A DNA stretch of 64,000 nucleotides from a virus, in IMG/VR virus record IMGVR_UViG_3300032820_000001, positions 127,134 through 191,133 of that record; one strand, given 5' to 3'. Position 1 is the stretch's first letter. Each line of letters starts with the position of its first letter. The translations under genes and the position numbers were made by a program. Below are positions 1 to 64,000 of this stretch, in pieces. Below the pieces are notes generated by a model. It worked only from the letters and a program-made list of their open reading frames with translations. It searched no databases and was not told the origin of the DNA.

Positions 1-2081
1 TGCAGATCTGCTTTGTCCGGCGCCACCCAGTCGTAATCTACTTTGTTGGTTTCTTTCATTCCAAACAGGGAGCTTTTTGTAAAGGGGATATCAAAATAAT
101 ATTGAGAAGCGACGTCCTTCTGTTTTGGAAAAAGAATATCTCCCTCCAAGCATATACCATTAAGACGAGCCAACTCACCGCTTGAAGAAATAAAGCCAAG
201 TGCTGGCAACACGGTGCTTTGAGTTTGAAACATTGTTGCTTCAAATCTGCTGGGGTCGTTAAACGAAATTGTTGGCTTTTTAATTACTGATGCGGCGTAT
301 CGATCCTCAAGGTCATACCTCTCACCATTACTATAGATATTCAGCTTCACGAGCTCATCATCTACGCCAAAACATCTTACGAGATTTCTAAAGGATTTTT
401 CAGTGCCTTTTGAGGTCATTATATATGTGAGATTATTATAGATGTTCTGATAGATTAGGTCTTTTATTTCGCTCAGTTTAAATTCAAGATTGCCGCGAGT
501 GTTTTGATCCATAAATCTTTCGAGCAATGTTGCATCGATAAAAAAGTCCTCAGACTCAAAACCAAGGTTTCTCAAGTTTCTGTTAATAAAATTATACGGA
601 CGTTGTGATCCGCTTGGGTATCCTACATCTTTAATTTTATTTATGTCGGTCAATTGATTCTGAAGCGTGTCCAAATATGATGACATAATTTGTGTTAGCT
701 TCAATATATTTTGTTCTCCGACATCATCTTCTCTAATCCACGAAGGTATTGAATTATATAACGATGCGTTGTTCTGCTGATCGTATACAAGCCCCTTAAC
801 GCGGTTTGTCTCTTTCAACGCAGCGACGTCGGGATGAGTAGAATAAATTATAGGATCTTTAAATTCGGTGAGGGACGCAGAAGATTCTATCATTGCCGAG
901 CCAGTGCTTCGGGCTCCTGCAGAATATCCTGTCCACGTTCCGTTGGAAATTCTCCCTGAAAAATCTAAGACTGTGGAGTCAACTGACGTTCCGACGATGC
1001 CTTCGTTAAATTTGTAATATACTCCCAAGTCAGTATTGGAGGTGTCTGTGTTTGTGCCACCATAAACTTGGGTTGTCCAGTTGAGACCAATCTGCTCGCC
1101 AGTTCTGGTAGTCTTCCAGAAACGAAATTCGTCGAGAGATCCTGAAAATTTGCACCAGCCTGGAGTATTAACGGGGAAGGAGGTTGCACTGTCTGCAGCA
1201 GAAGCACTCATATATGCGCCGATGTTGGCGATGAATGGGCCTTCGATCTCCTGAGTTGTTGCCCCTACGACGGTTCCACTGGAGAGGGTGCCGTCTACAT
1301 GTAAAGAAGCTGTACCATTCGATGAGACTGTGACCGCATAGTGGTGCCAATCTGCATTGGGAATAGAGTTGGTAGCAAACAATCCAGATATTTCATCTGA
1401 ATTTGCTTTATATTGTAGCCCGACGCTATCTGTGGCTTCATCCAAATAAATGCAAAATCTGCCAGAATCTGTGCTTCCGGTTGTGACCATATCGAAGACT
1501 ACTTCATGCGGCTTTGCAAAAGCTGGGACTCTCATCCAAAACTCAACCGTGTTGCCCGCTCCGAGAGTAAGATTTGCTTCTCTGTCATCGTCATCGCTAA
1601 TTATGTTTGCTTTTCCACCATCTGACGGGAAAAGGGAAGCGAGATTATAGGCCGAGGCATCTGTGTTGGGGCCGCCATGTAAAGTTATATATTCTTTGTT
1701 CACTGGCAGACGGTAATTTCCCGTGGCCGATGCCTGGGCTCCCCACCCGTCGTGAGAGATGGAAACATATCCATGAGTTCGTGGGTATTCATTTTCAAAA
1801 AGTTGATTATCTAATCCAGATCCAGAAATGTGCCACTGGAGCTTTTCGTATTTGGATCCATCATAGGGATAGAAATTATATATATTTTTTATTGCTGAAG
1901 TATAATACTCTTCTGCAGAGCCGTATGTAGCAAACGTGGAGGGATCGGCATAATCCATCCTTGGTTCTATCGTGCTTTCAAGTTCTGCTGAAGCATCAAT
2001 AATCTTATAGGATTCTAGGTTTTCCTGCTGAAGTTCTTGCTGTGTCTTTGCTGCCGCTGATCTTTTATTAGTATTGCTCAT
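1..2081 (-). CDS. Large baseplate/tail structural protein with LamG (concanavalin A-like) domain; partial, runs off the left edge (>690 aa)
   Basis: Absent from the ORF track because it has no stop in the window. ATG at 2081 overlaps the TAA of the upstream gene (TAATG). Hand translation of most of the frame found no stop: MSNTNKRS...YGSAEEYY...YPYDGSKYEK, then LamG-type TVEFWMR...WHHYAVTVS...GSLDEFRFW, then a wedge-type SKGTEKSFRNLVRCFGVD motif near 360-420. Confidence 0.8.
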   Translation of the reverse strand, partial: MSNTNKRSAAAKTQQELQQENLESYKIIDASAELESTIEPRMDYADPSTFATYGSAEEYYTSAIKNIYNFYPYDGSKYEKLQWHISGSGLDNQLFENEYPRTHGYVSISHDGWGAQASATGNYRLPVNKEYITLHGGPNTDASAYNLASLFPSDGGKANIISDDDDREANLTLGAGNTVEFWMRVPAFAKPHEVVFDMVTTGSTDSGRFCIYLDEATDSVGLQYKANSDEISGLFATNSIPNADWHHYAVTVSSNGTASLHVDGTLSSGTVVGATTQEIEGPFIANIGAYMSASAADSATSFPVNTPGWCKFSGSLDEFRFWKTTRTGEQIGLNWTTQVYGGTNTDTSNTDLGVYYKFNEGIVGTSVDSTVLDFSGRISNGTWTGYSAGARSTGSAMIESSASLTEFKDPIIYSTHPDVAALKETNRVKGLVYDQQNNASLYNSIPSWIREDDVGEQNILKLTQIMSSYLDTLQNQLTDINKIKDVGYPSGSQRPYNFINRNLRNLGFESEDFFIDATLLERFMDQNTRGNLEFKLSEIKDLIYQNIYNNLTYIMTSKGTEKSFRNLVRCFGVDDELVKLNIYSNGERYDLEDRYAASVIKKPTISFNDPSRFEATMFQTQSTVLPALGFISSSGELARLNGICLEGDILFPKQKDVASQYYFDIPFTKSSLFGMKETNKVDYDWVAPDKADL

Positions 2082-3841
2082 TATTCAACCCTAAATTTAA
2101 AAAGTTCCGGCTGCTCCTCATATCGATCATTAACTTTGTATGCCACCTTAATGCCGTAGGCATAATCTGATTCAAGCATAGATATATCGACATCGAAATA
2201 ATTTCCGTCCTTATCGTAAGACATTCGCGTGTGATTGAGGCTTCCCGTACCATATGGAATAACGTCAAAGCCGTCTGCGACGCGGAAGACTTTAAAATAA
2301 GCATTTTCAATCACTTTTGTTTCAATGTTGGTTGTTGCTACCGTGTAAATTGTTGGATTCCAATCCTTATCTCTAACGAACATTCTCATTCGAGGGCTCT
2401 CAGTTTGAATATACTTTTGTTTTAAATTTGTTATGGTAGATACATACTCTCCCGTATCGACAGCTGTATCCGTCACAAAGCTGCGGACTGATATTCTGCT
2501 TCCCGTGACATATTCGACTGACGCCGAGTGCCACACATCGTAGAGATAAGAGGCGGTGGTGTCGATACACATCTGTGCAGAGTATATTCCGGTGGATACC
2601 CAAGAGCCAGTAGCGTTTGTGGTGCCGCTCACGCATAGGGACATTTTAGAACCAGTTGGTTCTGTCGATCCAGAATATAAACTCACAAGAATACTTCCAG
2701 TTCCGACAGCAGGAATATTCTGTAGCTGTCCTCGAACCCGATTATATATGTATAGTGTATTTAAATTGTCGTCGGCAGGAACCAAAGAACTGGAAGCGTA
2801 GAAGGAATTTCTTCTGTCTTTCTTTGAAGAATCCCATCTGGCCTCGATTTGGGGGCGTAAATAAAAATGTTCAGAGCCGCGAGCAAAGAATTTCTTGATA
2901 TAAAAAGAACGATCCATGTCGGCAAAACTTGAAGAAACAAAAATGCCGACACCATTGCTGGGCTTTGTGCCATCGAGCCACTGCTCAACGAGGGCAGTAA
3001 TATTTACATCGATATCTTGTGGGCCAGTGGTGATGGAGGCGGTATATGCGGGAGTGCTATAATAATCTCCGCCTTCAGAAACCCACCCAGCAGTTGCAGA
3101 AGCCGAGATCCAATTTGAGACCCCTTCATCCGTATATCCCTCCATGTCGAGGCCATAGCCTTCGTCCCAAGCACCAGAGACAGGGACAACTGTTAGGTCA
3201 TAATCCCTGGGTAGGGTTTGGCCATGGGGAGCGTTGTGGACGCGGAGATAGAAATCAACGCTTCCAGAGGCTGGGATGCTCTCTGCGGTTCGGTCTGCAT
3301 CGATGTCCGATATGGGGAAATTTATTAATATCTTAGATTCTTCTCTTCCTCCCGTACCCCCAGCAAAGTTAGTTTCTGTATCTGGAGTTGTATTGTTTAA
3401 GCTTGAAGACAGGGTATTCGAATTTCCAGCTGTTCCAAGTACAATGGATTCGATCTGAACCGAGTAGTTAAATACAGATGCAGTAAAATCTGCGGAGGCT
3501 GAAGTGTTGATTATGGACGAAATGTTTGTTAGGACATCATCCCTGTCGCCGGAAGCATCAAACTCATTGGCCGCAACGGTTGAGCCAGTGGCGACGAATA
3601 TATATGTTTGAGTGCCGGTTAATGTAAAATTTTCAGTACCATCAGTCAAAATTGCGGGGCTCTCTTCATTGACATAAAGCCAATTTTTAGCATTAACTGC
3701 TGGTACTTGATTATATATCGTAAAGGTTTCAATAATATCCGACTCGCCCATATTGGAGTCAGTCCCACGAGTTTGCAAATTTGCTTCGAACGCATTAGTG
3801 ATGGTGTTATCTGCGTCTGCTGTATATCGTTTAAGTGCCAT
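2081..3841 (-). CDS. Virion structural protein with DNRLRE/CBM96-like domain
   Basis: 586 aa, stop/start-coupled to neighbours in the baseplate module. The segment ESKILINF...WDEGYG...W...GGDY...DVNITALVEQWLDG...NGVGI resembles DNRLRE-type domains. Confidence 0.55.
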   Translation of the reverse strand: MALKRYTADADNTITNAFEANLQTRGTDSNMGESDIIETFTIYNQVPAVNAKNWLYVNEESPAILTDGTENFTLTGTQTYIFVATGSTVAANEFDASGDRDDVLTNISSIINTSASADFTASVFNYSVQIESIVLGTAGNSNTLSSSLNNTTPDTETNFAGGTGGREESKILINFPISDIDADRTAESIPASGSVDFYLRVHNAPHGQTLPRDYDLTVVPVSGAWDEGYGLDMEGYTDEGVSNWISASATAGWVSEGGDYYSTPAYTASITTGPQDIDVNITALVEQWLDGTKPSNGVGIFVSSSFADMDRSFYIKKFFARGSEHFYLRPQIEARWDSSKKDRRNSFYASSSLVPADDNLNTLYIYNRVRGQLQNIPAVGTGSILVSLYSGSTEPTGSKMSLCVSGTTNATGSWVSTGIYSAQMCIDTTASYLYDVWHSASVEYVTGSRISVRSFVTDTAVDTGEYVSTITNLKQKYIQTESPRMRMFVRDKDWNPTIYTVATTNIETKVIENAYFKVFRVADGFDVIPYGTGSLNHTRMSYDKDGNYFDVDISMLESDYAYGIKVAYKVNDRYEEQPELFKFRVE

Positions 3842-5637
3842 TATCTAACCGCTCCCTTGATGTCTAAAGTGGGGTATTTAATTTCATAAACCGCATTGCG
3901 AGGAATGATGATAGACCTTCCATCGTCAGACAGGTTTTCTGTCATGTCAAAAGAAATGCCACTATAGCCGGAGCCGTACTTTGTAGATATATTAACATCA
4001 ACGACGTCGATGACGCCATCAACATCTTTAAGAACTTTATAGGCATCCGTTATATAAAATGCTTCTCCAATTTCTGCTTTATTATTATTGTAGAGCTGAG
4101 AAAGGGCGCCTATACATCCTTGGAGGGTGATGTTTTTATCTTTGTCTAAGTCCCCAACGACTGTGAAATTAACTCCTAAATTAATAATTTTGGCATCGGT
4201 AATCTCGATTACGTCGCTCACCATTCGGCCTTTGTCTAGCCAAGTTTTTAAATTATCTTTTAGAACGGTGCTTGATTCTATAAAATAACCACTTTTATCT
4301 TCAGATATAATAGCTATATTTAAATTTCCTCGACGTGGATTGGGATTCTTTATTGCCTTCGCTCTCTTAATCGCGCCGAACCTTGCTGGCATCGAGTAAG
4401 TCATTGTTTCATAATCCTTAAGCGTTACCGCTCTGCGTTGGTTTGAAAAAGAATTCATAACTCTCCGTCGGAGTTCTTCGACATCGGAACTTGAAACAGA
4501 ACCAACAATTGGGTTTCCATTTGTTACTTCAACAGAATCTCGAACAGTGGCCACCTCTGATGGAGATAGAGATGCGATATCTTGAAATTCAATTGTGGGG
4601 TTTGAAATGTTTACCAGAGTGTTCGTACTGATATTTACATCCTTCTTTGTGTTTCTCAAATAAGTGATAGTTAGTTGCGTGTTCGCTGGTGATACCCCAA
4701 GCGTGTCCGAAGAAAGCAATTTGCTAGGATCCATTTCAACATCTGTAATGTAGGCTTTTGCGTACATTTTCATTGCAACGGAAGAGGGATCTAAAACTCT
4801 CTCGTTAGAATCACTCTCCTCTAGTCCTGAGCCGAATTGAATCTTTGCGCCGGCGGCTGTTTGGTCCGAGGTAAATCTACGTGGAACCACCATTGGTTTT
4901 AAAAGCTCTGGTGTCAACTCTCTGGTGTTGGCGTCTCTGTTCGCGGTGGCGCGAAATATAATATTTTGAGTTAGGTAATCAACCTCATAATATTCGTGGC
5001 CGTCGGCATCGACGATAGAAATGATTTCTGTTAAGTTGGAGTCCTCAACCAATTCCTCTCTGTATTTTTCAAAGTCGCCGACTGAAATGGTAGTAGAAGC
5101 AACATCCCCAGAAGAAACTGCTCCATAGTTTTTGATGGCAAAGTACGTCGCTGCGCCGGTGGTGGGATTTGTTCTGGCAACTACAGTGTCACCAGCGGTG
5201 AAGTTCACGTCCTCGTTGAGAACAAAACGTGCGCCGGAATTGCTCGACATGGTTGTTCCCTTTTTTATAATGGGGATATATCTCGCATCAGGGGCGACTG
5301 CAGTAGAGTCTGCGGGAACCATTACAAAAAACGTAGCAATTCCTTGAGAAGACGGGTTTCTTTTCAGTTTAAATCCCGTTTGTTTTCCGAGACTCACAAG
5401 GTTGTTAAATTCAGATGCCGTATCCACAAAGCTTTCACTTGCTTGATAGTCGGCATAAAAGGAAATGATATCTCCAATATAAGCTACAGTGTCCAACATT
5501 AAAGAACCAAAGCCAGCTTCGTTGAAGTCTTGAAATGTGTCTGGGTAATATCTCTTTGCGTGGTCCACCAAATCTTGCTTAATAGTCTCGAAATCTCGAC
5601 TGGTATAATTTATGGGAACATTCTTGAGTTTTGTCAT
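3841..5637 (-). CDS. Baseplate wedge subunit (T4 gp6 / baseplate J-like)
   Basis: 598 aa. N-terminus INYTSRDFETIKQDLVDHAKRYYPDTFQDFNEAGFGSLMLDTVAYIGD and C-terminal RAVTLKDYE are typical gp6-like motifs. Adjacent to a gp25-like gene. Confidence 0.9.
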   Translation of the reverse strand: MTKLKNVPINYTSRDFETIKQDLVDHAKRYYPDTFQDFNEAGFGSLMLDTVAYIGDIISFYADYQASESFVDTASEFNNLVSLGKQTGFKLKRNPSSQGIATFFVMVPADSTAVAPDARYIPIIKKGTTMSSNSGARFVLNEDVNFTAGDTVVARTNPTTGAATYFAIKNYGAVSSGDVASTTISVGDFEKYREELVEDSNLTEIISIVDADGHEYYEVDYLTQNIIFRATANRDANTRELTPELLKPMVVPRRFTSDQTAAGAKIQFGSGLEESDSNERVLDPSSVAMKMYAKAYITDVEMDPSKLLSSDTLGVSPANTQLTITYLRNTKKDVNISTNTLVNISNPTIEFQDIASLSPSEVATVRDSVEVTNGNPIVGSVSSSDVEELRRRVMNSFSNQRRAVTLKDYETMTYSMPARFGAIKRAKAIKNPNPRRGNLNIAIISEDKSGYFIESSTVLKDNLKTWLDKGRMVSDVIEITDAKIINLGVNFTVVGDLDKDKNITLQGCIGALSQLYNNNKAEIGEAFYITDAYKVLKDVDGVIDVVDVNISTKYGSGYSGISFDMTENLSDDGRSIIIPRNAVYEIKYPTLDIKGAVR

Positions 5638-5659
5638 TTAGCGGTTCTCCTGCCTATTT

Positions 5660-5667
5660 TAAATAGT
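5660..5667 (-). promoter_or_regulatory. Candidate late-promoter motif ACTATTTA
   Basis: Lies 23 nt upstream of the baseplate wedge start; one of ten similar motifs upstream of minus-strand starts. Confidence 0.55.
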
Positions 5668-5690
5668 TGAAAACTAAAAGTTTCACATCA

Positions 5691-6092
5691 TTAACTTATC
5701 ATATAGCCATTGGCATCAAAAGATAGGTTAATAAATTCATCAATAGCCAGTGATGGTACGGTGTAAAACATCCTCACAGTAAGGCTGTTCGAATCCTCTC
5801 CAGGTTCAACCAGAATATTATTCAACTTAATAAAGGGCATATATTTATTGAGCTGTCGGGCGGTGGCCTCTTTAATCTCCGGGGCGCTGGAAACTGCGTT
5901 TTCGAACAAGAACCTCTGAATACCTACACCAAAAGAAGTATCCATCATCCGTTCGCCGGGGATTGTCAAAATAAGATTCTTAAAGTTTTGACGAATAAGG
6001 TCAGCATAATTATCTATATGTTTGTATTCTAATTCCCCGCTCTCGCTCAGTGGGAGTGCCGGGGTTAAAATTTTTGTCGCGTCATTTGCCAT
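5691..6092 (-). CDS. Baseplate wedge protein gp25-like (GPW/gp25 family)
   Basis: IRQNFKNLILTIPGERMMDTSFGVGIQRFLFE is the characteristic gp25 motif. The start may be 6098 or 6092. Confidence 0.9.
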   Translation of the reverse strand: MANDATKILTPALPLSESGELEYKHIDNYADLIRQNFKNLILTIPGERMMDTSFGVGIQRFLFENAVSSAPEIKEATARQLNKYMPFIKLNNILVEPGEDSNSLTVRMFYTVPSLAIDEFINLSFDANGYMIS

Positions 6093-6110
6093 ATTCAATA
6101 CCTCTATTAA

Positions 6111-6118
6111 TAAATACT
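6111..6118 (-). promoter_or_regulatory. Candidate late-promoter motif AGTATTTA
   Basis: Immediately upstream of the gp25-like gene. Confidence 0.55.
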
Positions 6119-9100
6119 AACACTCTGAAGAAGATACATCAATAATCGTATCGTTAAACGTTTTTGGTACGGGGCATTTGCTGCCGTCTTGACCATCAAC
6201 GGGATCTGAACTTTCCTGTGAACCTTCATCGGTGTCGTCGCACGTCAGCTCTCCGTTGGCGTTAAGGCCAATACTCTGCAAAAGCATTTGCCCATTAGGA
6301 TCTTCTAACAATAAATCTAGTAAGCGCGGTAGATCCCTTATCAGCCAAATGAGTGGCATTACAAGCAGGTAATACCAAAAGCCAAATGGTGTGGGCGGAA
6401 AAGGAGGAGAGCCAAATGCACATGGGGCAAAAGTTACCAGAGTGGCAACGCCGCCTTCAACCGTTATCCCATTAAGAACAAAGTGAGTTCCTATTGGGTT
6501 TTCCGGTGAATTTGGCAATGTCAGATCATCAATAAGTCTAGTTCCTGGCCATGTTGGTACTTCTATACACTTTAATTCAAAATCATTAAGTGGATCGGGA
6601 ACGTTTTCCCATCTCCATATCGGATTGATTGGCATATTCATCACATCCATTATGCTTGTAGTTATAAAAACGTGAGGATCGAATGTTTTTGTCCAACCAC
6701 GGAACGTTAAGAGGGGGGCGAGAATGAACATCAATAGGGCCTGCGGGTTGTTCATAAAATTGCCTAAATCTGGTAGAAGGGCTCCAAAGTCTGGGGATTT
6801 ACTTGAGGTCACATCGGTATTACACGGATCTGCACTTGGGCCGTCCTTCCAAAGCCACACAAACATATCAAGAATTGCCTTTTTTGTACCGTTGAAGGCT
6901 CTGGACATTAATTGATTTTCGGCAACGAGGAGTGTGTATATGAGAACCAGAGAAGATACGTCCCGAAGATCAAAACAATAATCAAACATTATCTTAAAAT
7001 TATCATCGGCAACAAGTGCCTTTTCCATGTGTCCTTGTATTTGAAATTTAATTGTGGCGCCTGAGACGTCGCTTTTGTCGGGGTTTTTAGCTAGCGCGTG
7101 GACGTGCTTCACATTTTCGTCTGGGCCTGTAAGTGGGACGACAGTATAATTAAAGATCCCATGAGTGTGTGGTGGCCCGGAGCCTTGGGTAGATGTGGTT
7201 CTGCCATTTCCGTTCTCGTCAATTTCATACTGGTGATAGTGGCCATCGCCCTCGGTGGTGACACCACTGCTTGGATAAAGTGCCCTGTCCTCGCATGCGG
7301 TGCCGTCAAGATTTATATCAAGGTTTTCCTTAACACTCTCCCAATCTTCTTCGATGAGGGAGAGGATAACCTCTTGATCATTATATGAATAAGATAAAGA
7401 AATCCCAATTCGGTCGATGTCATCTTCGTTATTTTTGTTAATAAAGTAATTTTCAATCTTTTCGCCATTAGGGAATCGCTTGGTGGGCTTCGTAACCATG
7501 TAATTTTTTACATTAAGGTTCGCAGATTCAACCTTGGCATATCTGATGATATCATCATACATATTTTTATTCACGCCGTCAGCGGAAGAGTCCTGCTTGT
7601 CAATACATTTTCCATGCACAACCTCTTTTATTCTGTTCGCAACAAAATCAAATTCATCCTCTAAGAAATATCCCATTGCATCTTCCCAATTAGATCGGAA
7701 AGATTCTTCATCCAGAGAAGACTCATCAATGTGCCCAGTGTCTGCAAGATAATTAAATTGCTGCACAATCTTTGCTTTTACGCCGTTGGGGTTGTCTCCG
7801 GTTAAGAAAAGGCCCATATCCCGCTTAAGATTCTTGATAATAAATTCTTTTATGACCGCATCTTTCTTACTAAAGAACAGCTGGGAAAATGGAATGATTC
7901 CTCTTAAAATTAAATCTACAAGATAAATTCGTGCCAGAATTCTCGGAACAGAAGTTTTTAAAGCTTTGTATAGGGGCGCCTCGTCTAGTTTGTCGGGGCA
8001 TGATAAAAGGGTAGAGTAATCTTCGGACACCTGCTCTGAGAACGACTCCATATCGATAAGGCGTGGGGTGGTGTTGATTTTTATAAAGTTTAGTCCAACT
8101 AATTCTCCGCCATGGCCATCGTTAGTGCCTGGAACCGTTTTCAGAAGGGGAGAGTCGGAAACCTTAAATAGCATTGCCGTAAGTGCTTCTCGATAGATAT
8201 TATCATATACCGTGGTTTTAAGATCTTCTGGACTTAACTGTAAGTTAGGTGATGTTTGATTGACCACAAATTCAAATACATTTTCTTGAGGAGTATATTT
8301 TAAATTATCGGGGAGATCATCATCGCACTCGGCGTTGGCGCCCTCGTCATACCCAGCATCAGCTATCTTCTTTCGGAGATCCGCAGATAGGGAAAAGTCA
8401 ATGGAAGCATCAAAAGAGAAGGGATCTGCTCCCTTTTTCTCAAATTTTACTGATTTCTTTCCGTCGAGGGCCGAGCCATATCTTGTTCCGTGGGTTATTG
8501 TAGAGTAACTATCCTCAAGAAGAGTTGCGATGCCCTGCAGGTGTGTGGGGGCGCTGAGTAAGCTAGTTTTAGATTTGGAAAGGATGTTTTTATACCCGCG
8601 ATTGGAGGTCGTGTTTGTCCTGTCGGCAAAATAAGCTGCGGAATCACCAGAGAGATCATCAGACATAGAAAAATTTAAATTTGCTTTTTCTAGAGCCTTA
8701 GTAGATTCGCCGCCGAGCTTAACAACTGGTTCTGCCACAGTCGCATATTCTTCAGTATAATCAGTATAAGGGCCAAGAGCTTTGCCTGGGCCAAGATTTC
8801 TAACATCTTCATCTTCTTGAACCGATCTTGGTGGGCGCTTCTCTGGCCAACCCCAGGCAAACCAGTCAGTTTCTACGACACCGCCTGCCTTGGTGCCGTC
8901 GATTTGGCCAAGAAAATTTGTTGGCACAAAACCTTGATCAACGACAGTGCGAAACTCAGGGTTGATCTGAGTCTCTTCTATCTCTATAACTTTCGAAACC
9001 ATTTTGTTGCTGGCGTTATCATACACGTCTCTGTGGATTTTCTCCTCTTTCCAAAATACCTTTTTGATTTGGCGAGTTTTTTCATCTACGGAGGTTAATC

Positions 9101-12100
9101 CCAAGCGGTAAAGAAGAAGATCACTATCATAAGCTAACAGAACTGAAGAAAAAACATCTGAAATTGTTTTACTTAGTGCTCTCTTTTCAAAATCCGAGAG
9201 AGGTGTTGGGGTGGGACAGGCATTGGGAGAGGTGGAATTTTCCGAAAAATCAAAAATCCTCTGAGCGAGGGCTTTTGCTTTTGCGGCGGCCATGGGAGAT
9301 AACCCTTGGCCATACACATCTCTAAAGTTTTTGCCCGGTGGGCAGGGATCATCAGATACCGGAAAGTTTGCAGAAAGAATGTCTGCCATCTGTGTCAATT
9401 GATTTATGGCTGCTCTTGCGCCCAGAGCCTCACCAAAAGAGCCAAAAATAGTGGGAATGGTATTAATGTTCACGGTGGATGAAGATTTAGTAAAATTGTC
9501 TCTAACAATATCTTTAACCTTTCCTATGACTGCATCAGAAGCGGTGCCACCTAAAAGCTGTAGGGATTCGTCAGGCTCAAGTGTATCTGTTGTTTTCCTA
9601 ATAATTTCTATAGTAGTGTTTCGATCCAAGAGCGAGGTGCTTGTGTCCTGTATCGATAATTGTAAATCTGGCTCTCCTGGGCCGCCGGGGTAGGCATAAG
9701 TTTCTTCAGCAGCGAATGCTTCTTCGGACCACACGACGTCGCCAAGGTTAAGTGTTACGGGGGTTCCGGGGGCTCCCGCAACACCGCCGGCGCCTGTCAC
9801 CTTTACTGACGATTTGACGAACTCCATGGACTCTTCTGTGAAGTTATAAAGATCCTTCATTAAGTCATCCCCTGCTTCGCCACGCAGGAGCTTCAGGAGA
9901 GAATTATCACCCATTGCATCACCAAACGCATCGTTCCATGCAGCGCCCACATCGCCGCCTGCAAGGGCGCCCTTTGTGAGACCTTGCAATAGTTGCTTCC
10001 AGTTTTGGCAATTTAATATATACTCCTCCAGCATATCTAAAAGAAAGTCAGAGAGGGTTTTTATCAAATTCGTTATAACGGTTTTCTCAATAAACATGCC
10101 AACATTCAGATATGGGTCTTTGGCAAACTTTGGCATCTTAAACATATTTTTAATGTCTTCAATAGTGGCTTCTGGGTCCATACCAAATTCAACAAGGTCG
10201 TTGATAAACTTTACAATCATCGCGCAGAGCTTTGCCAAGTCGACATTTCTATTAAGTATGTCAATGAATTTGTCTTCGTCAGCGAGCTTAAAAAGCCGGG
10301 CAACAATAATAAATTGATCGCTATTCTTCATGGCCGCAACGGATTTTGCCGGTGAGGGCTCAGAGCTACTGGTGAAGGTCGATGGGTTATTTGAGGTGAC
10401 ACTAAGTGGTGTTAAATCAATTGAAGATATTCTATCTATGATTTGGCCCTCGACATCATCAATTGCTCCAGTAGAAAGACGGTCTCCTACGGAATCGCCC
10501 ATGCGCCACCAAGCAGACGCCTTTACAGAAAGGCCGTAGGAATTTAAATTCTTATCACTTTCAATTTTAGCCAACGTTCTCCAGTCTTCGTTTGGTAGAA
10601 CATAGGGGAAAATACAAATTTCGTCGATTTGTCCGGCGAAGCCCTTCGAGCTTTTGGTGGCCTTCTCAGATGCAACAATAATTTTAGATCCCGGATCTTT
10701 TACAGCAAGTGGGCCTCGTATTCTGGATCCTCTTATTAGTTTTGTTTTAACTTCGCGGCCGTCGATGATCAATACAAGTTCGCCAATTGATCCAACCCAA
10801 GAAAAGCCAATCTGGTGGAACTTTCCATCAAATATGTCGGCTTCGCCAGAGGAAGAATACTCGGCGGTTTTGCCATCTGCGGATTTCAAAACTACACTAA
10901 TATTTCCTTTACTTGTTTTCTTTATTGCGAAAGTGTCTTCATGGGAGAAAATGAATTTTGTGTATCCTGCGTTGACTTCTCGCTGGTTTGGTATCCCATT
11001 GGCTATGTTTGCCATCGTGGTTGTTCTAACGAGGAGAGAAACAGAAAATTTATCTGGGCCGTTGGTGTATAAATCCTTGGGGTCGAAATCTCCCGATTTT
11101 AAAAGGCCGTCGCCATTAAAGGAAACAGCCTTAAAATTATAGCCCTCTGATACGGCTTCGTCCCACTGCTCTAGGGCCGCCATGATTCCATTCCTATCAT
11201 CGAACACATCTAGGTTGGCAAAGTTCTCAACCATATCTCTAGTTCGCCAAAGGCCAATCCACTTAATTATCTCTTTGCAGTCTGAGGGCATCAGACATTC
11301 TATAATTCTTTTGGGAAGGGTGTTGGGACAAACCTTTGAAATAAATGGATCTAACAGGGCCTCTTTCCAGATCTTCCCGTAATCCATTTCGCCAACGCCT
11401 TTGAACATTCCGCTTCCGACATCTAACATTCCACCAAAGGAACTCCCTAAGCCAGCTTTTGGAACCTTAATTACTTTACCCTCCAACAAAGTCAGTGCAT
11501 TCCCATATTTATCATAACTCTCTTTAAACGTAGCCTCTAGGCCCTTGTTTAAACCAAGTAATCCTTCGCCTGTAAATGAATAGTCTCTTGACAGAATCGC
11601 CAAAGGTGAGTCCTTGCGGTTTTCTTCTCGTTCCGCGAAGCCGGGTGATATCTTCTCCCTCTCCTTGAGACTCCTTTCCGACAATTGAGGTGTGCCATGG
11701 CCTCCGGCAATTATCCACTCCGCCTCTTTAGGTTTGCCAAGGCCGAGATATTCCTTTTCTCCGGCGTCATCAATGGATAGATATTTTATCATTGAATCCT
11801 TTGGGCTTACGATATAATCATTCGCCATAAAATCTATCGCTGTCTCTTGGGCTGCGTCCACAGTGCCTTTAACAACTTTGCTGAATGCGGATACATCTGT
11901 CTTTGTTTCGTTGGCTCGTTTTTCTTTTTTCTCGATTTCCGTTCCTGGGGCGTTCATTATGTTCGGGCGCTGGAACTGTTTTGAGAATTTAATATAATCA
12001 GTATAGGAATTGGAGGTTAGGGCTGCCAATCCAGCTGGGAGGTTTGCCATCCAAGAGTTTGGATTTAGACATTCACTATATTCCTCTTTCCCGAAAAATG

Positions 12101-13805
12101 CTTTGGAGGCTGATTGGGCGCCCATTAAGTTGGCACTCACATTGAAACTCTCTTTTGCAGCCATTTCCAGAACCGAAAACTTATTTAAATATCTTAAACA
12201 GTTCCCGGTCTTGAGTGGGGAATCGTCGCTGAAAAGTTCTGGTTTAAGAAAGAGGTTTGCTATGAATTGGGGGCTAGCCTTGCCTGTTTTTTTTGAAATC
12301 CCGCCGTCATAACTGAATATAATTACTCCCTTAAAATTAAATTGTTTATCAGTTACAATTGTTGCTTGATACTTTGATTCAAATCTGGATTCAATAATAT
12401 CAGACACGTCAGAATTATTTTCTTGAAGTGCCTTAAGAATTTGATCTGGGACTTCTTTCAGTTGGCGTAAATCTCTTTTAAAATCATTTCCAAACGTATA
12501 TACCTGCTTACCTCTTTCCATATCCCCTTTTAGGCTTTGATCCAAATAAAGAAACAACTTCTCAATGCTTTGCATTTTAGAAGAGTAGTATTCCGCGAAT
12601 GGTTTTATCAACTCAAAACCCAGAGCGTCATCTTCCAATCTGCTTAATTTAAAATTCTTATCCAAAAGAGAAACTTTGTCTTGCAAGAGGTCTTCAGATA
12701 GAAGAGAATTTAAATTTATGAAATTAAAATCGAATACCGATGCGCCGGGGATGAGGAGACTTATCTCACGGGCTTGTTTAGTGGATTCGTGGATGGCGAT
12801 AACTCTTTTTTCATGTGCGGCCTCTTCCTCGTCTTCAATCCTTTGAGCTTCCTTTTCTACTTGTTCTGCGGTTAGTCTACGAATGGTAGCAAGGCCGGCT
12901 TGTTCTTCATCTGAGAGGAGTGTTTCGGGCTCAACATATGCGGTGCCATATAGGTCCTCAATTGCTTGTTGTATGCTGCCAGTATCTTGAAGATCAAGAT
13001 CAAGTCCATATCGCGGGTCTGTAAGTGAGAAAATCGTCTCTGCGTCGGCGTTGGCATATTCCCTTTCAAGATTATCGGCCAAGTTAAGATCACTGCTCAT
13101 GGCTGAAATATTGCTGGCCATTCGATACTCTCTCTGGTGGTAGCGTGGTGATTTTAACCTTGCCACCTGAGCCATTCTCTCTATTGATTGATTACTTCCT
13201 TGGAGAGTTGCTATTCTTTGGCTTTCACTTTCCGGAGTGATTACTTGCCGCGACCCGGATGGTTTTAAGAAGTGTTTTGCTAATTCTTCGTCGACCCAAA
13301 ACTCCGCTTCATACCAATCCAATGCACTGGAAAGGCCCTCGGCCATATCTTTATCAATTTTCGCTGCAGCTTCGGAATTTAGATTTTTTATTCTTTCAAG
13401 CCGGGCTTTTTCTTCGTCGGCCAATTGCGCCAAGGTAAGTGGTGTTACGGGCCCTTTGCGGGCGACTCCCTTGTTGAGACTTGTTACAAGGTCCACCTGC
13501 TGTAAAATATCTGACCACTTCTGATCAAATTTCATTTGGGAAAGTCTTCGTAAAATTTCTTCCCGCTTTTCTATCGCATCTTTTTCGACCAAAAAAGCCA
13601 ACTCTGTCCAAAACTTTTGGTTGTAAGCTCTCTCATCATCTTCGCGTTTCGCGGTGCGTTGCATCGCTATTTTCTTTTCGACTACCTCTACTGCAGCAAC
13701 AGCTTCACTGCTAGACAAACCAAAAAGATGCATTGCTGCACCAGCAAGGTGGGCATTTAAATTTTCTAAACGTTCTTCGTTTTCGTTTTCTGCGTCGGAG
13801 GCCAT
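6117..13805 (-). CDS. Very large (2562 aa) putative baseplate/structural protein with an internal LamG-like domain and a His-rich motif
   Basis: Long uninterrupted ORF between the putative spike and gp25. LamG-like segment about 10490-11150 (FSVSLLVR...FHQIGFSW...FAGQIDEICIF...WWRMGD). HYH/HTH/HVH motifs at about 7090-7250. Confidence 0.6.
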   Translation of the reverse strand: MASDAENENEERLENLNAHLAGAAMHLFGLSSSEAVAAVEVVEKKIAMQRTAKREDDERAYNQKFWTELAFLVEKDAIEKREEILRRLSQMKFDQKWSDILQQVDLVTSLNKGVARKGPVTPLTLAQLADEEKARLERIKNLNSEAAAKIDKDMAEGLSSALDWYEAEFWVDEELAKHFLKPSGSRQVITPESESQRIATLQGSNQSIERMAQVARLKSPRYHQREYRMASNISAMSSDLNLADNLEREYANADAETIFSLTDPRYGLDLDLQDTGSIQQAIEDLYGTAYVEPETLLSDEEQAGLATIRRLTAEQVEKEAQRIEDEEEAAHEKRVIAIHESTKQAREISLLIPGASVFDFNFINLNSLLSEDLLQDKVSLLDKNFKLSRLEDDALGFELIKPFAEYYSSKMQSIEKLFLYLDQSLKGDMERGKQVYTFGNDFKRDLRQLKEVPDQILKALQENNSDVSDIIESRFESKYQATIVTDKQFNFKGVIIFSYDGGISKKTGKASPQFIANLFLKPELFSDDSPLKTGNCLRYLNKFSVLEMAAKESFNVSANLMGAQSASKAFFGKEEYSECLNPNSWMANLPAGLAALTSNSYTDYIKFSKQFQRPNIMNAPGTEIEKKEKRANETKTDVSAFSKVVKGTVDAAQETAIDFMANDYIVSPKDSMIKYLSIDDAGEKEYLGLGKPKEAEWIIAGGHGTPQLSERSLKEREKISPGFAEREENRKDSPLAILSRDYSFTGEGLLGLNKGLEATFKESYDKYGNALTLLEGKVIKVPKAGLGSSFGGMLDVGSGMFKGVGEMDYGKIWKEALLDPFISKVCPNTLPKRIIECLMPSDCKEIIKWIGLWRTRDMVENFANLDVFDDRNGIMAALEQWDEAVSEGYNFKAVSFNGDGLLKSGDFDPKDLYTNGPDKFSVSLLVRTTTMANIANGIPNQREVNAGYTKFIFSHEDTFAIKKTSKGNISVVLKSADGKTAEYSSSGEADIFDGKFHQIGFSWVGSIGELVLIIDGREVKTKLIRGSRIRGPLAVKDPGSKIIVASEKATKSSKGFAGQIDEICIFPYVLPNEDWRTLAKIESDKNLNSYGLSVKASAWWRMGDSVGDRLSTGAIDDVEGQIIDRISSIDLTPLSVTSNNPSTFTSSSEPSPAKSVAAMKNSDQFIIVARLFKLADEDKFIDILNRNVDLAKLCAMIVKFINDLVEFGMDPEATIEDIKNMFKMPKFAKDPYLNVGMFIEKTVITNLIKTLSDFLLDMLEEYILNCQNWKQLLQGLTKGALAGGDVGAAWNDAFGDAMGDNSLLKLLRGEAGDDLMKDLYNFTEESMEFVKSSVKVTGAGGVAGAPGTPVTLNLGDVVWSEEAFAAEETYAYPGGPGEPDLQLSIQDTSTSLLDRNTTIEIIRKTTDTLEPDESLQLLGGTASDAVIGKVKDIVRDNFTKSSSTVNINTIPTIFGSFGEALGARAAINQLTQMADILSANFPVSDDPCPPGKNFRDVYGQGLSPMAAAKAKALAQRIFDFSENSTSPNACPTPTPLSDFEKRALSKTISDVFSSVLLAYDSDLLLYRLGLTSVDEKTRQIKKVFWKEEKIHRDVYDNASNKMVSKVIEIEETQINPEFRTVVDQGFVPTNFLGQIDGTKAGGVVETDWFAWGWPEKRPPRSVQEDEDVRNLGPGKALGPYTDYTEEYATVAEPVVKLGGESTKALEKANLNFSMSDDLSGDSAAYFADRTNTTSNRGYKNILSKSKTSLLSAPTHLQGIATLLEDSYSTITHGTRYGSALDGKKSVKFEKKGADPFSFDASIDFSLSADLRKKIADAGYDEGANAECDDDLPDNLKYTPQENVFEFVVNQTSPNLQLSPEDLKTTVYDNIYREALTAMLFKVSDSPLLKTVPGTNDGHGGELVGLNFIKINTTPRLIDMESFSEQVSEDYSTLLSCPDKLDEAPLYKALKTSVPRILARIYLVDLILRGIIPFSQLFFSKKDAVIKEFIIKNLKRDMGLFLTGDNPNGVKAKIVQQFNYLADTGHIDESSLDEESFRSNWEDAMGYFLEDEFDFVANRIKEVVHGKCIDKQDSSADGVNKNMYDDIIRYAKVESANLNVKNYMVTKPTKRFPNGEKIENYFINKNNEDDIDRIGISLSYSYNDQEVILSLIEEDWESVKENLDINLDGTACEDRALYPSSGVTTEGDGHYHQYEIDENGNGRTTSTQGSGPPHTHGIFNYTVVPLTGPDENVKHVHALAKNPDKSDVSGATIKFQIQGHMEKALVADDNFKIMFDYCFDLRDVSSLVLIYTLLVAENQLMSRAFNGTKKAILDMFVWLWKDGPSADPCNTDVTSSKSPDFGALLPDLGNFMNNPQALLMFILAPLLTFRGWTKTFDPHVFITTSIMDVMNMPINPIWRWENVPDPLNDFELKCIEVPTWPGTRLIDDLTLPNSPENPIGTHFVLNGITVEGGVATLVTFAPCAFGSPPFPPTPFGFWYYLLVMPLIWLIRDLPRLLDLLLEDPNGQMLLQSIGLNANGELTCDDTDEGSQESSDPVDGQDGSKCPVPKTFNDTIIDVSSSEC

Positions 13806-13810
13806 ACTAA

Positions 13811-13818
13811 TAAATACT
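13811..13818 (-). promoter_or_regulatory. Candidate late-promoter motif AGTATTTA
   Basis: Lies 6 nt upstream of the ATG of the 2562-aa gene. Confidence 0.55.
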
Positions 13819-13820
13819 CT

Positions 13821-14864
13821 CTAGTCTAGTTTGTGGTGGGTGCTGGCAAACTTTGGAAGTCTTATTTGTTTGTCGGAAGGGCGTTTGCGGCCTTGTAATT
13901 GATCTAAAACTCCCTGGCCGGCTTCTGAGTTCATTGCTCCCAATTCCGCCAGAGACCACGATTTCATTTCGGCCTGAAGGAATCTTCCCTCTTCCATGAT
14001 TTCAGTCCAACCTTCCAGAGAACACTTACCAAGAGCTTGGGGGTTTCCGGGGTCTGGTACATCTGGTGTACCGTAAAAGGGAGACATGTGAGTTTCCATT
14101 GCCACCTTAGTATTAAAGTGGCCCTGAGCAGTCTGCAAGTTCACAACCATGTTTTCTATTCTCGTCATAAACTCAAGCATTTTTAATAAAGTGTCAGATA
14201 GTGCATTTGCTTTGACCATTGGTTCCAATCGGCCTCCGGCTACCAATTGAACACCTATCTTTCCGGATGCATCACCATTAAAAGAGTTTCTCTGGTTGGG
14301 GTCTTGGTGAACCATTAATTTTATTCCGCCTGCTGCGTCGCGGGAGATAATTCTTACTGAATCGGCTTTTATTCCAACTGCGGAACGTTCAGAATAGCCG
14401 TCAGGGCTGGGGAGATCAAAAAGAGAATCGATGTCTGTTCGTTGACTCATATAAATCCTGGCTGCGTCGTTTGATGAAATTCCATAGGAATATTCTTCTT
14501 CTACGGGGGCTGCTCCAAAAAACTCTGCAACGGCTTCGATGGACCACTCTCCATCGCCTTGTGGTTTGAGATTAGCGTTCGGTGTTCGGCCGACAGCGAG
14601 GTCAATCATTCCTACTCCAGTATCGACTGTTGGTTTGCCATACTCGCGACCAAGAACAATGCTTGAATTATTTTGGGTTTCAAATACTTTCTCCCAAGAT
14701 TTCTTTACGGGAGTTACTAGCGGGCAAATTTCATTTGCCAGGGAATTGATATATTTTAACTTCCTGTCTTGCTCTGTGTTGCCAGTATTTGCAAAGGGTT
14801 GTTCTTTTGCCTTGTTCGTTGTTGGACTTGTTTGTACTGGTGTAACTGGTTCGTTTTTTGGCAT
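13821..14864 (-). CDS. Putative baseplate hub/central spike-related protein (gp5-like position)
   Basis: 347 aa. Beta-rich segment DAARIYMSQRTDID...SAVGIKADSVRIISR. The call rests mainly on gene position in the baseplate module. Confidence 0.45.
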   Translation of the reverse strand: MPKNEPVTPVQTSPTTNKAKEQPFANTGNTEQDRKLKYINSLANEICPLVTPVKKSWEKVFETQNNSSIVLGREYGKPTVDTGVGMIDLAVGRTPNANLKPQGDGEWSIEAVAEFFGAAPVEEEYSYGISSNDAARIYMSQRTDIDSLFDLPSPDGYSERSAVGIKADSVRIISRDAAGGIKLMVHQDPNQRNSFNGDASGKIGVQLVAGGRLEPMVKANALSDTLLKMLEFMTRIENMVVNLQTAQGHFNTKVAMETHMSPFYGTPDVPDPGNPQALGKCSLEGWTEIMEEGRFLQAEMKSWSLAELGAMNSEAGQGVLDQLQGRKRPSDKQIRLPKFASTHHKLD

Positions 14865-14867
14865 TTA

Positions 14868-16079
14868 TTAATCTCCTTCGTAAGCGGCGGGGCCTTCTCT
14901 TTCTTGGGTGCGTTTTTGTTCTTCCTTGTGTTTTGTGATTCGGATTCCCTCTGAGGGGTCTGCGCCGCCTTCGTCCGAACAGTAAGGGACACCAGCGGCG
15001 TTGTTGCCGTACTGGGCCTGTGCTGTTTCAAATCCCTGGAATTTCAGGGCCACATGATATAACGACCTCTTCTTTAAAACAAAGGGCTTTGGGTTTAATT
15101 TTTTTAATTCTGCGCCGATGTTGCTCCACTGCTCCTCCGAATAGGGGCTGCGAGGTATATCAAAAGCAAGCCCTCTAAGGTGGTAAGAGCCCAGCGTTTT
15201 GCCTTCTTCTGGTTCGATACCGCCGACCCTTGTGTTTTCTGACGCCGTTCGGAAGCCAGAAGAAATTCTTATATTTAGCCCTGTTTTGTTTGCCAACTGC
15301 TCTATTATCCCCTTCGTCTCCGGGGTTAAGCATGCCCAATTAACTTTCTTCGAATAAAGAGAAATACTCCCCTTTCCGACCTTCTTATTTGTTTTTACGG
15401 GGGAACCATTCTTGTCGGTGAAGAAATCGGCGTTGCCCTCTAATGAAGAATAATCAGGGGGAATGTTATTTCCGCCTGTTGGGTTTCCAATTGTTGCAGA
15501 TGGGTCGAGTGGTTTAATTAAAAATCGGCCCTCTATGTTATCGTGATAGGCATAAACGTAATCATTGACGGCGGGGGGTTGTTCATTGTCAACAATCTTA
15601 TATATCCCCTCCGGTAAAAGGCCAAGCAAAATATTTCTCTTTTTTGCTTGAGGTGATTCTTTTTCTTTTTCTTTCTTAAATTCTTCGCCGCCGACGCCGG
15701 CCATTGACATTTTCAACTCATCCGACTCGCTTCCCACAGAGTGGCCCTCGTAACCTGTTCCGCCTTCTGCGAGAACGCGGGTTTGCGAGCCGTCAATATC
15801 TGGAAGAATTTGTCCTCCGAACACTTGGCCATCGAGCTTCTCTAGGATTTTTATTCTATAAAGTTGACATTTAACGCCCTTTTCTTTCGATAAAACATAA
15901 AGAGGTATTTCTAGATCGGCCTGATCATAACAAAGGCTTTTAACTTGTGCAATATACTGCTTACTATAGTCTACGGCGCTGGCATCTTGGCCAACTTCAA
16001 TTTGACTATCGTTTACAATCTTTCTTAGGGCACGAGCCTTACTTGGTGGCTGCCTTGTCTTAACGGTAGAGGCGACCAC
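14868..16079 (-). CDS. Baseplate-associated protein with a C-terminal peptidase M15 (LAS-type Zn peptidoglycan peptidase) domain
   Basis: ISSGFRT...N..VGG...SYHLRGLAFDI...HVAL supplies the H, D and H zinc ligands of M15 peptidases. Confidence 0.75.
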   Translation of the reverse strand: MVASTVKTRQPPSKARALRKIVNDSQIEVGQDASAVDYSKQYIAQVKSLCYDQADLEIPLYVLSKEKGVKCQLYRIKILEKLDGQVFGGQILPDIDGSQTRVLAEGGTGYEGHSVGSESDELKMSMAGVGGEEFKKEKEKESPQAKKRNILLGLLPEGIYKIVDNEQPPAVNDYVYAYHDNIEGRFLIKPLDPSATIGNPTGGNNIPPDYSSLEGNADFFTDKNGSPVKTNKKVGKGSISLYSKKVNWACLTPETKGIIEQLANKTGLNIRISSGFRTASENTRVGGIEPEEGKTLGSYHLRGLAFDIPRSPYSEEQWSNIGAELKKLNPKPFVLKKRSLYHVALKFQGFETAQAQYGNNAAGVPYCSDEGGADPSEGIRITKHKEEQKRTQEREGPAAYEGD

Positions 16080-16373
16080 TTATTCGACCCCCTGAATTAA
16101 CTCGAATAGATCTTCCTTCTCCTCTCTCGATAATCCTTCGGGGCCGGCGTGGGCATTTGCTCGTTGAATAATTCCGGCGATTTTGACAATTTGCTCATTT
16201 GATCGCTGAAGAGTTTCAACATACTTGGCTGCAATTGTACCTGCCTCTACGTGTCGGTCATTAGACACGGAAATATAATCAATAAGATCATTAAGGAGGC
16301 GCTTGGTGACGTCGCGGTCTTCCGTGACATTCTCCAACGCTTGTTCAATTTGTTCTTCTAAATTTCTTGACAT
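16080..16373 (-). CDS. Hypothetical protein (97 aa, helical)
   Basis: ORF directly abutting both neighbours. Confidence 0.7.
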   Translation of the reverse strand: MSRNLEEQIEQALENVTEDRDVTKRLLNDLIDYISVSNDRHVEAGTIAAKYVETLQRSNEQIVKIAGIIQRANAHAGPEGLSREEKEDLFELIQGVE

Positions 16374-17093
16374 CTATATTTTTCCCTCGTCCCATTTGGC
16401 CTTAAAATTTTTATATCTGGTTCTCACCTTGTTAAGACTGCTAACGACTTGTTTTGTATTGAGACCTGTTATTTCTCTTATATAGAAGTAAATAGCTTTC
16501 TTATTGAAAATTTCAATTGCGTCTGGTTCGGAAAGAAGGATTCTAATTGCATCAATTACTTTCTTCTCGTTTGCCTTCGAAGCTAACTTATCCCACTCAT
16601 CAATTTCTCCCCACAAAGATTGCCAAAACTCGTGGCCTTCCCTGATTTCAAAATACATATTTGTGGTGGAGAGGTGCAGCTGCTCCATGTCTTTCGGCAT
16701 GTCGTCATAGTAGACCTCACGGCGATTTTGGAGTGCTGTTCGCTTGACTTTGTGGATGAACCAATTTTTTGTGATAACGGAAAAATAGGAAAACGCTTTT
16801 GATCCTTTTGACGGATCAAACTTATCTAAAATTGTTGTGAGCCAAACTTTACATTCGGCCTTTAAATCATCAATATTTGGGAGGTTTGTGAATTTATATG
16901 TATAAACAATTTTGTCAACCATCTCGTTGAAAGCGGGGTTGATAAGGTCTACATACAGTTTTGTCTTTACTTCCCGCGAATCGGAAAGGGCATATTGTAC
17001 AATTGCGTCTTCGTGATCTTTGGTAAAATAGGCTTTACCGCCGCCCCTGCTCATTCTCCGGCGCTTGACCTTCTTCTTCGTTGTTTTCGACAT
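16374..17093 (-). CDS. Phage RNA polymerase sigma factor (sigma70 region-2-like; putative late sigma)
   Basis: DDLKAEC...ILDKFDPSKGSKAFSYFSVITKNWFI resembles sigma region 2 (kFDp..g.kf.sY). C-terminal HTH-like segment IREITGLNTKQVVSSLNKVR. Confidence 0.7.
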   Translation of the reverse strand: MSKTTKKKVKRRRMSRGGGKAYFTKDHEDAIVQYALSDSREVKTKLYVDLINPAFNEMVDKIVYTYKFTNLPNIDDLKAECKVWLTTILDKFDPSKGSKAFSYFSVITKNWFIHKVKRTALQNRREVYYDDMPKDMEQLHLSTTNMYFEIREGHEFWQSLWGEIDEWDKLASKANEKKVIDAIRILLSEPDAIEIFNKKAIYFYIREITGLNTKQVVSSLNKVRTRYKNFKAKWDEGKI

Positions 17094-17373
17094 ATTCTTC
17101 AAACTCTCTTTCAGTTAGTGCGTATGCATTCTCACACTCTGTCAAGAAAGTTGATAAATGTCTTGTATGATCCAGAAGAACATGCAAGGTCTCGTCGCCA
17201 TAAAATGTATCTAATTCGTAGACATTGCTTAAATGTTCCTTATATCTTTCAACTTCTGACAGAATGTCTGATGTATTATCGGAAGCGAATAATATCTTCC
17301 TTAGAAGAAGATATCCGTACCATCCAAGAAAGATATTTAATAAAATAGACAAAACTAAAATTAACTCAATCAT
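17035..17373 (-). CDS. Hypothetical protein with an N-terminal transmembrane helix
   Basis: 112 aa; hydrophobic residues 1-25 followed by a coiled segment. Overlaps both neighbours. Confidence 0.65.
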   Translation of the reverse strand: MIELILVLSILLNIFLGWYGYLLLRKILFASDNTSDILSEVERYKEHLSNVYELDTFYGDETLHVLLDHTRHLSTFLTECENAYALTEREFEEYVENNEEEGQAPENEQGRR

Positions 17374-17626
17374 TGTTGTACTCCCGATTCACAAGATCTT
17401 TTCTTTCTTGTTTCAATTCCTCGCGAGCATCTTCGATAAATTCTTTTACTCTCCCGCCGGTGGTGCTGTCGTCAGCAATATCCATTCGGAGAAAATTAAA
17501 CGAAGGTATCCTCATGAGTGAGTTTATTGTATCACACTCAGAACAATCTTTAAGCTTTTCTTTCATGGAATGGATTATTTCTTTAACAAATCCGCACTCT
17601 TTGCATTCGTAAACGTATTTAGGCAC
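17366..17626 (-). CDS. FmdB-family zinc-ribbon protein
   Basis: MPKYVYECKECG...CSEC...LMRIPS matches the FmdB CxxC/CxxC pattern. Confidence 0.85.
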   Translation of the reverse strand: MPKYVYECKECGFVKEIIHSMKEKLKDCSECDTINSLMRIPSFNFLRMDIADDSTTGGRVKEFIEDAREELKQERKDLVNREYNND

Positions 17627-17816
17627 TCGTTTCCACCAATTTATCTTCTATTTTGTCTTCATCAACATGAATTGTTGGTGGGTTTGTTACGGAAAGCTCA
17701 TCTCCGTCAACTACAAAATCCAGCTCCTTAAGCAGTGGTACAATATCACTTTGTTCCATCAAGCACTTCTGCAGAACCATCATTAGCGTTCCAATTGATT
17801 GATTTGATAATTTCAT
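17619..17816 (-). CDS. Hypothetical protein (65 aa)
   Basis: ORF with a GGAG ribosome-binding site; overlaps the next gene. Confidence 0.65.
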   Translation of the reverse strand: MKLSNQSIGTLMMVLQKCLMEQSDIVPLLKELDFVVDGDELSVTNPPTIHVDEDKIEDKLVETSA

Positions 17817-17825
17817 AATATCTCC

Positions 17826-18413
17826 TTATGATTTATTGAATTGTTCTGCTAATTTTTTAACAGACCATTTAGAATTTCGTGAAAGCTTGGCATAGGTATC
17901 CAGTTCCTCTTTAAAGGTCAAAGGTCGATTTCTCACCCTAGTCATGAACTGATCTTCTTGGCCCATCTTCAAATCGCCAACCATGTGCCTATCCCCGTAG
18001 GGGGGAAAGTCGTTGGTTTCGCTCGTGCCAAAAAGGTAGGCACCTTCGGTGCCGACGGGAATAAAAAGAAAAGAATCCTGTCCGTACTCTTCAGATAAAG
18101 TAAACATCATCGTTTCGAACCCTGGATCGTCTGGGAGGTTTACGACAAAGAAACTCTCTTCTGATACCTCCATGGCTGCGGGTTTTGTAAAGTTTTCTAT
18201 ATATGAGCCCTTCACAGCCGTTACTCCATATCCTCTTTCCAGAAGGCGAGCTTTCAGAATCCGATTGGTCTCATAATTTTCTTTTGTTTCCCTGTCTCCT
18301 CGGAAACTTGTAATTATGGCCGTATCGTGTTCGAGCATGTGTGAGTATACCCTCGAAAGTGAGGACATCTCATTTAAGAATTTTTTCCAATTGTCGTGTA
18401 TTTTGTTTGTCAT
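17826..18413 (-). CDS. Phage protein, DUF3293-like, with leader MTNKIHDNWKKFLNE
   Basis: Core TAIITSFRG...N..LKARLLERGYGVTAVKGSYIE...EESFFV resembles DUF3293-type proteins. The N-terminal leader matches those at 33-37 kb. Confidence 0.55.
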   Translation of the reverse strand: MTNKIHDNWKKFLNEMSSLSRVYSHMLEHDTAIITSFRGDRETKENYETNRILKARLLERGYGVTAVKGSYIENFTKPAAMEVSEESFFVVNLPDDPGFETMMFTLSEEYGQDSFLFIPVGTEGAYLFGTSETNDFPPYGDRHMVGDLKMGQEDQFMTRVRNRPLTFKEELDTYAKLSRNSKWSVKKLAEQFNKS

Positions 18414-18422
18414 ATCGTTCTC

Positions 18423-19424
18423 CTACTTGAGAGTAGTTTTTAAAATTCTCCAACAAACCAAATATGGATCGCAATTGGAGGCAGGGCGTCTATCTTCTAA
18501 ATAGCCCTTCCCGTCTCTATTTACCTGCCATGGAATCCTAATTGATGCACCTCGATCTGAGACTCCTGCTCTGAAGGTATCAATGTCGCACGTTTCGTGG
18601 TCGCCTGTCAATCGTTTTTCGTTTCCGTTACCATACATAAAAATATGTTCCTTATGCATCTTCTCTAATTTGTCAATTGCTTCATGAATAAATTTAATTC
18701 CATTCTCTTCTCGCATGGCTTTGGTGGAGAAATTTGTGTGGCAACCTGCGCCGTTCCAGTCGCCTTCGACGGGCTTAGGGTCGAGTGATACGGTCAATCC
18801 CTTTTTGGCACAAATCTTTTCCATAAGCCACCGGGCCACCCACAAATCATCAGATACACGAAGAGGGTCTGCAGCTCCGATTTGGTATTCCCATTGGCCA
18901 AGCATTACCTCAGAATTGATACCGCCTATTTTGATACCACACTCAATGCACATGTCCAGATGGTAATGAGCAATTCCGTCGCCAATGTTTCTTCCGCAAT
19001 AATAATCACCTTGAGGGGGAGGCTCGCCATTGTGCCACCCAAGAGGCTGGCTACCTTTATAGAGAGTATATTCTTGTTCAATGCCAAACCAAGGATCGCT
19101 GGTATCGGATGCCGTAAAGGATTCTAAGACCTGTCGAGTGTTTGTTTTGTGGGGGTTGTCATCGACATTCCAGACCTCACATAAAACTAAATAACCAGAA
19201 TGATCCAGGGGGTTTTCATATACCCTAACTGGCTTTAAAACACAATCTGAGTCATTGCCTGCTGCCTGATTTGTTGAGGAACCATCGAAGCCCCAAATCG
19301 GGCAATCCTCCACCAAGGGGAAGTCTTCGAAGGTGCCGAAACTATCTTCAACAATTTTTGTTTTACTCCTCAGTGTCGGGGTTGGTTGTGTACCATCTGT
19401 CCATATATATTCTAATTTGGTCAT
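18423..19424 (-). CDS. glnII: Glutamine synthetase type II
   Basis: 333 aa with the full GSII motif set: EYIW.DG, WGFDGSST, WFGIEQEY, GINSEVMLGQWEYQIG, DWNGAGCHTNFST, RLTG.HET, RGASIRIP, GYLEDRRPASNCDPY. Confidence 0.95.
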   Translation of the reverse strand: MTKLEYIWTDGTQPTPTLRSKTKIVEDSFGTFEDFPLVEDCPIWGFDGSSTNQAAGNDSDCVLKPVRVYENPLDHSGYLVLCEVWNVDDNPHKTNTRQVLESFTASDTSDPWFGIEQEYTLYKGSQPLGWHNGEPPPQGDYYCGRNIGDGIAHYHLDMCIECGIKIGGINSEVMLGQWEYQIGAADPLRVSDDLWVARWLMEKICAKKGLTVSLDPKPVEGDWNGAGCHTNFSTKAMREENGIKFIHEAIDKLEKMHKEHIFMYGNGNEKRLTGDHETCDIDTFRAGVSDRGASIRIPWQVNRDGKGYLEDRRPASNCDPYLVCWRILKTTLK

Positions 19425-19738
19425 TTGCTATCTCCTGTAGGTTTGCCAAAAAAATCTTCTGTGTTCATATTTTTATCATCTATAAAGAGGTCATATTGAG
19501 GTTTCCCAAATTTCAATTCGTGGTATTGGACGCCCCAATCGTCGAATTGTCTTTCTGTTACTTTTCTCCAGTTTATTCCAGTTCCAGTTCCTCTTGCCGT
19601 CCAATAAATTATCGTATCTCCATTATCATACATTTTGTTTATTTTGTTAATGTTTTTCTTTATGGGAATGGCCTTTGAATAATCTCTGCTTTCCGGAGAA
19701 ACACAAATTGTTTCATCGATGTCAACGTAGATAATCAC
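19421..19738 (-). CDS. Small HAD-superfamily phosphatase (capsule-biosynthesis phosphatase type)
   Basis: Motif I YVDIDETI, motif II YWTARG, motif III/IV GKP.YDLFIDDK. Confidence 0.85.
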   Translation of the reverse strand: MIIYVDIDETICVSPESRDYSKAIPIKKNINKINKMYDNGDTIIYWTARGTGTGINWRKVTERQFDDWGVQYHELKFGKPQYDLFIDDKNMNTEDFFGKPTGDSK

Positions 19739-19741
19739 ATG

Positions 19742-20437
19742 TTACTCCGGATCATAACTGGATACAAGAACAATTCTTACTTTGTCCTTCTCCTGATTCA
19801 AGCCACGGTGGGCGCCAGCTACGGCAGCAATAACTAAATCGCCCTTTTCGATCCCCGTATAAACTTCATAATTATCCCTCTCTTCGCCGCTGAGGGGTTC
19901 GTAAATATCATATCTTCTGTGGTATTTCTTGCCTCCCTCAAGGTGAGTGCCCTTTATATAACTAAACGGTCCATAGGTCTCGTCTGGAACGTCAGTCAGA
20001 AAACAAAAAGATTTTACCCTTGATGGGAAAATATCGGAATCTGCATGAATCCCTCTGGTTCGGACGCCACGATTTACATAGAGGTTGTGGGTAAAAAATT
20101 TATATTTTGTTTCGAAAGATCGTTCAATAACGTTGAGTGAGTGTGTTTTTATCTTTTCTAAAATATTTTGGCTTTCCGGTGAAAAATAGCGATCAATATT
20201 CCAAACATCGATCAGGCCATCGTCTCCATCGCGAGTTGGTACTCGGCGGTTTATCACATACTCCTTACTCTCCCTAAGTGATTCATAAGTGTTAGCTAAG
20301 TCAGGCTGAACGTTGTAAATATCCTTCTCGTGAACAAGAGTGTCCACCTCAGACAAAATTAAAGATAATTCATTATCGGAAAGAAAACTTTCCCTCTTTA
20401 GGACGCCCTCTTCTCTAAGAACTTTCTCTTCTTTCAT
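19742..20437 (-). CDS. 2-oxoglutarate/Fe(II) dioxygenase (PhyH-like)
   Basis: HxD motif GIHADSD, GPFSYIKGTH, distal His in AHRG and R in RIVL. Confidence 0.75.
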   Translation of the reverse strand: MKEEKVLREEGVLKRESFLSDNELSLILSEVDTLVHEKDIYNVQPDLANTYESLRESKEYVINRRVPTRDGDDGLIDVWNIDRYFSPESQNILEKIKTHSLNVIERSFETKYKFFTHNLYVNRGVRTRGIHADSDIFPSRVKSFCFLTDVPDETYGPFSYIKGTHLEGGKKYHRRYDIYEPLSGEERDNYEVYTGIEKGDLVIAAVAGAHRGLNQEKDKVRIVLVSSYDPE

Positions 20438-21045
20438 ATAATCTCCTTCTCACATAGCATCATTTCAAAATATTTTTGTGTTTTATTTTCTAGAATAATG
20501 TTTTTATTATTTAATAAAAAACTCTTATAATACAGAAGATCCTTCTCGATGCTGTGGCACCTTTCCTCTTCTCGTAAGTCCTCTAAATCATAATATCCAC
20601 TAATATAATTCATCTTTGATGAAAATCCATTATAATAAAAATCAAAACCTGCCACAAAGACCTCTGCACAAATTGAGGATAAGTAATCAACAATGGCTGT
20701 TCCATAGTAAGGGACGTGCGGTGCAAACTTTTGTCTGAGCTTGTTCCATGTGCTTTCTATATCATAAATTTTCGCTCTCTCTTCTAAGACGCCGGATAGC
20801 AGTGTTATATCTTTTTTTTCCTTTACGAATATTGTTTTTCCTGTGAGACTTTTTGCCCTTTCCGGGGAACTATAAAATTTCACACAACTCGTATTTAAAA
20901 ATATAACATCAAAATCAACCTTCCTCGATAATTCAGATTCCATCACCTTGTTTGTTCCGACAACGTTGTCATAATTTTTGCATTCTGACAAGTCAAAGCC
21001 CTCAAGTGCCTGCAGTGATGGTCCAACTAATATGACTTTTTTCAT
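20434..21045 (-). CDS. Putative sialyltransferase-like glycosyltransferase (GT29-like fold)
   Basis: VILVGPS...YDNVVGTN resembles sialylmotif L, GTAIVDYL...CAEVFVAGFDFY resembles motif S, and HSIEKD resembles motif VS. It lies in the NeuA/NeuB cluster. Confidence 0.55.
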   Translation of the reverse strand: MKKVILVGPSLQALEGFDLSECKNYDNVVGTNKVMESELSRKVDFDVIFLNTSCVKFYSSPERAKSLTGKTIFVKEKKDITLLSGVLEERAKIYDIESTWNKLRQKFAPHVPYYGTAIVDYLSSICAEVFVAGFDFYYNGFSSKMNYISGYYDLEDLREEERCHSIEKDLLYYKSFLLNNKNIILENKTQKYFEMMLCEKEII

Positions 21046-21752
21046 TTGTTTTTCACCGCGAACAGCTGCAGCTGTCCTGTTTTTGCTGTGAAGGTTGTGA
21101 CATCAAAACCTTCTTCTCTGATGTTCTGGACAATGTGTTGAGACATTGCTTTTGAGTTTGCGATGTTCCAATGAAATTCAACCGAAATAAATCTGAGCTC
21201 TTTGATTTTCTCTTGCATCATCTCTGAAAGGAAGAGTTCGTATTCTCCTCCCTCAATGTCGCAAATGAGTGCATCAAAAACCAGACCGTTCTCTTGCTCA
21301 ATCTCTCGAACAGTCTTTGTTTCTATGTCCAGTGTTTCGTGAATTCTGCTTTTCTGCATAGCAGTAGACGAGCCGAGGATGCTGCGCTTGTCAACATAGA
21401 ACTCGACAGAGCCTTCTTTGCTGCTCACAATGCAGTTTTTCACTTTAAACTTTGAGTCGTTCAGGTTTTTGTTGTTCTTTATCGTTTCGATTAAGTTTGA
21501 GTTTGCCTCGACGACGACATGGTTTTCCTTGTTCTCCAAGAGACGATTCGTGGCACAAGAGATAAAACCGATGCAGCCACCGAGTTCCAAGACTGTGCAG
21601 TCTGAAGGCATAGTGTTCAGCATTTCGAACTCTTCGGCTTCCCATTCTCCAGTCTTCAGTCTCTCAACAAGTTTGGAACCAAACAAATCGCCAGAAGGAG
21701 ATAGTATCTCCTCCTCGACAAAAATCTTGATGTTATCAATATTGTAAAGCAC
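21042..21752 (-). CDS. FkbM-family SAM-dependent methyltransferase
   Basis: TVLELGGCIG, VVVEAN, DALICDIEGGEY. Confidence 0.85.
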   Translation of the reverse strand: MLYNIDNIKIFVEEEILSPSGDLFGSKLVERLKTGEWEAEEFEMLNTMPSDCTVLELGGCIGFISCATNRLLENKENHVVVEANSNLIETIKNNKNLNDSKFKVKNCIVSSKEGSVEFYVDKRSILGSSTAMQKSRIHETLDIETKTVREIEQENGLVFDALICDIEGGEYELFLSEMMQEKIKELRFISVEFHWNIANSKAMSQHIVQNIREEGFDVTTFTAKTGQLQLFAVKNK

Positions 21753-22402
21753 TATCTCTTCCTCAAAACATAGGTTCCAATACGCTTATTCCCAGTGTAT
21801 CTCAGTTCACCAATTTTTTCCACCAAAGACTCATCAACGTCATCGACAAACTGAATTACACCCTTCATGTGTTCTGCATAATCATCTAGTAATATATACC
21901 CACCCTGTTTTACTAGAGGAAGGTATTCTGTGAAGTCTTTTTTTACAGAGTCATAGTCGTGATCCGCATCAATAAAGAGAATGTCTACTTCTTCAGAAAA
22001 AAAGTCTCTAACTTGATTTGGAACAGAGGGATCTCTTAAATTTCCTGCGATGAGGGTAAAATCATTATCAAAAGGATTATTGGATTCAATATTACTTCTT
22101 GTTCTTTCAATGTTTATTTTGTCATGGTTTTTGTGTTTGGGATCATGAGTGTCTTCAAAGAGATCGACCCCGCAACACTTTACACCACTGGTGGATGAGA
22201 TAACGGTGCAAAAAGATGCACCATTGTGAACCCCCAGTTCTAAATAATTTATCCCTTTTCGGTTTTCTGCAAGAATTTTCGTCAATATAGAGGCAGAAAT
22301 GATCTCATCATGAATGAACCTGCCATTGAAATTCTTCTTTATTTCCTTCAATCTATCAAGCTCTTCTTGAACTCGTTTCTCTTCTTGTAAAAGCTTCAAC
22401 AT
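21752..22402 (-). CDS. Class I SAM-dependent methyltransferase (Methyltransf_24-like)
   Basis: YLELGVHNGAS, DILFIDADHDYDSVKKDF...L...GGYILLDDY. Confidence 0.85.
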   Translation of the reverse strand: MLKLLQEEKRVQEELDRLKEIKKNFNGRFIHDEIISASILTKILAENRKGINYLELGVHNGASFCTVISSTSGVKCCGVDLFEDTHDPKHKNHDKINIERTRSNIESNNPFDNDFTLIAGNLRDPSVPNQVRDFFSEEVDILFIDADHDYDSVKKDFTEYLPLVKQGGYILLDDYAEHMKGVIQFVDDVDESLVEKIGELRYTGNKRIGTYVLRKR

Positions 22403-22405
22403 TTT

Positions 22406-23224
22406 TTATCCCCTCAAACTCTTTCGCTTATCAAGTTCCCCTCCGAGGCAAACTCGTGCAGCTTTAATTCCCATTGCAGAGTCTATATCTCGGATTCCCT
22501 TTGTTAATTTCATAAACCCTTGTGGCTCAACGGAAGCAACCTGATCGCTGCCCCACATGGTGCGGTCGAGGGTGAGGTGTCTTTCTACCCAAGTACACCC
22601 CATTGCGACGGCCGCAAAGGTCGTCACCAAGCCATATTCGTGGCCACTGTAGCCAATTTCGGCGGGGTACTTGTCTTGAAGCCACTTTATATAATTTAAA
22701 TTAAGCTCTGAGACAGGTGACGGATACGTAGAGTTGGTGTGCATTATAACATCGGGGTTACATGCCGCCACACACTTCTCTATTTCTTCCTCCGTACTCA
22801 TTCCTGTAGAGATTATAAGAGTTTCAAAATTATTCCTAGCGTAGCGGCACAAATCCAAGTCTGTGATTAGGGCAGATGGAATTTTAGATATATTCCCATA
22901 TTTTTTCATAAAATCTACAGACGGAAGATCCCAAACAGAAGCGAAGCATTCAACCCCCTTCTCTTTTGCGTATGAAAAAATTTGATCAAACTCTTTCTCC
23001 TCGAATTCGATCCTCTTTTTATAATCAATGTATTTTATCTCTCCCCAGGGAGTTTGTCGCAATTTGTTTTTCTGGTCGTCGGGGACGCACAGATCCGGAG
23101 TTCTCTTTTGGAATTTAACATAATCGCATCCCGCGATGGAAGCCACGTCGATAAGCTTTGTTGCTATATCGACAGAGCCATTGTGATTGATTCCTATTTC
23201 TGCAATAACTTTTGTCATAACCAT
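22406..23224 (-). CDS. neuB: N-acetylneuraminate/nonulosonate synthase (NeuB family), short form lacking the C-terminal SAF domain
   Basis: IAEIGINHNG, VKFQKR, KIPSA, IISTGMS, MHTNSTYP, GYSGHE, ERHLTLDR...GSDQ.AS.EP. The 272-aa protein ends just after the TIM barrel. Confidence 0.92.
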   Translation of the reverse strand: MVMTKVIAEIGINHNGSVDIATKLIDVASIAGCDYVKFQKRTPDLCVPDDQKNKLRQTPWGEIKYIDYKKRIEFEEKEFDQIFSYAKEKGVECFASVWDLPSVDFMKKYGNISKIPSALITDLDLCRYARNNFETLIISTGMSTEEEIEKCVAACNPDVIMHTNSTYPSPVSELNLNYIKWLQDKYPAEIGYSGHEYGLVTTFAAVAMGCTWVERHLTLDRTMWGSDQVASVEPQGFMKLTKGIRDIDSAMGIKAARVCLGGELDKRKSLRG

Positions 23225-23838
23225 AGTGATACCTTCTTCAGTTCTTCTTCATAGTCAACATCAACGACGTCTCCTATTTTATAAAAATATGTATTTTTAT
23301 TATACATGTTGTTGTTTAAATTTTTAAGTTCCGAAATATTAAAAATGCATATATAGTGACTCAATTCAAAGCACTCTGGATAATCCTGGCGGCGGTGAAG
23401 ATTATGAGGTATAATTTGCTTTCCAGCGGTGGGAGATGATTCGATCATACATAAGTAAGGGTGAGACTTAACAGGTTGGCGGCACAATAAGGAGCTGGCG
23501 CCGGCGTGGAGATAGCACTGATAAGCATCTATAACGTGTTGCCAACGACGCTCTGGGTAAGTTAAGTAGAGCATAATTATATCCTCGTCCTCTTCCGACC
23601 CCTTCACAACCTCTGACACGACTGACCAAATTGAAGAAGTGTCTTCCGAAACATCGGAACTTCTTTGATGGATTTCCACACCTTTTGGTAGCACCTTTTT
23701 AATCTCCTCGTCGTCTGTAGATACCACAACATTCGCAAGATAGTCCGCTGGTATTGTATCCAAAGTATATCGCAGCAATTTCCGATTTTTATAAGGAAAG
23801 CCCTTAGAGCCCGCCCTCGCTGGTATTAAAATCTTCAT
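23215..23838 (-). CDS. neuA: CMP-nonulosonate synthetase (acylneuraminate cytidylyltransferase, NeuA family)
   Basis: ILIPARAGSKGFPYKN, VVSTDDEEI, terminal DVDYEEE; coupled to neuB. Confidence 0.88.
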   Translation of the reverse strand: MKILIPARAGSKGFPYKNRKLLRYTLDTIPADYLANVVVSTDDEEIKKVLPKGVEIHQRSSDVSEDTSSIWSVVSEVVKGSEEDEDIIMLYLTYPERRWQHVIDAYQCYLHAGASSLLCRQPVKSHPYLCMIESSPTAGKQIIPHNLHRRQDYPECFELSHYICIFNISELKNLNNNMYNKNTYFYKIGDVVDVDYEEELKKVSLWL

Positions 23839-24569
23839 TTTATATTTATCCGTGGTATTTCTGAAGATAGTTCTGATACTTCCGAAATTAAAAAGATCTC
23901 CACCCCAATGGATTTACAAAAAGAATATAACTCAGAAGTAGAAGATATCAATTCATCCTTTTCGCCAGGGAATAACTGTCCTATCTTCGCTCCTGGGTTT
24001 TTTAACACCTTCTTCGCTTTCTTTTCGTCATAAAAGTGTTTGAGAGTTCCGTCATCGGCAGTAGTATAGTCCCATCCATTTATATATAATTTAGAAAAAC
24101 CCATATGAAGCAGTGTGGGAAGTACCGTTTCATACATAATGCCAGGACCCCACCTTCTTATTGGCCCGAAGGAAAAATCATCAAAATTACAATCCGACGC
24201 GGTGGTGTCGCGGTGGGTATCTATCCCACAAAACAAATCCGGGGTATAATTAAAAAAGGTTTTATATTGTTCCGCAGAGAGGGCGCCAGAAGAAGCAAAC
24301 TTTAAAGTATTCGGGTGGTATACATATTCTAAAAAATTATTATCATTAATAAAATGAAAATCTGTTATTTCTTTAAGTTTTATTTGAGATTGTTTTATGC
24401 ATGCTACTTTTTTATTCTCACAGAATTTCTCTATATCTCTCAACTCTAAAGACTTAAATGACGGCCCGCACGAAAATATTACACACTCTTGTCCCGCAAA
24501 TGAGCCTTTCATGAAATCAGATTTTTGTTTAAAAGATTGCAGCTCCCTGAGCGACTTACATGAAAACAT
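23835..24569 (-). CDS. DUF115/MptE-like (Maf-type) protein, candidate nonulosonate transferase
   Basis: Likely start is the ATG at 24569 (MFSCKSL). Motifs CVIFSCGPSF and LLHMGFSKLYINGWD resemble the DUF115/Maf core (G.GPSL...G...I.L.G.D). Confidence 0.6.
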   Translation of the reverse strand: MFSCKSLRELQSFKQKSDFMKGSFAGQECVIFSCGPSFKSLELRDIEKFCENKKVACIKQSQIKLKEITDFHFINDNNFLEYVYHPNTLKFASSGALSAEQYKTFFNYTPDLFCGIDTHRDTTASDCNFDDFSFGPIRRWGPGIMYETVLPTLLHMGFSKLYINGWDYTTADDGTLKHFYDEKKAKKVLKNPGAKIGQLFPGEKDELISSTSELYSFCKSIGVEIFLISEVSELSSEIPRINIK

Positions 24570-25824
24570 TTCTCGCCTCTGCTTCGAGCTCCTCGCGGTG
24601 TGTGCAGTGATCCAAAACAATTGAAGAAAATTTATTATACATTTTTTCTGCCTCAAACTCTTCTTCAACAAATTTCTTCAACTTCTTTGCCTTGTTGGAG
24701 GCCAACTGATAGTCCTTGTAAACATCTCTCATTTTGCTTTTTGCAGAGTTGTCCTTGGGATACGCCCACATAGAATCTGGAGTTATAACCCCTTCCCAGA
24801 CAGACTCCTTTTGAACTTTATGTAAGTCATAAGAAACTTTCCCAAAAAGACCTTTTCTTTTTGTCTTTCCTTTTTTATCCTTCTGGGGGGCGTAGAGAAA
24901 GTCCATATGGCCACTCCAATCTGTGGCGATAATTGGTAAGTCATTGTAGGTCGCTTCAAAGAGGGGGAGGCCGAAGCCTTCTCCGTGAGCCAACGATACC
25001 ATACACTTAATTTTGTCATGACGATAGAGTGTAGTCATCTCTTCGTCTGAGAGTCTCCCGTGTAAAAGATAGATCTTACATTTTCTATCTGGATATTTCT
25101 TAACTAGGTTTTTTAATAGACTTTCGGTACCGAGCTTATCGTATGTTGATCCGCCCCTAATTGCGGTTTTTAAAACAAGACCTACATCCTCCTCATCCTT
25201 GAATTCCTCAACAAAGTTCAAAATTGTCTTTTCAAGATTCTTTCTCTGACCCCATAAAGCGACAGATAAAAAATTAAAAGAAGTTTCAAATTCAAAATTG
25301 ACCTTAGCAGGTTTATATTTTTTAACCGGATACCCAACAACTGATATTGGGGTTTCACAAACTAAGTCAGATACATGTTCACCACTGTTATTCGTTAGGG
25401 GATATTTGGTGTTTTCAAATCCGCGTTTTGCGTGTTCTGAAACTACAATTATCTTGTCCATTTCGTTGGCCTTTTGGAGCCAAATTGGGGCGATCTTGGT
25501 TGTTTCGATCCCTGCCGTTACACCGATATTTACTTTGGCCATCTTCTCAAATTCATTTGGAATTGTCACCTGCAACGATATGTCAAAATCTAAGTTCTCT
25601 TTATTTTGGCTGATATAGTTGGCAGTTTTCCCGATAAGACCATCGATCCACTCTCGCTCTTCGGAATCTTCAAATATCCATCCCGTTTTGCCCCAATTAA
25701 GGTTGTGAAAATATATATCAAAAATATCCTCTCTGGTGCGGAGAGCTCTCAAAACGAAACGTGCATGCTCTCCATACCCAGACGCGGTGAGGGCTGGGCC
25801 TTTTACAATTACTTTCTTTTTCAT
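24556..25824 (-). CDS. Glycosyltransferase family 4 (GT-B)
   Basis: SGYGEHAR, RKNLE, VSLAHGEGFGLPLFEA...IIATDWSGHMDF. Confidence 0.88.
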   Translation of the reverse strand: MKKKVIVKGPALTASGYGEHARFVLRALRTREDIFDIYFHNLNWGKTGWIFEDSEEREWIDGLIGKTANYISQNKENLDFDISLQVTIPNEFEKMAKVNIGVTAGIETTKIAPIWLQKANEMDKIIVVSEHAKRGFENTKYPLTNNSGEHVSDLVCETPISVVGYPVKKYKPAKVNFEFETSFNFLSVALWGQRKNLEKTILNFVEEFKDEEDVGLVLKTAIRGGSTYDKLGTESLLKNLVKKYPDRKCKIYLLHGRLSDEEMTTLYRHDKIKCMVSLAHGEGFGLPLFEATYNDLPIIATDWSGHMDFLYAPQKDKKGKTKRKGLFGKVSYDLHKVQKESVWEGVITPDSMWAYPKDNSAKSKMRDVYKDYQLASNKAKKLKKFVEEEFEAEKMYNKFSSIVLDHCTHREELEAEARNVFM

Positions 25825-27083
25825 ACAATCTCCTTCAGCGTCCAGTTATTATATTTTTTTCTTTCTGCCCAGGAGCCATAATCTACCATCGCCTTTTCAA
25901 TCAGGTCAGCCCATGTCTTTTGGAAGTTCTCAAAATTATAATTCTTATCAACGTGTTCCTTGCCAAGTTGTCCAAGTTTCTTTCTCTCATCTTCTGACAT
26001 TTCGAACATCTTTTGCATGGCATCCGTAACATCTTTTCCGTTGAGGCGATCTTCGAAGATCCAGGGAATCTCCTGTGAGCCTATGATTGCTTTGGATGAT
26101 GGTTCGATGCCGAAGCCGAAGAAGTTCTCGCCGTCCGTGACCTGCTCTTGGAGACCACCTGTCATCGTAGCAATGATTGGGGTTTCACATGCCAGTGATT
26201 CAAGAGTCGCCAAACCAAATCCTTCGGCATCGGAGACGTTTATCGTGCAATCGGCCATGTTATATAAGTGTGCCAAGTCTTGTGGTGGCAACTTTGCAGT
26301 CGAAAACATAACTTGCCCATTGGCCATGCCAAGTTCTTTTATAATAACCTCTAAGTCCTGACCATGTGGATCTTTGACGTCAGTGTGCATAATTAGGCAT
26401 GTTTTGTCATCGCCAATGCGGTCTAACAAATCCTTATACCAATAGATGAGGGAGCCGCTTTGTTTTCTTCGAGCATTTCTATTGTTCCAAAAGAAGATAA
26501 ACTTATCTTCTCCTTTGATTTTTTCCATTACTCTGTTTTTATATTTTATTATTTCATCGCCCGGAAGAGGCTTGAAGATCTCCTGGTTCACCGCGTGGGG
26601 AACGTAGTGGCATTCTACTTCGGGTGCCACCGTTCGAACTATATCGTCCGTGACCTTGGAGATTGTAGCAATTACATCATTAGATAAATAATGTTTTCTA
26701 TTGAATGTCGGGTAAGGGTAATTATCCCAAACGTGATAATAAACCAAGGGGCACAGCGCACGAATCTCGTCATCTATTTCCCACAACCAACCCCAGAAGC
26801 GGGGATCGGTCATTATCCACACCATGTCTATCTTTTCAGTTCTTAAAAACGAACGAATTAGATCTGGTGTTCCGTAGCCGTCGACGGGATGAGTAATCCA
26901 ATCTTCTCCATACTCTTCGGTTTTGGTGGGATTATAATTGCCGTGTTTAACGGCGCCTCCCAGAGAAATAACTTTGTATTTTCCCGTTTTCATCAAAGCA
27001 TCAATAACATACTTTGTCTGTGTTCCGACACCACTTGGTGAAAATGGGTGATCGGAAATTGTTAAAATCTTTTTCTTTGTCAT
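25821..27083 (-). CDS. Glycosyltransferase family 4 (GT-B)
   Basis: SGVGTQ, WNNRNARRKQ, SDAEGFGLATLESLACETPIIA. Likely start is the ATG at 27083 after a GGGG ribosome-binding site. Confidence 0.88.
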   Translation of the reverse strand: MTKKKILTISDHPFSPSGVGTQTKYVIDALMKTGKYKVISLGGAVKHGNYNPTKTEEYGEDWITHPVDGYGTPDLIRSFLRTEKIDMVWIMTDPRFWGWLWEIDDEIRALCPLVYYHVWDNYPYPTFNRKHYLSNDVIATISKVTDDIVRTVAPEVECHYVPHAVNQEIFKPLPGDEIIKYKNRVMEKIKGEDKFIFFWNNRNARRKQSGSLIYWYKDLLDRIGDDKTCLIMHTDVKDPHGQDLEVIIKELGMANGQVMFSTAKLPPQDLAHLYNMADCTINVSDAEGFGLATLESLACETPIIATMTGGLQEQVTDGENFFGFGIEPSSKAIIGSQEIPWIFEDRLNGKDVTDAMQKMFEMSEDERKKLGQLGKEHVDKNYNFENFQKTWADLIEKAMVDYGSWAERKKYNNWTLKEIV

Positions 27084-27091
27084 AGTTTCCC

Positions 27092-27874
27092 CTACGGGCA
27101 ATGTGTCGTCCCCCTAAACTCACATCGATTACAGGACAGACGATTCTTAACATAGTTTTGCCTATCAATATTATAAACCGATTGTTCCAAAAGTTTAAGG
27201 GCATTATTTGTCTTTTTTTCTCCCGATGTAACACGGAAGAATTCAACCCTATCTTTTTTGCCTGTTCTCTTGAGGAGAGCAAAATAAGTTTCAATATTTT
27301 CTTTTGGAATTCCTCGTTTTTCTGAAATGAAATGCTTGTAATAAGTCAGTTGATATGTCACCATTGGATCTGTGCGTTTCCGCATGTCCCAACCCCAGCT
27401 GCAGGATTTCCAGTCAATGACATGATACTTTCCATCTGGGGTTTTGATGATACAATCCACATATCCCTTGAAGGAATACTGGTCATCTGTATCTAATCTT
27501 AATTTTTCATTTATCTCTTCCTCTGAAGAGACAAGATCAAACTCTCCAAAGTATTCTTTGAGGGCTGGTAATATGTGAGGGATTATTTCCCTCCCTTGCT
27601 CTAGGAACACTTTGGCATCATCCATCGATGGTGCAACATCGGGAGGAAGAATTTTCAACTCTTCGACGAGCTGTTTTTTGAAATATTCCTCTGGTTCAAA
27701 GGATTTCTTAATTTGGTTGCTAATAAGCATAGCTTCACAAGTGTCGTGAATAGCTTTTCCAAAGGCGGTATAAACGTTTCCTTGGAAAACTTTTAATTTA
27801 TCTATTCTCGTTAGCTTATGGTAAAAGGCACAAAATTTCCAGTCTTTAATAGCGGAAAATGATACGTGTGGCAA
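27092..27874 (-). CDS. PD-(D/E)XK nuclease, Cas4/AddB-like with Fe-S cysteines
   Basis: HVSFS...C.F, GKAIH, FKGYVD...IDWKS, and a C-terminal CNRCEF...CP. Confidence 0.85.
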   Translation of the reverse strand: MPHVSFSAIKDWKFCAFYHKLTRIDKLKVFQGNVYTAFGKAIHDTCEAMLISNQIKKSFEPEEYFKKQLVEELKILPPDVAPSMDDAKVFLEQGREIIPHILPALKEYFGEFDLVSSEEEINEKLRLDTDDQYSFKGYVDCIIKTPDGKYHVIDWKSCSWGWDMRKRTDPMVTYQLTYYKHFISEKRGIPKENIETYFALLKRTGKKDRVEFFRVTSGEKKTNNALKLLEQSVYNIDRQNYVKNRLSCNRCEFRGTTHCP

Positions 27875-27876
27875 AA

Positions 27877-28230
27877 TTAGCTCTCTTTCTTTTTATATGT
27901 CCTCTTTTTTGTCTTTGCCTTCTTTTGGGGGGCAACACTTGGAGGAGCATCAATATTTTCTTTTTTCTTATTATTCAAGGCCAATTTCTGTGTTTTTTCC
28001 ACAAATAATGAAAAAATCCACGTTCCATCGTGCCTTGAATTATTATCATGATTATCTATTGTATCATGTGAAATACATTTGTCAAGCTTAAAATCATCGT
28101 TTTCAAGCATTGTTTGCACCATTTTCGTAGTAATGGTCATACGAGGATCTCTTGCCATAATCCTCTTTTTAAGTGATAAACAAATCGTCACTTCATTATT
28201 ATCTTTATTTACAACGATCTCTTTCTTCAT
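27877..28230 (-). CDS. Hypothetical protein with a basic C-terminal tail
   Basis: 117 aa, coupled by an ATGA overlap. Confidence 0.65.
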   Translation of the reverse strand: MKKEIVVNKDNNEVTICLSLKKRIMARDPRMTITTKMVQTMLENDDFKLDKCISHDTIDNHDNNSRHDGTWIFSLFVEKTQKLALNNKKKENIDAPPSVAPQKKAKTKKRTYKKKES

Positions 28231-28880
28231 ACAAATTTCTCTCCCAAGTTATCTAACAACTCTTCAATCTTAAAATAAACAGCTGGACTAAACAACTTTA
28301 CGTGCTTTGCTTCCCTCATGAAATACTCCTCAAACGCAATTGCAAAATATTCTCTTACTGACGTGGCCGCATAGGGCGACAGGAAAAGACCAGAAGCAAA
28401 GTTTCTTAATAGTGGATATCCAATATCTAAATAGAGGAAATCATCAAACTTTTCCGAATATTCTGCATTAAAGAAGTCTAAACCGCTTAAATCATATCCA
28501 TGTGATGACAGAATTTCATAGAGTTTTTTTCTTTTTCCCAAAAATTCTGTTTCAATTGTCTCGTCCTCATAAATTTGTGGGAGTAATTCTTCAATTGAAT
28601 GGGCCACCTCGTGAACCACGCTCAAGAGGGCAGTTTCGTCATCTTCTATATTTGAGGACATATAAATGATGCCATCTTGATATACTGAATCTACTTCTCG
28701 ATCTCTGAGGTAATCGGAATTGCTTATAAGTATATAATCCAAATCTTGTGTCAGCGGCTGTGGGAGCTTTTTCTGCACAGCTTTCAGAACTGCCTGTACA
28801 TTGAAGGACGCCTTATCCTGAATGATGACTGGAATTCTGTTATACAATAACAATTCTTTTTGTTCTCTATTAACTATCAT
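28227..28880 (-). CDS. Putative zincin metallopeptidase (HExxH)
   Basis: VVHEVAHSIE plus a distal YAATSVREYFA motif that could supply the third ligand, as in anthrax-lethal-factor-like zincins. Confidence 0.55.
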   Translation of the reverse strand: MIVNREQKELLLYNRIPVIIQDKASFNVQAVLKAVQKKLPQPLTQDLDYILISNSDYLRDREVDSVYQDGIIYMSSNIEDDETALLSVVHEVAHSIEELLPQIYEDETIETEFLGKRKKLYEILSSHGYDLSGLDFFNAEYSEKFDDFLYLDIGYPLLRNFASGLFLSPYAATSVREYFAIAFEEYFMREAKHVKLFSPAVYFKIEELLDNLGEKFV

Positions 28881-30187
28881 AAAATTTTAGCCGCAAGTGT
28901 TGCCACTTCGCTTCGCTCACCTTTTTTAAACGACACATGGCCGCCTAAGCTATATTCTTTAAATTTCTCCACCGCGTGGGTGAGACCATTAGAGGTCTCA
29001 TCAACATAAGCATTATCTATTTGTTCTATATCTCCCGTCAATACCAATTTAGAATCTTCTCCCACTCTTGTTATTATAGTCTTTAATTCGTGTCTTGTTA
29101 AATTTTGAGCTTCATCAATGACAATAAAAGCCTTTGAAATAGATCTTCCACGAATATAAGTGATAGCTTCCATCTCTATTGTACCACGATCTAAGTATTC
29201 TTGCAACATTAATTTATCATTTCCCATGAGGAATTGAAGATTATCTTGGATTGGGGTAAGCCACGGGGCCATTTTCTCTTCCATTGTGCCGGGTAGAAAA
29301 CCAATGTCCTTTCCAAGTGGTTGTATTGGCCTCGAAACAATTAAGCGAGTGTAATCTCCGGAAGCCATGACTTGCTCAAGGCCGGCAGATAAGGCACATA
29401 ATGTTTTGCCAGTCCCAGCAGATCCAAGCAGACTGACTACAGGAATCCTTCTATCAAAAAGGATATCCATAGCAAACTGTTGTTCTTTGTTACGGGGAGA
29501 AATTCCATAGGTAGTCTTTTTGTTAAAAATCTTACGGAGTGGTTTGCCGGGCTCTATAAATCTCGCAAGGGCCGTCTTATTCTTGTCTGACTGTGATTTC
29601 AGCAGAAGAAACTGATTGGGGTTGAGATCATCGCACTTTAACTTAAAATTCTTTCCAGCATAAAACTTGTCTATTTTCTCATCGGATATTGTCCTCTCTG
29701 TAAATCCAGTATATACTTCGTCTCCAGACTCAAGAACTTGATCTGGATTATAATCTTGAGTTGGGAGGCCCAGGGCATCACATATTACTCTCATATTAAC
29801 ATCGCGAGATACAAGGATAACATTAACTTTGGGTCGGTTTTTTCTCTCCTGCATTGCTGTTGCAATTATCTTGTGGTCGGGGATTTCTGGGGAGAGGTCA
29901 TCTGGGAGGTATTTATGTACGTCTACATCACTTGGTCTTACTCTTAGAATTCCTTTTCCCTTTTGAATTCGGACTCCTTTATATAAAGATCCTATCTCTC
30001 GCATATCATCGAATATGCGGATAATAGTTCGAGCGTTCGATCCCACTGAGTCTTGTCTCTTCTTATGCTTGTCGATCTCTTCTAGCACCTTCATTGGGAC
30101 AATAATATCGTTTGTTCCATATGCATAAACAGAATTGGCATTTGTCAGAAAAACGCTCGTATCGAGAACGTAGGTACATTTTTTCAT
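28877..30187 (-). CDS. phoH: PhoH-family ATPase with an N-terminal PIN domain (PhoH2/YlaK type)
   Basis: YVLDTSV (PIN domain), GSAGTGKT, YIRGRS, IDEAQN, TGDIEQID, GERSEVA. Confidence 0.93.
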   Translation of the reverse strand: MKKCTYVLDTSVFLTNANSVYAYGTNDIIVPMKVLEEIDKHKKRQDSVGSNARTIIRIFDDMREIGSLYKGVRIQKGKGILRVRPSDVDVHKYLPDDLSPEIPDHKIIATAMQERKNRPKVNVILVSRDVNMRVICDALGLPTQDYNPDQVLESGDEVYTGFTERTISDEKIDKFYAGKNFKLKCDDLNPNQFLLLKSQSDKNKTALARFIEPGKPLRKIFNKKTTYGISPRNKEQQFAMDILFDRRIPVVSLLGSAGTGKTLCALSAGLEQVMASGDYTRLIVSRPIQPLGKDIGFLPGTMEEKMAPWLTPIQDNLQFLMGNDKLMLQEYLDRGTIEMEAITYIRGRSISKAFIVIDEAQNLTRHELKTIITRVGEDSKLVLTGDIEQIDNAYVDETSNGLTHAVEKFKEYSLGGHVSFKKGERSEVATLAAKIL

Positions 30188-30226
30188 AAACTCTTTCTTT
30201 CGATATCTCTTTTAAACCTTCTATTC

Positions 30227-30234
30227 TAAATAGT
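30227..30234 (-). promoter_or_regulatory. Candidate late-promoter motif ACTATTTA heading the PhoH-to-baseplate gene run
   Basis: Lies 40 nt upstream of phoH in a divergent intergenic region. A near match ACTATTTC at 30243-30250 faces the plus-strand genes. Confidence 0.5.
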
Positions 30235-30294
30235 TTTCCATAACTATTTCTGAATAAGTTTTGCTTTTTGTGTGGATTAATGGTAATTACTAAT

Positions 30295-30987
30295 ATGAAA
30301 AAACTATTCCTTATTCCACTGTTAAGTATTCTTTTCTTAGTCTCCAGCTGTGCCTTCACAAACCTTTTCACGAAAAACCTGCTAGATCAAAGAAGGAAGT
30401 CCTTTGTGGGTCTTACAAAATTTGTTTTCAACGCCGAAAAACAGATGGTTGGAATGTCCTCGGCATCGGGAGCAATTATAGGCCATCACAATAAAAAGAC
30501 TTATATTTTAACTGCAAGACACTTCTGCGATGAAGAGAAAGACGGGCTTCTCGATGTAATTAACGCGCATACTCAAAGGGCCATAACGGTGGAAACCAAG
30601 GTAATCAAAAAAAGTAATGATATTGATGCATGCATCTTGGAATCAGATAAGCTACCAGAAAGGGCTATCAGTATAGCTTTATCAAAACCAGAAATTGGTG
30701 AAAAGGTTTATAACCTCGCTGCACCGCAAGGTGTCTTTGGTGAAGATCTCATAATGCTCTTTGAGGGATTTTACTCCGGCGTTTTGAAGGGGGATGGTTT
30801 TCATAATCCCGATGCTGATATATATTCTCTCCCGGCGAATCCAGGCAGCTCTGGATCTCCCATTATAAATTCAAGAGGTAAACTCGTGGGAATGGTTTGG
30901 GCAATCCATTCAAGATTCCACCACATCACTCTATCAGTCCCTTATGATAAGATGAAAAAATTTGTAAATTCTGTTTTGCCCAAATAA
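30295..30987 (+). CDS. Trypsin-like serine protease (S1) with signal peptide or lipobox
   Basis: Catalytic triad motifs LTARH, DACIL and PGSSGSP. Hydrophobic N-terminus ending LVSSC. Confidence 0.88.
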   Translation: MKKLFLIPLLSILFLVSSCAFTNLFTKNLLDQRRKSFVGLTKFVFNAEKQMVGMSSASGAIIGHHNKKTYILTARHFCDEEKDGLLDVINAHTQRAITVETKVIKKSNDIDACILESDKLPERAISIALSKPEIGEKVYNLAAPQGVFGEDLIMLFEGFYSGVLKGDGFHNPDADIYSLPANPGSSGSPIINSRGKLVGMVWAIHSRFHHITLSVPYDKMKKFVNSVLPK

Positions 30988-31002
30988 CATCCGGGGTTTG
31001 AA

Positions 31003-31677
31003 ATGGTACGCAAAGCGAAGATGCCTTTATCTAAGAAAAGAGAAGAGGCAAAAATAAAAAAAATAAGACTAAGCTTCCAATTCAAAAAAGCGGAATTTCT
31101 GGAAGCTGAAATAATTTTAGAGGATGCAATCGAGGGCTTTAACAATCGATTTGAAACCGGGCGGAAACCGAAGAAGATAATTGAACCAACGGCGCAGTGT
31201 GATTCAACAGAAATGATGAAAGGTCAAGAACGAGGACATCGAGCAGAAGAGGAAATTCCAAAAATAGAAAAAGAAATTTGGGATAACGAAGAAGAAATTT
31301 TCGGAAGAGATAAAGATCTCAGGGAATTATTTAAAAAAATAGCTATTAAGACACACCCTGATAAATTAAAAGATGTAGATGATAACGAGAGAGAATATAA
31401 AATAAATTTATATAAGGAAGCTGCGAATGCAGTTAAGAACGGGGATGGAGCCTCACTTCTGGAGATTGCCTATGAATTGTCTGTTCAATTCAAAGTGGAT
31501 AAGGACAAGGAAATAAGTTGGCTAAACCAGAAAAACAAAGAACTTGATCAATCTATTTTAAATATAAAACAAACCGCCGAGTGGATTTGGTTCCACTCAA
31601 ACGGCTTTAATAGAGAGATTGTTGAAAAGAGAATAACCGATCAGTTGGGGTTTAAATTGAAGGAAGATTTACTTTAG
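31003..31677 (+). CDS. J-domain (DnaJ-like) protein
   Basis: LRELFKKIAIKTHPDK...LYKEA: an intact HPD motif in an internal J domain. Confidence 0.8.
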   Translation: MVRKAKMPLSKKREEAKIKKIRLSFQFKKAEFLEAEIILEDAIEGFNNRFETGRKPKKIIEPTAQCDSTEMMKGQERGHRAEEEIPKIEKEIWDNEEEIFGRDKDLRELFKKIAIKTHPDKLKDVDDNEREYKINLYKEAANAVKNGDGASLLEIAYELSVQFKVDKDKEISWLNQKNKELDQSILNIKQTAEWIWFHSNGFNREIVEKRITDQLGFKLKEDLL

Positions 31678-31935
31678 GCGGCATGTACTATAAGTAATAC
31701 ACCATTCGCCTTCACAAACCATCTCAGTTTCAAACTCCGTACAAATTTTCGGATGGCCGCAGAGCTCTTCGTATTTGCCGGCATCCATATCCTCTCTCAC
31801 AGAGGCGTCGAGGTTTTCGCAAACTGCAGCGCGGGGGATTATAATTTCCTGCGCTGCGAACGATTCTGTTTGTACGTGAGTGTCTGTACCGCAAGCAAAC
31901 ATTGCGGGTAAACTAAATAAAAGTAGTTTTTTCAT
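31669..31935 (-). CDS. Hypothetical Cys-rich lipoprotein
   Basis: Start at 31935, MKKLLLFSLPAMFAC (lipobox-like); several Cys in the C-terminal half. Confidence 0.6.
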   Translation of the reverse strand: MKKLLLFSLPAMFACGTDTHVQTESFAAQEIIIPRAAVCENLDASVREDMDAGKYEELCGHPKICTEFETEMVCEGEWCITYSTCRLK

Positions 31936-31937
31936 TT

Positions 31938-32111
31938 TTAATCCTTGTAACATCCGTAATCCCATTTTTCGTCTTCCGTGAGAAGTTGTTTATCTCCTCT
32001 CTTACCCTCATTTGATAAAAGCATAACTTTAACCATTTGTCCCTCTTTGAGTTTCGATATATAAATCAAAGCTTCTTCTTTTGTCATTTTTAGAACAGGA
32101 ATTTCGAACAT
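31938..32111 (-). CDS. Hypothetical 57-aa protein (below the ORF-track cutoff)
   Basis: AAGGAG ribosome-binding site, then ATG at 32111: MFEIPVLKMTKEEALIYISKLKEGQMVKVMLLSNEGKRGDKQLLTEDEKWDYGCYKD, ending 2 nt before the next start. Confidence 0.7.
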   Translation of the reverse strand: MFEIPVLKMTKEEALIYISKLKEGQMVKVMLLSNEGKRGDKQLLTEDEKWDYGCYKD

Positions 32112-32212
32112 AATAAATTCTCCTTTATTGAGTGATTTGTGAATTCGTCATATTAAGTAATGACGAACATACATTTTAACACAAAAATAAAGAAAAATAA
32201 AGCTCTTTTAAC

Positions 32213-32241
32213 AAAAAAAGGCCCCGAATTGGGGCCTTTTT
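32213..32241 (-). terminator. Intrinsic terminator (bidirectional form)
   Basis: GGCCCC-N5-GGGGCC stem flanked by A and T tracts, just downstream of the beta-barrel gene. Confidence 0.85.
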
Positions 32242-32265
32242 AATATTCATTATTATTATTTAAAT

Positions 32266-32904
32266 TTAGAATGTCAGCGCAGCTGAAACTGCCACAACAT
32301 TCGCGTCATCATTGCCAGGGGTTTGTTGGCGGAAGTATTCTACACCAGCCGAAAGGCCAGGGCAAACTTCTTTGGATACGGCGGCGGAAATTCGGTTTTC
32401 CACCAACCCACCTTCATTAGCGTGGATTTCATCACCAACACTCAAGTCGAGGCTCACGAAAGGTAACGCAATAGTTTTACTAAGAGTTACTTTTTCGCGA
32501 AGAATCAAAGAGTCAGTGGTGACTGCAGTAATATCATCCCCAGCTTCCATCTGCAAGCGCAAACGGTTTGAGAGGTTGATACCCATAGGAAGACCAACAC
32601 CAGCATTCAAATCCAAGTGAAGTCGGTTGCTTGATGTTCCTTCGGTGTTGGTGTTGCGAACACCAAGACTTAGACCGATATTCTCAGTCACAGAACGAGA
32701 AACGGCGAACTCAGTATGCTCATAGCCTGCTGGTTTCGTCACCATGTCTCCACTAATGCTTAGATCATGGCGGGTTTGTTCTGCCACAGACAGAGTATTA
32801 TCGCCAAGCTTCGCTGATGCGCCAGCTTCCAAACGTAATTCGTCTGCATAACCAACGGTACTTACCAAAAACGCCATAACGGTCGCTAATAGTGCTTTTT
32901 TCAT
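32266..32904 (-). CDS. Putative outer-membrane beta-barrel protein
   Basis: Signal peptide (…VGYA|DE), alternating amphipathic beta-strands, C-terminal ...VSAALTF with terminal Phe (BamA signal), and a strong AAGGAG ribosome-binding site. Confidence 0.7.
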   Translation of the reverse strand: MKKALLATVMAFLVSTVGYADELRLEAGASAKLGDNTLSVAEQTRHDLSISGDMVTKPAGYEHTEFAVSRSVTENIGLSLGVRNTNTEGTSSNRLHLDLNAGVGLPMGINLSNRLRLQMEAGDDITAVTTDSLILREKVTLSKTIALPFVSLDLSVGDEIHANEGGLVENRISAAVSKEVCPGLSAGVEYFRQQTPGNDDANVVAVSAALTF

Positions 32905-32961
32905 AGTTTTTTTCTCCTTTAGTTCGCCTACTGAATTGCAGGACGAAGTTAAGTTGTACTT

Positions 32962-32990
32962 ATTCTATCATAGTTAAAGTAAAGTGTCAA
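32962..32990 (-). promoter_or_regulatory. Host sigma70-type promoter
   Basis: TTGACA (32990-32985), 17-bp spacer, TAGAAT (32967-32962), upstream of the beta-barrel gene. Confidence 0.85.
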
Positions 32991-33024
32991 GGTTAAAGTA
33001 TTGGTTTAAGAATGACGCGGTGTG

Positions 33025-34086
33025 TCAACTCTTTTTAACGCGGATTTTGATTTCTCTGACCGCTTTCTTAATAAAAGGGGGCTCAAGATTAAATTCGGAA
33101 TTAGGTATTGCTTTAAAGATTTTAGCCAGACCCTTATCTCCCCCAATAGAGGGGTGATCTAATTGTGGCATATCAGGACGATCTGGTGCAGCACTCGAAG
33201 GTTGTGGGAGATTCCCCAGATTCGTTGCAACTTTATTTGCGATTTTATTTATAACCACCTTGGCATTCTCAGCCTCTTCGGGTGTAATATTTGCCCACTT
33301 TAAAATAACAGGATCTTTAGTTTTTCCTATCGTTGCGATCATCTCAGGATTTAAGAGATTACCAGGAGCTTTATCGTCGGTTCGTTCATCTATGTTAGCC
33401 AATATCATCTGTTTTATTTCTTCCGCGTCTTTGCCAATTATATCCGTCTTTGCGTCGCCGCCCTTTGAGGGGAATTCATCAGAAGGATTTGGATCAACAG
33501 CGGCAACTGCAAGTTGGGCAGCTGCAAGTTTTTGAGTTTCGTTGCCGGGGAAGCCCAAATTATTTACTGTAATGCTCGCCGCTGGATTAATTGCATAAGC
33601 TCCTGACCATCGGTGGTGGCCATCAAGCACATACGGAAGAGAAACGGTAATGGGGCCATGGCCGCCACTTTCGATGGCATTCTTTAAGGCTTTTGCAGAA
33701 CCAAGGGGGAAGGCCACGGATTGCATTAAATCAATAAAAGCCTGAGTGGGGTTCATATCATCCAACTTTATGGGCTTTTCTGCAGACACAGGTATTTTAT
33801 CATCCGTGGATGAGCCATCATATTTTGAGTGGGCCATTGCTAGAAATTTCCGGACTTTAGAATCTTTACCTTGAGGAGAGTTCATGAATGCTCGGACGCC
33901 GGCTGGGCCATTGTTAAAGGCTTTCTCGATGGCAACCGCTAATTCTTCTCGCCCTAAAAGTTCGATTTCATCATCCATCTTTGCTTGACTTGATCCTGGG
34001 AGACTTACCTCTTTGAGTATTTTTGTGGGTTTTCCCTCTTCTTCGAAGTGGCGCCAGTTTTCCATAATTAATTTCATGTTGCTCAT
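33025..34086 (-). CDS. ParB/Srx-like domain protein with leader MKLIMENWRHFEEE
   Basis: LDDMNPTQAFID...PITVS..YVLDGHHRW is the ParB/Srx catalytic signature. Confidence 0.7.
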   Translation of the reverse strand: MSNMKLIMENWRHFEEEGKPTKILKEVSLPGSSQAKMDDEIELLGREELAVAIEKAFNNGPAGVRAFMNSPQGKDSKVRKFLAMAHSKYDGSSTDDKIPVSAEKPIKLDDMNPTQAFIDLMQSVAFPLGSAKALKNAIESGGHGPITVSLPYVLDGHHRWSGAYAINPAASITVNNLGFPGNETQKLAAAQLAVAAVDPNPSDEFPSKGGDAKTDIIGKDAEEIKQMILANIDERTDDKAPGNLLNPEMIATIGKTKDPVILKWANITPEEAENAKVVINKIANKVATNLGNLPQPSSAAPDRPDMPQLDHPSIGGDKGLAKIFKAIPNSEFNLEPPFIKKAVREIKIRVKKS

Positions 34087-34120
34087 AATTAAGTCTCCTA
34101 AAATAAGAATCTAACAATAC

Positions 34121-34128
34121 TAAATAGC
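34121..34128 (-). promoter_or_regulatory. Candidate late-promoter motif GCTATTTA
   Basis: Lies 35 nt upstream of the ParB-like gene. Confidence 0.5.
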
Positions 34129-34153
34129 ATTCTAGCACAGTAAGTGCCTTTTT

Positions 34154-34465
34154 TTAATGATCGTGGCCACACTCATATTCTTTTTTATTTTTATCTCCCC
34201 AAAATTTGAGATATATCATCCAAAGAATGGGGACGGCAACTGGATGGAGGCACAAAAGCCAGCTTACGGGGATTAAAGCGTAAAATGCTGGGAAGTATTG
34301 TCCTAACCAATAGAATAAGGCCGGGAATAAAATATCCTCTACAATCTCCCATCCAATAAGGATGACGAGGAGAGGCATTCCATAATCCACTATAATCTTT
34401 TTAAAATTGTCTCGTTTCCAGAAAGAGAATTTATATTTCACTTTCTCCACAAATTGTTTAAGCAC
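34154..34465 (-). CDS. Hypothetical membrane protein
   Basis: 103 aa with two to three hydrophobic segments. Confidence 0.6.
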   Translation of the reverse strand: MLKQFVEKVKYKFSFWKRDNFKKIIVDYGMPLLVILIGWEIVEDILFPALFYWLGQYFPAFYALIPVSWLLCLHPVAVPILWMIYLKFWGDKNKKEYECGHDH

Positions 34466-34467
34466 TT

Positions 34468-34977
34468 TTAAATCTTTCTATCTATGATTGCTGATTCTGG
34501 CGGACTCACAAGAATTTCCGAAAAGGTCATGTAGGGATCATCACCTTCCCAATACGCTTCTGCAAAACCCCTCGCTCGATCTTCGTCGCCACGCTCAAAG
34601 GATGTGACTGCCTCAGTCCAGTATTCGGAATTTGTTCTAAATAAATTGTATTCTCCCTGAAGTCTTATCTCGTAAGTCTCACCTCCGCCACGGGCTGGAT
34701 AACTACAAAAACTGCCTCCTTCTGGGCCGTCAAGGTTCTCACACAAATAAACACAATCTAAGCGGCTGGGGCGTTCTGGAAATTGTTCTTTTCTGACTTC
34801 CTCAAAAATCTCTTCTACTCTGCCGTTCCCTTGGGAGCGAGGATTGGATCGCGGGACGTGACTGGAGCCTTGACGGATTTTGCCGTCACCACTCCAAGCT
34901 CCTGTCGTCTGCCAATAATAGGTTTGACGGGGGCCTTCGTTTAAATAACTTTTCCACTGTTCCATTAATAGTTTCAT
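34468..34977 (-). CDS. DUF2441-like (ADP-ribosyltransferase-fold) protein with leader MKLLMEQWKSYLNE
   Basis: EEIFEEVRKEQFPERPSRLDCVY...AEAYWEG...SEILV matches the DUF2441-type pattern as recalled. Confidence 0.55.
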   Translation of the reverse strand: MKLLMEQWKSYLNEGPRQTYYWQTTGAWSGDGKIRQGSSHVPRSNPRSQGNGRVEEIFEEVRKEQFPERPSRLDCVYLCENLDGPEGGSFCSYPARGGGETYEIRLQGEYNLFRTNSEYWTEAVTSFERGDEDRARGFAEAYWEGDDPYMTFSEILVSPPESAIIDRKI

Positions 34978-35357
34978 TTTAATTTCCGCGCCTTTTCGAT
35001 GGCAACATTGAGCATTTGTTTAACGAGCTGTTTGGGAAAAGTTTTAATCACATTGCCGTCTTCGGCTTCTTCATAAAAACCCTTATCCACATAATAATCC
35101 ATCGTATTTTCAAGCATTTCTGTGTAGTCATCAGTGATACGATTATCATCGTTACGCGAGACGAGCCTTTCAACCGCCGCTGGCATATTCGTGGTTAATA
35201 AATCTCTCATATCACTGTGGAGTGATTCTGAACCGATTCGCTCAAGTTCTTGGTGGTTGTCCCAATCGTCTTGTGGTAAACCAACGGGCTTAAGCCTAGA
35301 TGCTTTTTCATCGTTCTCATTTATAAATTTTTTCCACTGTTCCATTAAAAGTTTCAC
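34974..35357 (-). CDS. Hypothetical protein with leader MKLLMEQWKKFINE
   Basis: 127 aa; GTGA and ATGA overlaps with its neighbours. Confidence 0.75.
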   Translation of the reverse strand: MKLLMEQWKKFINENDEKASRLKPVGLPQDDWDNHQELERIGSESLHSDMRDLLTTNMPAAVERLVSRNDDNRITDDYTEMLENTMDYYVDKGFYEEAEDGNVIKTFPKQLVKQMLNVAIEKARKLK

Positions 35358-35986
35358 TCTGCGTCCTCCTTAACAAGTTCTTTATCAACAATTTTATATC
35401 CGTTGACAACGCCGACATTGTAATAATCAAATCCGTCCAGTAAGCAAATCTTTTGTTCCTGAAATTCTCCGGTTGCTTCTTTCGCGCAGACCTGTCCGAC
35501 GATTTCTGTAAATAGGGCGGGTGCGGCTTCTGGAGGTAATGTTTTTAAATGAACATTGTAGGCTTTTAATTCTCCGGCCAAACCGAACGGTGTTCCTGTC
35601 GAACCGAAAGCTTGAATGTGAGACATATAATCATGGATGGCTCGGAACTTTGCATTTGTAATTTCATCGAATAAAGCATGATCTGCATCGATTGTTGCAA
35701 CCTTCATTATTCCGTTCTCCTCGACATCTCGACGGATATCCGCATCGGTTTCGTAGGGGTGGTAATCAACAAATTGTACTTCGACTCTCGATTGAATTTG
35801 TTTGAACATCTTTTCGATGAATGGAACGGTGGCCTCAAAAGATGAAACAGCTCTAGGCTCAAAACTTGGTGCAGCCATGTAAGCCTTTGCAACCAAGTCA
35901 CGATACAAGTCCCAGCCATTTGGCCCAGGCTTGAGCATGAGCTTTTCGTTCAAAAATCCTCGCCAGTTTTCCATTAGGAGTTTCAT
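35354..35986 (-). CDS. Putative metal-binding protein (FRAIHDYMSH...GE motif) with leader MKLLMENWRGFLNE
   Basis: 210 aa; N..FRAIHD...H...F...GE..A...H...ALFTE..GQ pattern. Confidence 0.55.
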   Translation of the reverse strand: MKLLMENWRGFLNEKLMLKPGPNGWDLYRDLVAKAYMAAPSFEPRAVSSFEATVPFIEKMFKQIQSRVEVQFVDYHPYETDADIRRDVEENGIMKVATIDADHALFDEITNAKFRAIHDYMSHIQAFGSTGTPFGLAGELKAYNVHLKTLPPEAAPALFTEIVGQVCAKEATGEFQEQKICLLDGFDYYNVGVVNGYKIVDKELVKEDAE

Positions 35987-36501
35987 TTTACACTGTCTCC
36001 TGGATTTCCCGTAAGGTTGGCTAATGAAACATGAAATATGCGCTCTGGTTCGGGGTTGGGAGAACCGCCGATCATTTCCATTATAAGATTAACATAATCT
36101 CTCATATCTTGCTGGTTCGCAACATTTGCCACCCACGACATTCTCTGGAGATCTTCAGCCACCTTCATTTGGGGTGGTTCACTCAAATCCAGTTGAACTG
36201 GGGGTGGTTCAGGAAGCTTGTTTTCTTTGCCCATTTGTTTGAGTAATTTTTTATAAGGTTTTAAAACACTCTGGTGGGCTAGCGTCACATGAAAATTTTC
36301 AGGTGTCAGCGGTACAGGAGAGGCTGACGATCCGGGTTTCCAGGGAATTTCAACCTTCTCCGGTAATTTATTTAATGCTTCCTGTGCCTGGGAGACAATA
36401 TCTGACGAGGGCATTAATTTAAGGATGCCGCTAAACTTAACTTTGGGCTGCCCCTCTTCTTCTGTCATATATTCTCGCCAGTTTTCCATTAATAATTTCA
36501 T
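35983..36501 (-). CDS. 2H phosphoesterase (Acb1/LigT-like) with leader MKLLMENWREYMTEE
   Basis: Two HxT/HxS motifs, FHVTL and FHVSL, about 78 aa apart. Confidence 0.8.
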   Translation of the reverse strand: MKLLMENWREYMTEEEGQPKVKFSGILKLMPSSDIVSQAQEALNKLPEKVEIPWKPGSSASPVPLTPENFHVTLAHQSVLKPYKKLLKQMGKENKLPEPPPVQLDLSEPPQMKVAEDLQRMSWVANVANQQDMRDYVNLIMEMIGGSPNPEPERIFHVSLANLTGNPGDSVK

Positions 36502-37193
36502 GCCTCTAAACTCCTTAAAAAATCGACGGTGCTAGAGATATTATCTGCAGAGTGATGTATAGCTTCTCCTCCGGCTTGTTCAAATTGATCTATATATTTG
36601 GTGCGGTCATCAATTAAAATAGCTCGTCCTCCTGCGTCGATGATTCCCAGGTTCTGGAGGGCAGCGCCTTTTTCACCGGTAATAATTATATTATCGATTT
36701 CTGGAAAGTGATGAGATAACCATTCTTTCTTTCCTTCCGCCGAAGCATCATCAACTGGCGATGTCAACACATGTACATTTCCCAGACCTTGGGCCAAGTC
36801 CACCATTTCTTTCGCTCCGGGAAGGATTCCCATATCAGCCCACACTTGAGAATCGTTGGAAATAAGGGAAAACAAATAATCACTAATTCTCTTTTCCACT
36901 TTGGTTCTTTCTTGGCCTGCATCTTTTCTGGCTGTCATCTCTTCTAGTTCTTTGGGAGTTATTGGTGTAGTTCTTCCTTCTTCTTCCATCACCTTCTGGA
37001 GTCTTCTCAGTGCTTTTCGTTTGGATTTGGATTCGGCATAAAACTCATCTGGATTTTTATCTATTGTGCTGTTAATTAATTCTGCAACTTTGCCAGCGAA
37101 ATCAACTAACACACCATCCATATCAAAAAAGATATTAACGCCTTCGGTATCTTCATTCAAATACTGTCGCCAATTTTCCATTAAAAGTCTCAT
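36498..37193 (-). CDS. HAD-superfamily 5'(3')-nucleotidase-like protein (NT5C type) with leader MRLLMENWRQYLNE
   Basis: IFFDMDGVLVDF, VLTSP, GKKEWL..HF, ILIDDR...F..AGG.AIH. Confidence 0.85.
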   Translation of the reverse strand: MRLLMENWRQYLNEDTEGVNIFFDMDGVLVDFAGKVAELINSTIDKNPDEFYAESKSKRKALRRLQKVMEEEGRTTPITPKELEEMTARKDAGQERTKVEKRISDYLFSLISNDSQVWADMGILPGAKEMVDLAQGLGNVHVLTSPVDDASAEGKKEWLSHHFPEIDNIIITGEKGAALQNLGIIDAGGRAILIDDRTKYIDQFEQAGGEAIHHSADNISSTVDFLRSLEA

Positions 37194-37229
37194 AAAATCT
37201 CTTTTTCCCTTTAAAAACAGGTACTTACG

Positions 37230-37237
37230 TAAGTACT
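37230..37237 (-). promoter_or_regulatory. Candidate late-promoter motif AGTACTTA, overlapping the 16-bp palindrome GTACTTACGTAAGTAC (37221-37236)
   Basis: Heads the leader-gene array, 37 nt upstream of 37193. Confidence 0.5.
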
Positions 37238-37242
37238 TGATT

Positions 37243-37425
37243 TTATTGGTGTTTTTTTGACGGTTTTGGCCGCTTTTTAAACTTCTTTTCTACCTGCTCA
37301 AGACGAACCTTAATAAGCTCCGTTTCAATTTCAAGTTCTCGAAGGGTTGTGCCAACATAAGTCATCATTCCAATAACCAATGCAGTCACCACCGCTGTTC
37401 CTACTTTTGCTAAATCAATTTTCAT
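37243..37425 (-). CDS. Small protein with one transmembrane helix, a coiled coil and a basic tail
   Basis: 60 aa. Confidence 0.6.
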   Translation of the reverse strand: MKIDLAKVGTAVVTALVIGMMTYVGTTLRELEIETELIKVRLEQVEKKFKKRPKPSKKHQ

Positions 37426-37430
37426 AAAAA

Positions 37431-37438
37431 TAAGTAGT
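37431..37438 (-). promoter_or_regulatory. Candidate late-promoter motif ACTACTTA
   Basis: Lies 6 nt upstream of the start at 37425. Confidence 0.5.
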
Positions 37439-37446
37439 ATCTTGTT

Positions 37447-37650
37447 TTAAGATAGCTTCTCTAAATCGTATCTACGCTCGTAAAACGAGTAATATCCAAT
37501 CCATGGACTCTCGACAAGCCAATGAACTGTATACTCTGTTTTGTGGCTTGGTTCATAATTCACAACGATTCCGACACAATTATCATTATGGATAGATGTC
37601 CCTCTAACCAAATCTCCCACCAGAATGTCTTCGTGAATGCTATAATTCAT
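37447..37650 (-). CDS. Small SH3/KOW-like beta protein
   Basis: ILVGDLVRG...GIVV...YTVHW. Confidence 0.5.
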   Translation of the reverse strand: MNYSIHEDILVGDLVRGTSIHNDNCVGIVVNYEPSHKTEYTVHWLVESPWIGYYSFYERRYDLEKLS

Positions 37651-40005
37651 TTATTCCAAAGCTAGTGCAAAAACTTCCTCCACCGTTTCGGGAAAGAAGA
37701 ATTCAACCTCTTCTTTGATTTTATCTGGAACATCTTTCATATCCTTCTCATTTTTTGGAGGAAGGAGTATTCTTTTGATTCCTAAGCGGTGAGCAGCAAT
37801 AACTTTCTCTTTGATTCCGCCCACAGGCAGCACCAGACCGCGCAGGCTCGTTTCTCCGGTCATTGCAGTGTCCGAGCGTACCTTCTTGTCACTTAATAGC
37901 GAAACGAGTGCTGTGCTTATTGCAATGCCTGCTGAGGGGCCGTCCTTTGGGGTTGCCCCAGCTGGGAAATGGATATGGAGATCTGTTTCTTCTAAAAAGT
38001 TCTTGTTCTCTTCTTTTGTGAGGCCAAGAGCAATTGCTTTGGATCGAATTAAACTTACTGCAGTCTTTGCAGATTCGGTCATGACGTCGCCAATCTTACC
38101 AGTTAAAGTTAAATTTCCTTTGCCGGGCATTTTGGTGGCTTCGATATATAATATATCTCCCCCGGAAGCAGTCCAAGCTAAACCAGTTGAAACACCAGGA
38201 TTTCTTGCTCTTGTATCGGGCTCAACGTCAAATTTTTCTGGACCAAGAAATGTATCAAGATTATAAGTATTTATAATTTTAATGATGTGTTGCGGCTGTT
38301 CTTTTTCTTGTTCCTTGGCAACCAATGCCGCAACATAACGGCATACTTTGGCAATTTGTCTTTCAAGCCCCCGGACTCCAGCCTCTCTGGTATATTGCAA
38401 AATAATTTTATTAAGGGCGCCCGGTTTAATGATGATATTAGTATCAGAGAGTCCATTCTTTTTTATTTGTTTTGGGACAAGATGTTTGGTTGCAATATTT
38501 TCCTTTTCTTCGTATGTATATCCAGATAATTCTATAATTTCCATTCGATCACGAAGAGGCCCAGATATTGTTCTGAGACTATTGGCTGTTGCAATAAAAA
38601 GGCAATTTGAAAGATCAATTGGAATATCAAGGTAGTGATCCATAAATTCATTGTTCTGCTCTGGATCAAGAACCTCTAGCATCGCTGATGCTGGATCTCC
38701 TTTATAATCTTTGCTCATCTTATCAATCTCATCGAGTAAAAAGAGTGGGTTGTTGACGCCAATATTTATCATCGACTTTACTATTTTTCCTGGCATGGCG
38801 CCGATATAAGTTTTTCGATGGCCTCTAATTTCTGATTCATCGCCGACGCCGCCGAGAGAAACTCTTTTCATTTTGCGACCTAAAGCTTGGGCAATTGATT
38901 TTCCTAGCGAAGTTTTGCCAACTCCAGGTGGCCCAACCAAACAAAGGATTGGCCCTTTCATATCGTCCTTTAATTTACGGACAGCAAGATATTCAATAAT
39001 TCTATCCTTAACGTCGTCAAGGCCATGGTGGTCATCGTCAAGTTGTTTTTTCACATCTGTCAATTTTAGACTATCGCGGGTATAAACATCCCAGGGAAAA
39101 TCTAAAATAGTTTCAAGATAATTTAGAGAAACATTATATTCCGCCTGATTTGGCTGCATATTACGCATCCTCTTAATTTCTTTCGTGGCTGTCTTAACAA
39201 CCTCATCAGGTAAATCAATGTTTTTCATCTTTTCCTTGAAAACATTTAACTCATCATTTTCTTCGGCGCCTTCGCCAAGCTCTTGATTAATTGCTCTGAG
39301 TTGTTGGCGCAAATAATATTCTCTTTGATTCCTTGAAATTTCTTCTTTAACTGATGTATTAATTTTATCTGAGAGGACGAGCATTTCGTGCTTTCTTCCT
39401 AAAATTTCCATGGCCTTTATAACTCTTTGGCTTACATCATATGTTTCCAGTACTGCTTGTCTTTCCTCAACCGCTTCACCTAAGTTTCCTGCTACCACGT
39501 CGGCCAAGACCCCAGGATCTTCGATGGTATCAATAAAGTTCTTGACGCTTGAAGGAATTTCAGGGAGAGCAGAAATAATATCGAAAGAAGTTTCTCTTAA
39601 AGTTTGAAATAGTAATTGAAGTTCACTTGAATTCGATGAAGGTGGAATTTCAGGATATTCTACTGCTGCAGTAAAGAACGGTTCTGAGGTATTCATTTCA
39701 CTATATTCAATTCTTCTTATTCCCTCGATAATTACATTATAATTACCATCGGAGGTTTTAGAAAATTTTATAATTTTCGCTAACGTTCCAACTTTATATA
39801 AATCTAAATCAATTGGTTCTTCAACCTCTACGTCTTTTTGAGCCACGACGCCAAATTCAGTTCCCGTCTTGATAACTGCATTGATTAATTTTAAAGATTT
39901 CTCTCGACCAATTAAAAGAGGCATAACTGTGCCAGGAAAGAACACTGCATTTTTTAAAGGCAGGATAGGTATTAAATTGTCTTTTCCTTTATTTATTCCA
40001 AACAA
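37651..40005 (-). CDS. lon: ATP-dependent Lon protease (full-length LonA type)
   Basis: N-domain LPLKNAVFFPG, Walker A GPPGVGKTS, LLDEIDK, GPLRDRME, catalytic Ser in KDGPSAG and Lys in VGGIKEK. Confidence 0.96.
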   Translation of the reverse strand: MFGINKGKDNLIPILPLKNAVFFPGTVMPLLIGREKSLKLINAVIKTGTEFGVVAQKDVEVEEPIDLDLYKVGTLAKIIKFSKTSDGNYNVIIEGIRRIEYSEMNTSEPFFTAAVEYPEIPPSSNSSELQLLFQTLRETSFDIISALPEIPSSVKNFIDTIEDPGVLADVVAGNLGEAVEERQAVLETYDVSQRVIKAMEILGRKHEMLVLSDKINTSVKEEISRNQREYYLRQQLRAINQELGEGAEENDELNVFKEKMKNIDLPDEVVKTATKEIKRMRNMQPNQAEYNVSLNYLETILDFPWDVYTRDSLKLTDVKKQLDDDHHGLDDVKDRIIEYLAVRKLKDDMKGPILCLVGPPGVGKTSLGKSIAQALGRKMKRVSLGGVGDESEIRGHRKTYIGAMPGKIVKSMINIGVNNPLFLLDEIDKMSKDYKGDPASAMLEVLDPEQNNEFMDHYLDIPIDLSNCLFIATANSLRTISGPLRDRMEIIELSGYTYEEKENIATKHLVPKQIKKNGLSDTNIIIKPGALNKIILQYTREAGVRGLERQIAKVCRYVAALVAKEQEKEQPQHIIKIINTYNLDTFLGPEKFDVEPDTRARNPGVSTGLAWTASGGDILYIEATKMPGKGNLTLTGKIGDVMTESAKTAVSLIRSKAIALGLTKEENKNFLEETDLHIHFPAGATPKDGPSAGIAISTALVSLLSDKKVRSDTAMTGETSLRGLVLPVGGIKEKVIAAHRLGIKRILLPPKNEKDMKDVPDKIKEEVEFFFPETVEEVFALALE

Positions 40006-40034
40006 AATTTAACTCTCTTTCTCTAATGGTTACA

Positions 40035-40042
40035 TAAGTAAT
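40035..40042 (-). promoter_or_regulatory. Candidate late-promoter motif ATTACTTA
   Basis: Lies 30 nt upstream of lon. Confidence 0.45.
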
Positions 40043-40066
40043 TATGCTGGAAGTAGGGCAACCATC

Positions 40067-40432
40067 TTATTTTTCTTCATCAAAGTATGGGTCTGGATTA
40101 AAACCCTTCAGTAGTTCCATCCATTCGGCACTTTTCAATCCTAAAAAGTTCTGAGCTTCTGCTTTTGAATGGCAAGCACTAAGCGCATATTTAATAATAG
40201 CATCTTTAACGATTAAGTCAAGGTATTTATAAATAGGGATTCCATACATTTTATTGCCAGCTGCTTTTGCTGCCAACTCTAATTTAAGAGAGATCACCTC
40301 TTCTAGATTGAGAGAATTTAACATTGACTCAAATTCATCAGTTGTTTTTTTCTTTCTTCGAAGAGATTTAGATACTGAGTAGTTTTTATTTGTACCTTGA
40401 AAATGCTTATTGTTTTTCCATGTTTCTTTCAT
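40067..40432 (-). CDS. Putative DNA-binding protein with a C-terminal Fis-like HTH
   Basis: DAIIKYALSACHSKAEAQNFLGL resembles the Fis/NtrC-type AL......K..AA..LGI motif. Confidence 0.55.
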   Translation of the reverse strand: MKETWKNNKHFQGTNKNYSVSKSLRRKKKTTDEFESMLNSLNLEEVISLKLELAAKAAGNKMYGIPIYKYLDLIVKDAIIKYALSACHSKAEAQNFLGLKSAEWMELLKGFNPDPYFDEEK

Positions 40433-40543
40433 AGTATTTATTCTATAGTATTAATATTATTATAATAATTTAATTAATAATAAATTATATATTAGTAATA
40501 AGCATATATGCAGATCTGCTTAATTGCTTAGGTTAGTATAATC

Positions 40544-40572
40544 ATTATGCATCAAGTCTCAGGATTTGTAAA
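40544..40572 (-). promoter_or_regulatory. sigma70-type promoter upstream of the Fis-like gene
   Basis: TTTACA (40572-40567), 17-bp spacer, CATAAT (40549-40544). Confidence 0.6.
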
Positions 40573-40636
40573 GAACTTTTTTCAATATATCTCCTCAGTA
40601 AACAAAATAATTAATTTTGTTCTTAAAACACCACTT

Positions 40637-40665
40637 AAAAAAATAGCAGGCGATTTGCCTGCTAT
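40637..40665 (-). terminator. Intrinsic terminator
   Basis: ATAGCAGGC-N5-GCCTGCTAT stem followed by a T tract on the minus strand, downstream of the 1000-aa gene. Confidence 0.85.
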
Positions 40666-40700
40666 GCTAAGGAAAGGGTGAGGTTGAAGATTTAAATCGA

Positions 40701-43700
40701 TTAAATCGCTGCTTCTTCGCCGCCTAGTTCAAAATCTTCTTCGGCTCCCATCGCTGCTTCGTCTTCACCAGCGGCTGCCTCTTGATCATAGATTTCACTT
40801 TCAGGTTCGTCGACAACATTTGCCAATTCATCTTCAAACTTATCAAAATAAAGTTTTAAGTTTGCGATGAGGTAATCATAAAAAAGATCCTGGTCTTTTG
40901 GATCAGATAATCTTCGGTAAGACTCAACAATGTTGGTTTCAATTCTTTCCCAAGTTCCCATTGCAAAATTTCGACCGGTCTCATCTTCACCTTCGAGCGC
41001 GAAGTCTTGCTCTTCTTCTGCTTCTTCTGTTTCTTTGTCGTTGGCCTTGGGATCAATATCAATAAATTTATCTCCCGTATCCACCGCAACTTCAATCTCT
41101 TCGTTGGCATCGCCGGTCTCTTCGAGCGACATTTCATCTTCATCGGGAGTATCTAGAATTTCAATACCATCGCTAGCACTGGAAGTTATATCTGGAGATA
41201 AGGAGTTTGCTACCGCATTTATAATATGCGCTCTATACGATTCCCGCTGTTCTGACGTAGTTGTTAAACTTTTATAATCAGGCTCAATAACGGGGATAAT
41301 CCTCTTCAGAAGTTGTTCTAACTCATTAATACCGGTATTTGCATACGGAGCATCCTTCATATCTTCTTGGACCATTTTTCTAATCGCCAGCCGCGCTTCA
41401 GATTCTCTTAAGAATTCTTTTTTCTTAATTCCTCGAAGAATGCCCCGAATGTTTTCGCGCAGAGCGAGCTCTTCAATAAATTTCTTTCTGTCAATTGTGT
41501 GCATTTCGTCTAGCTCCTCTTCTCTAATTAGTGATTCCGTTTCTTTATTACCAATGCCGGGGCCAGCAACGTTGCCACCAGCCATGCTGCTAACTTCTCT
41601 CATTCCAGTCTTACTCCTTTTCCAGTTAGTGAGAAAATCTACTATTTCTTCTTCTGGCATACTTTCGATACTATCAACAAAGGCATCAGCGGCCTCTTGA
41701 TCAGGGAGAGACTTAATATAATCAAACATTTCGTGGGCCATCATTTCTTTTCCTGTGTATGATTCTGGCGCATCTACTCCGCCGATAATTTCATTAAGTT
41801 TATTTTCCAGCGGCCAACGCTTGGAGGTAGACTTTATAATATTCATAATAGTTTCAGCACTCACACCATCCGGCTTATATTTTTCTACGTCACTTAAATC
41901 TTTTTCTTCTATTGCTTTTGTCATTGCATCCCGAAAGTCAGTGGCGCTGATACTCCCAAGCGGTTCGCGAGGTTTATTAATTAATTTGAGGTTCGATCCC
42001 TCTGGCGCTTCGTATTTTTCTTTCATGTCGTCGAACCTTTTGATATCTCCAGCATCTTTGGTGCTGACGCCCACTACCACGCTTTTTTCTTCACCCTTCT
42101 CAGCAATATCCGCTAGATAATCATGAGTAAAGGCCAGTGGATTATTATACCCCTCCTTCCAGATGGGTATAACCTCTATTTTGCCCTTGAGTCCAGCATT
42201 TTCAATATATAAATCTAAAATCCTTTTTGCGGCATCTGGTTGCACTTCAAGTTTGACCCCCTGTGAAGGTAATTTGATAAATCGGATTGATTTTTCTTTT
42301 GTGGGTTTTGAAATAAGAACAACAACTTTGTTGGCGTCGTGTAATAGGTAATCCTTCATCAGTTGGAAATGTCCAATATGGGGAGGTTTAAATGATCCTG
42401 GAACGAGAGCAATATCTGCCTTATGTTTGTGTTCATTATCTTCGACGTCTGATTCTTCTTCTTTTAATTCTTCTTGTTCTTTCGAACCTCGGCTGCCCGG
42501 ATACTTTTTAATTCCAAGTATTTGATTTATGGGAGCGAAATTGCCAGTAAACTTATAGGTGATACCATCATAATCAAAAACAAAACCTTCGGCCGCCGTC
42601 GAAACCTGTTCTACGTCTTTAAGTTTTTTCATTTGCTTCATTAATGTCGACATTTCTTTTTCATCACTTGCTGCTTCAATTTCTGCAACCGCGTCAGACA
42701 CTCTCTTTTTGAGATTTGTTATTTCGGCTTCATTATCTAAAACAAACGCAGACTCAAGGCCCTTTAACATTTCCACAGAAAAATCATGAATGATATCTTC
42801 GAGCGGCCAGATTGCTGCTGAGTATATTTTTCCGGAACCATTTACGAGGTCTCTAATTTTATTTTTTAATTCCCCATTTTCAGGAGGAAGCATTTTATAA
42901 ATTTTAGTGAGAGATGCTCCACGAACGTGGAATATCCTCTTCATCAACTCCTTCTTCAATTCGGGGTCAAGAGGTGGGAGTAATTTATCCACGACTTCAC
43001 CGACTCGCTTGTTAAGGTAATCCCCAACCGTATTGCTCATCGTCATATCATCTTCGCTCATCAGATTATGTAATCGACTTAAAGCTTCATTTAAAATTCG
43101 GTCATCTGCAATTGCTTCAAGGTTTCTAATTGCATTAACTTCAACTTTGTATTCTTCGTCGCTTAGGAAGTCACTAACATCGTCAAGCGCATTTTCTAAA
43201 ACTTCTGCATTGCCAGACACGTCCTTGTCGACGGTGGCTCCGGATTGCTTATCAAATTCTTTGTGACCAACTCGGTGGATTGTCAAAGTCTTGTTATCGT
43301 AATTTATAACATTGGATGTTCTTGGATCTTGGACTTCAGCGTTGTACCAGATATTGGCATCGGGCCCAAAGATATCGAGCTGAGTTTCTATATGTAGGAG
43401 ATCAATGGCCTGAGAGAATATATTAAAGGCATCATTAAATGATTTTGCCAAATCCCCTCTGCCTTTAAATTTGTGGGCTAGCTCATCCGCTGTCAGACCG
43501 CCGGCTTTGATATTTCCCATGTTCCGCGCAGCTTTAGCTTTCCCGTCCTTAACAGAATAAGATACGAATAAATTCTGACCATCGGTTTTTTCAGTACCTA
43601 CAAGACTGCCCTGACTCGCTTTGATGAAGATATCTTCTATCCCGCCAAAACTAAGATCAGGGTTGTCATAGAGGTGATTCATGTGCTTGGCTACACCGCC

Positions 43701-43703
43701 CAT
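40701..43703 (-). CDS. Multidomain protein: N-terminal KxDG ligase-like (DUF6267-like) domain, HIGH-motif nucleotidyltransferase and acidic C-terminal region
   Basis: MGGVAKHMNHLYD...TEKTDGQNL...YNAEV...EGFVF...KFTG in about aa 1-400; PGSFKPPHIGH and ISATDFR at about 42410-41930; many [LI]xE motifs in the C-terminal half. Confidence 0.65.
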   Translation of the reverse strand: MGGVAKHMNHLYDNPDLSFGGIEDIFIKASQGSLVGTEKTDGQNLFVSYSVKDGKAKAARNMGNIKAGGLTADELAHKFKGRGDLAKSFNDAFNIFSQAIDLLHIETQLDIFGPDANIWYNAEVQDPRTSNVINYDNKTLTIHRVGHKEFDKQSGATVDKDVSGNAEVLENALDDVSDFLSDEEYKVEVNAIRNLEAIADDRILNEALSRLHNLMSEDDMTMSNTVGDYLNKRVGEVVDKLLPPLDPELKKELMKRIFHVRGASLTKIYKMLPPENGELKNKIRDLVNGSGKIYSAAIWPLEDIIHDFSVEMLKGLESAFVLDNEAEITNLKKRVSDAVAEIEAASDEKEMSTLMKQMKKLKDVEQVSTAAEGFVFDYDGITYKFTGNFAPINQILGIKKYPGSRGSKEQEELKEEESDVEDNEHKHKADIALVPGSFKPPHIGHFQLMKDYLLHDANKVVVLISKPTKEKSIRFIKLPSQGVKLEVQPDAAKRILDLYIENAGLKGKIEVIPIWKEGYNNPLAFTHDYLADIAEKGEEKSVVVGVSTKDAGDIKRFDDMKEKYEAPEGSNLKLINKPREPLGSISATDFRDAMTKAIEEKDLSDVEKYKPDGVSAETIMNIIKSTSKRWPLENKLNEIIGGVDAPESYTGKEMMAHEMFDYIKSLPDQEAADAFVDSIESMPEEEIVDFLTNWKRSKTGMREVSSMAGGNVAGPGIGNKETESLIREEELDEMHTIDRKKFIEELALRENIRGILRGIKKKEFLRESEARLAIRKMVQEDMKDAPYANTGINELEQLLKRIIPVIEPDYKSLTTTSEQRESYRAHIINAVANSLSPDITSSASDGIEILDTPDEDEMSLEETGDANEEIEVAVDTGDKFIDIDPKANDKETEEAEEEQDFALEGEDETGRNFAMGTWERIETNIVESYRRLSDPKDQDLFYDYLIANLKLYFDKFEDELANVVDEPESEIYDQEAAAGEDEAAMGAEEDFELGGEEAAI

Positions 43704-43709
43704 TTATCA

Positions 43710-43961
43710 CTACTCCTTATTTTCTTCAAACAATTGCACTCTTTCTTCAAGTAAGCTAACTTTCTCTTGGAGTGAAAATACCTCTTTTCTCACAGTACGA
43801 AGATTAGATTTCATATTTTCTACTAGAACTGCTTGAGACTGAGAGGTGGGCCTAATCTTTGACAGACCTTCCTTCAGTGCCCGAAGATAGGAGCCGACAC
43901 TTACGTCTTTACCTTCTCCTACGAGAAACCTTCTCGTCATTCTATAAAAATCTACCATCAA
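43710..43961 (-). CDS. Hypothetical protein with a C-terminal coiled coil
   Basis: 83 aa, coupled to the upstream gene. Confidence 0.65.
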   Translation of the reverse strand: MMVDFYRMTRRFLVGEGKDVSVGSYLRALKEGLSKIRPTSQSQAVLVENMKSNLRTVRKEVFSLQEKVSLLEERVQLFEENKE

Positions 43962-44269
43962 TCATCATCCCTTGAACCAAAAAGGTTAATTGTCCCTTTT
44001 TTCTTCTTGGTATATTTCTTTTTTGGCTTTTCAGATACAACATGTACCTCTTCTTCCACCTCTTCAACAATCAGAGCTTCTTTGGCGAGGTTTAATGCTT
44101 CCTCTTTCGCCTTTTCGGCCGCTGCATGTGCTAACGCATGTTTTTCAGCCTCTTCTTTTTTGAGAGCCTCCAATTCTGCGTTTTGTGCCGCATCTGCCTG
44201 AGCAGTTGCCGCTTTTTTTGCAGCTAATGCTGCAGCTTTCTTTTCTCGTCTTTTTCTTGGACTTGGCAT
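43958..44269 (-). CDS. Low-complexity Ala/Lys/Glu-rich protein
   Basis: 103 aa with basic ends and an AAE/KA-rich helix; AGGTGG ribosome-binding site. Confidence 0.6.
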   Translation of the reverse strand: MPSPRKRREKKAAALAAKKAATAQADAAQNAELEALKKEEAEKHALAHAAAEKAKEEALNLAKEALIVEEVEEEVHVVSEKPKKKYTKKKKGTINLFGSRDDD

Positions 44270-44291
44270 AATATATCACCACCTTTCTTTT

Positions 44292-45032
44292 TTATTTATC
44301 TTCCTCGTTCGGAGAAATTATTATATGGCCACCACTTTCGGTGGGACCAGCTTTACTATAATCTTGTCGGGCGACTCCAAGAGCCGTTTTGAGATGGGCT
44401 CCTTTATTGAGTGCGGCAGTGTCCCCGGCAACCTCACCTGCCTTGCTTAAAATTGTTTTCACAAACCAAGTTATGTTTCCAGGACTTCTAAGTGCCATCA
44501 ATGAGCTTCTGACTCCGGGCAGCGCCAGCCAACGATCCATACTTTTTGTGAGTACCTCTTCGTGGCCCTTTGTTTCATCAGCCTCTACGTCTACGGCTGC
44601 AGCGTCTTGATCCACCTCGTCAAGATTCGCTTTTCCATCTTCCTCATCATGAATTTGTTGCTGAAGGCCAGCGGCCATCTCCGGAACACCTATTTCATCT
44701 ATATTTTTCCCCATAAATGGTGAAGTATAGGGTCGAGAATCAGAAGCAAACCCATATAGGATAGAACCATCAATTGCCCGTAAAACACTTTCCATTTGTT
44801 GCGGAGATGCTCCTTTGCGAATCATTTGTCGCACACCCTGAAGAATTGGACCTTCAAGTGCGTTAAGTGTGTCGCTGTCCATCGGCCGGCCAGTTAAAGT
44901 TGGCCGAACATCACTTGGATCGGTGTTAAAGGGAACCTCATCGCCATGCTCTGCCAGATTTGGTTTTATTCCTTGATTTTCAAATAATTTTTTAAACAAA
45001 TCTTCATTTCTGTTTTTTAGATATTTTTTCAT
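44292..45032 (-). CDS. Hypothetical protein with leader MKKYLKNRNEDLFKKLFENQG
   Basis: ATG at 45032 after AAGGAG; shares its leader with the adjacent gene. Confidence 0.7.
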   Translation of the reverse strand: MKKYLKNRNEDLFKKLFENQGIKPNLAEHGDEVPFNTDPSDVRPTLTGRPMDSDTLNALEGPILQGVRQMIRKGASPQQMESVLRAIDGSILYGFASDSRPYTSPFMGKNIDEIGVPEMAAGLQQQIHDEEDGKANLDEVDQDAAAVDVEADETKGHEEVLTKSMDRWLALPGVRSSLMALRSPGNITWFVKTILSKAGEVAGDTAALNKGAHLKTALGVARQDYSKAGPTESGGHIIISPNEEDK

Positions 45033-45033
45033 G

Positions 45034-45462
45034 TTACTCCTTTTTATTTTCCATGAGATCTGGGTTTGAGAAATTATCAACCTCAAAACCAGGGGGCCAT
45101 TCGCCCTCCATCCCTTTAAAAACTACCGCAAAATCATCGTTGGCCCATCCGGGATATTGATCGCGAAGGCTATTATCTTCGCCTACAGCTAGATCCGCAA
45201 AGGCACCGCGAGAAAGATTCCATATCTCCCCGTCGTGGTCTTCACTGCGAAGGAAGGCAACTACCGTTTCCGGAGTTTCTTTGGTTCGACCTTCTTCTTC
45301 CCACCCTCTCGTCCCCGGAGAACCGACTTTATCTGCGTGACGTGCAGAGGTGTAAGGACCTTCCTCTAGGGAATAATTTTCATACTTTTTCGTATCAACA
45401 CCCTGATTCTCAAATAATTTTTTAAAAAGCTTGCTGCTTCGTTCGTTTAGTAAATTTTTCAT
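45034..45462 (-). CDS. Hypothetical protein with leader MKNLLNERSSKLFKKLFENQG
   Basis: 142 aa; ATGA overlap with the upstream gene. Confidence 0.7.
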   Translation of the reverse strand: MKNLLNERSSKLFKKLFENQGVDTKKYENYSLEEGPYTSARHADKVGSPGTRGWEEEGRTKETPETVVAFLRSEDHDGEIWNLSRGAFADLAVGEDNSLRDQYPGWANDDFAVVFKGMEGEWPPGFEVDNFSNPDLMENKKE

Positions 45463-45986
45463 GATGAATCACGATCTCCCTTGCTGTAATGTGCGGAATG
45501 GTTGCCTGCAGGCCCTAACCACTCTTCTCGGTCGTTATTTCTTATTGGAATTGCTCCGTCGTCGCCAGGATCGGCTCGATGTTTGTCAATTCCTTGATTA
45601 TTGTTCTTTCTGCCATCGCACCAGTCTCTAAGTAGCATGTTTCCCTCTAAATACGCCTGTTTTTCCATTTCTCGAAGGTGTTTATCGTCTTGAGCGTATC
45701 CTTCGGACGTAGGCGCAGCACCCCCGAAATTGCCTTGACAATTCTGGTTATGGTGAACCAACTCATGCGAAAAGCTCCTTAAAACGTCTTTTGGGTGCCT
45801 TCCGGTTGAATATAAGTGGATTTCCATACCTTGAGGGTCGTAATATGCTGTTTTTCCAAGGGGATCTGCGTAATTTTCCTTATTTTCGCGCAAAAACACC
45901 TTGCAGGACTCATTAAAGCCCAATTGCTTCTTTGCATAGGGGTAAAACTCCCTTATAAGCTCGTGAATGGTGTTTTTGTTATGCAT
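45459..45986 (-). CDS. Zincin-like metallopeptidase (HExxH)
   Basis: DVLRSFSHELVHHNQ...EKQAY. Confidence 0.7.
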   Translation of the reverse strand: MHNKNTIHELIREFYPYAKKQLGFNESCKVFLRENKENYADPLGKTAYYDPQGMEIHLYSTGRHPKDVLRSFSHELVHHNQNCQGNFGGAAPTSEGYAQDDKHLREMEKQAYLEGNMLLRDWCDGRKNNNQGIDKHRADPGDDGAIPIRNNDREEWLGPAGNHSAHYSKGDRDSS

Positions 45987-45995
45987 AACAGTTAG

Positions 45996-46003
45996 TAAGT
46001 AGT
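45996..46003 (-). promoter_or_regulatory. Candidate late-promoter motif ACTACTTA
   Basis: Lies 10 nt upstream of the metallopeptidase start. Confidence 0.5.
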
Positions 46004-46026
46004 ATTATAGCATGCATTATGCTCTT

Positions 46027-46368
46027 TTAAAGGGCTATTTGGATGATAATGATGATAAGAGATAATAATAAGCACAAAATTGTCTTAACTGTGAGGCCCT
46101 CATCCATCAAAGCATACAACAAGATGGCCCCTATGACCGTTCCCGACGAGAACCCGATGATCCGCATTGGCCATATCTCTCCATCGAAGCCTTGGTACCC
46201 ATATTTCGATGCAATGATAACTAAATAGCCAGATGGAAGGCCCATCAAGGCAATTATATAAGGATATTTTCTAAAAAACTCCCATAAGAACTGTCCGTTC
46301 ACTTGAAACCAGAAAATAAGCTGGCTTAGGCAGACAAGTCCAACGTATAGAAGAATATTTTTGGACAA
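46027..46368 (-). CDS. Small four-helix membrane protein (SMR/DMT-like topology)
   Basis: 113 aa with four hydrophobic segments. Confidence 0.55.
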   Translation of the reverse strand: MSKNILLYVGLVCLSQLIFWFQVNGQFLWEFFRKYPYIIALMGLPSGYLVIIASKYGYQGFDGEIWPMRIIGFSSGTVIGAILLYALMDEGLTVKTILCLLLSLIIIIIQIAL

Positions 46369-46386
46369 AGAGCCCTCTGCTTTCTT

Positions 46387-46827
46387 TTATTCTTTTGGCT
46401 CTTTAGATTCCTTGGCGGTAAGGGGCATTCCCAGGTCAACTGGTTTCCCTGTGGCCACGCGGCCAAGAGTATCTTGTTTAACCTTGGTCAACATTGGATT
46501 TTCACCAGTCATTGTGCTTGCCAAGTAATCAATACTACCATCAATTGTTGAAAGTGTATTTAATTTGTCGCTAATTTTCTGGAGGAGTCGAATAAGCTCA
46601 GGATCGGCATCTTCGGTCTCTTCTTGAATAATTTCTTCTACCATCTCAGTGTTACCAATCAAATCAGCTTCTCGGTGAGCATCCACCTCATCGCGATCTT
46701 CTGAGTTTGAAACCATGGGCGAAGCTTCCACGGAGGGGTATGCATCTTCACTTACTTCCTCTTCGGTGTACCGTCGCCAGTCCTCAAATATTTTCTGTTG
46801 CTTTTTAAAGCTGCTAAATTTTGTCAT
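46387..46827 (-). CDS. Acidic hypothetical protein with leader MTKFSSFKKQQKIFEDWRRYTEE
   Basis: The real start is probably 46827, after GAGGAG. The leader resembles the MKLLMENWR family. Confidence 0.7.
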   Translation of the reverse strand: MTKFSSFKKQQKIFEDWRRYTEEEVSEDAYPSVEASPMVSNSEDRDEVDAHREADLIGNTEMVEEIIQEETEDADPELIRLLQKISDKLNTLSTIDGSIDYLASTMTGENPMLTKVKQDTLGRVATGKPVDLGMPLTAKESKEPKE

Positions 46828-47158
46828 TTTTTTTCTCCTCTCGAAATGGTTCCATTTCGGCACCCTTGAAGGAAGGTAGATCAGGACGCGATGGGCCCGC
46901 ATCGGGATCCCGTTGCAAATCAGGACGGCCCGCGTAGATTTCATCTACCCAGCCCAATACCTTCTCCTTGATTTTGCTGATAGCTTCCTCGCCGATGGCT
47001 GAGAGATCCATACCCAAGAATTTTTCTAGGTCGCCTACATTTTCGGCTGAGTAATCAATCCCCAAACGCTTTGCGCGACCCCGCGCCAAAGCAGTTTCGG
47101 AAACCGCTTCTTCCTCGACATGTCTATTCCACGTTTCGTGTAATTTATGATATTTCAT
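46814..47158 (-). CDS. Hypothetical protein with leader MKYHKLHETWNRHVEE
   Basis: The real start is probably 47158, after GGAGG. Variant of the leader family. Confidence 0.7.
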   Translation of the reverse strand: MKYHKLHETWNRHVEEEAVSETALARGRAKRLGIDYSAENVGDLEKFLGMDLSAIGEEAISKIKEKVLGWVDEIYAGRPDLQRDPDAGPSRPDLPSFKGAEMEPFREEKKNDKI

Positions 47159-47159
47159 C

Positions 47160-50100
47160 TCATCCTCCCGGTGGTGCGGATTTGCCCAATTTGGTTGAAG
47201 CAATCTTCATTCCCTTGGTCAAATATTTATTGCCGCCTTTAATATTTAGTTTCAAAGCTCGCTTTTGCCACTTTTTGGCTTTCTTTTGATAAGGTTCGAT
47301 CTCATTCACAATCTCGTCAGCAACGATTTCTGTCAAGCCATCATCGCCAGTGCCGTAAAACCCGCCAGGGCCTCTATCTTGGTTTTCCTTCGGAAACTTA
47401 TCAGGATATTTCTCAATGTATTTCTGCACAGCCATCGTCAAGGAGGCTTGCGCGGCTTTCTTATTCTGAGAAACTACTTTCATTCCCGCGACAAACAAAT
47501 CGTTCCAAGCAGTGAGCGTTGATAGTGTCATATCAAGCGTCGCCAAGATATATTCGCTTGCAGGTTCGAACTTGTTTAGATACTGATGGTTTTGCATCGC
47601 AAATATTAATCCCTCTACAGCCTGCGGCGCACTCTCTTCGGCAGGAGTGTCCGTTCCGGGGAGTCCTTGCTGTATGGCTTCTCCCTTCCCGACAATTCTC
47701 TCTAAGGCTTTCATACCAATTCTAAACATGAAGTCTTTATTATCAGATAACTCAGATGAAAGAAATCCATATGGTACGTCTTTTGCATTGTCGGGCTTCA
47801 AAAAAGAAATTTGAAATCGTATAGTTCTGTCTTCCGGAAAAATGCTTACGCCCAATCCTTCGAATTGTTCTTCAAAGCCATCGTGCGCGTTCTGGTCATC
47901 TACCAGTTTATCATACTTGGTTCCTTCGAGCATTTCATGTTTAATAAGTATTCCACGAATTTTATCTTTAATATCTTTATAGTTGTCATCAACAGTGTGC
48001 CTCACATCTTGAAGAAAGCGATCTGTAGCATTGATAACCTCGTTTTCATCACCTTCATCATAACTGCTAAGACTTTTGAATCCTGTTATAATAACTTGGA
48101 CAGTTGTATGCCCAGTTCTAATATCAATATTATCTTCGTGGGCGTCATCCTGAATATTTTCGGAATTGTCGCCCGCTGTAAGTCCACCAGATTCGTTGGT
48201 AAACGACTCGTCGATTTCCTCATACCCAAGTATATCTAATTCGTCAGCGAATTCTTTATCCGCTGGGCGATCAAAAAGAAATTCTACTCGAAAGCTTGGA
48301 GTTACATAAAGCCCACCTTCGTCGATGTCATAGCCTCCATCAACGGTGGCATCTATAGTTAATTCTCGATGATCAATGTGTTCTCTTTGTTCATCGAGTA
48401 CCCTTGAAACTTCCTCCTCCCAATCCTTATGTTCATAATCCCAAACTTTGGGATACTTCTCTTCATAATCATGATCGGCCATGGCACTTCTTAAAACACT
48501 GTGAAGCTCTTCCCACTTTTCTCTATCAACTTGGCTATCATTGACATCCATAAACTGATGAGAACCATAATGGAATTGCCACTTCTCTCCGGTTCCCTTG
48601 TCTTCAATGTAAAACAGTGGGTCATCTTCTTTATAATATTGTTCAAAGTAATTTAATCCGGGCGCTGCAGTACACCAATCGGTGCCTTTGCCAAGAGTGC
48701 AGGCTGCACCTTTGTTATTGATAACGGCAACTCTCCACTCTTCGTCGTCACGCAGAACGTCCGTTCCTGCCTCTGCGTTCTTGGAGAGCTCTTTGGCATC
48801 CGCCGCTTCGATGCGAGGTTTTGCATCCTTGACAACTTTGTTCAAGGCGCCAATGCTAATAACTGCATCAAGGCCCTTGGGCTCCATGTGTGTGTTGTGC
48901 TGAAAAAACTTCTCCAGATTATTGCGAAGGGTACCATAAGATTCATTACCAATAATACTTCCTACGGGATTAACGAAATCTTCGCGGCGCTGCAGGCTTT
49001 TTTTGATTTGTCGTAGAAGCCACAAAGATGCTTGTGCCTTTTGGCCATCCTCGATATCGCGGGGCATAAAATGTAAAACCTTTCCACGGAATGCGCGCAG
49101 CATACCATCTAAATCTTTGGTAGGTTCATTGCCATGATCATAATTCCAACCCTTGATGAGCTTCGTTCCCTGCTTCTCGACAGAGGCTCTTGCATCAGCA
49201 TATGAAATTTCTTGTAGTGGTTCTTGTACTTCCGTGATGGGGCCGATAATTAAATCCGGATTTATGGGATCACGAAATAGCGTATCTGAGACATGGTTTT
49301 CCCGCATCGATTTAATTTGTTCGTCAAGAAGTTTATGAAATGCTTTCTTAAAGAGTTCAATATTATTGTTGACGACTGTGAAGTTTTGAAAGAAGATTTT
49401 AGTTCGCGCTATTTCCTCTGCGGTTCCTGCGGAGGAGGGCTTGAATACTAACCCCCAATATCGCGGCCTTGGCAAGCCCATTGGGATTGGTTCTTTATTG
49501 ACATTTATTTTGCCACTGTCGACTTCCACCGTTCCATTACTAATATCTAATTTAGAATCTGTAGGGAGGTAGGCTTGCATGTCAGGCATATACATTGGAG
49601 TTTCTTCGTTTTCTATCCCAAGTTCTAATGACGTTTGTCTTTCTGTAACTTCTCGCACAACTTCCATTGCCTGCGTAATCAGCCTTTTGCCGATCTCTGG
49701 GGACTCTAGCCATTCTACGCCAGCCTCACTCAAATCATAACCTGAGCGCGGGAGATCTTGATAGGACAAAAAGATATTTGCAAACTCCATATCGGCATGC
49801 ATGAATACATTAAAATTATCAAATTTCTTTTCTAGTGCCTTACCGTCGTCAGCTTCGAATTCTTCATCCACATCATTCTTTTTTATGACGCCCCACTCTA
49901 GCAGTTTCTTTCGCATGGTTCCGCCGATGGTTTCGTAGTTGCCATCGATTGTGCGATCAACATCGCGGAAGAAATCTAGTGATTCCTCTGTGGCTTGATG
50001 TTCGTCGTTCAACATGTCGTCACTTATATAAATCGTTCTGTGAAAGGAAAAATCTATTGAAAAATTATCACCCTCACCTAACGTGTCAACATTGTCCGAT

Positions 50101-53100
50101 GCATCAGGCCCGTATGCTATGTTCTCTCCCTCGTCCTCGCAATCTTCGTTGCCGGGACAAAAATACCCGCCGTTTGCGTCAGTAAAAAGTTCAGCAAGCT
50201 CCGCCATAATCCTATACTCTCCGTCTATTTGTTCTTGAGACCATTTCTTGTGTGGGGGTTCCCATGGATCAGTTCGGTTCGCAGGGACGGCTTTAGGCAG
50301 ATTAAGACTAGCTAGTGGATCTCCAGTTCCCCCATTGCGGTCAAAGGTAAATTTTGTTGTGCAATAAAGATGAACTCTGCTATCTTCATAATCTTCTTCA
50401 TAATCAAAACTAATATCAACATTTTCGGGGTGAGACTGTTTCTCTTTAATTTCTTTAAGTTCAGCTGTTAGGATAGCATTAACATCGACGAACTCAAAGT
50501 CAAAAACTAACTCCTCAAACCTTTCTTTCTGCCCAGCACTTTCAAGGGCATCTTTTAATCGGTCATGAAGTTCTTCAAATTTGTCTTTGCTGGGCTTTAC
50601 ATCGTCAACATCCATAAATTCTTTTTTCCCATAAGAGAACTGGTATCTTTCGTCGTCGGGAGTATGAATATAAAATAATGGATCGTCTCTGCCACCGTAG
50701 TATTGTTTAAAATAATCTAGTCCGGGAGAAGCTGTACACCAGTTTGTTTTCTTTCCGAGAAGGCAAGCTGCGCCTTTGTTGTGGGCACCAGCAATCACCC
50801 AACCATCGTCGCCCTGATTAAAGAGTGGCAGTCCGCTGTCAGGATCTCGCATAACACTTCCATCGTCGTCATAGTGAAAGTCTCCCGTAAAGAACTCGGT
50901 TCCTTGTGGGGCATCTTTGGATAACTTTTTATCTTTGTCTGCTTCAATCGATTTTTCCGCTTGAGTCACTACGTCGTTCAACATTTCCGGGCTCGCAATT
51001 TTATCGAGCTGGTTAATTTTCATGTGTCGCTTATGCTGAAAGAAAGTTTCAAGGCCCCGCGAGATCGTGGTTCGAAGACCCCACGGAAACTGCGTACTTT
51101 GCGGCGCACCAACATCGGCGCCACCCCATGCATGGATTATCCCGTCCCTTACGTCTGGGCTTGTGCGGAACATGCGACTGAGCCAAAGAGTTGCCGCTCC
51201 CTTTTGACCATCTTCGATATCGTCGGGAACCAGACTGTGCAATGTGTTCTTAACAACTCTCATGGCAGCCTTCAGTCCACGCTCAGGATCGCCTTCGGGG
51301 TCTCTTTGGAAATTATAATTTTTAATGACGTTGCGATTCTTTTTGCCGTCGAGGGTTTTCAATGCGTCCTCATAACTAACCTCTTTCAGAATCATTTTTC
51401 TATAAAGTTTTTCTTCCAAGGACATTGGGGCTTTGTCTTCTTCGAAGAGTGACATAATATCTTCGATGCCTTTCTCTATTTCCACCTTTTCTTCTTCGGC
51501 CGAAGGACGTGGATTGTTCTCCATCCAGTCTTTGGCTAATTCCTTAATTTCTTTTCGGTATTGTTTTTGGAGGGGCTCTCCCCATGCTCCAGCTTTACTG
51601 GGAGAAAGTTTGCTCCACTTGGGGTTAATGGAGGCATCTAAGTTTCGCATATCCTGCCAACCATGTTTCATCGCCAGCTTCTTAACTTTATTATCATCCT
51701 TATATTCCTCATACCACGCATTGGTATATTGATAGCCACCGGCCTGTTCGATAATAAAATAAACGAGTGAAGGGTCGCCACCGGGGTGGGGCTCCTCCCC
51801 TATTTTGACATCACCAATTTGTTTTTTAACAAGCTTACCACCATTAATGTCGGCATATGCCATTCCCAGGTGTTCGGTTCTTTGTGAGAGAAGGGAGCGA
51901 TCTAAGTGTTCATTAACATATTGAGCAAAGCTCTCTCGGCGTCCTCTGTCAGCGCCGCTGAAAATATCGTCGCCTGTTACAGACTGGTAGTTTCCAATTT
52001 CTTTTGGCATGGGAACCTTGACGTAACTCATCCAATCAAATCGAAACTTCACTTCATCCCCAACAAAGTGGGGGCCAGAGGTTTCGTCAATACTTGGATC
52101 AACGTTTGCCATCGGGCCTTCTTCTTTTAGATACTCCCAATATTTTACTAGCTCGTTGCCGGGATTGGGGTTAGCGTTAAGATCATCATGGATGGAAACC
52201 ATCATCTTCTCCATGGTATCTTCGACGTCCTTTCTCTTTATTCCCCAGGTGGGAAACATTTCTCTCTTTACTTTTCCTAGACTCAAATCATTATTCTGGG
52301 CATCCCACACACTATTGAGTACTCCGTCGCTATCCAATACAACAGCAAGTTTATCATATCGAGTTCGTTCTTGCGGCTTTCCTTTTTTACTAGGAGCTTT
52401 CTTTTTCTTCTTTCCCATCCATGGCACCAGCTTGTGATAATTATTAACGACATCGGCAATTCTTTGGGTGGCCCCATAAAGGGGTCTATTTTTTATGCCA
52501 CCCTCTTCGTTATAGTAGAAGTCACGATCATCACTCACAATCTGGTCGAGTTGTTTAACCATCCATGGAAGATATTTTTTATTCTCAGTTGGATCCCACC
52601 ATGCCAGCTTATCGATTCCTCTGGCACCGCGATGCTCGTTGTCGGTATAGCTTCCCCGCTCTACATCCAGATGAGGATATTTCTTTTTTAAGTCCTCCAC
52701 TTTTCCTTCAAAAAGATCGTCGAGCAACTCGTCAGTAATATCGTATGTTTCGACATCTTTCGCGGGCAGCTCTGGTGGTGGTATAACCTTTTTCGGGAGA
52801 ACATAATAAAGAGTCATCCCGTCGTCATTATAATAACGCCTGAACCAATTTTCTTTAGGGTCTGCTGCTGTCGTACACCATGTCGACCCAGCACCGTATA
52901 GGCAGGATGCCTTGGTGGAAACGGGAACGACAATTTTAAAGTAGGGGCCATCATAGGCCGTTCGGTAATCTTGGCCGGGGATAACATTCTTGGTAGCCTT
53001 CTTAAATGCTGATGCCTCCCTATCGGCTGCAGCTGCTTTTACGGCGGCTTCCATTTGATCAAACGTTAAACTTGCGTGGTCTTTATAATTAATCTCTTTT

Positions 53101-53807
53101 TCTTCCCCGACAAGTCGCTCGTAGATTTTATCTTCCATCTTTCGCTGGTATCCCTCAACAGGAACCAAGTCCTCTGGACGCACAAGCAATTCCTTCTCAT
53201 CATAAGCGTTGCTCCAAACGTGAGGAATCGAAACAAGAACATCTTTTAAATTTATATAATAAGCGTCAACGTCGGTGTGGTCATGTTTGTGATGGGTATA
53301 TTCTTTTTTACCTTTGCAAAATCTATACGCATACTTCTCACTCCACGTTACAGAAGTGATAGGCTGATCGCTGTCATCCATTTCTTTGGTTGAGCCACAT
53401 CGCCAAACTTTAATCACTGCACCAGAACCGTCAGGGCTTTGGGTTACGATGCCGTCTTTCGTCAATCCACGTCGAGATAATTCTCCAAGCTCTTCTCTGG
53501 ACTTGTAGATTTCGTCCATAGAAATTCCCTTGTCGGCAATCCTACGCTTCTCCATCTCTTTCTCAATCCATTCTTCTTTGTCTTCTTCATAGCTGTCACC
53601 CTCTTCCCACTCACGGTACTCCGGTTCGGGAAGAAGAAAAGACATATCGTATTGAGGGTCGCTCTCTGACCACAAACCAGAAATAGACTCAGTGTCGCAA
53701 CATGCATCACTGGCCATCATCATCTGAGTCAAGCGGCTTAGTTGGCCACCAACGTCGAGGCGTTCATTCGTAAGTTTTTTGTAGATTAAATTTTCGAGGT
53801 TTTTCAT
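47160..53807 (-). CDS. 2215-aa modular (polyvalent-like) protein: ART-like domain plus three WCT-motif (PcfJ-like) repeat modules
   Basis: ART-like motifs VWRC...TSVTWS...DEKELLV at about 53170-53420. Three copies of C.[YL]G..[ST].WCT[AT]...[WY]F..YY...L[YF]Y at about 52890, 50750 and 48690. Modules starting at about 51425 and about 49240 are clear paralogues. Confidence 0.65.
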   Translation of the reverse strand: MKNLENLIYKKLTNERLDVGGQLSRLTQMMMASDACCDTESISGLWSESDPQYDMSFLLPEPEYREWEEGDSYEEDKEEWIEKEMEKRRIADKGISMDEIYKSREELGELSRRGLTKDGIVTQSPDGSGAVIKVWRCGSTKEMDDSDQPITSVTWSEKYAYRFCKGKKEYTHHKHDHTDVDAYYINLKDVLVSIPHVWSNAYDEKELLVRPEDLVPVEGYQRKMEDKIYERLVGEEKEINYKDHASLTFDQMEAAVKAAAADREASAFKKATKNVIPGQDYRTAYDGPYFKIVVPVSTKASCLYGAGSTWCTTAADPKENWFRRYYNDDGMTLYYVLPKKVIPPPELPAKDVETYDITDELLDDLFEGKVEDLKKKYPHLDVERGSYTDNEHRGARGIDKLAWWDPTENKKYLPWMVKQLDQIVSDDRDFYYNEEGGIKNRPLYGATQRIADVVNNYHKLVPWMGKKKKKAPSKKGKPQERTRYDKLAVVLDSDGVLNSVWDAQNNDLSLGKVKREMFPTWGIKRKDVEDTMEKMMVSIHDDLNANPNPGNELVKYWEYLKEEGPMANVDPSIDETSGPHFVGDEVKFRFDWMSYVKVPMPKEIGNYQSVTGDDIFSGADRGRRESFAQYVNEHLDRSLLSQRTEHLGMAYADINGGKLVKKQIGDVKIGEEPHPGGDPSLVYFIIEQAGGYQYTNAWYEEYKDDNKVKKLAMKHGWQDMRNLDASINPKWSKLSPSKAGAWGEPLQKQYRKEIKELAKDWMENNPRPSAEEEKVEIEKGIEDIMSLFEEDKAPMSLEEKLYRKMILKEVSYEDALKTLDGKKNRNVIKNYNFQRDPEGDPERGLKAAMRVVKNTLHSLVPDDIEDGQKGAATLWLSRMFRTSPDVRDGIIHAWGGADVGAPQSTQFPWGLRTTISRGLETFFQHKRHMKINQLDKIASPEMLNDVVTQAEKSIEADKDKKLSKDAPQGTEFFTGDFHYDDDGSVMRDPDSGLPLFNQGDDGWVIAGAHNKGAACLLGKKTNWCTASPGLDYFKQYYGGRDDPLFYIHTPDDERYQFSYGKKEFMDVDDVKPSKDKFEELHDRLKDALESAGQKERFEELVFDFEFVDVNAILTAELKEIKEKQSHPENVDISFDYEEDYEDSRVHLYCTTKFTFDRNGGTGDPLASLNLPKAVPANRTDPWEPPHKKWSQEQIDGEYRIMAELAELFTDANGGYFCPGNEDCEDEGENIAYGPDASDNVDTLGEGDNFSIDFSFHRTIYISDDMLNDEHQATEESLDFFRDVDRTIDGNYETIGGTMRKKLLEWGVIKKNDVDEEFEADDGKALEKKFDNFNVFMHADMEFANIFLSYQDLPRSGYDLSEAGVEWLESPEIGKRLITQAMEVVREVTERQTSLELGIENEETPMYMPDMQAYLPTDSKLDISNGTVEVDSGKINVNKEPIPMGLPRPRYWGLVFKPSSAGTAEEIARTKIFFQNFTVVNNNIELFKKAFHKLLDEQIKSMRENHVSDTLFRDPINPDLIIGPITEVQEPLQEISYADARASVEKQGTKLIKGWNYDHGNEPTKDLDGMLRAFRGKVLHFMPRDIEDGQKAQASLWLLRQIKKSLQRREDFVNPVGSIIGNESYGTLRNNLEKFFQHNTHMEPKGLDAVISIGALNKVVKDAKPRIEAADAKELSKNAEAGTDVLRDDEEWRVAVINNKGAACTLGKGTDWCTAAPGLNYFEQYYKEDDPLFYIEDKGTGEKWQFHYGSHQFMDVNDSQVDREKWEELHSVLRSAMADHDYEEKYPKVWDYEHKDWEEEVSRVLDEQREHIDHRELTIDATVDGGYDIDEGGLYVTPSFRVEFLFDRPADKEFADELDILGYEEIDESFTNESGGLTAGDNSENIQDDAHEDNIDIRTGHTTVQVIITGFKSLSSYDEGDENEVINATDRFLQDVRHTVDDNYKDIKDKIRGILIKHEMLEGTKYDKLVDDQNAHDGFEEQFEGLGVSIFPEDRTIRFQISFLKPDNAKDVPYGFLSSELSDNKDFMFRIGMKALERIVGKGEAIQQGLPGTDTPAEESAPQAVEGLIFAMQNHQYLNKFEPASEYILATLDMTLSTLTAWNDLFVAGMKVVSQNKKAAQASLTMAVQKYIEKYPDKFPKENQDRGPGGFYGTGDDGLTEIVADEIVNEIEPYQKKAKKWQKRALKLNIKGGNKYLTKGMKIASTKLGKSAPPGG

Positions 53808-53847
53808 ACTGGCCCATTATAACATAAAAAACATAAGTTTTACACTA

Positions 53848-53855
53848 TAAATAGG
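53848..53855 (-). promoter_or_regulatory. Candidate late-promoter motif CCTATTTA
   Basis: Lies 41 nt upstream of the 2215-aa gene. Confidence 0.5.
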
Positions 53856-53862
53856 CTTTTAA

Positions 53863-54096
53863 TTACGAAACAACCTCTAATTGTTTTTCTTGAACAAAGC
53901 AAGTGTATGCTTTGGCCGACACCGGGAACTGTGGACAGGCAGACCAGCAGACTTTGCACATGTTATCATGAACAATCCCTTTAATTGTTAGACGATCAAC
54001 AACGATGCCATAGCGCCAAACATTTTCATCTGCTTCTGGCCGGTTGCCTCGGTGGAATATGCTCTCTCGAACCAAGTCACCAATATTAATCTCCAT
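53863..54096 (-). CDS. Small SH3/KOW-like beta protein
   Basis: MEINIGDLVRE...YGIVV...KVCW; start at 54096 after GGAG. Confidence 0.55.
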   Translation of the reverse strand: MEINIGDLVRESIFHRGNRPEADENVWRYGIVVDRLTIKGIVHDNMCKVCWSACPQFPVSAKAYTCFVQEKQLEVVS

Positions 54097-54814
54097 GATC
54101 ATGCTCCCCAAAGAAATATTCAAAATCAAAGTCGTCAGTAGAATCAGCATCGTTCAACGTCGGGAGAGAATCAATAAACTTTTCTAACTCCTCCATATCT
54201 TCGTCAGACAACACCCAAGTGCCAGCACCGGGACTTGAATATAATTTCTTTTTCTTTCCCAAAGATTTTAGTTTTCTCATTTTCGATTTACTAAATTTGG
54301 TTTTCTTTGATTTAGGATCATCACCGGATGATTGAGCTTTGGGATCTTCTTCGGTGACTGGATCCCTCCCAGGAAGAGGAATAATATCTTTCGTGGTTTG
54401 CTCTTCCCAATCATCAAAGAACTGATCGTCAGGATCTGGATCTATCGCCGGCTCTTCGATCAACTTATCAGTTTCTTCTTTTCTGGGTTCGCCAAAGATG
54501 TCTTCGAGAATTTCATCTCTCATTTTCTTGAACATATCTTCCCTCTTATTGAGGTTGTGTATGGCTTCCTTTAAAACATCGTCATAAATTTCATTAGACT
54601 TTTTAACTTTTATCATTTGATTATCTCGGAACCAAACGCGGGTGCCACGATATTCTACTTCCACATATACCTCGCCAACCCAGTCGCCTTCAGTCACTTT
54701 TACTACTCTGCATATTTTGTCACACAAGTTGGTGTGTGCTTCTGTCCAATGTTCCCACGAATAATCTGGACGTGGAGTGATCTGAACATAATCGCCTTTT
54801 ACAAATTTCGCCAT
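54086..54814 (-). CDS. Hypothetical protein with an N-terminal SH3/KOW-like domain and a disordered acidic/basic tail
   Basis: MAKFVKGDYVQI...RVVKV...VEVEY; start at 54814 after GAGG. Confidence 0.6.
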   Translation of the reverse strand: MAKFVKGDYVQITPRPDYSWEHWTEAHTNLCDKICRVVKVTEGDWVGEVYVEVEYRGTRVWFRDNQMIKVKKSNEIYDDVLKEAIHNLNKREDMFKKMRDEILEDIFGEPRKEETDKLIEEPAIDPDPDDQFFDDWEEQTTKDIIPLPGRDPVTEEDPKAQSSGDDPKSKKTKFSKSKMRKLKSLGKKKKLYSSPGAGTWVLSDEDMEELEKFIDSLPTLNDADSTDDFDFEYFFGEHDHGD

Positions 54815-54828
54815 ATATTTTACCTCTA

Positions 54829-55410
54829 CTACAGAAACCTTTTCCAAGCCTCGTTTGGAAATCTTTTCTCATATCTTTTAAAATACCCGCGATCCCAAAA
54901 AAGGGGCTTAGGTATATTAGACAACATTAATCCTGATTTGTCAAGATCTTTATTGCCTTTTTTGTTATTACATCTTTTACACGCCGTTACTGCGTTCTCC
55001 CAAGTCAGAGTTCCACCCTTTGAGGCTGGGATCACATGATCAATTGTTGTTTCCGAATGCATCAGCTTCATCCCGCAGTATTGACACACACAAAGATCTC
55101 TAAAGATGACATTATTCTTTGTGCAAGCAGATTGCCTTGGGACTCTCTGTTTATAATTTCGCAGAATAACAATGTCGGGAATCCCAAAAACAGAACTGAC
55201 AGATCTCAGGGCCTTAAAATCTTTATCTACTGCATATGTATTTTCAGAGTGCCTTATCCACTCTTGCAATTTAAAAATATTATAATCTTGATCAATCACA
55301 TTCGCAACCTCACGAAAAACTAAATAGATTGCGCCTTTTAAATTTACAATTCGAATAGGTTGATAATTTTTATCCAATACTAAAGATTTACTATTGAATA
55401 TGTTCCCCAT
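54829..55410 (-). CDS. HNH endonuclease (McrA-like, CxxC zinc type)
   Basis: LVLDKNYQP, RDLCVCQYCG, TIDHVIPASKGG..TWENAVTACKRCNNKKGN. Confidence 0.92.
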   Translation of the reverse strand: MGNIFNSKSLVLDKNYQPIRIVNLKGAIYLVFREVANVIDQDYNIFKLQEWIRHSENTYAVDKDFKALRSVSSVFGIPDIVILRNYKQRVPRQSACTKNNVIFRDLCVCQYCGMKLMHSETTIDHVIPASKGGTLTWENAVTACKRCNNKKGNKDLDKSGLMLSNIPKPLFWDRGYFKRYEKRFPNEAWKRFL

Positions 55411-55413
55411 CTT

Positions 55414-58400
55414 TTACCCGCAATGATATGTGCAACCAACAAAGGCCACCTTATATACTATACCATCGTGTTCGACTTCTTTACAATCGTAATCTTCCGA
55501 CTCTAGATCGAAGTAGCAGTCTTGTGTAATTTTTGCTACAGTGTAATTTCTTAAGATGTCGTCGTCTTGTTTCATGCCGTAGCCAGGGATGTCAGATGAA
55601 CAGATATAATCTCCGTTCTCTAGGAAGCCAGATATATCGCTTACCCAGATGCCACCTTCGCCGAGGGAGTTGATTTCGTAGCGAGTTATCAAACTCTCGT
55701 CAATACCAGAGCCCATAAAACTTTTATTTTTCAATTTACTCTTTGCCCACTCTCCCGCATAGACGCCAACAACTTTCTTATCTTTAGCGTTACTTGTCAA
55801 TTTAATCACGGGAACAGATTCTTTGATATTAACCCTGTGTCGTAATGATGTTTCGACCCCACTATGATCGTCAACAAATCCTCTCTCATAATTAAAATTA
55901 TCATATTCTCCAGTTGAAGAAACGATCATGCCTTGTTCTATGGGTGTACTGTTATCTTCTGCTGCACATTTATGCTGCCCCGTGAAAGACATAAAGTTGT
56001 AAGATGCATCAGTTCCGAGCTCATAAACCTTCGCCTGTGTTTCTAAATCCTTCGCGGGAACCCAACCTTCTAGCCCGATTGCATGTATAATTGGTCTGTC
56101 GTCGTTGCCTGTATTCACCGACCTGATCCGACAAAGGTATTTTCCAGTTTGAGCAACCGAGATTCTTACATGCCTTTTGTAGTGAGTCCAATTACTTGGA
56201 TACAAACCACCGGCGTAGCCATACTCAACCCCGTCTTCCATTTGGCATTGATTCCCTTTTGAAGTGGTCCCACTATAAAACTTAGTATCCAGATTTTGCG
56301 ACCAGTTTGCACCATTATCGAGAGAAGTTTCTACTATTAAATAAGCAGCCGAGGCTGCAGCGTCGACGGTAGATCTTGAGTAATAAATTGAGTCGCCGGA
56401 ACCGTATCGTTTGGTATACATATAATCTATATGCATTCTGGTTGTTCCATAGAAGGGTTGTCTGAATTCAATTCCCGGCTCGGAGCTGCGGCAAATCATT
56501 CCTGTCTTTTTGATCTTATAGGCACCACCGGGGCCCCAGCTGGTATTTGTATATTTTATAACCCCGCTAGCCGCTCCGCTATCCCAGATCATATCTGCCG
56601 ATTCTGGCCACAATTCAAGGCCGGCACTATATCCATCACCTACGTGTATATTATTTGTGGCATCTCTGAACCCCCACCATGAACTTTGGTAAGATGCCTG
56701 TCCGAGTTCAAAATTATACCACTTTATATCACCCGAAAAATCACTCACTTGAGGATCTCCTGAAACGATCCCAGTGTATCTCCACAACCCAGATGGATGA
56801 TATATATCTCCCGCTAACTCTACCATATCTCCCGGCTGGGCATCCGTAGGTGGAACACTACCATAACCAATTGCGACTGTCGGATTATTCGTTGCATTTG
56901 CTTTTAGAAGTCTACTTGTGGTTCCATCGAACTTTCGCCGCGTAACGCCTGTATCCGACATTGGGCCAAAATTCATGTTCGTAATTATCGCCTCCGGCTG
57001 CTTGAAACTAGAATCGAAAAACAGCTTATTTGCGATAGAAACGGTGACAGTTCTTTCTGTTGTGCCGTTCCAAAGATACTTGATCTGATAACCATCATAA
57101 ACTACGGAGAAAACATCACCAACAGAATAATTTCCCACCGTTAATGCCGCATCGCCGCTTTCATATATTCTAGCCTCGCCATCCCTGAAATACCAAGCAT
57201 AATCAAGAGTTTCATAGCTGCCATCTGTTGTTGGATCAGTATTCAAACCAAACATACATCTTCTGTTGTCCAAAGCGGTGCCCGGAGCTGCGCTTGCAAA
57301 GGCGCCTCCCACGAAGCCATCTTTCGAATACACTTGCTGAACCCAAGTAGACCCAGCGGCTGTTCTTCTCGCTGTCGTTCCAACGAGGGATACTCCACTA
57401 GATGCAATGAACCTATTTGTTCCTGTGCTTCCAATGTTTGATGCAAAGGGCGCGGTCATATCATCAAAATCAGAAGCAGCCGGAAATTCCAATTTCCATT
57501 TGCCATTTCCATCGTCGACGAATGCACCATCTTTTAAGCCATCATATGCACCTTTGCCTTTGGATATATCTGCCACCGGGCCGAAGTCCATGTTGCTTAT
57601 TTCTGAATCCTTGTGCCAAAAGTGTGCATCAAAAAACAGCTTCCCCGCAATTGCTACCGCCACGCTCCTCTTTTCTTCGCCGTTGTGGAAATATTTCACA
57701 TAGGCCCCATCATATTTGACAGAAAAAACGTCGCCGGTCGACCATGCTCCAAAATCTTCTTTTTCTGAGCCATTCTCATATATATAAAATTTGTCTTGGG
57801 AGTCTCTCATATACCAGCAATATTCTATATCATTATAGCTACCCAAATCAGTTGCATCTGTGCTGAGTCCGAATGCTATCCACTGGGTATCCCCGCCACC
57901 GGCGCCGCTATTGGGTGCTTTTGGGAACGTGGCACTAGCATATGCTCCGCCCGTATATCCGTCCTTAGAATAGACTTGTGCATCCCAACCATCAGCCGTG
58001 GAAGTCTTGCGCGCAGTCGTGCCAACTAAAGACACATTACTTGATGCAATGAAGTTGTTTGTTCCTGTGCTTCCAATATTTGATGCAAAGGGTGCCGTCA
58101 TGTCAGTGAAGTCAGACCCGTCCGGGAATTCCAATTTCCATTTGCCATTTCCATCGTCGACGAATGCGCCATCTTTTAAACCATCATATGCACCTTTACC
58201 TTTGGTGGCGTCATCTTTAACGCCCTCACCGACACTTCCAGCATCAAATGCATTTTCGTTATTGGCAGCAAAAGGTGACGTGATATCACCAAAGTCAGAG
58301 TCGGTTGGAAACTTTAATTTTAATTTGCCAGTTCCATCGTCCTCAAAAATGCCTTCGTTTAAGCCATCGTATGCACCTTTGCCTTGGCCGGCCCATCCAT

Positions 58401-61400
58401 AACTTATTGGATCCATTTCTTCTAAATCAGCATGTGGATTATATTCAACCTTAAATGTGTCTATTATTATATATTCTGCGCCACTGGATGCCGCATGCGG
58501 GAGTCTAAAAAATAGTTTAAAATTTGTTGTTCCGCTTCTCAGATTCTGCAATTGTTGAGATGTAATTTCCCAGGTTTTTTCCTGCCATGTATTATTGGAC
58601 GATGGACTGCCACCATAACTAATATCCAAAGAACCATCGTTATTGAAATAAATTTTCCCTAGAGTTTGAGTGGCACTATAACATTCTATGCCGGCATAAA
58701 CGGATCCGTTAACATCAATGTTTTTTTGTCTGAGCGTGAATCTATATTTACCTGTTTCTGTGTTATCAACACTAATCGGTGTTGCGGAGAAAAACCATGT
58801 ATTATATGCGAATTGTCCCAAGTTTCTTCCGTATTTTGCACCAGCGTTATTTTCTAAAAGAGAGAAGTCATCACTGCTTGCAACGCTTTGTTTACCAATT
58901 CCACTGGACGTGCTCCAACCTGTTCGTGAGGAGAAATCAAAATTCTGTCCCTCAACAGCAGTGAATCTGTCATCGTCAAATACGTCGTCAACAATACCTT
59001 CAGGGCTATCTGGGTAAGATCCCATGCCAACGTGATCTTTATCGACTGCGGAGTTTTTCACTCCACTGGCCACAAGATCGCCCCAGGTACTTCCACCAAA
59101 TTTAATTTTTATCCCGTCGGTGCCACTATCTTCTATACTCATTCCGTCTATGCCATCGTATGCACCTTTGCCTTTGGTGGCATTATCTTTAACATCCTCA
59201 CCAGGAGTTCCATCGTCAAAAGCATTTTCGTTATTGGCAGCAAAAGGTGAATCTACAGATCCAATGCCGCTGTCTCCAAAAGTAAATCTAAATTTGCCAG
59301 TTTCACCAATTTCTTCAATTGCTCCTTCTGCAATCCCGTCGTAGGCAGTCTTTCCATAGGATGCTTCTTGTTGGACACCTTCGCCAGTTCCGCCTTCTGC
59401 CCAGACTCCATCGATTGTTGCACTGCTGTGATCATCCGGGTTGGTTGCAACCCAAGGAGCTATCGCACCATCTTTTTTGGTTTTTGCAACAATAAGCCCT
59501 GCCATGAGTTCCCATTCAACTGAAACTTCTTTAACAAATATCTGACTGTAATTATCTTCCTTTGCGCCGAGGATATGGATACTCATCCACTTGGGTTCAC
59601 CAGTTCCTCGTTCATAGAGGTTGGACCAATTTGAATCCTCCCCGAAAGTTACTTCATGAGTATCAACCGCCCAAGCAGTTGCGGTTCCCGTTTTTTCAAG
59701 ATTCTTATAGCTATAGAGATTATCACCGCCATCGATGGAGTTCCAACCTGTTGTATTATCAGCTCCAGTTCTATAAGCAACACTGACAATGTTGTCACCA
59801 TAAGTTGATAATCCCCGATCATCATGTGATGTTGCAAATGTTTTCGTAGAAGAGGCAATATATCTCTGATCTCCCGTTAAATCATCATCTGAATAATAAA
59901 CATACATAGAGGGGTAGTCGCTATCTGAATCATCGTTGCCGGGAGTTCTATAATATCTTATTGTAACCTTGAGCCTATGATCTGGGCTTGGTATTTTGAT
60001 AGCTCGAAATATGAGACCTTTTCTGTCTATTTGCCCGTTGCCTGGAATGCCATCATCTGAGGCTCCTGCGGCCATGATGATCACACCCTGTTCCCCGTTT
60101 GGGTCGGGAATAATATCAGACTCAGGATCTCTCATGGCCGCCCGCTCTTCAAAGGTAGCGGCCGCATTAAACCGTGAAGTGAGTATACCTGCTGGATAGC
60201 CATCGGGTGCCAATATATTTAATTTACCATTGTAAATACTTTCTGGGCTTCCGGCAGCGACATCTTCGTTGGTGTGGTGATTGGCAGCTGCGTTTTCAGC
60301 ACCAGCCGTTTCGTTTTTAACAACAGCTTCAGCAACTATCGAGACACCATATACATCAACATAAAGACCTTTGCCAGACTCATTGATAAGTTGATATGTC
60401 CACTCTGGAGTTCCGTTGGAGTCGATATCAAGTAGGCCGTCTCCATCGGCGTCCTTAACGTATTCATATTCAAGACCTATCTTAAATTCCACAGCTGCCT
60501 CTTGGAGCTCTTTTATTGTGGATGGTAGAATTAGGGCATTAAAAGTTTGATACCTATCGTTGCAGATTGGTAGCTTCGCGCCGTGGGCCTTTTTAGTGGC
60601 CGAAGTAAACGTGTCGGACAAATACCACAGAGCCGAAAGGGATCCATCGGCTTGCGCGGTTTGGGCTGCAATATCAGGAAGAGCTTTTATTAAATTTCCA
60701 TTTTCCCACGGACCAGTGTTGATGCCGGCTGACGCTCCACCAGCACCCATCCAAGATTGAAGAAGACGCGGGAAATAAATATAATTATCGTCAGTAATAG
60801 TCCCCGGCAAACCTTGAGCATCATAAGTCTGTATAAACAATTTTGCTTTAAGGGTACTGTCGCCCATATTTGTTGCATGTTCATGGTTGGTCTTGGCTCT
60901 AAATATAATTTCAAATTTTCCAAGATCCCCAATCGGTAGAGGTTCCGCTAAATAAATTTTCTTTGACATACGAGGAGCTTCACCATCTTCAGCGATATGG
61001 GAAGACGGGAAGAAAGCTACTTTCGTTCCGTAAGTGCCTTTATCATCTGGATCTGGAAGTGTGTTAAATTGGTAGGTGAGCATGTCGGCGGTGGTGCCTG
61101 CAGCGTTGTCCAAACTCCACCCAGTAGAACCTTGAGAAAAATCATAATTTCTATCTTTAAGGTTGGCCCCGTCTCGGCCATCCTTTGCGATGGAATACGT
61201 CACTATCTTCTCTATAGTCTCCACCGTAGTGCCATTTTTTTTAGTTATGACAAAGGGTATCGCTACAGTATTGGATTTGGCAGAAGGTCTAACTAATTTT
61301 ATTTTTATTTCGTCTCCCGCGAACTCTGCATCTCCCGGTTCGTAAAGTTCAACTGTTCGGGCATCACCTTCCTTTATGTTTCCCCTAGAGCGATATACCA

Positions 61401-64000
61401 TATCTCCAAATTTATATGTGCCAGCTGCAGGTGTTGCTGAATCATCGTAAGTTAATTTGTCTGCGCCTTGATATACAATGATCTCTGAGTCACCGTCTTC
61501 AAAATCGAGCTCGTCAACGTTGGCATCAAAGTCGGCGGGAAATGTATGGTTGTCGTTCGGGATTAAAATATTTAAAGTATCGGTTCCACCATTAATTGTG
61601 TGAATGGATATTTTATCTCCAGAGATGTTTGTCTTCTGTAATTGGACGGTGATGGGGAATAAATCATTTTTAACTGCAAACAACCACTCTGCTGGAATAT
61701 TCTCTGCACTGGCTTCCGAATACCAATCGCCTTCGGTGGGAATGGCCGACGACAACGTTGCATGTTTGGCAAAATCAAACAGATTAATATTAAAATATTT
61801 TATGCCACCGGTGTCTGTAAAGACATCAGGAGGATTCCCAGTAGACCATTCGGTAATCTCTGCGTCCCACTTGTCTTTTATTGTCACATTTTCAAACGAC
61901 ACTCCGCCTTCAACGTTTTGAGGCTCCAGAAATACTGAAATCGATTCGGGTGTCGCTGTAATGTCGGTGCGGTCGTCAAACAAAAACGCATAGGAACTTG
62001 CATTAAGTCTCATTACCTTTGCGTCTGCTGGTTGTCTTGTCTTTGTGAATGTTTGTATCCGAGTGAACGTGGGCCTAATTGTCCCAGCAATTCCATTGCC
62101 GTCTTTCACTCTTATCTCATACTTTATTGATGCCTTGTCTCCCGTCATCTCCGACGGTGGCCCATACTCAAAACGATAGCCCCCATCCCAACCCTGTTGA
62201 CCATGAAATTGTGGTTCGTTTTGGTATGTTGCATTCAGGGCATCTCCCGGATCAATACCAGTCCCCAACGGGGCAATGTGGAAAGTGTTTTTCGGCGCAC
62301 TGTTATCAAAAGAAAATTCACCACCCGAACCTGGGAGCCATACTCCGCCGCCTTCATTTGATTGAATTCCGCGCCATGGTAAAAGTTGCTCGTTTCCAAT
62401 ATAAACCTCAAAGCCAATGTTACCATCAGAGTAGTCAATAACATCATTCTCATTTTGTGGAAAAACATGAGCTAAATTGTCTGCAACAACTTCGACAGCA
62501 TTTGATCCCTCTTTCGTCGCAATAACTGAAACGCTGTCGGTGGCAACAATGCCATCAAAGATTTTGATGTCTACAGCGTATTCGGGATTATAATTGTGGG
62601 TATACTCTCCCAGCTCAACTTTGACAACTTTCTTTTTTCCGAAGTCATCATACTTGTCATCAATTAAAAGATCTTGAAAAACACCTGGATTTTGTCCTAG
62701 CGGTTTTCGCCAGCCGTCATTGCCCATGCCGGATGGCTGGTCGAATGAAATATATTCAGCATCACCCACTACGGGCGGTACGATGGCATCGTCTACAGAG
62801 AATCTGTAAACATCTCTATTTGAAGCAACGTTTTGTTTGTCTGCTTTGAAAATTATTTGAGGAATATCAAACTCGCTGGTGTCTGCATTCCAGGCATGGC
62901 TAAATGTATCCGGGTTTGCGCCATGCTCGTCATACGCAACTTGGTAATCGTCAGCGGTTAATTTAACAGCTTTGCTGTCTGCGCCGGGATCACCGGGCAG
63001 TCCGGGGGTGCCATCATTTCCTTCGCGGGCTTTCACAAATGTTTGAGTTTGAGTGATGGGCCCGATAAGAGTGTCCGAGCTATCTCTAGACCAGAATGAA
63101 TAAACAATTGCAGCACGATTTCTTACGGCTTCCATGCTAGTAGGAAAAAAGTCAATTGCATATGTGTTGCTAAAATTAATTTCAGGCTCACCGGGGACAA
63201 TCGTCTCCACTTCCACATTAGATTCATTCACAAAGTTGGATGCATCGGCCTTTACTGTATATTTTCCCTTGTCTAAATTATCCAAAGCATCAAGGTTTTC
63301 TGAGAGGTCTAAAATTTGTGGTAGTTGTCTATCGTTCCCATTATAAAGTTCGAACTGGATGGATGCATCTTCGTAATCTGCAATGGCGCCGCCATAAGTA
63401 GCAGGAAACGCATGAGTGAGATTATCTGCTGTAATCATAATTGCGTTCGAGCCATCTTTGGTACCAATGATTGAAATAATATCGCTGGCCACCTCTTCTT
63501 CGCCATCGGCGCTAGACTCTACTTTAACAATCTTCTTTCCTCCGAAGCTGGCATGTGATGAATCTGCAATAATTTTTGCTTGAGTGAAACCGGCCTGGAA
63601 GTTGTGTTCAGTCCCCGCCGGTAGTGGACCACCTGCTCCGGTGGTGCCAACGCCCGGCGTCCAAGGCTTGAAGCCATCCCCCTCATCAACGGAAAAACGA
63701 TAGGTGGGAGTTTCGCCGTGGTTTTTTGCATCAGCAGTGACAATGACGAATTGTGGTGAAGGCTCGGCTCCGTCTGCATTATATGCTACTTGATAATCAT
63801 CTGCAAGCATCTTCACTACTTGGGCGTCGTCGCCAACCGCACCTTCAACCGATTTGGCGAAACTTTGGATTTTCTTTATAACATAAGCATCATCACCTTC
63901 GGGATTTTTGGCGGTTATCTCGAAAGTGATGGTTCCATTATTTGCGGTCATCCCCGTCGGTGACGCAATTTCCATTCGCCACGAGTCTTCGTTACCCTCA
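55414..64000 (-). CDS. Giant tail fibre / receptor-binding protein with a C-terminal intramolecular-chaperone (peptidase G2-like) domain; probably 5'-partial
   Basis: At least 2853 aa. The frame stays open from the ATG at 63975 to the window edge (EGNEDSWR-M) with no visible ribosome-binding site, so it probably starts outside the window. Contains repeated modules and a C-terminus FTGQH...INSLGEGGIWV...GDYICSS...AKITQDC...VGCTYHCG. Confidence 0.75.
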   Translation of the reverse strand, partial: EGNEDSWRMEIASPTGMTANNGTITFEITAKNPEGDDAYVIKKIQSFAKSVEGAVGDDAQVVKMLADDYQVAYNADGAEPSPQFVIVTADAKNHGETPTYRFSVDEGDGFKPWTPGVGTTGAGGPLPAGTEHNFQAGFTQAKIIADSSHASFGGKKIVKVESSADGEEEVASDIISIIGTKDGSNAIMITADNLTHAFPATYGGAIADYEDASIQFELYNGNDRQLPQILDLSENLDALDNLDKGKYTVKADASNFVNESNVEVETIVPGEPEINFSNTYAIDFFPTSMEAVRNRAAIVYSFWSRDSSDTLIGPITQTQTFVKAREGNDGTPGLPGDPGADSKAVKLTADDYQVAYDEHGANPDTFSHAWNADTSEFDIPQIIFKADKQNVASNRDVYRFSVDDAIVPPVVGDAEYISFDQPSGMGNDGWRKPLGQNPGVFQDLLIDDKYDDFGKKKVVKVELGEYTHNYNPEYAVDIKIFDGIVATDSVSVIATKEGSNAVEVVADNLAHVFPQNENDVIDYSDGNIGFEVYIGNEQLLPWRGIQSNEGGGVWLPGSGGEFSFDNSAPKNTFHIAPLGTGIDPGDALNATYQNEPQFHGQQGWDGGYRFEYGPPSEMTGDKASIKYEIRVKDGNGIAGTIRPTFTRIQTFTKTRQPADAKVMRLNASSYAFLFDDRTDITATPESISVFLEPQNVEGGVSFENVTIKDKWDAEITEWSTGNPPDVFTDTGGIKYFNINLFDFAKHATLSSAIPTEGDWYSEASAENIPAEWLFAVKNDLFPITVQLQKTNISGDKISIHTINGGTDTLNILIPNDNHTFPADFDANVDELDFEDGDSEIIVYQGADKLTYDDSATPAAGTYKFGDMVYRSRGNIKEGDARTVELYEPGDAEFAGDEIKIKLVRPSAKSNTVAIPFVITKKNGTTVETIEKIVTYSIAKDGRDGANLKDRNYDFSQGSTGWSLDNAAGTTADMLTYQFNTLPDPDDKGTYGTKVAFFPSSHIAEDGEAPRMSKKIYLAEPLPIGDLGKFEIIFRAKTNHEHATNMGDSTLKAKLFIQTYDAQGLPGTITDDNYIYFPRLLQSWMGAGGASAGINTGPWENGNLIKALPDIAAQTAQADGSLSALWYLSDTFTSATKKAHGAKLPICNDRYQTFNALILPSTIKELQEAAVEFKIGLEYEYVKDADGDGLLDIDSNGTPEWTYQLINESGKGLYVDVYGVSIVAEAVVKNETAGAENAAANHHTNEDVAAGSPESIYNGKLNILAPDGYPAGILTSRFNAAATFEERAAMRDPESDIIPDPNGEQGVIIMAAGASDDGIPGNGQIDRKGLIFRAIKIPSPDHRLKVTIRYYRTPGNDDSDSDYPSMYVYYSDDDLTGDQRYIASSTKTFATSHDDRGLSTYGDNIVSVAYRTGADNTTGWNSIDGGDNLYSYKNLEKTGTATAWAVDTHEVTFGEDSNWSNLYERGTGEPKWMSIHILGAKEDNYSQIFVKEVSVEWELMAGLIVAKTKKDGAIAPWVATNPDDHSSATIDGVWAEGGTGEGVQQEASYGKTAYDGIAEGAIEEIGETGKFRFTFGDSGIGSVDSPFAANNENAFDDGTPGEDVKDNATKGKGAYDGIDGMSIEDSGTDGIKIKFGGSTWGDLVASGVKNSAVDKDHVGMGSYPDSPEGIVDDVFDDDRFTAVEGQNFDFSSRTGWSTSSGIGKQSVASSDDFSLLENNAGAKYGRNLGQFAYNTWFFSATPISVDNTETGKYRFTLRQKNIDVNGSVYAGIECYSATQTLGKIYFNNDGSLDISYGGSPSSNNTWQEKTWEITSQQLQNLRSGTTNFKLFFRLPHAASSGAEYIIIDTFKVEYNPHADLEEMDPISYGWAGQGKGAYDGLNEGIFEDDGTGKLKLKFPTDSDFGDITSPFAANNENAFDAGSVGEGVKDDATKGKGAYDGLKDGAFVDDGNGKWKLEFPDGSDFTDMTAPFASNIGSTGTNNFIASSNVSLVGTTARKTSTADGWDAQVYSKDGYTGGAYASATFPKAPNSGAGGGDTQWIAFGLSTDATDLGSYNDIEYCWYMRDSQDKFYIYENGSEKEDFGAWSTGDVFSVKYDGAYVKYFHNGEEKRSVAVAIAGKLFFDAHFWHKDSEISNMDFGPVADISKGKGAYDGLKDGAFVDDGNGKWKLEFPAASDFDDMTAPFASNIGSTGTNRFIASSGVSLVGTTARRTAAGSTWVQQVYSKDGFVGGAFASAAPGTALDNRRCMFGLNTDPTTDGSYETLDYAWYFRDGEARIYESGDAALTVGNYSVGDVFSVVYDGYQIKYLWNGTTERTVTVSIANKLFFDSSFKQPEAIITNMNFGPMSDTGVTRRKFDGTTSRLLKANATNNPTVAIGYGSVPPTDAQPGDMVELAGDIYHPSGLWRYTGIVSGDPQVSDFSGDIKWYNFELGQASYQSSWWGFRDATNNIHVGDGYSAGLELWPESADMIWDSGAASGVIKYTNTSWGPGGAYKIKKTGMICRSSEPGIEFRQPFYGTTRMHIDYMYTKRYGSGDSIYYSRSTVDAAASAAYLIVETSLDNGANWSQNLDTKFYSGTTSKGNQCQMEDGVEYGYAGGLYPSNWTHYKRHVRISVAQTGKYLCRIRSVNTGNDDRPIIHAIGLEGWVPAKDLETQAKVYELGTDASYNFMSFTGQHKCAAEDNSTPIEQGMIVSSTGEYDNFNYERGFVDDHSGVETSLRHRVNIKESVPVIKLTSNAKDKKVVGVYAGEWAKSKLKNKSFMGSGIDESLITRYEINSLGEGGIWVSDISGFLENGDYICSSDIPGYGMKQDDDILRNYTVAKITQDCYFDLESEDYDCKEVEHDGIVYKVAFVGCTYHCG
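57416..58205. repeat. Intragenic direct repeat of about 148 bp (57416-57563 and 58058-58205; 642-bp period) in the tail fibre
   Basis: Both copies encode KGKGAYDGLKDGAFVDDGNGKWKLEFP...DMTAPFASNIGSTGTN. Shorter related copies lie near 58240-58390 and 59150-59255 (shared GCATTTTCGTTATTGGCAGCAAAAGGTGA). Confidence 0.9.

Follow-up and report, generated by a model that had tools for sequence, protein, structure and literature searches.

A short N-terminal leader on unrelated enzymes of a marine T4-like phage: a candidate capsid-targeting propeptide

Results

A common leader at the start of unrelated genes

Why would genes for unrelated enzymes begin with nearly the same peptide? The question is raised by a locus in the window, by which we mean the whole 64,000-nucleotide stretch of viral DNA that was analyzed, part of the complete 191,133-bp genome of an uncultivated marine T4-like phage to which T4 is only distantly related. 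Six minus-strand genes of this locus start with M[KR]L[LI]ME[NQ]W[RK]x[FY]xxE and go on into unrelated cargo; the six near-identical 14-residue starts claimed by an earlier sequence-only reading were all present as described. From the upstream end of the array, gene F (36498-37193) joins leader MRLLMENWRQYLNE (37152-37193) to a HAD/NT5C 5'-nucleotidase, gene E (35983-36501) leader MKLLMENWREYMTE (36460-36501) to a 2H phosphoesterase, gene D (35354-35986) leader MKLLMENWRGFLNE (35945-35986) to a phage protein that contains HDYMSH, gene C (34974-35357, GTG start) leader (V/M)KLLMEQWKKFINE (35316-35357) to a body of 113 aa, gene B (34468-34977) leader MKLLMEQWKSYLNE (34936-34977) to a DUF2441 domain, and gene A (33025-34086) leader MKLIMENWRHFEEE (34036-34077) to a member of the DGHHRW family. 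In gene A the leader starts at the second ATG, at 34077, behind Met-Ser-Asn. As had been proposed, the five genes F-E-D-C-B are chained by four ATGA/GTGA start-stop overlaps. Two leaderless genes of the same strand adjoin the tagged ones: directly upstream of the array, a 60-aa gene (37243-37425) with a hydrophobic N-terminal stretch (by eye) and, between B and A, a gene (34154-34465) for a 103-aa hydrophobic protein, probably membrane-spanning as judged by eye. Neither matched a Pfam or PHROG family.

The functions suggested earlier for the cargo were examined by family and fold comparison. Gene F is indeed a HAD nucleotidase, matching PF06941 (NT5C) with 40.9 bits (gathering threshold 24.8) and PF00702 with 26.7 bits (gathering 26.4); HAD motif I (DxDGV) is found as DMDGVLV at residues 24-30, and the PHROG match is a 5'-3' deoxyribonucleotidase. 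The 2H assignment of gene E is supported by two H-x-T/S motifs, the histidines of HVTL and HVSL being invariant or nearly so in 114 sequences, and by its model (pLDDT 90.7), for which nearly all Foldseek rows listed down to rank 37 are 2H enzymes; the best row has an E value of 0.013 with a probability of 0.99, and no row reaches E 0.001. Gene B was likewise confirmed as DUF2441: PF10386 is matched with 27.6 bits (cut-off 25) over residues 55-84 only, the nearest named Atlas clusters are all DUF2441 (0.96), and the PHROG is phrog_5663. The HDxxxH motif announced for gene D, a member of phrog_3170 (a family without known function), is the HDYMSH mentioned above. For the 113-aa body of gene C, no match and no relative were found in Pfam and PHROG.

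Gene A belongs to a large marine-phage family in which DGHHRW is invariant among 120 sequences. Its model (pLDDT 89.7) shows the leader as a helix (residues 2-13) followed by residues 18-29 with pLDDT below 50. The best Foldseek and VIA matches of the core are ParB-N, sulfiredoxin, serine kinase, SbnI, KorB and Atu1540, and they are weak (E at least 0.086, Z at most 4.0). The proposed ParB/Srx-like nature is consistent with the invariant motif and with all the fold matches, which are of ParB/Srx type, but the scores are low, and a ParB/Srx-like core is probable at best.

A seventh gene, on the minus strand outside the array (17826-18413), carries the divergent leader MTNKIHDNWKKFLNE in front of a SAM lyase (PF23780, S-AdoMet_lyase, 44.7 bits; gathering 28). 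PF23780 is present in 120 of 120 homologues among the matches listed, and most of these 120 have a variant of the leader at their beginning, for instance MKQILNEWKRFL or MKQLMENWNKYL.

Selection on the peptide

The full genome was scanned, as had been recommended, with two regular expressions, one strict and one loose, and with a profile of 16 columns. The three agree on exactly six full copies in 191,133 bp, found only at N-termini, and the profile adds the SAM lyase leader as a weak seventh match (12 bits). IMG/VR was then searched with a degenerate DNA pattern covering codons 1-9 only, which left residues 10-14 outside the pattern. At least 120 leader loci were obtained, nearly all at ORF starts, against about 0.5 chance matches expected for the pattern by our own estimate; a chance origin is therefore excluded. 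The 135 tagged ORFs of relatives fall into 79 unrelated cargo clusters. The leader is absent from all 50,697 GenBank phage records searched, T-even phages included.

The consensus over 14 residues is M-K-L-[LI]-M-E-N-W-[RKN]-x-[FY]-[LIV]-x-E. At positions not included in the search pattern, F/Y is found at position 11 in 105 of 122 sequences and Glu at position 14 in 94 of 122. Of the 122 leaders, 109 have a hydrophobic-x-Glu that ends at residues 13-15, also outside the pattern; Glu14 itself is missing from about a quarter, most of which have the site one residue off. In the predicted structures of genes A and E, the leader is an N-terminal helix of its own, and the linker behind it is modelled with low confidence. 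At the nucleotide level, all six codons are in use for Leu3 and both CGN and AGR for Arg9, and the six leaders of the array show many synonymous codons, with a mean identity of 71% over 42 bases. Codons vary freely while residues are conserved, which indicates that selection on the leader is exerted on the peptide.

This bears on the idea that the conserved 5' end acts chiefly at the level of DNA or RNA, as a recombination site and/or in re-initiation coupling (ATGA overlap, AAA second codon), with the peptide as a passenger. The four overlaps that chain five genes speak for such a device. So does a difference between populations: contigs that stem from other marine populations and match D-E-F at 96% identity carry 1690 extra letters with one boundary inside the F leader, and several weaker joints likewise end in leaders. 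In T-even phages, promoter and stem-loop elements on either side of the hypervariable internal-protein loci are thought to mediate shuffling (PMC2839356). Against it, residues and not codons are conserved (six Leu codons, both Arg families, 71% of 42 bases), and conserved residues 10-14 are distant from the start codon. In the relatives, many tagged genes are solitary or start three codons later as MS[DEN]-MKL..., so coupling is not required. We consider this explanation improbable. The related suggestion that shared leader DNA seeds recombination is weakly supported: one insertion boundary inside the F leader is well supported, but the leaders are identical at only 71% of 42 bases.

Cargo and tags vary between relatives

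If the locus receives cassettes, its content should change between relatives, as the sequence-only reading had expected, and this was observed. The complete relative G016 has homologous genes on the flanks (a 121-aa, a 1000-aa and a trypsin-like gene), and the syntenic site between them carries five tagged genes, none homologous to the six of the array. In contigs from two other marine runs, gene A is skipped.

The tag is modular as well. Orthologous enzymes carry the first tag, a second tag (MKITKRQLRRIIREE-like) or none, and the junction always falls at the same point. The HAD orthologue of relative G001 is leaderless and begins at the DMDGVLV motif; that of G019 is headed by MKLLLENW. Members of the 2H family have a leader of the first type, one reading MSLLREYIRxLLxE, one of the second type, or no leader, and the joint always lies immediately ahead of VKFSGILK; the 120 listed of 224 gene E homologues include leaderless proteins and proteins with different types of leader. 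Leaders of the first and second type alternate among the 124 gene A homologues, and either type heads the gene D cargo in relatives, one copy of which directly follows the prohead protease. One MAG contig holds both types within a single array. In the genome of the array itself, the second type occurs only on two head-module proteins encoded just after the protease.

Tagged genes and the prohead protease

The genome is that of a complete T4-type phage. It encodes a gp21-type prohead protease (Peptidase_S77, E 6e-34) and a capsid protein of the gp23 type, and genes for portal, large terminase and sheath were also found. The propeptide of the capsid protein is conserved across six genomes and contains the sites LTE, LLE, LLE and LRE, which resemble the hydrophobic-x-Glu at the end of the leader; the last one is 19 residues N-terminal of a conserved FPIVRR block. 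The protease and the Glu sites that had been proposed as a check are both present. In all 50 leader-holding records examined, sizes and CheckV completeness imply genomes of about 180-200 kb; the prohead protease was found in 22 of the 50 and in all five of the complete ones.

The commonest neighbours of tagged genes in the 120 sampled loci are portal, large terminase, prohead protease and head-module genes, and the head module is present in 30 of them; as these loci were picked for holding the leader, such counts are not an unbiased census. In about 20 of those 30, a tagged gene with variable cargo occupies a fixed slot of the portal-protease operon, flanked on one side by a 178-aa gene and on the other by a gene for a small membrane protein. 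The cargo gene directly follows the protease in L025, L026 and L177, the last being a further locus found with gene D, beyond the sampled ones.

These neighbourhoods also bear on another explanation, in which the leader would be a docking helix for a partner outside the prohead (a host machine such as RNA polymerase, the ribosome or the membrane, or a phage hub protein). Accessory enzymes would then be brought together at a single site of the infected cell, with neither packaging nor cleavage. A conserved amphipathic N-terminal helix on diverse cargo is all that the sequence by itself describes. The tagged cargo of relatives includes a C5 DNA methylase, P-loop kinases and GNAT acetyltransferases, which would work equally in the cytoplasm; their use inside a capsid is not obvious, and this counts against a capsid function. 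However, no partner gene recurs beside the tagged genes in the 120 loci, where the portal, terminase, protease and head module are commonest. Nor does simple docking account for the conservation of the terminal hydrophobic-x-Glu or for the constancy of the junction when leaderless orthologues are compared, and proteins encoded next to the protease have the interchangeable second tag as their N-terminus. We therefore regard docking elsewhere, with the gathering of enzymes that it implies, as unlikely, although less so than a DNA or RNA device.

The leader might also be a degradation tag for the phage Lon or for host proteases, timing the removal of early proteins. A full-length Lon gene does lie upstream, at 37651-40005, separated from the array by two small genes. 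However, the Lon C-terminal domain was found in none of five complete leader-bearing relatives (control: 13 of 14 reference genomes), the syntenic locus of G016 has tagged genes and no Lon, and nothing points to a host-protease degron. Such a role is very improbable.

A putative capsid-targeting propeptide

The leader is probably a lineage-specific capsid-targeting propeptide, analogous to the capsid-targeting sequence (CTS) and internal-protein loci of T4 and belonging to an uncultivated clade of marine T4-like myoviruses with genomes of about 180-200 kb. The claim of an address tag on swappable cargo agrees with the modularity of the tag, the gp21-type protease, the terminal hydrophobic-x-Glu, the position in the operon and the shared promoter-like motif; its other part, delivery in the virion, is suggested by analogy.

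Following the T4 model, from which each step is taken, the array would be transcribed along with virion genes from CTA[CT]TTA-type promoters (see below) and translated as a coupled chain. The amphipathic N-terminal helix would dock each tagged protein on the assembling prohead core, and the gp21-type protease would cut behind the terminal hydrophobic-x-Glu, freeing inside the head a mature enzyme that begins about where the leaderless orthologues begin. At infection, the enzymes would exit with the DNA and act ahead of any phage gene expression; what is observed of this scheme is its sequence features. A cargo of 5'-nucleotidase, 2H phosphoesterase, a DUF2441 protein, a putative ParB/Srx-like protein, two proteins without assignment and the SAM lyase would fit immediate host takeover or counter-defence.

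In T4, the diverse internal proteins share only a conserved CTS by which they are loaded into the scaffolding core (PMC3012670). The CTS MKTYQEFIAE of IPI, IPII, IPIII and Alt (Mullaney and Black 1996, reviewed in PMC9026906, PMC3012670 and PMC5694885) needs only ten residues for targeting, and its targeting and processing residues are separable (PMC9026906). Prohead proteases of T4-type and giant phages cleave after Glu (PMC5694885). The array resembles this system in having a short putative N-terminal propeptide common to otherwise unrelated proteins, an amphipathic helix ending in hydrophobic-x-Glu (the kind of site cleaved by gp21-type proteases, and by analogy perhaps cleaved here), a phage-encoded gp21-type protease, cargo that varies between relatives, and enzymes among the cargo, T4 Alt being an ADP-ribosyltransferase. 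In contrast, the leader has 14 residues instead of 10, and by inspection shares with MKTYQEFIAE only M-K, Glu6 and the terminal hydrophobic-x-Glu, which is no sequence homology; as it is also absent from the 50,697 GenBank phage records, it is an analogue that falls outside the T4 CTS sequence family. The tagged cargo consists mostly of mid-sized enzymes (130-620 aa) and not of small basic proteins, two interchangeable leader classes coexist, one of them also on head-module proteins, and many relatives have a tagged gene inside the portal-protease operon.

The array is a hyperplastic cassette site akin to the internal-protein loci of T-even phages (Repoila et al. 1994; Comeau et al. 2007; cited in PMC2839356). 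In both, a conserved genomic site changes its gene content between close relatives, here G016; indels distinguish marine populations, and every cassette starts with the conserved leader. The differences are that CTA[CT]TTA and translational coupling accompany the array, whereas sigma-70-type early promoters with stem-loops flank the T-even loci, and that tagged genes are here also scattered at several other sites, the head operon included. In the giant phages phiKZ, 201phi2-1 and SPN3US, which have ejection proteins with long propeptides, a related prohead protease cuts after Glu and so takes the N-terminal propeptides off proteins packaged in the head, and paralogues can have identical N-termini; those propeptides, however, mostly exceed 100 residues and are cleaved at A/S-x-E (PMC5694885), whereas the present tag is short, T4-like and found on dozens of unrelated cargo families.

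More tentatively, and with the balance slightly against it, marine T4-like phages may use an address code of at least two interchangeable leaders, one MKLIMENWRxFLxE-like and the other MKITKRQLRRIIREE-like, borrowed from prohead core proteins. If so, sequence alone would be enough to draw up an inventory of the proteins that uncultivated ocean phages inject. It would include ready-made counter-defence enzymes delivered before phage gene expression, for example a SAM lyase to counter SAM-dependent restriction, and a 2H phosphodiesterase of the kind by which cyclic-nucleotide alarm signals are destroyed.

A promoter-like motif upstream of the array

The array had also been said to be headed by a candidate late-promoter motif. 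A promoter-like CTA[CT]TTA is indeed found there and at structural genes, but it is not the T4 late promoter TATAAATA, for which no enrichment was detected in this genome. The exact motif ACTACTTA lies at 37431-37438 (minus strand), at a distance of 5 nt upstream of the 60-aa gene with which the transcription unit begins. All nine genomic copies are on the coding strand, seven of them intergenic, and the other copies precede neck, tail and giant structural genes. A copy with one mismatch, AGTACTTA (37230-37237, minus strand), forms part of a palindrome and stands 44 nt upstream of the first leader gene. CTA[CT]TTA is intergenic in 21 of 49 copies (reversed control: 8 of 79) and is found ahead of the operon of the capsid protein, of neck, tail and giant genes, of gene A and of the unit to which the array belongs. 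In relatives, the related aCTATTTA was found upstream of 26 of 123 leader genes, where 2.2 were expected. A search of sequencing runs listed no RNA run among the holders. From these positions only, we infer a promoter role.

Gene A looks like a transcription unit of its own, because CTATTTA stands 41 nt upstream of it (34121-34127, minus strand). A point against the proposed scheme is an extended -10-like TGcTAGAAT, seen by eye and with its -10 hexamer also picked up in the motif scan, which precedes the same gene and could mean earlier expression.

A leader-bearing gene array in a distant relative of T4

The source record is a single contig of 191,133 bp with 44% G+C, of which the window forms the final 64 kb; IMG/VR classes it among records with direct terminal repeats, and its CheckV completeness is 100%. 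The six minus-strand genes that the sequence-only reading had placed at 33025-37193 do exist: F (36498-37193), E (35983-36501), D (35354-35986), C (34974-35357), B (34468-34977) and A (33025-34086), each with a nearly identical 14-residue N-terminal leader. F, E, D, C and B are linked head to tail via ATGA or GTGA overlaps, as had been described. A leaderless 103-aa membrane-protein gene precedes gene A and separates it from this five-gene chain; in gene A itself, the leader begins at the second ATG, with Met-Ser-Asn ahead of it.

The leader had been expected only at particular gene starts. Two sequence patterns, one strict and one loose, and a profile derived from 120 leaders were run over the whole genome, and all three returned exactly the six array genes. 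The profile gave in addition one weak seventh match, MTNKIHDNWKKFLNE, at the start of gene 17826-18413. A small minus-strand ORF at about 46814-47158, which starts 1-2 nt past the stop of a 2215-aa gene, begins with MKYHKLHETWNRHVEEE; its likeness to the leader is faint, and it may be an eighth, degenerate copy.

The prohead protease sought in the genome was found as a Peptidase_S77 protein of the T4 gp21 type, 209 aa long and encoded at 97049-97678 of the source contig, and a gp23-type major capsid protein and a T4-type portal, large terminase and tail sheath are also encoded. Since the capsid protein is only 42-47% identical to those of the nearest cultured phages (the Flavobacterium phage immuto group, Microcystis phage Mel-JY01 and Rhodothermus phage RM378), the source is a distant, uncultivated relative of T4. 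Near-identical DNA is present in seawater and marine metagenomes of several studies; none of the sequencing runs listed as holding it was an RNA run.

The leader is conserved as a peptide

In IMG/VR, at least 120 loci match a degenerate DNA pattern for codons 1-9, where about 0.5 chance matches are expected by our own estimate, and nearly all matches lie at ORF starts. Conservation at positions outside the search pattern was counted over 122 distinct proteins. Position 11 is Phe or Tyr in 105 of these, position 12 is hydrophobic in 105 and position 14 is Glu in 94; a hydrophobic-x-Glu triplet ending at residues 13-15 occurs in 109. Past the leader comes an acidic stretch, followed by sequences that bear no relation to each other, and 135 tagged proteins fell into 79 cargo clusters. 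At the DNA level, all six codons are used for Leu3 and both codon families for Arg9, and the six window leaders have on average 71% of their 42 bases in common. As codon use is free, selection on the leader acts on the peptide.

The leader DNA had also been proposed to seed recombination. A role purely at the DNA level, as a recombination or translational-coupling device, does not fit the codon data, but leader DNA may yet play a part in the turnover of cassettes.

The leader was absent from 50,697 GenBank phage records, and a tblastn search of GenBank phages with a 20-aa leader gave a single match, at chance level. Among the same phages, no homologue of gene E was found, and gene A had one weak homologue, in Microcystis phage Mel-JY01. 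The string MENWR was found in no paper in a relevant sense. In 596 Gb of cellular genomes, 24 matches to the pattern were obtained, of which 19 were chance matches in short ORFs; the five genuine leaders all came from contigs of MAGs, of which the three larger, which were those examined, look like phage DNA. Leader arrays are present on contigs binned in GTDB as Opitutia, candidate division WOR-3 and Pelagibacter MAGs (loci L144, L152 and L155). The WOR-3 array sits inside a 2.85-Mb 'chromosome', and genes of L152 reach 60% identity to genes of the source phage; the contigs are likely mis-binned or mis-assembled phage DNA, not clues to a host.

For all 50 leader-hosting records examined, size and completeness estimates imply genomes of about 180-200 kb. 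A gp21-type protease was detected in 22 of the 50 and in each of the five complete records. Complete relatives contain two to five tagged genes each; the six-gene array is among the larger ones, the maximum in relatives being eight.

The cargo is largely enzymatic and is joined to the leader at a constant point

Gene F encodes a HAD/NT5C 5'-nucleotidase and gene E, a 2H phosphoesterase. The modelled fold of the latter has as neighbours CPDase, a phage phosphodiesterase, LigT, Usb1 and the anti-CBASS enzyme Acb1, which do not fix its substrate. Gene B encodes a DUF2441 protein. Gene A belongs to a large marine family in which DGHHRW is invariant, its matches to the ParB/Srx fold being weak, and gene D belongs to an uncharacterised phage family, with only unnamed viral clusters found in Atlas. 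A search for relatives of gene C found none, and a PDB sequence search with A, D and E gave nothing useful. The seventh tagged gene (17826-18413) encodes a SAM lyase; the anti-restriction protein of T3 belongs to this class of enzymes. Variants of the window leader stand at the start of most of the 120 homologues listed for this gene. In relatives, tagged cargo includes P-loop kinases, GNAT acetyltransferases, NUDIX proteins, an M23 peptidase, a C5 methylase and a tRNA-ligase-type phosphodiesterase.

Orthologous cargo occurs with different N-termini. The HAD nucleotidase begins right at its DMDGVLV motif in one relative (G001) and carries an MKLLLENW leader in another (G019). The 2H phosphoesterase family has 224 homologues; in the 120 listed, the N-terminus is the window leader, MSLLREYIRxLLxE, a second leader type (MKITKRQLRRIIREE-like) or none, and the leader junction is always immediately before VKFSGILK. 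Homologues of genes A and D start with either the window leader or the second type, and one phage-like MAG contig has both types within a single array. The leader is thus modular, and its junction with the cargo constant. In high-confidence models, the leader is predicted as a separate helix or a low-confidence segment before the folded domain.

The leader is connected with the head genes

In the source genome, the second leader type is present in only two proteins, MQIKKSRLRQIIKEE... and MKKSDLKKVLKPIIKE..., which are encoded just after the prohead protease; the 132-aa protein bearing it is kept at the same place in relatives. Head-module proteins, besides the protease and the capsid protein, include ones of 265, 132 and 359 aa. 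The head module was included in 30 of the 120 sampled loci. In about 20 of these 30, a tagged gene with variable cargo occupies one fixed slot, in the order large terminase, portal, 271-aa gene, 178-aa gene, tagged gene, small membrane protein and protease. We take this slot to be the position of genes 67 and 68 on the T4 map, the products of which are prohead core proteins. In two loci (L025 and L026), the gene of a family-A protein directly follows the protease, and in an extra locus found via gene D (L177), a family-D protein with the second leader does so. The source genome has no gene in the slot: there, the membrane-protein gene comes directly after the 178-aa gene.

The N-terminal region of the capsid protein is conserved in six genomes and contains LTE, LLE, LLE and LRE; the last site of the propeptide (LRE) sits 19 residues ahead of a conserved FPIVRR block. 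T4-type prohead proteases cut at sites of the hydrophobic-x-Glu kind (PMC5694885, PMC9026906), and the terminal hydrophobic-x-Glu of the leader is of this kind.

We consider it rather probable that the leader is a capsid-targeting tag; that the tagged proteins are injected as counter-defence enzymes is less likely than the targeting itself. The address-tag interpretation is well supported by indirect evidence and unproven. A helix docking to some non-capsid partner is an unlikely alternative; the conserved Glu site, the unvarying junction and the position in the head operon would go unexplained by it. A dedicated modifying or partner enzyme was rejected: when 1351 neighbouring ORFs from the 120 loci were clustered, no enzyme recurred, only head-module genes.

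A 73-aa homologue of ribosomal protein bS21 (minus strand, positions 95372-95593 of the source contig, outside the window; Pfam score of 29.3 bits for a cut-off of 27) is encoded within the head-assembly module, where it comes directly behind the 132-aa core-like protein, and occupies the same place in relative L026 (6952-7167).

A promoter-like motif is shared with structural genes

A late-promoter motif had been proposed to head the array. The T4 late promoter TATAAATA was rejected for this role, with 15 copies compared with about 11 expected and no placement before genes. The motif CTA[CT]TTA (often aCTACTTA), however, is on the coding strand in 44 of its 49 copies in the whole genome, and 21 of the 49 are intergenic versus 8 of 79 for the reversed control, in a genome that is 95% coding. 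It is found upstream of the capsid-protein operon and of neck, tail and giant structural genes. At the array, copies precede gene A (34121-34127) and the 60-aa gene heading the array (37431-37438), and a one-mismatch copy lies 44 nt ahead of gene F; further copies in the window are at 5660-5666, 30227-30233, 45996-46002 and 53848-53854. Of 123 leader genes in relatives, 26 have aCTATTTA upstream at a distance of 10-50 nt, where 2.2 are expected. CTA[CT]TTA thus behaves like a promoter; for this far-T4 clade it is a late-promoter candidate that differs from the T4 sequence. A scan of 30-41 kb for sigma-70 promoters and terminators did no better than shuffled sequences.

Cargo turnover at the locus

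Cargo had been predicted to vary between relatives, and it does: at the corresponding locus of the complete genome G016, the flanks are conserved (homologues of the 121-aa, 1000-aa and trypsin-like genes), and the five tagged genes are unrelated to the six of the window. In one marine study, two runs gave contigs that match D-E-F at 96% identity and have an insertion of 1690 letters. It lies between 37184, a position within the F leader, and 37283, and this joint is trustworthy because its sides are about 200 letters long. Gene A is skipped in contigs from two runs, which is weaker evidence since the joint sides are short. Joints with 27-35-letter sides ending in leaders were left out of the count, as they may reflect only leader similarity between different phages.

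Comparison with T-even phages and implications

The internal proteins of T-even phages are diverse and have in common only a capsid-targeting sequence (CTS), by which they are loaded into the scaffolding core (PMC3012670). For the T4 CTS, ten residues are enough, and its targeting and processing positions are separable (PMC9026906). More than 30 variants of these proteins are present at two hypervariable loci (PMC2839356). By analogy, the window system would work like the T-even one without being a member of it in sequence. In contrast to the T-even CTS, the window leader is different in sequence and longer, its cargo is largely enzymatic, two interchangeable leader classes exist, one of them common to head-module proteins, and tagged genes of the marine clade are often within the head operon. 

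Were the tag a capsid address, a simple motif search could predict which proteins are packaged and injected by an abundant, uncultivated group of ocean phages, and the question of what environmental phages deliver besides DNA would become a testable list. This candidate list already holds hundreds of proteins in families A and E and the SAM-lyase family. Enzymes, beyond small inhibitors such as T4 IPI*, would then be pre-loaded for the first seconds of infection. The swapping of orthologous enzymes between the two leader classes would suggest that a phage gains new cargo when the N-terminus of a core protein is copied, and short, portable packaging tags would be at hand for the engineering of phages of non-coli hosts. 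Should the tag have another role, an unusually widespread and strongly selected N-terminal module still needs to be explained.

Neighbouring genes

Two small genes upstream of the array, a full-length Lon protease is encoded at 37651-40005 on the minus strand (784 aa; substrate-binding N-domain, AAA+ and S16). As none of the five complete relatives has this gene, it seems to have been acquired recently; for the same reason, the leader as a degron for the phage Lon was rejected. No Lon gene was present at the syntenic locus of G016.

On the other side of the array, a DUF2490 outer-membrane-like protein with a signal peptide is encoded at 32266-32904. Ahead of this gene, at 32962-32990 on the minus strand, is a sigma-70 promoter close to the consensus (TTGACA, 17 nt, TG-n-TAGAAT), and 482 letters of the gene are replaced in contigs from other marine samples. 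An accessory block upstream of the region (24556-27101, 27092-27874 and 28877-30187, all on the minus strand) encodes two GT4 glycosyltransferases, which also match a 'GT4 in conflict systems' model, a PD-(D/E)XK nuclease and a PIN-PhoH protein; it may have a role in DNA or surface modification.

Outside the window, at 80691-94427 of the source contig (minus strand), four consecutive genes of 3071, 552, 400 and 453 aa share an N-terminal module, (MEGYNM)TKKGIAV.SGS, followed by similar first ~100 residues, and their 141-aa and 125-aa neighbours have MSNYYSYKPGI in common. The products of these genes and of the two small neighbours are probably paralogous fibre or decoration proteins of the virion that share an anchoring domain.

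Follow-up and report, generated by a model that had tools for sequence, protein, structure and literature searches.

The window analysed here is a 64,000-nucleotide stretch of the 191-kb genome of an uncultured marine phage with head genes of the T4 type. Its most conspicuous feature is a single open reading frame whose product (P0001) has a predicted mass of 253 kDa, and the parts of this protein are listed in Table 1 together with tagged small genes from elsewhere in the window. No Pfam family was matched at E ≤ 1 by the 2215-aa protein, nor by P0002, P0014 or P0015, and no cultured phage carried a protein matching it. It does match PHROGs 28193 and 17056, neither of which has an assigned function.

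Table 1. Features of the 2215-aa open reading frame and tagged small genes in the window
Feature	Position in window	Strand	Remarks
Whole ORF	47160..53807	-	2215 aa, 253 kDa; predicted poly-cargo precursor
N-terminal leader	53763..53807	-	aa 1-15, MKNLENLIYKKLTNE
Module 1	53118..53762	-	aa 16-230; helical N-terminal part, then putative ART-like fold
Junction 1/2	53088..53144	-	aa 222-240; leader relic RKMEDKIYERLVGEEKEIN, conserved I-Y-E(230)
Module 2	51426..53087	-	aa 241-794; WCT core aa 245-363, then ~430 aa without assigned function
Junction 2/3	51381..51425	-	aa 795-809; MSLEEKLYRKMILKE; predicted cut after L-K-E(809)
Module 3	49272..51380	-	aa 810-1512; full WCT module
Junction 3/4	49209..49271	-	aa 1513-1533; LIIGPITE/VQEPLQE/; two conserved [LI]-x-E sites
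Module 4	47328..49208	-	aa 1534-2160; second full WCT module
C-terminal tail	47163..47327	-	aa 2161-2215; after L-T-E(2160)
Six ENWR-leader small genes, array	33025..37193	-	outside the 2215-aa ORF; apparently same tagging system
NT5C/HAD, ENWR-tagged	36498-37193	-	Pfam
DUF2441, ENWR-tagged	34468-34977	-	Pfam
S-adenosylmethionine lyase family protein	17826..18413	-	leader MTNKIHDNWKKFLNE; PF23780, E 1.6e-11

An earlier note on this DNA had reported that a leader-like motif recurs inside the protein and that WCT tripeptides mark its modules, and all of these were found where it had placed them: MKNLENLIYKKLTNE at aa 1 (window position 53807), MEDKIYERLVGEE at aa 224 (53138), MSLEEKLYRKMILKE at aa 795 (51425) and ITEVQEPLQE at aa 1524 (49238), with WCT at aa 310, 1023 and 1711. 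When ORFs of at least 80 aa from the whole 191-kb genome, in six frames, were scanned with a deliberately loose regular expression, the leader-like motif was matched at aa 1, 224 and 795 of this protein only, so its recurrence is not a matter of chance. The paralogy of modules 3 and 4 was likewise borne out by an end-to-end alignment (aa 795-1523 against aa 1524-2215) at 31% identity, with E = 7e-42 for the WCT core, as was the third WCT domain proposed for module 2, where aa 245-363 match aa 1648-1761 of module 4 at E = 1e-9 and an HMM makes the same link at 2e-10. Since the module copies differ at synonymous sites, the conservation lies at the level of the protein.

The WCT module represents a large undescribed family of 2444 clusters with an invariant core signature, N-K-G-A-A-C...W-C-T. 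A full module consists of a helical bundle, an alpha/beta core holding the signature and an acidic C-terminal half, and hundreds of stand-alone WCT proteins begin with the leader. The AlphaFold2 (AF2) model of module 4 (m31bc3c0a2f8e; pLDDT 83) found no match among solved structures. In a Foldseek search of BFVD, viral models labelled 'PcfJ-like' matched the WCT fold weakly (E 5e-4 to 1e-2, TM-score 0.22-0.32), and neither P0001 nor 62 family members gave a Pfam hit, the PcfJ-like family (PF14284) included, so any relationship is remote at best. Behind the last WCT module, the tail ends in 45 strongly basic aa; homologues with about 30% identity in the rest of the protein are 80-90% conserved over this stretch.

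Module 1 has no sequence match in Pfam or the PDB. Its AF2 model (pLDDT 69, built from 5 sequences) weakly suggests that about aa 120-223 may adopt an ADP-ribosyltransferase-like (ART-like) fold: nearly all of the top 50 rows of the VIA-wide comparison were ADP-ribosyltransferase-fold chains, though with low Z values (3.6-5.2), the highest-scoring row (Z 6.7) was a protein of unknown function, and the Foldseek matches had E values of 0.16-1. This part carries R136 (in WRCG), S152 (in TSVTWS) and E204-K-E206, a Glu-x-Glu pair, all invariant across 5 homologues. In R-S-E ADP-ribosyltransferases (Alt/VIP2, cholera-toxin-like) the catalytic residues run Arg, Ser-x-Ser/Thr, Glu-x-Glu, with an Arg-to-Ser spacing of roughly 40 aa, and the 16 aa found in module 1 are shorter than this.

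Comparison with relatives gives good support to the view that the 2215-aa protein is a chain of modules kept separate elsewhere, with leaders of their own. In syntenic orthologues of 1300-1370 aa, the leader begins at a position that aligns with the internal motif at aa 224; the N-terminus of the 1300-aa genes (MKNLEELIYNKLSEK) aligns with junction 1/2 without gaps, and module 2 is collinear with P0004-13. The same syntenic locus holds P0019, a stand-alone gene of 679 aa that starts with a leader and is 37% identical to module 3 (E 4e-89), and versions of 2580-2611 aa with one further module, and this range of sizes at one locus points to accretion there. In the tree, modules 3 and 4 do not pair as sisters: stand-alone genes that carry a leader separate them, and module 3 groups with stand-alone genes. 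Fusions in relatives bear an extra module or a GNAT domain, and the leader of P0001 adjoins a 365-aa deletion relative to P0002 and P0003. Module 1, which also stands behind a GNAT domain in P0165-7, was seen only within other fusions, and no leader-tagged stand-alone gene for it was found. Of the earlier proposal, the fusion of leader-tagged genes is well supported.

The joints between the modules share a short motif. Directly before the WCT domain, [LI]-x-E is present in 101 of 111 domain copies, at 75/83 N-terminal and 26/28 internal domain starts; L or I occupies the first position in 103, the middle residue varies (N, L, T, Q, K, V), and E occupies the last in 101 and is invariant in alignment A2. 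As a sequence pattern, this is the cleavage rule of T4 gp21; structural constraints may account for part of the conservation of L and E. Nine [LI]-x-E sites are conserved in the three full-length orthologues P0001, P0002 and P0003, and five of them lie at module boundaries, an enrichment with some circularity, since the motif was already in view when the boundaries were drawn. The canonical internal sites are 809, 1526, 1533 and 2160, joined by 230 as I-Y-E.

Four cut sites had been proposed before this analysis, and they divide evenly: ILKE-809 and PLQE-1533 fit L-x-E and are conserved, whereas LTNE-15 and VGEE-236 do not fit. The N-terminal site reads L-T-N-E here; in P0002-P0014 the same leader has a canonical ending (LTE, LKE or L[SAIT]E), reached at residue 14-15. 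Junction 1/2 has L-V-G in place of the L-x-E of stand-alone orthologues, and only I-Y-E at aa 230 fits, lying within the second motif and conserved in P0001, P0002 and P0003. The site at junction 2/3 appears as LNE in P0003, LLE in P0004-14 and LQE in L017 and L025, with variable flanks. At junction 3/4, sites 1526 and 1533 are conserved in P0001, P0002 and P0003, and the N-terminal part of the leader has decayed.

Related leaders occur beyond the large gene. Seven unrelated small genes in the window start with an MKLLMENWRxYLNE-type (ENWR) leader ending in L-x-E, and many other viral contigs have runs of 3-6 genes headed by leaders of the ENWR type. The IY-type leader of the 2215-aa protein was not found in other genes of the 191-kb genome; stand-alone orthologues, P0019 among them, have the ENWR tag at the same position and in the same 14-aa frame, and the link between the two leaders is drawn from this. 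The IY motif also occurs at the very C-terminus of some proteins (P0165-7), a placement for which a pure N-terminal targeting signal does not account.

The genome encodes a gp21-type prohead protease (Peptidase_S77, PF03420; E 6e-34, 113.9 bits, above the cut-off) and a Gp23 capsid protein (PF07068; E 2e-58). The capsid protein carries L-R-E/A at the position where T4 gp23 is cut. In a set of 17 large viral records with WCT genes, S77 and L-x-E go hand in hand: S77 occurs in 12, a count that stands without a matched control for S77 frequency in large marine phages, and in a complete 395-kb record that lacks S77 the WCT gene lacks L-x-E. Additionally, phage PA5oct, which has S77, encodes a distant homologue, EST35_0205. 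An HMM (E 3e-10) and Foldseek (E 4e-8) recover the WCT core in this protein, which mass spectrometry places in the virion (annotation 'structural protein, ESI-MS/MS'); unlike the protein studied here, it has a single module and a different N-terminus. The distance of about 75 kb between the 2215-aa gene and the head-gene cluster counts against a role as capsid cargo.

The reading favoured here, with a probability of about 55%, is that the ORF encodes a precursor of several capsid-cargo (ejection) proteins that enters the prohead and is cut by the gp21-type protease. On sequence evidence, capsid loading followed by division into several proteins is probable, and cleavage by the head protease at the joints is plausible. 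The chain would run from a 15-aa leader through the ART-like module and three WCT modules to a short conserved basic tail, and the locus would have grown by fusion of genes that remain separate in relatives, each with its leader. By analogy with Alt and the internal proteins of T4, the precursor would be brought by its N-terminal leader into the prohead scaffolding core, where the protease would cut after [LI]-x-E, removing the leader and parting the modules. Cuts would fall at about aa 230, 809, 1526/1533 and 2160, those at E809/V810 and E1533/I1534 exposing the new N-termini VSYEDA and ISYADA, and pieces of about 25, 67, 82 and 71 kDa would be expected along with a 6-kDa tail. These pieces would accompany the DNA out of the capsid and take effect early in infection. 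What the analysis establishes is the module architecture, the existence of stand-alone forms, the conserved motif, and the protease gene with its co-occurrence; targeting, cleavage, injection and all biochemical activities of the modules are what we infer from these patterns.

The fused protein might instead stay intact, in the virion or outside it, with the motifs and L-x-E persisting as linkers or as uncut relics of fusion. This is unlikely but carries real weight, since the virion RNA polymerase of N4 is a large protein packaged unprocessed (PMC5512222), about 80% of SPN3US head proteins are uncleaved (PMC10052503), and both junction 1/2 and the N-terminal site are non-canonical in the 2215-aa ORF. 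Relics, however, should decay, and [LI]-x-E persists at nearly all internal domain starts (the 26 of 28 given above) in homologues sharing about 30% identity, whereas P2 and the residues further upstream are variable; junction 3/4 kept two sites despite losing the rest of the leader. It is improbable that L-x-E and the following V/I-S-F/Y merely form the structural start of the WCT domain, behind a helix serving folding, oligomerisation or membrane association and unrelated to the prohead protease. The motif does abut a highly conserved domain start, and a fold without a solved relative leaves room for structural roles. Against this, the same L-x-E leader heads unrelated domains (SAM lyase, HAD enzyme, DUF2441), and in the AF2 model the motif residues form low-confidence coil (mean pLDDT 63 at junction 3/4), with the first helix beginning 3 residues past the Glu. 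One WCT subfamily has L-K-T-A or F-S instead of L-x-E, so the fold does not require the Glu.

Distinctly improbable, too, is a leader acting as a degron or regulatory tag for the phage Lon protease, which would time the removal of early effectors rather than target the capsid. A full-length Lon gene (37651-40005) adjoins the tagged array and is syntenic in close relatives, and the leader is hydrophobic and aromatic, as Lon degrons typically are. Yet Lon occurs in only 2 of the 17 large records bearing WCT or the leader, against the 12 with S77, and in two complete or near-complete genomes (G005 and G007) S77 occurs alongside the leader or domain without Lon, a host Lon being a possible substitute; moreover, Lon is not known to require an exact L-x-E. 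Internal translation starts at the ATGs of aa 224 and 795 could yield nested leader-tagged products without proteolysis, as both internal motifs start with Met and the former ATG is preceded by a weak GAGG at a distance of 14-17 nt. This is highly improbable: that spacing is poor, aa 795 lacks a Shine-Dalgarno sequence, junction 3/4 has no Met, and Met 795 is replaced by Leu in P0003.

The proposed cargo precursor resembles several known systems. T4 gp21 cuts after Glu, and Alt is trimmed at both ends, at ITE-6 and LTE-619 (PMC5694885), while the T4 internal proteins have only a capsid-targeting sequence in common (PMC3012670). Like T4 with its IPI-III and Alt, the source phage encodes a T4-type prohead protease and capsid protein, appears to place a short N-terminal L/I-x-E tag on otherwise unrelated proteins and has enzyme- or effector-looking candidate cargo, including the putative ART-like module, a parallel with Alt. 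It differs in linking several putative cargo units into a single 253-kDa precursor, whose packaging and cleavage are predictions and whose joints bear tag relics and cut motifs, in a tag of 14-15 aa unrelated in sequence to that of T4, and in a WCT family not known from T4. The gp21-related proteases of phiKZ-like giant phages (phiKZ, 201phi2-1, SPN3US) also cut many head-internal proteins, among them the ejection (E) proteins, after Glu at an x-E motif; these substrates include paralogue families and sometimes have several cut sites per protein (PMC10052503, PMC5694885). In contrast, A/S/G is favoured at P3 by those proteases, which for the most part take off long N-terminal propeptides destined for degradation, and release of several functional modules from one chain is not reported there.

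The polyvalent proteins of phages and conjugative elements (Iyer et al. 2017, PMC5512222) likewise combine several effector-type domains in very large polypeptides of mosaic, freely recombining architecture that are predicted to accompany the DNA. The ORF holds at least two effector-type domains in one polypeptide (the putative ART-like module and three WCT modules), and a Pfam search of P0001, P0002, P0014 and P0015 found no domain of the polyvalent class (MuF, zincin-like MPTase, DarB-type). Unlike polyvalent proteins, no built-in peptidase was found in the ORF, and processing would fall to the head protease at the L-x-E joints. A further parallel lies in the anti-restriction Dar proteins of P1 (DarB, DdrB), very large head-packaged proteins that protect or prepare infection, DarB being about 250 kDa. 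DdrB is proteolytically processed before packaging (PMC5512222). P1 is not T4-like, however, no sequence or domain similarity to the ORF was found, and loading there needs DarA/Hdf instead of a shared N-terminal tag.

More broadly, and tentatively, at rather less than even odds, the portable 14-aa L-x-E tag may constitute a general cargo loading-and-release system in a large clade of uncultured marine T4-like phages, in which any enzyme could be loaded (SAM lyase, nucleotidase, ART, WCT), head-to-tail fusions would be resolved in the capsid by the head protease, and WCT, with more than 2000 clusters, would be the commonest payload. If so, phages would have an analogue of the polyprotein strategy seen in eukaryotic RNA viruses. 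Cutting at the joints would account for many giant ORFs without an assigned function in environmental T4-like phages, and the tag with L-x-E would then provide a sequence rule for predicting capsid cargo from genomes alone. The finding draws attention to the very large uncharacterised WCT family and points to the SAM lyase, the ART-like module and the nucleotidase as candidate counter-defence enzymes. If the joints are cut, one late gene would supply the host with several pre-made proteins at DNA entry, before phage expression, in a system that would evolve by gene fusion and fission at a conserved tag.

The window forms the final 64 kb of a complete 191,133-bp IMG/VR record bearing direct terminal repeats, and its polyprotein (P0001) is divided here into four modules (aa 16-230, 241-794, 810-1512 and 1534-2160) and a tail. 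The earlier note had described a recurring leader-like motif and a modular layout in this protein, and sequence analysis of the ORF confirms both at the very positions it reported, with motif copies at aa 1, 224 and 795 and ITEVQEPLQE at aa 1524. A loose regular expression, run in six frames over the entire genome, matched only at these three motif positions. Segment-wise BLAST and pairwise alignment demonstrated full-length paralogy between aa 795-1523 and aa 1524-2215 (31% identity, core E 7e-42), while a third copy of the core, termed WCT after its W-C-T tripeptide, lies at aa 245-363; the kinship of modules 3 and 4 and the third WCT domain of module 2, both proposed earlier, are thus borne out. 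No other gene of the genome carries a WCT domain. The whole protein, its parts and the homologues P0002, P0014 and P0015 matched no Pfam family, and PHROGs matches were confined to families of unknown function. Neither megablast of 20 kb nor tblastn of the whole protein gave a match among cultured phages (50,697 records), and PA5oct-like phages were reached only by a stand-alone homologue, P0032.

Features of the polyprotein region, in window coordinates or in residues (aa) of the polyprotein
Feature	Position	Strand	Remark
Polyprotein ORF	47160-53807	minus	single ORF, 2215 aa
Neighbouring ORF, at least 2853 aa	55414-63975	minus	PHROG 19691 'virion structural protein', E 4e-34; DUF6727 weakly; extends to record end
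Lon protease, full-length (substrate-binding, AAA+ and S16 domains)	37651-40005	minus	directly adjoins tagged array
Tagged gene	17826-18413		SAM-lyase family
Tagged gene	33025-34086		
Tagged gene	34468-34977		DUF2441
Tagged gene	34974-35357		
Tagged gene	35354-35986		
Tagged gene	35983-36501		
Tagged gene	36498-37193		NT5C/HAD nucleotidase
Conserved site I-Y-E	aa 230		inside junction 1/2 motif
Conserved site L-K-E	aa 809		module boundary
Conserved sites I-T-E and L-Q-E	aa 1526, aa 1533		module boundary
Conserved site L-T-E	aa 2160		precedes tail

A word-indexed search recovered homologues of the ORF in three size classes, namely the largest, P0002 (2580 aa, 84% identity) and P0003 (2611 aa, 47%), a middle class of 1298-1370 aa, and a single gene of 679 aa, P0019; the relatives come from marine metagenomes, one Tara sample name among them. 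The ORF and its ~1300-aa relatives share a gene order of giant protein, small genes, ORF homologue, about six small genes, an 890-aa gene, a 119-aa gene and Lon. These ~1300-aa proteins begin with MKNLEELIYNKL[SAIT]EK, and since their residue 2 aligns with ORF residue 222, the motif at aa 224 is homologous to a real N-terminus. P0019, whose locus is syntenic in two contigs, begins with its own leader, MNLIHENWRRYLEEDLLQE/VTY, and resembles module 3 (37% identity, E 4e-89), with which it shares an insertion absent from module 4. P0002 and P0003 contain an extra 365-aa module between leader and module 1, cleanly lost from the ORF, and module 1 is also found behind a GNAT acetyltransferase in P0165-7, where the IY motif (the tag type of the ORF itself) occurs on both flanks and also forms the protein end. 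The relatives display accretion at one locus, and the stand-alone, leader-tagged modules that the earlier note had suggested seeking among them leave its claim well supported, that the ORF arose by fusion of separately encoded, leader-tagged modules.

Within the extra module of P0002 and P0003 (aa 15-385, without a counterpart in the window), DLEI...IEVK resembles a PD-(D/E)xK nuclease by eye only; the module had no Pfam match, and no tool backed the resemblance. The marine phage contig L009:3-3870 encodes a distinct polyprotein that pairs two paralogous modules and has an internal IQQRIYNKIAEK joint; it also carries a GNAT plus module-1 protein ending in ...ERIYNKILKGL, so the IY motif can occupy the C-terminus too.

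Several other explanations were considered and rejected. DNA-level repeats would have supplied the motif as copied nucleotides, and codon comparison revealed that the copies differ at synonymous positions; it is therefore the peptide, not the DNA, that is conserved. That module 4 arose from module 3 by a recent tandem duplication is contradicted by a maximum-likelihood tree of the domain, in which module-4 copies form one clade and module-3 copies a separate one, grouped with stand-alone genes and single-module orthologues (support 95/98), so that stand-alone genes stand between them. Internal translation starts were dismissed as there is no convincing Shine-Dalgarno sequence. No such sequence occurs ahead of the ORF either (window 53808-53840); its ATG is preceded, at a distance of about 10 nt, by a TATAAT box, gene 45459-45986 is similarly arranged, and the arrangement may reflect an element resembling a late promoter, with a very short leader.

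A profile built from modules 3 and 4 matched 2444 representative clusters at E<=0.001, 114 of them at E<=1e-30. Most matches are proteins of 300-700 aa with a leader, typically MKLLFENWRKYLLNE, ahead of a domain start 13-22 residues into the chain, and proteins with two, three or five copies exist as well. Among metagenomic chains, P0105 (1844 aa, with additional WG_beta_rep repeats) holds five cores and P0144 (1591 aa) and P0015 (1420 aa) three each; multi-copy WCT proteins therefore arose repeatedly. When 111 domain starts were aligned to the profile without selection on the motif, P3 was L or I in 103 and P1 was Glu in 101, P1' being V or I and P2 variable (N 36, L 15, T 13, Q 8, K 7, V 7). 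This [LI]-x-E rule is obeyed by 75 of the 83 N-terminal copies and by 26 of the 28 internal ones. In alignment A2 (62 sequences), the Glu is invariant. In a small subfamily, L-K-T-A or F-S replaces L-x-E, and the Glu is therefore not required by the fold. To judge by its residues, L/I-x-E before the WCT domain is the pattern of T4 gp21; that enzyme cleaves after Glu, with ITE-6 and LTE-619 as cut sites in Alt (PMC5694885).

The ORF contains 25 [LI]-x-E sites, nine of which are conserved across P0001, P0002 and P0003 (aa 61, 109, 230, 367, 809, 1206, 1526, 1533 and 2160). Five of these nine lie at the four boundaries, an enrichment that is partly circular because the boundaries were drawn with the motif in view. 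At junction 3/4, the N-terminal half of the leader is gone and two sites are kept, as expected if the first leader alone targets the protein and every joint is cut. The N-terminal joint and junction 1/2 are the least certain, since the first site of the ORF reads L-T-N-E, and L-V-G stands at junction 1/2 in place of the L-x-E of the orthologues. Cuts at 15, 230, 809, 1533 and 2160 would release pieces with computed masses of 25, 67, 82, 71 and 6 kDa.

The same genome encodes a Gp23-type major capsid protein and a T4-like baseplate wedge protein, together with a prohead protease of the Peptidase_S77 (T4 gp21-type) family (genome C1:97049-97678, minus strand; E 6e-34). The capsid protein carries ...ELLRE/ASSMAAGD at the position where T4 gp23 is cut at L-T-E/A. 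S77 was detected in 12 of 17 WCT-bearing viral records above 100 kb, a raw count lacking a matched S77 frequency for large marine phages and therefore taken as supporting evidence only. The five records without S77 are mostly incomplete, the exception being a 395-kb record rated complete, whose WCT protein has no L-x-E. S77 is likewise present in PA5oct, whose WCT homologue is distant. The IMG/VR records L053 (395 kb) and L061 (236 kb), with a WCT gene lacking L-x-E and no S77, constitute a natural contrast group for the cleavage hypothesis. Alternatively, the tag could serve the phage-encoded Lon protease, whose gene stands next to the tagged array in the window and is syntenic in close relatives; this explanation is weakened, however, as Lon is encoded by only two of the 17 large WCT-bearing records and is missing from most other tag-bearing phages.

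Tags of the same kind, MKLLMENWRGFLNE and variants, begin seven further small genes of the window; the general form is MKLLMENWRxYLNE, with a final L-x-E. Their bodies are unrelated, comprising the families listed in the table and others without a family, much as the capsid-targeting sequence is the sole feature shared by T4 internal proteins (PMC3012670). The ORF tag, MKNLE.LIY.KL.E, has the length and fixed positions (M1, K2, L4, E6, L12, E14) of this ENWR tag and occupies the place of the ENWR form in stand-alone orthologues. At 57 IMG/VR loci with a WCT gene, the neighbours are often tagged too, forming arrays of three to six. A full-text literature search with ENWR-type leader strings returned no relevant paper.

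The AF2 model of the first 337 residues of module 4 (pLDDT 83) comprises a helical bundle and, after it, a small alpha/beta domain holding the invariant N, C, W-C and P, with the ten leader residues as low-confidence coil. Foldseek found nothing in the PDB at E<=0.001, nor did a sequence profile search of the PDB, and a VIA-wide structure search was not informative (best Z 5.8, designed helical repeats and scattered alpha/beta folds). Among predicted viral structures, the model matched several uncharacterised phage proteins, PcfJ-like proteins weakly, and the PA5oct structural protein (E 4e-8); the PA5oct gene EST35_0205, annotated as a structural protein detected by ESI-MS/MS, matches the WCT profile at E 3e-10. 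The module 1 model is weaker (pLDDT 69, five sequences). VIA-wide neighbours of its C-terminal 100 residues are almost all of ADP-ribosyltransferase fold, at Z of only 3.6-5.2, the top row being a protein of unknown function (Z 6.7); Foldseek gave E 0.16-1, and only the GNAT part of the fused relatives drew matches in a sequence search of the PDB. With Arg136, Ser152 and Glu204-x-Glu206 invariant, an Alt-like ADP-ribosyltransferase is a reasonable but unproven assignment for the modelled module. The basic tail, the last 45 aa (window 47163-47297), reads IEPYQKKAKKWQKRALKL.IKGGNKYLTKGMKIASTKLGKSAPPGG; it is 80-90% conserved among homologues ~30% identical elsewhere, which points to a fixed binding partner. 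The same tail ends the shorter proteins P0018, P0120 and P0131.

Capsid loading and head-protease cutting of the ORF product is the explanation best supported by the comparative evidence, with a probability of roughly 55%. As proposed, the product would be handled like T4 internal proteins and Alt, and like phiKZ-like phage ejection proteins (PMC5694885, PMC10052503). In architecture it resembles the polyvalent proteins described by Iyer et al. (PMC5512222), although neither their characteristic domains nor any built-in peptidase was found in the ORF. For the seven small tagged proteins, capsid cargo is the likely role, and they are candidates for counter-defence enzymes. Both the tag and the WCT family have apparently been undescribed so far, and the novelty seems to lie in the combination, in which one precursor links cargo units in a chain and each joint keeps relics of the targeting tag and the head-protease motif.
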